The notes under the pieces: generated by a model | What the model was told of the DNA's origin: nothing | The model's database searches: none | The model's input: only the letters and a program-made list of their open reading frames with translations | IMG/VR virus record: IMGVR_UViG_3300033144_003013 | Source: an uncultured virus (IMG/VR IMGVR_UViG_3300033144_003013) | Lineage: Duplodnaviria > Heunggongvirae > Uroviricota > Caudoviricetes | Direction: 5' to 3' (one strand) | DNA: 20,000 bases | Translations under genes and position numbers: made by a program | Shown here: piece by piece, positions 1 to 20,000 of the stretch | Layout of the letters: each line of letters starts with the position of its first letter | How positions within the stretch are numbered: the first letter of the stretch is position 1

Positions 1-231
1 AAGAACTTTGTAATGAAAGGTCGTTTAACTGAAAAAGGGAAGTTTTTAAGTAAAGAAGAATTATTAAAAATGGCAGATGACGTATTGGTAAGTAAGTCCG
101 ATGATAAAGACTTAAAGATTGATAAAAAAGTGTCCCCTATACTTTTAAGAAATATTAAAGCATTAAAAAGATTAGCCAATCTTGAAGGTATTTCAATTGT
201 AGAATTAATTAAGATTTTAAAAAATGAATAA
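1..231 (+). CDS. Hypothetical protein, probably 5'-truncated by the window edge
   Basis: Frame is open from base 1 (aag aac ttt gta ATG...) to TAA at 229-231; overlaps the next gene's ATG at 224. No recognisable motif. Confidence 0.6.
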   Translation, partial: KNFVMKGRLTEKGKFLSKEELLKMADDVLVSKSDDKDLKIDKKVSPILLRNIKALKRLANLEGISIVELIKILKNE

Positions 232-688
232 GGACTTATACGATAAGAAAGTTAAATTACCTGATTCACTTAAAAATCATCTATCTAAGTGCTTTGATTC
301 TGTTGATGCAAATAGTAATACTGAGGGATTTAATAGAAATAAAGAATTAAGAGAAACCGGTGTTTTAAATTACCAAAGACTAAAAAGAATTAAAAATTGG
401 TTTGATTCGTTTGAAGGAGATAGTAAAGATGCTCCATTTATACTTAATGGTGGTGAAAGAATGAAAAAATGGTGTGACCATGTTTTAGACCACTGGAGAA
501 ATACTTTAGACCTCGGTAAAAAAGCCAAATCTGCAAGTGGTATGGAAAATGAATATATTAAATACCACACCAAAGATGGCGTAGTTGTTAGTCCTAATAA
601 AAAACATGAAAAAGGAATAAACAAATACGATACTTCTGTCACTGAACAGATAAAACAAATAAACGATATAATGAAAACATTACTATAA
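224..688 (+). CDS. Hypothetical phage protein (154 aa)
   Basis: Coupled to both neighbours (TAATG overlap at 686-690). Segment EGFNRNKEL...YQRLKRIKNWF...LNGGERMKKW loosely resembles a helical domain I recall from phage head-associated proteins; unverified. Confidence 0.7.
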   Translation: MNKDLYDKKVKLPDSLKNHLSKCFDSVDANSNTEGFNRNKELRETGVLNYQRLKRIKNWFDSFEGDSKDAPFILNGGERMKKWCDHVLDHWRNTLDLGKKAKSASGMENEYIKYHTKDGVVVSPNKKHEKGINKYDTSVTEQIKQINDIMKTLL

Positions 689-987
689 TGGCAACACAAA
701 ACGACAAATTAGACTTCGCACAACCTGAAAACGCATTATCGGCGGTGGCAACTGCGGAAAGAGGTAAGTTATTCCCTAAAAATGATTTTTCACCTAAGAG
801 TGACCTTTATTCACCACAACATCCTGATGCTATGGCAGATGGTGATGATATTGGTAGAGGTACCGCACAATATTTAGATGTTTATAATCAGAATGCTGGT
901 ACATCAACAGATATACAGGCTAGAGTTGAAAACACTAAAATAGATAAGTTTAGTCCAAATAATCCTTACCCTAACTTCGACTTATAA
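688..987 (+). CDS. Hypothetical protein (99 aa), D/N/P/A-rich, possibly virion-associated
   Basis: TAATG overlaps at both ends; composition less Lys/Ile-biased than neighbours. Function not recognised. Confidence 0.7.
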   Translation: MATQNDKLDFAQPENALSAVATAERGKLFPKNDFSPKSDLYSPQHPDAMADGDDIGRGTAQYLDVYNQNAGTSTDIQARVENTKIDKFSPNNPYPNFDL

Positions 988-1370
988 TGAAACTTATTAC
1001 AACTGTCAAAGGTCTCATAAATGAAATCGCTTCTTTAAATGATATTGAAAAATCAATTAGAGATAGAAAAGTTGTAATAATTAATTATGATGGTAAAGAA
1101 CCTGGAGGTAAAGGATATAGAACGATTGAACCTGTATGTGTAGGGAGAAGTAAAGGAGGTAATAATATGGTACTTAGAGCTTGGGATGTTGAAGGAGCAT
1201 CACACACGGCATCTATAGGTGAAAAACCGTTACCTGGATGGAGATTATTCAGAGTTGACAAAATATTTACTTATAAGCTAACTAATGATACTTTTAATGA
1301 ACCTAGACCTAACTACAACCCTAATGGTGATAATAGTATGTCTAGTGTTATTTTAAACGCAAAATTTTAA
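987..1370 (+). CDS. Stand-alone WYL-domain protein
   Basis: Typical WYL pattern: I..R.VV.I.Y...G..YRTIEPV.VG...VLRAWD...WRLFRVDKI...L..DTF; no N-terminal HTH and no WCX domain. Confidence 0.85.
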   Translation: MKLITTVKGLINEIASLNDIEKSIRDRKVVIINYDGKEPGGKGYRTIEPVCVGRSKGGNNMVLRAWDVEGASHTASIGEKPLPGWRLFRVDKIFTYKLTNDTFNEPRPNYNPNGDNSMSSVILNAKF

Positions 1371-1381
1371 TATAAAAGAAT

Positions 1382-1990
1382 ATGAGTGACTTAATGCAAA
1401 AATTAGCAATATCTAAAAAAATAATGGAAAAACATGACCAATCTCCAAGAGGTAGCAACTCAGGAGGTTTACCGATTTCAGAAAATGTTAATGCTACTTA
1501 TAATATACCAAATGAAGTAATTCAACAAAATCAACCTATAACACAACCTAAAGTTCAACAACAAGTTAACTTAGGTCAACCTGTTAACGAAAGTGCAATT
1601 ACTAATTCTAAATTACCTGATGAAATAAAAAAATTAATGTTAGAAAATCCAATAGTTCAACCACAAATGGGTGGACCTGTTTTGTCTGACGAATTAATAG
1701 AGGGAGCCTCAAGATTAATGAATAATAATACTGTACCTCAAACAGGTCCTTTACAAAACGAAGGTAACACAATCTCAACAAACTCTTCGTCACTACCAAC
1801 TAATAATGATTTAAAACAAATGATTAGAGATGTTGTTAGAGATACTGTTAGAGATGTAGTAAAAGAAGAACTACAAAGTGCAGGATTATTATCGGAATCA
1901 TCTAAAAAAACTAACGAAACATTATCACTTAGAGTAGGTAATCATATATTTGAAGGGAAAGTTTTAAAGATTAAGAAAGTAAAAAAATAA
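1382..1990 (+). CDS. Hypothetical protein (202 aa) with Q/N/P-rich low-complexity linker
   Basis: Long ORF in the gene string; SKLPDEIKKLMLENPI block, IRDVVRDTVRDVVKEEL amphipathic repeat, C-terminal LRVGNHIFEGKV beta-hairpin-like segment. Confidence 0.75.
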   Translation: MSDLMQKLAISKKIMEKHDQSPRGSNSGGLPISENVNATYNIPNEVIQQNQPITQPKVQQQVNLGQPVNESAITNSKLPDEIKKLMLENPIVQPQMGGPVLSDELIEGASRLMNNNTVPQTGPLQNEGNTISTNSSSLPTNNDLKQMIRDVVRDTVRDVVKEELQSAGLLSESSKKTNETLSLRVGNHIFEGKVLKIKKVKK

Positions 1991-2045
1991 CCATACCTTT
2001 TCTTATTAAAAATCTTTTACTATATTTTGAATAAACTTAAAATAT
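1991..2045 (+). promoter_or_regulatory. Possible promoter region for the glycan/nucleotide gene string
   Basis: Largest true intergenic gap in the window (55 bp), very AT-rich; contains TACTATATTTTG, an imperfect match to the Bacteroidota -7 element TAnnTTTG. Confidence 0.3.
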
Positions 2046-3254
2046 ATGTCAAAGATTAGAATATTAGTATTACCCTCCGATAGAACAGGAGTCGGTAAAT
2101 TTCGTTCAGTAGAACCACACATTTTCCTACAAAATCAAAATCCAAATGATTTTCATGTGGACATAGATTATGACCCAAAAATTAATGATGATAACTTTTG
2201 GAAAAGTTATGATATAGTTCATTTTCACAGAACAATAACAAAAGACTACGACTCCACTCCCGCACTTTTAGATAAACTAAAAAAATGGGGTATTGTTACG
2301 ATAGCAGATATAGACGACTATTGGTTACCAACAAAAGAGCATCCTGCTCATGCAATGGTTAATAATAATAAATTACATATAAAAATACGGGAAAATTTAA
2401 AGGCCGCACAATACGTTACCACAACTACTGAGATATTCGCTCAAGAGATAAAAAAACTTAACAAAAACGTATTTGTTTTACCAAACGCGATTAATCCTAA
2501 CGAACCACAGTTTAAAGCTAAAACTGAACCTTCAGATAAACTTAGGTTTGGGTGGTTAGGGGGTTCATCTCATTTACATGACTTAAAGATATTAGATAAT
2601 TGTTTTAGTAGATTAGGGGGGTTAAATGATAAATTTGATTTATATCTTTGTGGTTTTGATACTAGAGGTACTATAACAGAAATAGACCAAAGAACAGGAA
2701 ACCAAAAACAAAGAGACATTAAACCCGAAGAAACTGTTTGGGCAGAATATGAAAAAATATTCACAAGAAATTATAAATCATTAGATGAGGATTATAAAAA
2801 GTTTTTATTAACTTACAAACAACAACCATATGATAATGAAAAGTTCTACCATAGAGTATGGACTCAACCTGTGACCTCATACGCTAAAAATTATTCTAAA
2901 TTTGACGTATCGTTAGCACCAATTAAAAATCATATCTTTAATAGAATGAAATCACAATTAAAGGTTATTGAGGCAGGTTTTTATAAGAAAGCAATTATCG
3001 CGTCTAATATTGGCCCATACACTATTGATTTAAAACATGCCTTAAGTTATGGTGAATTTGTTGATGGTAACGCGTTATTAGTTAATGAAGGTAGAAATCA
3101 CTCGGATTGGGCTAAATACATTAAAAAACTAGTTAATAATCCATCATGGGCCGAAGAATTAGGTGAAAGGTTATACGAAACAGTAAAAGATAAATACGAT
3201 TTAAATATCGTAACAAAAACAAGAGCAGAAATTTATAAATCACTATTATCATGA
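2046..3254 (+). CDS. Glycosyltransferase, GT-B fold (GT4-like)
   Basis: G.G.FR...PH N-terminus, DIVHFHR, DIDDYW, VLPNAI, RFGWLGGSSH, DVSLAPI...FNRMKSQLKVIEAG...AIIASNIGPY donor-binding region. Confidence 0.88.
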   Translation: MSKIRILVLPSDRTGVGKFRSVEPHIFLQNQNPNDFHVDIDYDPKINDDNFWKSYDIVHFHRTITKDYDSTPALLDKLKKWGIVTIADIDDYWLPTKEHPAHAMVNNNKLHIKIRENLKAAQYVTTTTEIFAQEIKKLNKNVFVLPNAINPNEPQFKAKTEPSDKLRFGWLGGSSHLHDLKILDNCFSRLGGLNDKFDLYLCGFDTRGTITEIDQRTGNQKQRDIKPEETVWAEYEKIFTRNYKSLDEDYKKFLLTYKQQPYDNEKFYHRVWTQPVTSYAKNYSKFDVSLAPIKNHIFNRMKSQLKVIEAGFYKKAIIASNIGPYTIDLKHALSYGEFVDGNALLVNEGRNHSDWAKYIKKLVNNPSWAEELGERLYETVKDKYDLNIVTKTRAEIYKSLLS

Positions 3255-3952
3255 TAAACTTACCATTAAACAAATTACTATTTTTTGATTTAGAAACAGT
3301 TGGTATTGAGAAAGATTTACCAACACTAAAAAAGAATCGTCCAGAGTTAGCAAGATTATTTGAAAGTTACTTGGATTGGTTCATTAGAAAATACCCTGAC
3401 CAAGAAGGAAATACTCCTGAAGAAATTTTTGTAAACAAAGCTGCGTTAGTTGCTGAATTTTCAAAAATCATTGTAGCATCTTTTTCATTTATAACTCCAT
3501 CAGGTGATATTCACACACAAACAATTGCTGAGGACGATGAAAAAGACTTATTAATTAAAGTAAAAGAACTGTTAAATAAAGTAGAGAAGTTAGATTTTTA
3601 TTTGTGCGGACATAATATTAAATTTTTTGATATTCCTACATTAGGTAAAAGATTCTTAACTAACGGTATAAAACCACCTAAATTACTACCTTCTTACGAT
3701 ACTAAACCATGGGAGATTAAGGCTTTAGATACTAAGGAGATTTGGCAATTCGGAAATAATTTTGGTATTTCGTCTTTGGACTTAATGTGTATTTCCATGG
3801 GAATTGAAAGTCCAAAAACGGGAGAAGTATCAGGTAACTTAGTTCATGATACATATTGGAACGCTAATGGTTTAACACCAATATCTGAATATTGTGAAAA
3901 AGATGTTCATGTTTTGGTAGAATTAATTAAAAAAATATACAATCTTAAATAA
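3251..3952 (+). CDS. PolB-related 3'-5' exonuclease (DEDDy, DNA_pol_B_exo2-like)
   Basis: ExoI FFDLET, ExoII GHNIKFFDIP, ExoIII YCEKDV; stand-alone, no polymerase domain. Confidence 0.88.
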   Translation: MINLPLNKLLFFDLETVGIEKDLPTLKKNRPELARLFESYLDWFIRKYPDQEGNTPEEIFVNKAALVAEFSKIIVASFSFITPSGDIHTQTIAEDDEKDLLIKVKELLNKVEKLDFYLCGHNIKFFDIPTLGKRFLTNGIKPPKLLPSYDTKPWEIKALDTKEIWQFGNNFGISSLDLMCISMGIESPKTGEVSGNLVHDTYWNANGLTPISEYCEKDVHVLVELIKKIYNLK

Positions 3953-3955
3953 ATT

Positions 3956-4555
3956 ATGTTAGGTAAATTAAATAAATTAAAAGAGGAAATGTCTAAACTT
4001 AGTGACATCAAAAAAAGTTTAGAGGACGTTGACATGACTGACCCAAAAGCAATGATGGAGTCATTTGGTATTGATTATGATGAATTGGAAAAATCGTTTA
4101 CACATAATGGATTTGAGCCAACTGAAATTCAATATTCGCTTAAATCTGTAAATAAAGAACCTCAGTACCATTATGGCAGTGATTCAGGGTTTGATTTAAG
4201 AGCGAATGAAAAAGTTGTTTTAGGTCCCTTTGAAAGGTCATTAGTCCCAACAGGGTTACATATTGATGTACCGAAAAGATGTGAAGTTCAAGTGAGACCT
4301 AAAAGTGGATTAGCACTTAAGAAAGGATTAACTGTTTTAAATACACCAGGTACTGTAGATGAAGGTTATACAGGTGAAATAAAAGTTATATTAATAAATT
4401 TAACTCCCGACACTCAAACAATAGAATTTGGTGATAAGATAGCTCAAGCAGTTATTTGTCCTGTAGTTCAAGGTAGGGATGTAAAATTAAAACGAGTCAA
4501 AGAAATAAAAGAAAAAGATAGAAATGAAAATGGATTTGGTTCAACTGGAAACTAA
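3956..4555 (+). CDS. dut: Trimeric dUTP diphosphatase with ~55 aa N-terminal extension
   Basis: All five motifs: SGFDL, RPKSG, GTVDEGYTGE, KIAQAV, RNENGFGSTG. Confidence 0.95.
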   Translation: MLGKLNKLKEEMSKLSDIKKSLEDVDMTDPKAMMESFGIDYDELEKSFTHNGFEPTEIQYSLKSVNKEPQYHYGSDSGFDLRANEKVVLGPFERSLVPTGLHIDVPKRCEVQVRPKSGLALKKGLTVLNTPGTVDEGYTGEIKVILINLTPDTQTIEFGDKIAQAVICPVVQGRDVKLKRVKEIKEKDRNENGFGSTGN

Positions 4556-4934
4556 CACTAGTCCCGTACTAAGTGATGATAAAAAAAATTATTTAATAGA
4601 CATAGATGGTACAATTACAGATGATGTCCCTAATGAAGAACCTGAGAGAATGTCAACATGTTTACCATATACCGATTCGGTTAAGATAATTAATGGATGG
4701 TACGATGAAGGGCATGTGATAACTTTTTTTACCTCACGAACTGAAGAGCATAGAGAGGTAACTGAAGAATGGTTTAAAACTCATGGATTTAAGTACCATA
4801 ATTTATTAATGAATAAACCTCGTGGAGGTAATTATCATTGGATTGATAACCACATAGTCAGGGCAACCAGATATAATGGACTATGGACCCCCCTAACGAC
4901 CAAAGAGGTAAAAATTGAAGTATTTAACGACTAA
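4524..4934 (+). CDS. HAD-superfamily phosphatase, capless (C0) type
   Basis: Motif I LIDIDGT, motif II FFTSR, motif III KP, motif IV WIDN. Start (4524 or 4530) overlaps the dut 3' end. Confidence 0.85.
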   Translation: MKMDLVQLETNTSPVLSDDKKNYLIDIDGTITDDVPNEEPERMSTCLPYTDSVKIINGWYDEGHVITFFTSRTEEHREVTEEWFKTHGFKYHNLLMNKPRGGNYHWIDNHIVRATRYNGLWTPLTTKEVKIEVFND

Positions 4935-6337
4935 TGATTACGATAGGATATTGTACAAAGAAAATAGACCCTGAATTTAGAGACTATATTGAAAAATCGT
5001 CAGGGGTTCATAAAGTTGAGGTTATACCTTTTGAAAATCCTGGTACTCACTCTTTAAGTGAGGCTTATAATATAATATTAGAAAAGGCATCTAATGATAT
5101 TGTAGTGTTATGTCATGATGATTTATATTTTGAAAAAAAGAATTGGGGAAATAAACTCCTAAAACATTTTAAAAGAAACCCTGAATATGGTATTTTAGGT
5201 GTAGCGGGAACTAAGTTCTTTCCTAAATCTGCTAGATGGTGGGAAATTAATACAGAAATGTTAGGAATAGTAAATCATCAACAAGGGGACAAAAAATGGA
5301 CAAGTAAGTATAGTGAATCAAAAGGTAGTAAATTAGATGATAGTGTTATTGTTGATGGTTTATTTATAGCAATAAATAAAAACAAAATAAAACATAATTT
5401 TGATGAGAGATTCGATGGTTTCCATTTTTACGATTTAGGTTTTTGTTTTAAGAATTATATAGAAAATGTTAAAATTGGTGTATTATACGATATTAGAATT
5501 ACTCATTTATCAGTAGGTCAAACAAATCAAAAATGGGAAAGTAATAGATTAAAGTTTCTTGCTTTTTATGAAGATAAATTACCAATCTTATTACCTACTT
5601 CATTTGATAAAAAACCAATTAAAAAGGGAGAACCTTTAGTTACACTGGCTATGCCAATATATAATTACGCTAAAAGATTAAATCCTACATTACAGTCAGT
5701 GTTTAGTCAAGACTATACTAACTTTGAAATTACGATAGTTAATGACGGCTCTGATGATGAGTATTGTTTAATGAAATTAGATTCGTTAGAAGGACATGAG
5801 GGTATAAGAATAATACATAAAGAAAACACAGGAGTTTCTGACACTAGAAATGTTGCAGTTAGAGAAGGTAAAGGTGAGTATATATTACCTTTAGATGCCG
5901 ATGACATGATATTACCAGGTTATCTTAAAACGGGTGTCAACTTGATAAGAAAGAATCCTAAAATAAGTCCTGTTTATTGTGATACTATTCATGTAGGGGA
6001 AATGCAAGGATTGGAGGAAAGACCTGAATGGTCACCTGAAAGACTGTTATCAGGTCCATTTATTGTTAATAGTTCAATGTATTCTCGTGAGGCTTATGAA
6101 ACTATTGAAGGGTATAATACCGAAATGAAAGGATGGGTCGATTATGATTTGTGGGTTCAAATGATGGACGCAGGATTTATAGGTAAAAGAATTCCTAAGG
6201 GTCTATTTATATATTTCCATCACGAAAGTGAAGGGAAGGGTTCAGTTTCAACCTCAGCTAGACAAAATATGAAACAATTACATAAAACAGTTTTAGATAG
6301 ACATAAACTTAGGAATAAAAATAGGAATAATGAGTAA
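4934..6337 (+). CDS. Two-domain GT2-type glycosyltransferase (two GT-A domains)
   Basis: N-domain: SLSEAYN, VLCHDD, GILGVAG, VDGLF, FDERFDGFHFYD, ITHLS.G. C-domain: LVTLAMPIYN, VNDGSDD, ENTGVS..RN, ILPLDADD, VDYDLW. Confidence 0.9.
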   Translation: MITIGYCTKKIDPEFRDYIEKSSGVHKVEVIPFENPGTHSLSEAYNIILEKASNDIVVLCHDDLYFEKKNWGNKLLKHFKRNPEYGILGVAGTKFFPKSARWWEINTEMLGIVNHQQGDKKWTSKYSESKGSKLDDSVIVDGLFIAINKNKIKHNFDERFDGFHFYDLGFCFKNYIENVKIGVLYDIRITHLSVGQTNQKWESNRLKFLAFYEDKLPILLPTSFDKKPIKKGEPLVTLAMPIYNYAKRLNPTLQSVFSQDYTNFEITIVNDGSDDEYCLMKLDSLEGHEGIRIIHKENTGVSDTRNVAVREGKGEYILPLDADDMILPGYLKTGVNLIRKNPKISPVYCDTIHVGEMQGLEERPEWSPERLLSGPFIVNSSMYSREAYETIEGYNTEMKGWVDYDLWVQMMDAGFIGKRIPKGLFIYFHHESEGKGSVSTSARQNMKQLHKTVLDRHKLRNKNRNNE

Positions 6338-6476
6338 TATTGACCAACAAAATAATGGCAATCCTCACACACAAGAAACTAGAAATTCATTTAATCAAAA
6401 AGTGGCTAGATTAGCAATACTTGGTCAAAGTAAAAAGGTAAAGTGGAGCGATAAGAGAAGGTACAGGAATATATAA
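6330..6476 (+). CDS. Small basic hypothetical protein (48 aa), below ORF-track cutoff
   Basis: ATG at 6330 overlaps the upstream GT end; TAA at 6474-6476 lies 4 nt before the next ATG. Translation MSNIDQQNNGNPHTQETRNSFNQKVARLAILGQSKKVKWSDKRRYRNI fills the gap exactly. Confidence 0.65.
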   Translation: MSNIDQQNNGNPHTQETRNSFNQKVARLAILGQSKKVKWSDKRRYRNI

Positions 6477-6480
6477 AATA

Positions 6481-7083
6481 ATGAAAGAAAAAAAGATAAT
6501 AATAGTTGGGTCTTCAGATATAATGTTAGAAAATAATCTTGGAAGTGAGATTGATAATTTTGATATTGTAGTAAGGTTTAATAGGGCTCCTGTATTTAAT
6601 TTTGAAAACTATGTTGGGTCTAAAACTGATGTTAGATTTGTTAATTCTCACGCAGTAAAAAATACTCCAAAACAAAATGAAGACCTAAAATTTTTACCTT
6701 CAGTAAAAAATCAAATAATATGTAGTGATTTTAATATTAATGATAACGATTTTTATAGAGTTTTTGATAAAAGTTGTACCTACAAACAAATTAATAGATT
6801 TAGTAATTTCAAAAAATTTAAAAATAATATTTTAGATAAATTAGATATTAATTTAAATATGAAAGCCCCTGAACCTTCAGTAGGTTTAAATGCCATATGT
6901 TATTATATAAATGAAGGTTATATACCTACAATTTATGGATTTCATTTACATGATGAAAATCGAAATGTCTCTCCACATTATTGGAAGAAAAAACTTTCTG
7001 TTGGGGGTTGTCATGACTTTTCCTATGAAAGAAAATTAATAAAAGAATTAATAAATTTAAATTATTTAAAAGTATTAAAATGA
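6481..7083 (+). CDS. GT29 sialyltransferase-like glycosyltransferase
   Basis: All four sialylmotifs in order: L (IIVGSS...LGSEIDNFDIVVRFNRAP...FENYVGSKT), S (PSVGL.AI...IYGF), III (HYW), VS (HDFSYE). No transmembrane anchor. Confidence 0.9.
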   Translation: MKEKKIIIVGSSDIMLENNLGSEIDNFDIVVRFNRAPVFNFENYVGSKTDVRFVNSHAVKNTPKQNEDLKFLPSVKNQIICSDFNINDNDFYRVFDKSCTYKQINRFSNFKKFKNNILDKLDINLNMKAPEPSVGLNAICYYINEGYIPTIYGFHLHDENRNVSPHYWKKKLSVGGCHDFSYERKLIKELINLNYLKVLK

Positions 7084-7373
7084 CAATATTTGTAGATATA
7101 GACGAAACTATTTGTTACTATGAAAATGAGAGAGATTATAATTTAGCTCTTCCATTAGTGGACAATATAAAAAAAATTAATAAATTATATGATGAAGGTC
7201 ATCATATTAAGTATTGGACCGCTAGAGGTACAGTAATTAAGATAGATTGGTTTGATGTGACCAAAAAACAACTTGATGAGTGGGGGTGTAAGTACCACGA
7301 ATTAAGTGTTGGTGAAAAACCAGCTTATGATTTATTAATATGTGATAAAACAAAAAGAATAGAAGAAATATGA
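7080..7373 (+). CDS. Minimal HAD phosphatase (EcbF/BcbF capsule-phosphatase-like)
   Basis: IFVDIDETI, LYDEGH.I.YWTARG, KP.YDL.ICDK; 97 aa; ATGA overlaps on both sides. Confidence 0.85.
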   Translation: MTIFVDIDETICYYENERDYNLALPLVDNIKKINKLYDEGHHIKYWTARGTVIKIDWFDVTKKQLDEWGCKYHELSVGEKPAYDLLICDKTKRIEEI

Positions 7374-8278
7374 TAAAATTTAATAGCCCTGTATACCCTA
7401 TACCTCCATCATTTGATGAAGAGGAAAAATTAGAACTAATGTCAACAATTAGTTACTTAAATTATATAAAAACAAACGGAGGTAAAATCGTAATGACGAC
7501 TGCTGGAACTTCTCAGTATAACTTACTTAAGATTGAAGAAGTTAGGTCATTAAACTTGTGTGTGATTAATAACTTTGACGGTGAGAAAATATTAGGTCTT
7601 CCTCCTCTTAGTCTTAAACACATTAAAGAAGAAATAGAATTAATGAATACATTATGTGCTTCAGAAGACCCTAAGAAAATATCTTTACTAATATTATTTC
7701 CTGAGAGGTATTATGATGATGAACAGATTGTTGAGTATTTTGAAGAAATATGTAGAGTAAGTAAATTCAATATTTTAGTACATGGAAATCTATTAAGAAA
7801 AGGTATGGGAGGAACATATGAATACAGTAAACCACTATTAGAAAAACTGAGTAATATTGAAGGATTTATAGGTATGAAGGAAGAGGCATCAAACCTTATG
7901 CATTCAACTACTAATTTACCAAAAGATAATTTTGAGGTTATAGTTGCGGGTGGTAGTATGAAAAGATTTTGGGGATTATGTCCTCATGGGGCAACCACAT
8001 ACCTGACAGGTGTAGGTTCGTTTTTCCCTAAATTAGAAGAATCATTTTTTTCAAATTACAAGAATCATAACATAAATGAATGTTTATCAATTATCAATAA
8101 AATTGAAACTCCCCTATTTGAAACTTTTATGTCATCAGGGTGGCACCTATCTATGAGAACCGCATTAAAAGAGTTGGGTTTCATTAATAGTGATAGAAAA
8201 CCATTTAAACAACCTACTAAAGAAACTAAAGAAAAAATTATAAACACACTTAATAAAATTAAAAAATATGAAGAATAA
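7370..8278 (+). CDS. DapA/NanA-family class I aldolase, divergent active site
   Basis: ~300 aa; P.F...LEL N-terminus, AGTSQ at the GTTGE position, ERYY at the PYY position, Schiff-base Lys in FIGMKEE. Confidence 0.8.
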   Translation: MIKFNSPVYPIPPSFDEEEKLELMSTISYLNYIKTNGGKIVMTTAGTSQYNLLKIEEVRSLNLCVINNFDGEKILGLPPLSLKHIKEEIELMNTLCASEDPKKISLLILFPERYYDDEQIVEYFEEICRVSKFNILVHGNLLRKGMGGTYEYSKPLLEKLSNIEGFIGMKEEASNLMHSTTNLPKDNFEVIVAGGSMKRFWGLCPHGATTYLTGVGSFFPKLEESFFSNYKNHNINECLSIINKIETPLFETFMSSGWHLSMRTALKELGFINSDRKPFKQPTKETKEKIINTLNKIKKYEE

Positions 8279-9020
8279 TAAAACATATATTATAGGACCA
8301 TGTAGTCTTGAGACCTATGAGTTATCACATGAGGTCCTTTCCAAAGTGTATCCAGTTGTAAAAGATAAAGATTTTTATTTTAAAGGTTCATTCGATAAAG
8401 CCAATAGAAGTTCAATCACAGGTAAAAGAGGTCCTGGTTTAGAAGAAGGGATTGAAATATTTAAACAATTAAAAAAGGACTTTCCTAATGTCAGAGTTAC
8501 AACTGATGTTCATGAAGTCGCACAAGTAGAAAAACTATCAGATGTCGTAGATGTAATTCAAATACCGGCCTTTCTATGTAGACAAACAGATTTGTTAGTA
8601 GAATGTGCTAGATTCTTTGATATTGTAAACATAAAAAAGGGTCAATGGATGAATCCTCAAAATATGGTTAAAGGTATTGATAAGATAAAAGAAACTAACC
8701 CTAAGGCTCAAGCTTGGATGACTGAAAGAGGAAGTGCGTTTGGTTACTCTCAATTTATTGTAGACTTTTCAAGTGTGGATTATCTTAAAGAACATTTCGA
8801 TAAAGTTATTTTTGATGTTACTCACTCAGCTCAATTACCTAAACCAAATGGTAGAATGGGAGGAAATCCTACGTTAGCCGCGAGATACTTCAAAACAGTA
8901 GATATATTTAACTACGATGGGGTTTTTGCTGAAGCACATCCTAACCCACCATTATCATATTCGGATGCGGATTCAGTATTACCAATAAATGAAATGGTGG
9001 ATTTATTAAAACAAGAATAA
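8268..9020 (+). CDS. kdsA: 3-deoxy-D-manno-octulosonate 8-phosphate synthase, metal-dependent type
   Basis: GPC, FKGSFDKANRSS (KANRS, diagnostic versus DAH7PS KPR[ST]), TDVHE, QIPAFLCRQTDLL, NIKKGQ, ERG..FGY, FDVTHS, EAHPNP...SD. Confidence 0.93.
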   Translation: MKNNKTYIIGPCSLETYELSHEVLSKVYPVVKDKDFYFKGSFDKANRSSITGKRGPGLEEGIEIFKQLKKDFPNVRVTTDVHEVAQVEKLSDVVDVIQIPAFLCRQTDLLVECARFFDIVNIKKGQWMNPQNMVKGIDKIKETNPKAQAWMTERGSAFGYSQFIVDFSSVDYLKEHFDKVIFDVTHSAQLPKPNGRMGGNPTLAARYFKTVDIFNYDGVFAEAHPNPPLSYSDADSVLPINEMVDLLKQE

Positions 9021-9023
9021 ACT

Positions 9024-9698
9024 ATGTTTAAAGTTTTAACAGAAAAAACAGACATTAAAAAAATGTCAAATACCCTAAATGAGGAAGGAGTCTTTATTGT
9101 GGAAAATTTTGTAACGGGTGATGATTTGCAAAAATTACACGATGAGGTACTTAACCTATGTAAGAAAAATGGGGGTAACTATGAATTTGGCAAAAATTAT
9201 CGTGGACCATCTTTAAAACAATTCAAAGATAATAGTTACGTTAAAAAAGTCTTTAATAGTAAATGGTTAAAACAATTAGATAAAGAATATCGTAAAACGG
9301 ATAAAGGATATTCGAGCGCAATTTACGCGACGTGGGATTATAAAAATGATAAAGGATTGGCAAGAAACGGATGGTTACATTTCGATAGAGAAAATTGCCT
9401 AAAATATTTTATATATTTAACTGATATAGATAAAACTAATGGAGCGTTAAATTTATCCCCGAAATCAAGAAAAAAGGGGGAAGAACTTAGAAAGTCTGCA
9501 TGGAATAAAAATAAAAATTACGGGTCTGTTCTTAATAGAATAGAACTAGATTATTCTCAATTATTAGAAGAATATCCCCACTATCCTGTTGAATATCCTG
9601 CAGGTACATTAATAGTTTTTGATACTGATACATTTCACAAGGGAGGGTTATGTGAAACAGATAAAAGTAGATTAATAGTAAGAGCACATTGTAAGTAA
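9024..9698 (+). CDS. Fe(II)/2-oxoglutarate dioxygenase, PhyH-like
   Basis: L.EEGVFIVENF, HFD (HxD), YFIYLTDID..NGA....P.S, AGTLIVFDTDTFHKGG (distal His), SR (2OG-binding Arg). Confidence 0.85.
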   Translation: MFKVLTEKTDIKKMSNTLNEEGVFIVENFVTGDDLQKLHDEVLNLCKKNGGNYEFGKNYRGPSLKQFKDNSYVKKVFNSKWLKQLDKEYRKTDKGYSSAIYATWDYKNDKGLARNGWLHFDRENCLKYFIYLTDIDKTNGALNLSPKSRKKGEELRKSAWNKNKNYGSVLNRIELDYSQLLEEYPHYPVEYPAGTLIVFDTDTFHKGGLCETDKSRLIVRAHCK

Positions 9699-9699
9699 T

Positions 9700-10386
9700 A
9701 TGAAAAAGATTGTAATTTTTGGTGAATCCCATACTCGTAGTTTCGCATATATTGAAAATTTAATACCTGTGTTTATGGATTCAGGTAAGACAATTAACTT
9801 AGATAATAAAAACATTAAAAATGTAATAAATAAGATAAAAACTCTAAGAGATAAACTTCCTGAAGATGATTATATCTTTTTTACATTTTTAGGCGAACCT
9901 AATGTAAGATATCAGTTAGATAACGATTGGTATATACATAAAAATAAAAATTTTAAAGGTAATGATAAGATAAACAAAGATTATTTGGACCAGTGTATTA
10001 AAAACTATAAAAAACTATTTGATGATTTAGGTATAATTTCATATGTGATTACTCCGACTACCGCATATCAACCATCAATAAAGTCATTACAATACTTTAA
10101 TCAAAAACTTAAAGAAATTTTTAATGATAAAGTAATTGATATTTTTTCCAATACTTTAACCGATGGAAAAATTAAGGACTCGTTTAAGGACCCTAATTTT
10201 AAAGATGACCCAGTTCACTTAAATAGTAGAATTGTGGATGAATTCTTTAATCAATTAATTTTAAAAAAAGTAATCCATAAAAAAGACGAGAGTAAATTTA
10301 AAAAGAATAAAGAGTTAGTATACGCAAATCACATTAAGAAGATATTCAATAAAAATAAATTTGGCACATTTAATATAAAAAAATAA
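9700..10386 (+). CDS. SGNH/GDSL-like protein (putative O-acetyl esterase or transferase)
   Basis: Block I IVIFGESH (GDSH variant), block III-like FLGEPN, block V DPVH (DxxH). Confidence 0.6.
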   Translation: MKKIVIFGESHTRSFAYIENLIPVFMDSGKTINLDNKNIKNVINKIKTLRDKLPEDDYIFFTFLGEPNVRYQLDNDWYIHKNKNFKGNDKINKDYLDQCIKNYKKLFDDLGIISYVITPTTAYQPSIKSLQYFNQKLKEIFNDKVIDIFSNTLTDGKIKDSFKDPNFKDDPVHLNSRIVDEFFNQLILKKVIHKKDESKFKKNKELVYANHIKKIFNKNKFGTFNIKK

Positions 10387-10387
10387 A

Positions 10388-10978
10388 ATGGGAAACGATT
10401 GGGATAATAAAACTTATGATTGGAAAAAATTACAAGTTTTTTTTAATGATTATTTATTTATACACATTCATAAAACTGCCGGTTCTTCGGTAAAGAATTT
10501 CTTCTATTCAGGTCATGGAAATCGGTCGTCTCATATGACAGTTGAATCAATAATTAATGAGATTGGTATAGAAAAATTTAATGAGTTTAAATCATTTTGC
10601 GTCGTAAGAAATCCTTACGATTTAGTGGTTTCACATTATTCTTATAGAGTTGAAACTAATAGGATTAAAAAAATGAGTTTTAATGACTTTATATTAGAGA
10701 GTCATTTTTCACAGATACCACCTCAGGTAGAATACATTAAATATAATGATAAAATATATTGTAATGATATATTGAGATATGAGAATTTAGTAGAGGATAT
10801 TGATAAATTTATTAAAAAAAATAATATAGATTTAAATATTTCTAATTTTCCCCATACTAGAAAAAGTACAAGAAAAGATTATAAGGAATATTTTACAAAT
10901 AAAGAAGTCTTAGACGTTGTAAATGAATACTATAAGGAAGACTTCGAAACTTTTAACTATAAAAAAATAGAATTATGA
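10388..10978 (+). CDS. Sulfotransferase (Sulfotransfer_2 / carbohydrate sulfotransferase-like)
   Basis: 5'-PSB FIHIHKTAGSSV, 3'-PB VRNPYDLVVSHY, RYENL, C-terminal YYKEDFETFNY. Confidence 0.9.
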   Translation: MGNDWDNKTYDWKKLQVFFNDYLFIHIHKTAGSSVKNFFYSGHGNRSSHMTVESIINEIGIEKFNEFKSFCVVRNPYDLVVSHYSYRVETNRIKKMSFNDFILESHFSQIPPQVEYIKYNDKIYCNDILRYENLVEDIDKFIKKNNIDLNISNFPHTRKSTRKDYKEYFTNKEVLDVVNEYYKEDFETFNYKKIEL

Positions 10979-11661
10979 AAAGATTATGTATAATTCCTGC
11001 CCGTGGAGGAAGTAAAAGATTACCAGGTAAAAATATTAAACCTTTAAACGGTAAACCGTTGGTTTTTTATACTATAGATGCAGTATTAAAGTCCGATATG
11101 TTCGATAAAGTAATATTTACATCTGATGATGATACAATACTTGATACTGTATCTAATAATTACTCATCAACAGTTTTAGAAGTGATTAAAAGACCTTTAG
11201 AATTGGCTACTGACACATCTAAAGTCATCGATACTGTTATGTATTTTTTAGACGATAACTATGACCAAACATGGTTAACTTTACCAACATCACCTATGAA
11301 AATATCTGAAGATTTTGTTAAGTCTTCAGAACTACTAAAAGAAGATGACGATTCGGTACTTTCGTACACAGAAATGGAGTTTCCCCCAACATTAGGTTTG
11401 GTGGTAAAGAACAATAATATATTAGAAGATTATGACCAAACAAATCCTTGGCAAAATGGTAATAGTCGTAGTCAAGACCATCCAACGGTATATAGACCCA
11501 ACGGTGCAATATATGGTTCTTGGACAAAAAAATTAAAAGAAAATAAAAATTATTATATAGGACATACTAAAGGATATTTTATGCCAAGAAAAAGGTCTGT
11601 TGATATTGATACTCAGTTTGAATTTGATTTAGCTGAATTTATGTTAAAAAACAATTATTAA
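10975..11661 (+). CDS. neuA: Acylneuraminate (CMP-ulosonate) cytidylyltransferase, NeuA/PseF type
   Basis: IIPARGGSKRLPGKNI..LNGKPL, RP.ELATD, PTSP, RSQD...YRPNGAIY, SVDIDT..EF.LAE. Confidence 0.9.
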   Translation: MKRLCIIPARGGSKRLPGKNIKPLNGKPLVFYTIDAVLKSDMFDKVIFTSDDDTILDTVSNNYSSTVLEVIKRPLELATDTSKVIDTVMYFLDDNYDQTWLTLPTSPMKISEDFVKSSELLKEDDDSVLSYTEMEFPPTLGLVVKNNNILEDYDQTNPWQNGNSRSQDHPTVYRPNGAIYGSWTKKLKENKNYYIGHTKGYFMPRKRSVDIDTQFEFDLAEFMLKNNY

Positions 11662-11663
11662 TT

Positions 11664-12488
11664 ATGAAAGATAAAGTAGGAATTATAGGTAATGGTTTTG
11701 TCGGCGAATCTCAAGTATTCGCATTTTCTCCAACAAATGAGATAAGGGTTTACGATATTGACCCATTAAAGTCAACTCATAGTTTATCAGAAACACATGA
11801 GTGTGATTTTATATTTGTTTGTGTACCAACACCAATGAAATCTGATGGTAGACAAGACTTATCCTTTATTGAAAATGTATTTGAGGAATCCAAAGAAGGT
11901 CCAATTTATATTATTAAATCAACCGTATTACCGGGAACAACAGAGAAGTTAATTGAAAAATACCCTCATCTAAATATTATTTTTTCACCTGAGTTTTTAA
12001 CTGAAAGAACCGCCAAATTAGATATGTTAACTCAGGCAAGAATTATTCTTGGAGGTGAAAAAAAATTAACTGAAAAAGTAGAATCACTATTTTCAAATCG
12101 TTTTATGAATAGACACTTTATCCATACAGATTCAAAAACCGCAGAATTTATAAAATATATGAATAATACATTTTTTGCAACTAAAGTATCTCTAATGAAT
12201 GAATACTATCGTCTATCTAAACTTGTTGGTATTAATTGGGAAGACGCTATGTATGGTTTTTCATCAGACGGAAGGGTGGGTGATTCTCATTTACATGTAC
12301 CAGGTCCTGATGGTAAATTAGGATTTGGAGGAACCTGTTTCCCTAAAGATATAAATGCGTTAACATCAATGGCAAAAGACGTAGGGGTTAACATGAATGT
12401 TTTAGAAGCCGCTTGGAAAACCAATTTAGAGGTTAGACCTGAACAAGATTGGAATAAACTAAAGGGTCGGGCGATTAGTGAAAATTAA
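11664..12488 (+). CDS. ugd: UDP-glucose/GDP-mannose 6-dehydrogenase family protein, short form
   Basis: GIIGNGFVG, CVPTP, IKSTVLPGTT, SPEFL, AEFIKYMNNTFFATKVS, GFGGTCFPKD (catalytic Cys); ends at 274 aa. Confidence 0.85.
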   Translation: MKDKVGIIGNGFVGESQVFAFSPTNEIRVYDIDPLKSTHSLSETHECDFIFVCVPTPMKSDGRQDLSFIENVFEESKEGPIYIIKSTVLPGTTEKLIEKYPHLNIIFSPEFLTERTAKLDMLTQARIILGGEKKLTEKVESLFSNRFMNRHFIHTDSKTAEFIKYMNNTFFATKVSLMNEYYRLSKLVGINWEDAMYGFSSDGRVGDSHLHVPGPDGKLGFGGTCFPKDINALTSMAKDVGVNMNVLEAAWKTNLEVRPEQDWNKLKGRAISEN

Positions 12489-12492
12489 ATAA

Positions 12493-13575
12493 ATGAAAAA
12501 AATAGTAGTTTTAGGTGGTGGTGGTTTTATTGGAGGTCACCTCGCCAAAAGGTTAAAAGAAGAAGATAATGTAGTAATAATTTGTGATATAAAAAATCAT
12601 GAATTTTTTAATCATTCTGATATCTGCGACAAGTTCATCAAAGGGGATTTAAGAGACCCCAAAGTAGTTTCAGAAGTTATAGATGATAATGTCGATGAGG
12701 TTTATCAGTTAGCTGCCGATATGGGTGGTGCAGGTTATATTTTTACAGGTGAAAATGATGCGAATGTCATGCATAACTCCGCCTTGATTAATTTAAATGT
12801 GGTTCATGAGTGTACAAAAAAGAGAGTAAAAAAAGTTTTTTATTCTTCTTCAGCTTGTATGTATCCAGAATATAACCAACTAGATTCAAGTAACCCTAAT
12901 TGTGAAGAATCTTCCGCATACCCCGCGAATCCTGATTCAGAATATGGATGGGAAAAATTATTTTCAGAAAGATTATTCTTATCATTTAATCGTAACTACG
13001 GTTTAGATGTTAGAATCGCTAGATTCCATAATATATTTGGACCTATGGGTACTTGGACAGGGGGAAAAGAAAAGGCACCAGCGGCTATGTGTAGAAAAGT
13101 ATCAGAATCCGATGAGACTGTTGAGGTATGGGGAGACGGTAACCAAACCCGTTCATTCCTTTATATTGATGAGTGTGTTGAAGCAATATTAAGATTGATG
13201 AAATCAGATTTTATTGGACCTGTTAATATTGGTTCAGAAGAAATGGTTACAATTAATCAATTGGCTCAAATGGCTATTGATATATCAAATAAAGATGTTA
13301 AAATTAGTAATATAGATGGACAAGATTTCGTAGATAAATATGGGTTTCAATGTCCTTTAGGTGTGAGGGGTAGAAACTCCGATAATAAACTTTATAAAGA
13401 AAAAATAGGTTGGGAAGTGTCTCAACCACTTATAGAAGGTATGAAAAAAACTTATGAATGGATAGATAAACAAGTAAAAGAAAAAACTTATATCTATGAA
13501 AGTCCCGATAATGGTAAAACCATATATCGTAGAGAGTTCGGTAAAGAACCAAATTCTCGTGAACGAATCAAATAA
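12493..13575 (+). CDS. GDP-mannose 3,5-epimerase-like NAD-dependent epimerase (extended SDR)
   Basis: GGGGFIG, QLAADMGG.GYI, YSSSACMYP, YGWEK, RFHNIFGP.GTW.GGKEKAPAAMCRK, WGDG.QTRSF, GVRGRNSDN. Confidence 0.9.
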   Translation: MKKIVVLGGGGFIGGHLAKRLKEEDNVVIICDIKNHEFFNHSDICDKFIKGDLRDPKVVSEVIDDNVDEVYQLAADMGGAGYIFTGENDANVMHNSALINLNVVHECTKKRVKKVFYSSSACMYPEYNQLDSSNPNCEESSAYPANPDSEYGWEKLFSERLFLSFNRNYGLDVRIARFHNIFGPMGTWTGGKEKAPAAMCRKVSESDETVEVWGDGNQTRSFLYIDECVEAILRLMKSDFIGPVNIGSEEMVTINQLAQMAIDISNKDVKISNIDGQDFVDKYGFQCPLGVRGRNSDNKLYKEKIGWEVSQPLIEGMKKTYEWIDKQVKEKTYIYESPDNGKTIYRREFGKEPNSRERIK

Positions 13576-13593
13576 AAAAAGAATACTGAAATA

Positions 13594-14298
13594 ATGGCAA
13601 GAAAAGGCGAAATAAGTAGAAAAATCCCAAGAAAAGATTTAATAAATAAGATTATAAGTAGAAACCCTAAACAAAAATTTTTATCAGAAAGTCAAAAGGA
13701 ATATTATAACATACTAAAAGATAGTGAAATTACCATATGTACAGGACCCGCAGGTGTTGGTAAATCATATATTGCGATGAAAGCGGCGGTAGAACTTTTA
13801 ATGGACCATAATAATTCCTATGAAAAGATTATAATTGTTAGACCGGCAGTTGAAGCTGAAGAAAAATTAGGAGCGTTACCAGGTAATTTAGAAGAAAAAT
13901 TAGACCCTTACATTTTTCCATCATATTACTTATTAAACAAAATAATAGGTAAAGAGGCTAGAGAAAAGTTAAAGGAAAACGATATAATCGAGGTATTTGC
14001 ATTAGCATACATGAGAGGAATGAATATTGATAATTCAATACTAATTTTTGAAGAAGCTCAAAATTCTACTCCTTCACAAATGAAATTATTACTAACAAGA
14101 ATAGGTTTTAACAGTAAATTTTTCATATCTGGAGATATTGAACAGACAGATAGATATAAAGATAAAACACAATCAGGTTTATATGATGCTACGATAAGAT
14201 TTAAGAATTTAGAAAAAGTGGGAACATATAACTTTAAATCAGATGATATTATAAGAAATCCTCTGATTACCAAATTATTAGATAGGTACGATACATGA
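13594..14298 (+). CDS. phoH: PhoH-like ATPase
   Basis: Walker A GPAGVGKS, RPAVE, LGALPG, YMRG, EEAQN, LLTRIG, GDIEQTD, IIRNPLI. Confidence 0.95.
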   Translation: MARKGEISRKIPRKDLINKIISRNPKQKFLSESQKEYYNILKDSEITICTGPAGVGKSYIAMKAAVELLMDHNNSYEKIIIVRPAVEAEEKLGALPGNLEEKLDPYIFPSYYLLNKIIGKEAREKLKENDIIEVFALAYMRGMNIDNSILIFEEAQNSTPSQMKLLLTRIGFNSKFFISGDIEQTDRYKDKTQSGLYDATIRFKNLEKVGTYNFKSDDIIRNPLITKLLDRYDT

Positions 14299-14945
14299 AA
14301 ATAGCATTTGACATAAACGGAGTAATAAGAGATACCTTCTTAAAGGCGGAACAACTTTATCAAAAGTTTTACATTGATGAGTATGAGGAAGATAAAGTCT
14401 CCACATATAATGAGGAAACTGAAGAATTTGTGGTTAACGAATCCGAAGAAGATTTTACATATGAGTTAAATCTTCCTGTCACATCTTTATCAAATTTAGA
14501 AGACCATTTTAAATTTAGAGATAAGGACGAGTTATTTAACTTTTTTTATGTGGATTTTCCAATGCAAATATTTGGACACTCACCATCTATTAATGTTTCA
14601 ACATTTAATATATTAAATGAAATATATGAAGAATTAAGAGATGAGCACGATGTTTTAATAGTTTCTGATGAAATAGGTAAATCTAAACCGGCAACCCTAT
14701 TTTTCTTATCAAAATATGGGTGTTTGGTTGAAAAAATTAAATTCTATTCTAATATTACTTTAGAGTCTATGTGGGATGAAGTCGATATATTAGTTACGGC
14801 TAACCCTGACCACATACTTAATAACCCAAAAGATAAAACAATTATTAAGTACACAACATCATATAATGAACACATAGAATGTGAATATACGATTAATGAT
14901 ATTGATGAATTTAAAGAGTTATATAAAAAATTAAAATTAAAATAA
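14295..14945 (+). CDS. HAD-fold protein, 5'(3')-deoxyribonucleotidase-like, degenerate motif I
   Basis: MKIAFDINGVIRD (DxN instead of DxD), later VLIVS, and YN...E...IN..DE C-terminus as seen in NT5C-like proteins; acidic insert. Confidence 0.6.
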   Translation: MKIAFDINGVIRDTFLKAEQLYQKFYIDEYEEDKVSTYNEETEEFVVNESEEDFTYELNLPVTSLSNLEDHFKFRDKDELFNFFYVDFPMQIFGHSPSINVSTFNILNEIYEELRDEHDVLIVSDEIGKSKPATLFFLSKYGCLVEKIKFYSNITLESMWDEVDILVTANPDHILNNPKDKTIIKYTTSYNEHIECEYTINDIDEFKELYKKLKLK

Positions 14946-15259
14946 TGTTAGAATTTTTAGGAGAAAACTATTATGTTGATTTTGATATGTTAGAAAACCA
15001 TGTTAACATACCAAAAATAGAAAATGAAGAGGAAGGTACTCAAAAAAAAGAAGATACTACTAATGTGGAAGATAAATATTTACAACATATTAGTGTAGTT
15101 AAATTTGAAACTATAAAGATGATGTTAGAGGTAGTTTTAACCGAAAGAGAAGAGGTTGATGATAATTTAGGGATACGAGGCAGTTCAAGAAGCTTAAGTA
15201 TTCCCTTTAAATTTGCTTTTAATACATTATTAAAACACGGAATAATAAAATATATTTAA
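14945..15259 (+). CDS. Hypothetical protein (104 aa)
   Basis: TAATG overlap with upstream gene, 3-nt gap to the next; no recognised motif. Confidence 0.75.
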   Translation: MLEFLGENYYVDFDMLENHVNIPKIENEEEGTQKKEDTTNVEDKYLQHISVVKFETIKMMLEVVLTEREEVDDNLGIRGSSRSLSIPFKFAFNTLLKHGIIKYI

Positions 15260-15262
15260 ATT

Positions 15263-16327
15263 ATGGATACAGAATTATTAAAAAAAGTAGAACAATCTGT
15301 TCAAAACTTAGAAGATAAATCAGTTAGAATTTATTTTTTAACACAAGATACTAAAGGGAATGCTAAAGCATCGGTTAGACAAACATATGAAACCGCATTA
15401 ACCTTAAAGAATAATGGTTTCAATCCCATAATCATTCATGAAACAAAAGAGTACACTGGTGTTTCAGAATGGTTAGGTGAAGAGTACATGACTTTACCTC
15501 ATGAGTCTATTGATGGTGACCAATTAAAAATATCACCTGAGGATTTTATTGTGGTACCTGAAATATACGGTCACGTTCTAGAACAAGTTGCGAATTTACC
15601 ATGTGGTAAAATTATATCTTGTCAGGCATATGACCATATGTTAGAAACATTACAACCTGGTACTACATGGTCTCAATATGGGTTTTTAAAGGCAATTACT
15701 ACAAATGAAAAACAAACTGAATATGTTAAAGGAATAATTAAAAACGTTTCATTTGATATAATCGAACCATTTATACCTGAAGTATTTTCACCAAAAACTG
15801 TACCCTCAAAACCAATCATATCAATTCACACTCGTGACCAAAGAGACACGATGAAGATAATCAAAACTTTTTATTTAAAGTTTCCACAATTTAGATGGAT
15901 AACATTTAGAGATATGAGAGGATTAACTCAAACTCAATTTGCTGAATATCTAAAGGATTCTTTTGTTTCGGTATGGGTAGACGATACCTCATCTTTCGGT
16001 ACATTCCCTATGGAGTCTATGGCTAGTCGTACACCTGTCATAGGTAAAGTTCCTAACATGAAACCTGAATGGATGAATGAGACTAATGGTATTTGGACGT
16101 ATGAGTTAAATCAAATGGTAGATATTATAGCTGAATTTATTCAAAATTGGTTAGAGGACAACATTAATGATGAATTATATCAATCAGGTATCAATACCGC
16201 AGCTAAGTTCCAAAATAGAAAAGAATTTGATAGTGTTGTTGTATCAACATTTGAAAATTACTTAAATTCAAGAAAAGAGGTGTTTCAATCTCAATTAGAT
16301 AAACTTAAAGTAGAGGAAGAAAATTAA
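15263..16327 (+). CDS. Glycosyltransferase, GT-B fold (GT4-like, divergent)
   Basis: DFIVVPE, C-terminal SSFGTFPMESMASRTPVIG (variant of E.FG...EAMA.G.PVI). Confidence 0.75.
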   Translation: MDTELLKKVEQSVQNLEDKSVRIYFLTQDTKGNAKASVRQTYETALTLKNNGFNPIIIHETKEYTGVSEWLGEEYMTLPHESIDGDQLKISPEDFIVVPEIYGHVLEQVANLPCGKIISCQAYDHMLETLQPGTTWSQYGFLKAITTNEKQTEYVKGIIKNVSFDIIEPFIPEVFSPKTVPSKPIISIHTRDQRDTMKIIKTFYLKFPQFRWITFRDMRGLTQTQFAEYLKDSFVSVWVDDTSSFGTFPMESMASRTPVIGKVPNMKPEWMNETNGIWTYELNQMVDIIAEFIQNWLEDNINDELYQSGINTAAKFQNRKEFDSVVVSTFENYLNSRKEVFQSQLDKLKVEEEN

Positions 16328-16332
16328 AAGTT

Positions 16333-17139
16333 ATGGAAAATAAATTAAACGTATCAGTAATATTACCAATTAATTCATCAAAAATTAAAGATTTTGAAAA
16401 GTATTTTGATAGTTGTATTACATCAATAATTAAACAAACTACTACTATTGATGAATTAGTATTAGTACATAGTGACGAAGAGTCATTAACATCGTTTGTT
16501 CAAAATTACGATTACAGCGGTTTGACGGTTAACCTTGTTGAAAATAAAGGAGATGTTGATTTCGCAAGTCAAGTAAATTTAGGAGTTGAAAATGCAAAGA
16601 ATGATTGGATTTCGTTATTAGAAGTCGATGATGAATACGCATCAATATGGTTTAAGAACGTAAAAAGATATATGGAAGCATATCCAAACGTATCAGGATT
16701 CTTACCTCTAGTTATTGATGTTGATGAAAAGGGTGTTTTTGCTGGGTTCACAAACGAAGCCACCTTCGCGGCGAACATGAATAGTGAAATTGGTTATCTA
16801 ACAAACGAAGTTTTATTAAATTATCAAAATTTTCAAACAAGTGGAGTAGTTTTGAAAAAATCCACTTTTCAAGATTTCGGAGGTCTTAAAAAATCTATGA
16901 AATTAACTTTCGTTTATGAATTTTTATTAAGACTTACTTATAACTCTGTAGAGATTATGACTATACCAAGAATTGGTTATAAGCATATGAATATGAGAGA
17001 AGGTTCTATTTTTTGGAACTACAAGTTTGGTGAAAACAAAATAACTGAGGATGAAGTGGCGTTTTGGATTGATTCGGCGAAAAAAGAACATTTTTTTATT
17101 GAAGATAGGGACATAAACTATCAAGCAATAGATGTTTAA
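16333..17139 (+). CDS. Glycosyltransferase family 2-like (GT-A)
   Basis: VSVILPI, Q.....ELVLV, VNLGV..AK.DWISLLEVDD, FGGL, YEFLLR, Y.H. Confidence 0.8.
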   Translation: MENKLNVSVILPINSSKIKDFEKYFDSCITSIIKQTTTIDELVLVHSDEESLTSFVQNYDYSGLTVNLVENKGDVDFASQVNLGVENAKNDWISLLEVDDEYASIWFKNVKRYMEAYPNVSGFLPLVIDVDEKGVFAGFTNEATFAANMNSEIGYLTNEVLLNYQNFQTSGVVLKKSTFQDFGGLKKSMKLTFVYEFLLRLTYNSVEIMTIPRIGYKHMNMREGSIFWNYKFGENKITEDEVAFWIDSAKKEHFFIEDRDINYQAIDV

Positions 17140-17930
17140 TGTTTTTAGAACCCAAAAGTGCTACTACTAATACTAAATCAACTGAAGTTATAGTCTCAGC
17201 TAATACTGAGACCGTTGAAAAGAAAAAACGTGGTAGAAAACCAACGACTAACAATTATTTTGCGGAAAGAGAAGAGAGGGCAGTTAGGTTTTTCTTAACT
17301 GCTTCTACTTTTACTGAAAAAAATAAAATCTATGATGATTATTTAAGGGCACCTTTAGATAAAATGATTGAATCTATAATTAGGAGATACAAACTTTATA
17401 GAAAAGGAATGGACTTTAGAGAAATTCATCATGATACACATTCTTTCTTAATTACTAAAGTAGAAAAATTCAAACCTGAAAAGGGAAAGAAAGCATATTC
17501 TTATTTTGGTACGATATGTAAAAATTACCTAATGGGTATGATTATAAAAGACCAAAAAGAACAGAATCGAAAAATATCATATGAGGATATCACTACTAAA
17601 TTAGAGAGTCGTCCTGATATGATTTATTACCTTGAAAATGAAAAAATAGAAGCAACCGAAGTAATAAAAAAATTTAACAAAGAGTTAGAAGATTTCATTG
17701 AAAATACTAACTTAAATAATAATGAACTTAAGTTGGGTTACGCACTAATGGAATTATTTGAAAATTATAATAAAATCTTTATTGGTACCGATAATAACAA
17801 ATTTAACAAAAATATTATTTTACTCTCATTGAGAGAAATGACAAATATGTCAACAAAAGAAATAAGGACCTCAATGAGAAAATTTAAAAAACTATATTAT
17901 GAGTTAACAAATAGGCTTCATAATCTCTAA
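17139..17930 (+). CDS. Putative phage sigma-like transcription factor (gp55/sigma70 region 2-like)
   Basis: NYF...E.A near the N-terminus and KFKPEKGKKAYSYFGTICKNYL, matching the region 2.3-like pattern (KF.P.KG..F..Y) of sigma factors and T4-type late sigma factors; basic KKKRGRKP before it. Confidence 0.65.
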   Translation: MFLEPKSATTNTKSTEVIVSANTETVEKKKRGRKPTTNNYFAEREERAVRFFLTASTFTEKNKIYDDYLRAPLDKMIESIIRRYKLYRKGMDFREIHHDTHSFLITKVEKFKPEKGKKAYSYFGTICKNYLMGMIIKDQKEQNRKISYEDITTKLESRPDMIYYLENEKIEATEVIKKFNKELEDFIENTNLNNNELKLGYALMELFENYNKIFIGTDNNKFNKNIILLSLREMTNMSTKEIRTSMRKFKKLYYELTNRLHNL

Positions 17931-17939
17931 AAAATTGTT

Positions 17940-17955
17940 CTATAAATATTTATAG
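17940..17955. promoter_or_regulatory. Perfect 16-bp palindrome containing TATAAATA; candidate late promoter or operator
   Basis: CTATAAATATTTATAG is its own reverse complement, lies in the 29-bp gap after the sigma-like gene and ends 4 nt before ATG 17960. TATAAATA is the T4 late promoter consensus. Confidence 0.5.
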
Positions 17956-17959
17956 TATT

Positions 17960-18334
17960 ATGGCAAGACCGAAAAAAAAACAAATCGTACTAAATAAAGA
18001 CTCTGTCTTATCTCTTATGCAAGAAATTTATAATGAACTTGTAGAACAAAGAGCAACTGCGATAAGAATTCAAAATAAAATGTTAGCCATGTTAAAGGAC
18101 CCTGAAGATATGACTGTTATCGGTCCTGTAATTAAAGAACAACAAAAAATAGTAAACGACACCATAGAGAAAAAATTATCATTATCCAAATTACAATCTA
18201 GCATATGGGAAAAATCTAACAATCAAACATCTGAAGAATTTAGTTTGTCTGATATTGATGATGATACACTACAAACCTTAATACAACAAGATTTAGGAAA
18301 CGATGATAAGAACGATGGGTATAAATTAGAGTAA
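17960..18334 (+). CDS. Hypothetical helical/coiled-coil protein (124 aa)
   Basis: Basic N-terminus (MARPKKK), helical core, acidic tail. Confidence 0.75.
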   Translation: MARPKKKQIVLNKDSVLSLMQEIYNELVEQRATAIRIQNKMLAMLKDPEDMTVIGPVIKEQQKIVNDTIEKKLSLSKLQSSIWEKSNNQTSEEFSLSDIDDDTLQTLIQQDLGNDDKNDGYKLE

Positions 18335-18345
18335 AAATAGCCATT

Positions 18346-20000
18346 ATGTCAATAGAAGAAGGGTTTAAGAAAATCGGAAGTAAAGTTGACGCATATAAGT
18401 CGACTATTCAAACTACGGTAAACGAAAAAAGTATAAAAAAAATAGCTAATGGTGATAATTTAGCTCAAACAAAAAGTAAGGCGTTAAAACAATTAAACGC
18501 TATGGGTGACATCAAACAAAGAGGTCAACAGCAAGTTATGACTGCGTTTGATGAGTTAGCCAACCTATTTAAAAAATCTGTACCTAACGGAAAAAATACA
18601 GGTTCATCCACTATTGATTTTCTTATAAAACAGGTATTACTCGCAAGTGAAAATACCAAAAGTAGAATGGGTGAAATTGTAACTGATGAAGTTTTAAAAG
18701 TCGCAGGTTGTTCCGAAGAACAAACATTCAATACTCAACCAATTTATATAAATGTTTCAGATGTTGATTTACGAGAACTATTAAAAAATAGTCCTAATGA
18801 TAACCCGTGGAATTTAAGATATGAAAAACAAGACATATCTGTTGGTTCTCAACCATTTTCAATGGATAAAGAACTATATAATAGGTTGCAAAATGAAGGT
18901 ACATCATTTAATAGTGAGTATGGTACGGACTACGTTGGTTCATCGGGAGCCGGTCTATTTGATATAAAATATGTGACCAGTTATAATGACCCAGTTACAG
19001 GAGCACCGATATTTGGTGATTTTTATGAGGTAACACTTCAAAACAGACCAACGGGTAATAGGTTAGGTGATTTTTTAAGAGATTACTATGGGTCTATTGA
19101 ATTAATAAATTTCAATATGGTCTCCGTTGAAATTATGAATATGTTGACTAATATTATTGACATTTCAGGTGGATTATCTATAGGTCAAAAAGAATCTCAA
19201 AGTAAATTTGCAATTATACTACAAAGAATATTAGGTCTTTGTTTTGATAATACTAAAGAAATCGATGTACAGGGTACATCTAAACTAAGTCAGTTAGATA
19301 ATATCGACCAATCATTTTTTGAAATGTCTCCATTAGATTTAAAAAATATTGAGGAAGAGGTAAATAACATGGTAGACGGTGTAACTGAATTTACTGATTG
19401 TAATAATTTAAAATTACCAGTAAATGTTCAGGCATTGTTAGACGGTATGAATAATTTAGTTAATGATGATAAAGGAAATCCTGAACAAAATGTTGATAAC
19501 CTTATGAAGTTAGTTGATGATATGGCTAAAGACCAAGATTGGAAACTTAATATACCTTCTGATATCAATTTAAACTTGAATGTTGCAATAAATAATGATT
19601 TTTTAAAGATAATACCTAAAGCTGTTATGTTTTCAATACTAAGACCTAAAACTATTTTAGGAATGTATATAGTCATAAAAGCAATTAGACCAAATTTCGC
19701 CACAATTTTAGGATTAGATAATTTAGAATCATTTGTTAAAACATTTGGTAAATTTATTGTAAATATGTTAAGTAAAATCGCAGCCATATTTGTCGAGGAA
19801 TTATTTAAATTATTAAAAAAGAACTTAAGATTATTAGTAGAAACTTTATTAGTGGAAATAGTGAAGGAAGCTAAAGACAAAAGAGCGGCAATGATATCAT
19901 CAATTATTTTTATATTAATTCAAATAGTACAAGGGTTTATAGATTATCGAGAATGTAAAAGTTTGGTTGATGAGATACTTAAATTACTTAATTTAGGTGC
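18346..20000 (+). CDS. Large hypothetical protein (>551 aa), 3'-truncated by the window edge
   Basis: ATG at 18346 (MSIEEGFKKIGSKVDAYKST...). I read the frame codon by codon to base 20000 with no stop; it is missing from the ORF track, presumably because it has no stop in the window. Confidence 0.85.
   Translation, partial: MSIEEGFKKIGSKVDAYKSTIQTTVNEKSIKKIANGDNLAQTKSKALKQLNAMGDIKQRGQQQVMTAFDELANLFKKSVPNGKNTGSSTIDFLIKQVLLASENTKSRMGEIVTDEVLKVAGCSEEQTFNTQPIYINVSDVDLRELLKNSPNDNPWNLRYEKQDISVGSQPFSMDKELYNRLQNEGTSFNSEYGTDYVGSSGAGLFDIKYVTSYNDPVTGAPIFGDFYEVTLQNRPTGNRLGDFLRDYYGSIELINFNMVSVEIMNMLTNIIDISGGLSIGQKESQSKFAIILQRILGLCFDNTKEIDVQGTSKLSQLDNIDQSFFEMSPLDLKNIEEEVNNMVDGVTEFTDCNNLKLPVNVQALLDGMNNLVNDDKGNPEQNVDNLMKLVDDMAKDQDWKLNIPSDINLNLNVAINNDFLKIIPKAVMFSILRPKTILGMYIVIKAIRPNFATILGLDNLESFVKTFGKFIVNMLSKIAAIFVEELFKLLKKNLRLLVETLLVEIVKEAKDKRAAMISSIIFILIQIVQGFIDYRECKSLVDEILKLLNLG

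Follow-up and report, generated by a model that had tools for sequence, protein, structure and literature searches.

A 20,000-nucleotide stretch of viral DNA (IMG/VR record IMGVR_UViG_3300033144_003013; hereafter the window) carries a ulosonate gene cassette whose conserved unit consists of a DapA/NanA-fold enzyme (DAPL), a PEP-dependent synthase, and a NeuA-like transferase of a leucine type; a GT29 enzyme and a phosphatase are its usual companions. The defining pair is DAPL plus the Leu-type transferase, a pairing overlooked in the original prediction. Judged from sequence, this would be a mobile cassette of an aquatic jumbo myophage acting in the order KdsA, HAD phosphatase, DAPL, Leu103 transferase, and GT29, a reading to which we give about an even chance.

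Gene Content and Origin of the Window

Eight intact ORFs, all on the plus strand, occupy positions 6481..11661, separated by -4, -4, -11, +3, +1, +1, and -4 nt. Profile searches (Pfam, NCBIfam, PHROG), motifs, and structure comparison support each of them as predicted, coordinates included. The predicted operon limits proved too narrow: a UDP-glucose dehydrogenase gene (+2 nt) and an NDP-sugar epimerase gene (+4 nt) follow contiguously, and a 48-codon ORF lies upstream. The features are as follows.

4934..6337, +: GT2 glycosyltransferase (PF00535, PF13712; syntenic in L001 and L017)
6330..6476, +: 48-aa ORF with no function assigned, filling the GT2-GT29 gap
6481..7083, +: GT29 CMP-ulosonate transferase, soluble; usually accompanies the core and evolves fast (PF00777, E 4.5e-23)
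7080..7373, +: minimal HAD phosphatase, putative ulosonate-phosphate phosphatase (phrog_1238, E 1.2e-22)
7370..8278, +: DAPL, a Schiff-base enzyme with the DHDPS/NAL fold; the core gene that defines the module (PF00701, E 8.7e-8)
8268..9020, +: KdsA-family synthase, metal-dependent, from a clade specific to the module; a core gene in this version (NF003543, 262 bits, above the cut-off of 242)
9024..9698, +: Fe/2OG dioxygenase from a family specific to the module, an optional tailoring gene that is often present (PF05721, E 7e-14)
9700..10386, +: SGNH-fold acyl-hydrolase/transferase-like protein, variable slot (motifs GESH/LGEPN/DPVH)
10388..10978, +: sulfotransferase, variable slot (PF03567, E 1.2e-7; phrog_3347)
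10975..11661, +: NeuA-type CMP-ulosonate synthetase, core gene (PF02348, E 2.6e-23)
11664..13575, +: two genes, one UDP-glucose dehydrogenase-like and one for an NDP-sugar epimerase (PF00984/PF03721, PF01370)

The GT2 gene belongs to the phage backbone and could possibly build the acceptor glycan. The 48-aa ORF is 81-90% identical in L148-L150, had zero matches elsewhere among the 344 loci searched, and is missing from the near-identical L143. The dehydrogenase/epimerase pair is part of the run and lies outside the conserved core; its placement differs between loci.

Window positions 139-14049 are collinear, at 70-85%, with a contig bearing tail sheath, tube, baseplate, PolB, and UvsX genes. 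This relative, rather than the window itself, carries the contractile tail genes; its 72,761 bases are rated 21% complete, which gives a genome of ~350 kb, beyond the 200 kb that defines a jumbo phage. From this synteny we infer that the window derives from a jumbo myophage, and the phage source predicted earlier is upheld. Genuine cellular versions of the cassette exist and profile searches recognized no structural gene within the window, as would be expected if the DNA were a host fragment inside a viral bin or came from the LPS/capsule locus of a cell. That origin is largely refuted, and we consider it very improbable, given the synteny, the lack of Wzx, Wzy, ABC exporter, or lipid A genes among the window ORFs, and a cassette GC3 that is the same as that of the flanking DNA.

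A Conserved Core with Exchangeable Surroundings

In a neighborhood search for gene co-occurrence, the module recurred across many genomes. Wherever 1 kb or more of sequence lies downstream of DAPL, KdsA follows it, in 35/35 viral and 64/64 metagenome loci (both sets redundant), so the arrangement is not due to chance; DAPL was found in none of 80 other viral kdsA loci. Across 48 non-redundant KdsA-type module loci, to which all counts out of 48 refer, DAPL, KdsA, and the transferase co-diverge (distance rho 0.70-0.77, versus 0.35-0.43 against GT29). The core is also present in giant-virus bins and in rare bacterial Wzx loci, mostly of Bacteroidota, so it is not restricted to phages as had been supposed.

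Nor do the eight genes form the single fixed route that was proposed. GT29 accompanies the module in 43/48 loci and the HAD in 33/48. The dioxygenase family (conserved His119-x-Asp121, His205, and Arg216) is present in 31/48 module loci versus 0/80 other viral kdsA loci, and 20 of the 22 loci with this family carry DAPL. The SGNH-like ORF, which had no match in a Pfam search and whose Atlas structure has a TM of 0.60 to a GDSL family model, occurs in 11/48 and is swapped among close relatives, a diverged version being present in L143 and in run X10. The window's sulfotransferase family is found in 3/48 loci and an unrelated one in 4/48; its tie to the module sugar is weak. The KdsA-transferase interval is empty in 16/48 loci.

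The GT29 protein contains sialylmotifs L, S, III (HYW166), and VS (H178-x4-E183) and no hydrophobic segment; members of this family transfer ulosonates from CMP donors with inversion. The HAD (motifs DIDET/WTARG/KPAYD) gave no match to Pfam and NCBIfam profiles. In the cellular loci L202, L199, and L347, a KdsC/YrbI-family HAD takes its place, and it is this non-homologous replacement that points to a phosphatase role. One NeuB sister locus has a HAD of the KdsC/Kdn-9-P-phosphatase type, and the small HAD also adjoins NeuB and GT29 in LR756508.1. The predicted logic of synthase, phosphatase, CMP activation, and GT29 transfer is supported.

The Transferase Is NeuA-like with an Altered Sugar Site

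The transferase has NeuA-type motifs (ARxGSK, RPxxLA, PTSP, RxQD, NGAIY, DIDT), and its best PDB match is 1eyr (E 8.7e-28). Leu103 occupies the position of the sugar-binding Gln104 of NeuA and Gln98 of KdsB, and leucine is present there in 58/58 sequences. With Neu5Ac as substrate, the Q104L change in N. meningitidis NeuA brings kcat/Km down from 4.1 to 2.9e-4; KdsB likewise has glutamine at this position (PMC2901514). The enzyme lacks the QGD motif of KdsB, and KdsB models cover only residues 1-68; among 120 module loci a KdsB is present in one (L193), as an additional gene. The PseF profile scored 135, below its cut-off of 206. DAPL is present in 42/49 Leu-transferase loci versus 1/30 others, that one being a mis-parsed Leu. 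Eight transferases from NeuB-type or unassigned loci without DAPL also have Leu/Ile at the Gln104 position, so leucine is not diagnostic for a deoxy sugar.

KdsA and NeuB Occupy the Same Position

KdsA retains Cys12, KANRS44, His82, His186, Glu222, and Asp233; the KANR[ST] motif (not KPRS), PAFL, the PEP-binding Lys/Arg, and the Cys/His/Glu/Asp metal ligands are all present. From these residues, its substrates are most likely arabinose 5-phosphate and PEP. TIGR01362 scored 249, below its cut-off of 314, and the module KdsA clade (support 100/100) has a stem of 1.49; the long stem and changed loops may indicate another aldose. SIS/KdsD was found in 0/120 module loci and in 0/5 module-bearing viral records, three of them at least 90% complete. 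The route had been called complete; to be so it would need arabinose 5-phosphate from the host, which may provide KdsD.

The synthase position proved interchangeable, a new finding of this analysis: among 61 non-redundant DAPL-plus-transferase loci, KdsA is present in 52, whereas 8 have NeuB as their sole synthase. The presumed separateness from NeuB-based pathways is therefore not maintained, sister loci having NeuB in KdsA's place. In trees to which NeuB loci contributed only eight entries, DAPL divides cleanly by synthase with a single label change (100/99), whereas the transferase requires five, at least four of them forced, and a clade of NeuB-partnered transferases is rejected (p-AU 0.0001). 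L245 (KdsA) and L246 (NeuB) have transferases 86% identical and DAPLs 20% identical. We conclude that synthase and DAPL are exchanged as a unit that supplies one kind of transferase. Adjacency alone does not explain the match between them, because in 3/62 loci the transferase lies between the two and DAPL type still fits the synthase.

KdsA and NeuB products differ at C4, as the structures of Kdo and Kdn/Neu5Ac make clear. Should the aldose be arabinose 5-phosphate for KdsA and mannose 6-phosphate for NeuB, the two products would differ in length and at C6 too, and a loss at C4 would not on its own make them the same.

DAPL as a Candidate Dehydratase

The DAPL model has a (beta/alpha)8 fold (pLDDT 94.8, TM about 0.8), with Lys170, His138 at the aldolase Tyr position, Glu171-Glu172, and Trp258-His259 as key residues. 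In 112 sequences, the Schiff-base Lys170 on strand 6 is kept in 111, His138 replaces the catalytic Tyr133/137 in 109, Glu/Asp stands at Lys+2 (position 172) in 105, and Gly takes the Thr44 position of the Thr/Ser44 relay in 89; both proton-relay residues of DHDPS, Tyr and Thr, are gone. Without the aldolase Tyr, DAPL would not cleave its 2-keto acid. Its best NCBIfam match is KdgD, at 23.6 bits versus a cut-off of 374, and fold comparison gives Z 25-30 and 9-17% identity for all DHDPS/NAL members, without singling out the dehydratase.

L-2-keto-3-deoxyarabinonate (L-KDA) dehydratase has a Tyr-to-Gln143 change plus Glu173 (PMC9795676), and DAPL resembles it in the lost Tyr and the acid at Lys+2, an equivalence drawn from sequence spacing and not from residue-level superposition. 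The Azospirillum enzyme and KdgD share the fold (Z 28.4 and 29.2) and the Schiff-base Lys, and KdgD also has Gly at the Thr44 position. They differ from DAPL in sequence (13-16% identity), in its His in place of Gln, and in being catabolic in known cases, DAPL's setting being biosynthetic. The DAPL loop that would correspond to the region of Glu200, the second base in L-KDA dehydratase, reads Gly-Gly-Ser, with no evident Glu200 counterpart.

The best reading is that DAPL alters the C3-C4 region of the ulosonate, so that what KdsA and NeuB make would no longer differ at C4. As to the chemistry, we favor, at somewhat less than even chances, elimination of the C4 hydroxyl, after which release, cyclization, or re-hydration would leave a deoxy, anhydro, or epimeric ulosonate. 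Speaking against it, module loci hold no conserved reductase or aminotransferase able to finish a 5-keto product. DAPL might instead act upstream, as a lyase or aldolase that makes the synthase's aldehyde in KdsD's stead and so leads to the ulosonate of an unusual aldose. SIS/KdsD, absent from the module as described above, occurs in 7/80 other viral kdsA loci; DAPL directly precedes KdsA in most loci, the place of KdsD in L063 and L064; its type follows that of the synthase; and aldehyde release does occur in KdgD and L-KDA dehydratase. However, 73/80 ordinary viral kdsA loci also lack KdsD, and KANR[ST] with a phosphatase indicates an aldose phosphate already available from hosts. A single aldehyde passed through KdsA and NeuB would yield C4 epimers, both of which an 86%-identical transferase must accept. 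Moreover, a NeuB nested among the DAPL-partnered ones belongs to a 484 kb genome without DAPL, so this clade needs no upstream DAPL. We regard the upstream role as unlikely, at roughly one chance in five.

Less probable still is addition of a second C-C bond or a nitrogen nucleophile at C3/C4 of the Schiff base, by which the ulosonate would become branched, longer, or aminated, or else a channeling complex with the synthase. The family performs condensations (DHDPS) besides eliminations, 48/50 KdsA-type DAPLs have Arg/Lys where DHDPS has Arg138, and the invariant Trp258-His259 would form an extra sub-site; but no donor-supplying gene is conserved in module loci, and the DHDPS relay residues are lost.

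Equally doubtful is ordinary CMP-Kdo (Kdn in NeuB loci), in which case DAPL would be a linked aldolase serving salvage or catabolism, and KdsB would simply be replaced by the NeuA-like enzyme. All KdsA catalytic residues checked are kept, and viral KdsA+KdsB+GT29 loci exist as a sister group; one report has a plant GT29 able to use CMP-Kdo (PMC13213038), and another proposes such a replacement for CroV, which couples KdsA with a NeuA-like transferase (PMC9614988). Against this, DAPL lacks the Tyr that aldolases require, is near-obligate with the Leu-transferase and missing from plain Kdo loci, and shares its loci with a dioxygenase family confined to them; a single transferase lineage handling Kdo and Kdn unchanged is also unlikely.

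In the preferred dehydratase reading, KdsA would join PEP to an aldose phosphate supplied by the host, arabinose 5-phosphate being the likeliest, and the small HAD would take off the phosphate. DAPL would form a Lys170 Schiff base with the 2-keto acid and, with Glu172 as base, eliminate the C4 hydroxyl as L-KDA dehydratase does; the unsaturated intermediate would be released, cyclized, or re-hydrated. The HAD and DAPL steps could be reversed. The Leu103 transferase would yield the CMP-sugar and GT29 would pass it onto a glycan assembled in the cytoplasm. NeuB with its DAPL-N would be a second route feeding the same transferase, and optional slot genes (dioxygenase, methyl-, acyl-, and sulfotransferases) would diversify the sugar or glycan. 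The product is probably a CMP-sugar that is neither Kdo nor Neu5Ac, in keeping with the prediction. Virion proteins are the most likely acceptor, with about as much chance of being right as wrong; a host surface glycan comes second, at about one chance in three, and DNA, at around one in ten, last.

Relation to Known Systems

CMP-activated sugars come in two known flavors, Kdo and the sialic-acid family. The cassette shares metal-dependent KdsA, a HAD, and CMP activation with the bacterial/plant CMP-Kdo pathway (KdsD-KdsA-KdsC-KdsB; plant GT29 MGP2/RCKT1), but lacks KdsD and KdsB and has a NeuA-type Leu103 transferase, DAPL, and a long-stemmed KdsA clade. NeuA-type motifs, GT29 sialylmotifs, and a HAD are common to it and the NeuB/NeuA pathways (Neu5Ac, Kdn, Leg, Pse), from which the window differs in having no NeuB, Leu for Gln104, and no recognized NeuC or PseB/C-type core genes. 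We know of no DAPL counterpart in those pathways.

Virus-encoded KdsA plus a CMP-transferase in a glycogene cluster is also found in CroV (crov265-267), Fadolivirus, and cyanophage S-SCSM2R. The Kdo pathways of CroV and Fadolivirus are described as predicted and without experimental validation (PMC9614988, section 3.1.2.4). By description, both have an isomerase, unlike the cassette; S-SCSM2R has KdsB and lacks DAPL. The available descriptions of the three, CroV being compared by description only, name neither a DapA-fold enzyme nor a GT29. Soluble phage glycosyltransferases are known from virion or host-surface glycosylation (mycobacteriophages, moraphages). The moraphage core has two GT2, two GT4-like, and a sigma-like gene that also occur in the window, a likeness of gene content only; unlike the window, it comes without mention of ulosonate genes, "kdo" and "sialyl" being absent from the main text (PMC12619734). 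Our literature search found no published description of the cassette and no characterized phage equivalent. The claim of novelty does not extend to every part, since kdsA+kdsB had already been reported from a cyanophage, and the pairing of KdsA and a NeuA-like transferase from CroV.

Significance

The cassette indicates an extra step between synthesis and activation and probably an undescribed natural sugar. Tentatively, with about one chance in three, we propose a third CMP-ulosonate branch in addition to those of Kdo and the nonulosonates. In it, two unrelated synthases would feed a Schiff-base enzyme that channels what they make into a single undescribed sugar; jumbo phages and giant viruses would share this branch with rare Bacteroidota, with GT29-made virion caps and swappable tailoring. 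With KdsA and NeuB exchanged before a near-identical transferase, nature provides an experiment that constrains the chemistry, and the five small soluble enzymes are open to direct expression and assay and could help make non-natural sialosides. If true, this would be the first function for prokaryote-type GT29s and a biosynthetic role for a DHDPS/NAL subfamily currently mis-annotated as DapA; it also bears on the question of whether large phages, like giant viruses, add glycans to their own particles.

The eight-gene cassette

The original prediction had placed eight overlapping or abutting genes at 6481..11661, and all eight were found there on the plus strand, with gaps of -11 to +3 nt. They are listed in order.

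Genes of the cassette (window 6481..11661, + strand) and their profile-search matches
GT29: PF00777, E 4.5e-23
Small HAD: 97 aa; sole profile match phrog_1238
DapA-fold gene (DAPL): PF00701, E 8.7e-8
KdsA: PF00793, E 1.4e-41; NF003543 above cut-off
Dioxygenase: PhyH PF05721, E 7e-14
SGNH-like protein: no Pfam match; GESH, LGEPN and DPVH motifs; TM 0.60 to a GDSL model
Sulfotransferase: PF03567, E 1.2e-7
NeuA-type cytidylyltransferase: PF02348, E 2.6e-23

The further claim of a complete eight-gene pathway stood in part: the logic of a CMP-ulosonate pathway is present, but the slot between KdsA and the transferase is variable and no isomerase gene was found nearby. UGDH and epimerase genes extend the same gene run downstream. 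Upstream, a 48-codon ORF (6330-6476, +) fills the gap between a GT2 gene and GT29; it is 81-90% identical in three compared loci (L148-L150) and missing from the near-identical L143, whose GT29 start region differs too. Window 6200-6520 contained no promoter- or terminator-like site, and repeats in window 4500-13700 look like chance AT-rich matches. Contigs from RNA libraries of one sample (X17, X19; from a relative 90-97% identical) span HAD-DAPL-KdsA-dioxygenase, the transferase and UGDH, but contigs cannot demonstrate transcription and we do not count them as evidence.

Another small HAD, from the PHROG family that includes the cassette HAD, adjoins dUTPase in the phage backbone (window 4524-4934). 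Four glycosyltransferases and a sigma-like gene lie at 2046-3254, 4934-6337, 15263-16327, 16333-17139 and 17139-17930, and are kept in phages of the L001/L008 type. The GT4 label of 15263-16327 was read from the sequence, with no Pfam match. These backbone glycosyltransferases are candidate builders of the acceptor glycan.

DAPL, KdsA and the transferase form a conserved unit

A pattern scan with 50 close DAPL sequences (the broad alignments A2 and A3 being too diverse for such a scan) gave 38 viral loci, 210 metagenome matches, of which the best 80 were kept, and 1 GTDB locus; the GTDB patterns were longer than the viral ones and missed two genomes, G426 and G594, and 38 versus 1 is not an enrichment measure. 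KdsA lay alongside DAPL in 35/35 viral and 64/64 metagenome loci that held the DAPL ORF with 1 kb or more of sequence beyond it (redundant sets; 3 viral and 16 metagenome loci, too short or cut, are omitted). DAPL, KdsA and transferase were all whole in 70 loci, 48 of which were left below 90% DAPL identity. Of these 48 loci, 43 have GT29 and 33 have the small HAD, and pairwise divergence was correlated more strongly within the trio (rho 0.70-0.77) than with GT29 (0.35-0.43). Prediction of a DAPL-KdsA complex scored 0.00, which says nothing either way.

G272 turned out to carry an ordinary DapA-like gene, and fusions P0147 and P0251 join GT2, rather than KdsA, to DAPL. A GT2 domain is likewise fused ahead of DAPL at L249 5471-7231.

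Interchangeable synthases

A reverse scan by transferase was analyzed for the best 80 of 396 matches; 79 were classified and one had no ORF. Leu stood at window position 103 in 49 of the 79, and 42 of those 49 had DAPL. The remaining 30 included a single DAPL locus, which proved to be a Leu sequence overlooked by the pattern. Of the seven Leu loci with no DAPL nearby, three carry it farther off in the record, two are cut short and two are low-scoring and Pse/Leg-like.

Several loci with Leu and DAPL had NeuB present and KdsA absent. The 137 pooled loci reduced to 61 non-redundant ones (KdsA, 50; KdsA and a NeuB, 2; NeuB, 8; neither, 1). DAPL His138, Lys170, Glu171, Trp258 and His259 and transferase Leu103 were each invariant (58/58). 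The rest of the DAPL pocket followed the synthase: DAPLs beside KdsA have AGTSQ, KEE and AGGS, and those beside NeuB mostly have [YF]N[ST]R, KED and SGxG. When trees were built from 37 rows (28 of 52 KdsA-type, 8 NeuB, 1 unlabelled), the synthase label changed once for DAPL (support 100/99) and five times for the transferase, at least four of these forced by well-supported branches; a single clade of NeuB-partnered transferases was rejected (p-AU 0.0001). Two loci, L245 and L246, have transferases 86% identical, DAPLs 20% identical and different synthases. The DAPL-partnered NeuBs do not form one clade, and the NeuB of the DAPL-free record LR756508.1 nests among them.

Gene order in 62 loci was DAPL-KdsA-transferase in 51, NeuB-DAPL-transferase in 7, NeuB-transferase-DAPL in 2, DAPL-transferase-KdsA in 1 and DAPL-transferase in 1. 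The DAPL type still matches the synthase in the three loci with the transferase in the middle; elsewhere, linkage surely contributes to the match. At L246 3736-4584 an APH/choline-kinase-like gene stands where the syntenic L244 and L245 have KdsA, with a 617-aa NeuB upstream.

Other viral kdsA and GT29 loci

For contrast, at least 562 viral kdsA matches were ordered by similarity to a KdsB-partnered KdsA, and the best 80 were used. This set held no DAPL and no Leu-transferase; KdsB was found in 7, SIS in 7 and GT29 in 14. LR756500.1 has GT29, KdsA and KdsB, and cyanophage S-SCSM2R has KdsA and KdsB, as in print (PMC12801897, in part). LR756508.1 has four GT29s, NeuB and a small HAD. DAPL was found in 0/5 records searched, these three whole ones included, with an alignment that detects it in G001, G426 and G594. 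A KdsA tree of 56 rows took in 24 of the 48 module KdsAs, 25 viral sequences from elsewhere and 7 from cells. The module enzymes were monophyletic (100/100, stem 1.49); their clade adjoins viral KdsB-partnered enzymes at a point where, as the tree program warns, long branches meet.

Further gene sets were seen. In L085 5950-7359, L107 5950-7344, L122 5950-7389 and similar loci, a phage KdsA that bears a fused, unassigned C-terminal domain of ~200 aa precedes a cupin and GT29. Two partial records of this type contained no cytidylyltransferase; the set is another viral ulosonate cassette. A lone kdsA occupies a conserved non-Kdo neighbourhood, with no KdsB, KdsD or GT29 nearby, in a sizeable group of viral contigs whose GC is about 0.4 (L079, L083, L087, L091, L095, L099, L115, L119, L127, L131, L135 and L139). 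In the huge phage LR756508.1 (L052 7198-12366, 12553-20812) the four GT29s, NeuB and small HAD accompany some ten related genes of 200-285 aa arranged in tandem, and a divergent cytidylyltransferase (L349) lies 17 kb away. L067 1938-4292 and L070 5662-8016 carry a small HAD, KdsA, a KdsD-like gene and a NeuA-like transferase in which His takes the place of Gln104; these viral contigs have a Kdo set resembling that of CroV. One phage (L018 12257-16154) has a second set, with a short NeuA-like gene, NeuB and three GT29s, beside its KdsA-type module.

The tailoring slot

Across the 48 loci the slot held a dioxygenase (16), a SAM methyltransferase (16), SGNH (12), GSCFA (8) or one of two sulfotransferase families (3 and 2), and was empty in 16. 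The dioxygenase family occurred anywhere in the locus in 31/48 module loci versus 0/80 other viral kdsA loci, and 20/22 viral loci found with it have DAPL; by this distribution it is the sole tailoring gene tied to the module sugar. KdoO-like hydroxylation to Ko was considered, and the protein matches PhyH only; Dha (heptulosarate) was considered as product and had no specific support. The SGNH allele is swapped in a phage with a 99% identical DAPL and in a contig of run X10.

Proposed reaction and acceptor

Families, folds, residues and co-inheritance were observed directly, and alongside them we infer all the chemistry of the module enzymes. KdsA keeps KANRS and four metal ligands. Because no isomerase is encoded near the module or in five module-bearing records, the aldose phosphate would come from the host. 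The DAPL model is a DHDPS/NAL barrel (pLDDT 94.8), and fold searches rank no single subfamily first. Lys170 is kept in 111/112 sequences, His replaces the aldolase Tyr in 109/112 and Glu/Asp stands at Lys+2 in 105/112. Aldolases require that Tyr; L-KDA dehydratase has Gln143 there and uses Glu173, two after Lys171, and this Glu is reportedly not kept elsewhere in the family (PMC9795676, in part). The transferase is NeuA-type by motifs, with Leu replacing Gln104, a residue equated with KdsB Gln98, and Q104L brings a roughly 14,000-fold drop in kcat/Km for Neu5Ac (PMC2901514, in part).

As a Schiff-base eliminase, DAPL would act exactly at C3-C4 of the ulosonate. The C4 configuration that KdsA sets is the opposite of the one set by NeuB; our literature search located no paper on their facial selectivity. 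The simplest account is that, by acting at C3-C4, two DAPL types could feed one transferase. This account is weakened by the lack of an evident Glu200 counterpart in DAPL, by the lack of a finishing reductase or aminotransferase conserved in the module, by Leu/Ile in 8 DAPL-free transferases, and by possible C8 versus C9 products of the two synthases. Taken whole, a route from synthase and HAD through a C3-C4 edit by DAPL to a CMP-sugar made by the Leu-transferase and transferred by GT29 has, we judge, an even chance of being correct.

No cassette protein, nor any of the four flanking glycosyltransferases, has a hydrophobic segment, which argues for an acceptor built in the cytoplasm. Virion proteins may be this acceptor and are favoured since giant viruses, which share the core, glycosylate their particles (PMC9614988, in part). 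Host surface glycans are plausible, because cellular copies lie in Wzx loci.

Distribution and source phage

NeuB-type modules occur in giant-virus bins, one of which (G411) has an NCLDV capsid gene, although bins can be contaminated. The cellular locus L202 adjoins dxr and has a phosphatase that scores above the KdsC/YrbI cut-off, together with KdsA, the module methyltransferase family and a Wzx-like gene. L347, on a 538 kb contig of G426, has a KdsC-type HAD, NeuB, Leu-transferase, DAPL, SGNH-like, dioxygenase and Wzx-like genes (labels from our own HMMs and sequence reading). As KdsC-type enzymes here replace the small HAD, we assign the latter as the putative pathway phosphatase. Cellular copies are rare: one true match, the centre genome itself, in 401 genomes of its phylum, and three in 401 of its order. 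The copy in a Haliscomenobacter MAG (L012 of G001) is frameshifted, likely by long-read assembly, and adjoins a transposase fragment; a separate housekeeping kdsA is present.

No structural gene was recognised within the 20,000-nt window. Window 139-14049 is collinear with the IMG/VR locus L001 at 70-85% nucleotide identity outside the variable slot. The L001 contig (72,761 bases, rated 21% complete) encodes tail sheath, tail tube, baseplate, PolB, DnaB and UvsX (15 proteins chosen, 12 with a PHROG match), and by this synteny the source would be a myophage with a genome of some 350 kb. Seawater, river and salt-marsh metagenomes contain close relatives. A Bacteroidota host is a lead only, suggested by the cellular loci and by resemblance to the moraphage core, used as gene-content comparison (PMC12619734, in part). 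INPHARED (tblastn) gave no match to DAPL or the sigma-like gene, and PLSDB none to DAPL at 1e-8.

Relation to known systems

The CroV Kdo genes (KdsA, isomerase/phosphatase, NeuA-like transferase) and the Fadolivirus set are published, unvalidated predictions (PMC9614988). A plant GT29 transfers Kdo (PMC13213038, in part); according to PMC5811610, in which neither 'virus' nor 'phage' occurs, bacterial GT29s are soluble proteins with no predicted function. A literature search, supplements and most subscription journals aside, returned no DapA-fold enzyme in an ulosonate pathway and no such cassette; these genes may appear in the gene tables of PMC12619734 and PMC12801897. The module resembles the Kdo pathway as a CMP-ulosonate route but has no KdsB or KdsD; its transferase differs from NeuA in lacking Gln104, and DAPL from class I aldolases in lacking the catalytic Tyr. 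We conclude that the module probably works like a CMP-ulosonate pathway, and that its sugar and reaction are likely to be undescribed. More tentatively, and with the odds somewhat against it, it may represent a third CMP-ulosonate branch, in which two synthases are funnelled by a Schiff-base enzyme, and which phages, giant viruses and rare Bacteroidota would share for GT29 virion caps varied by the slot.
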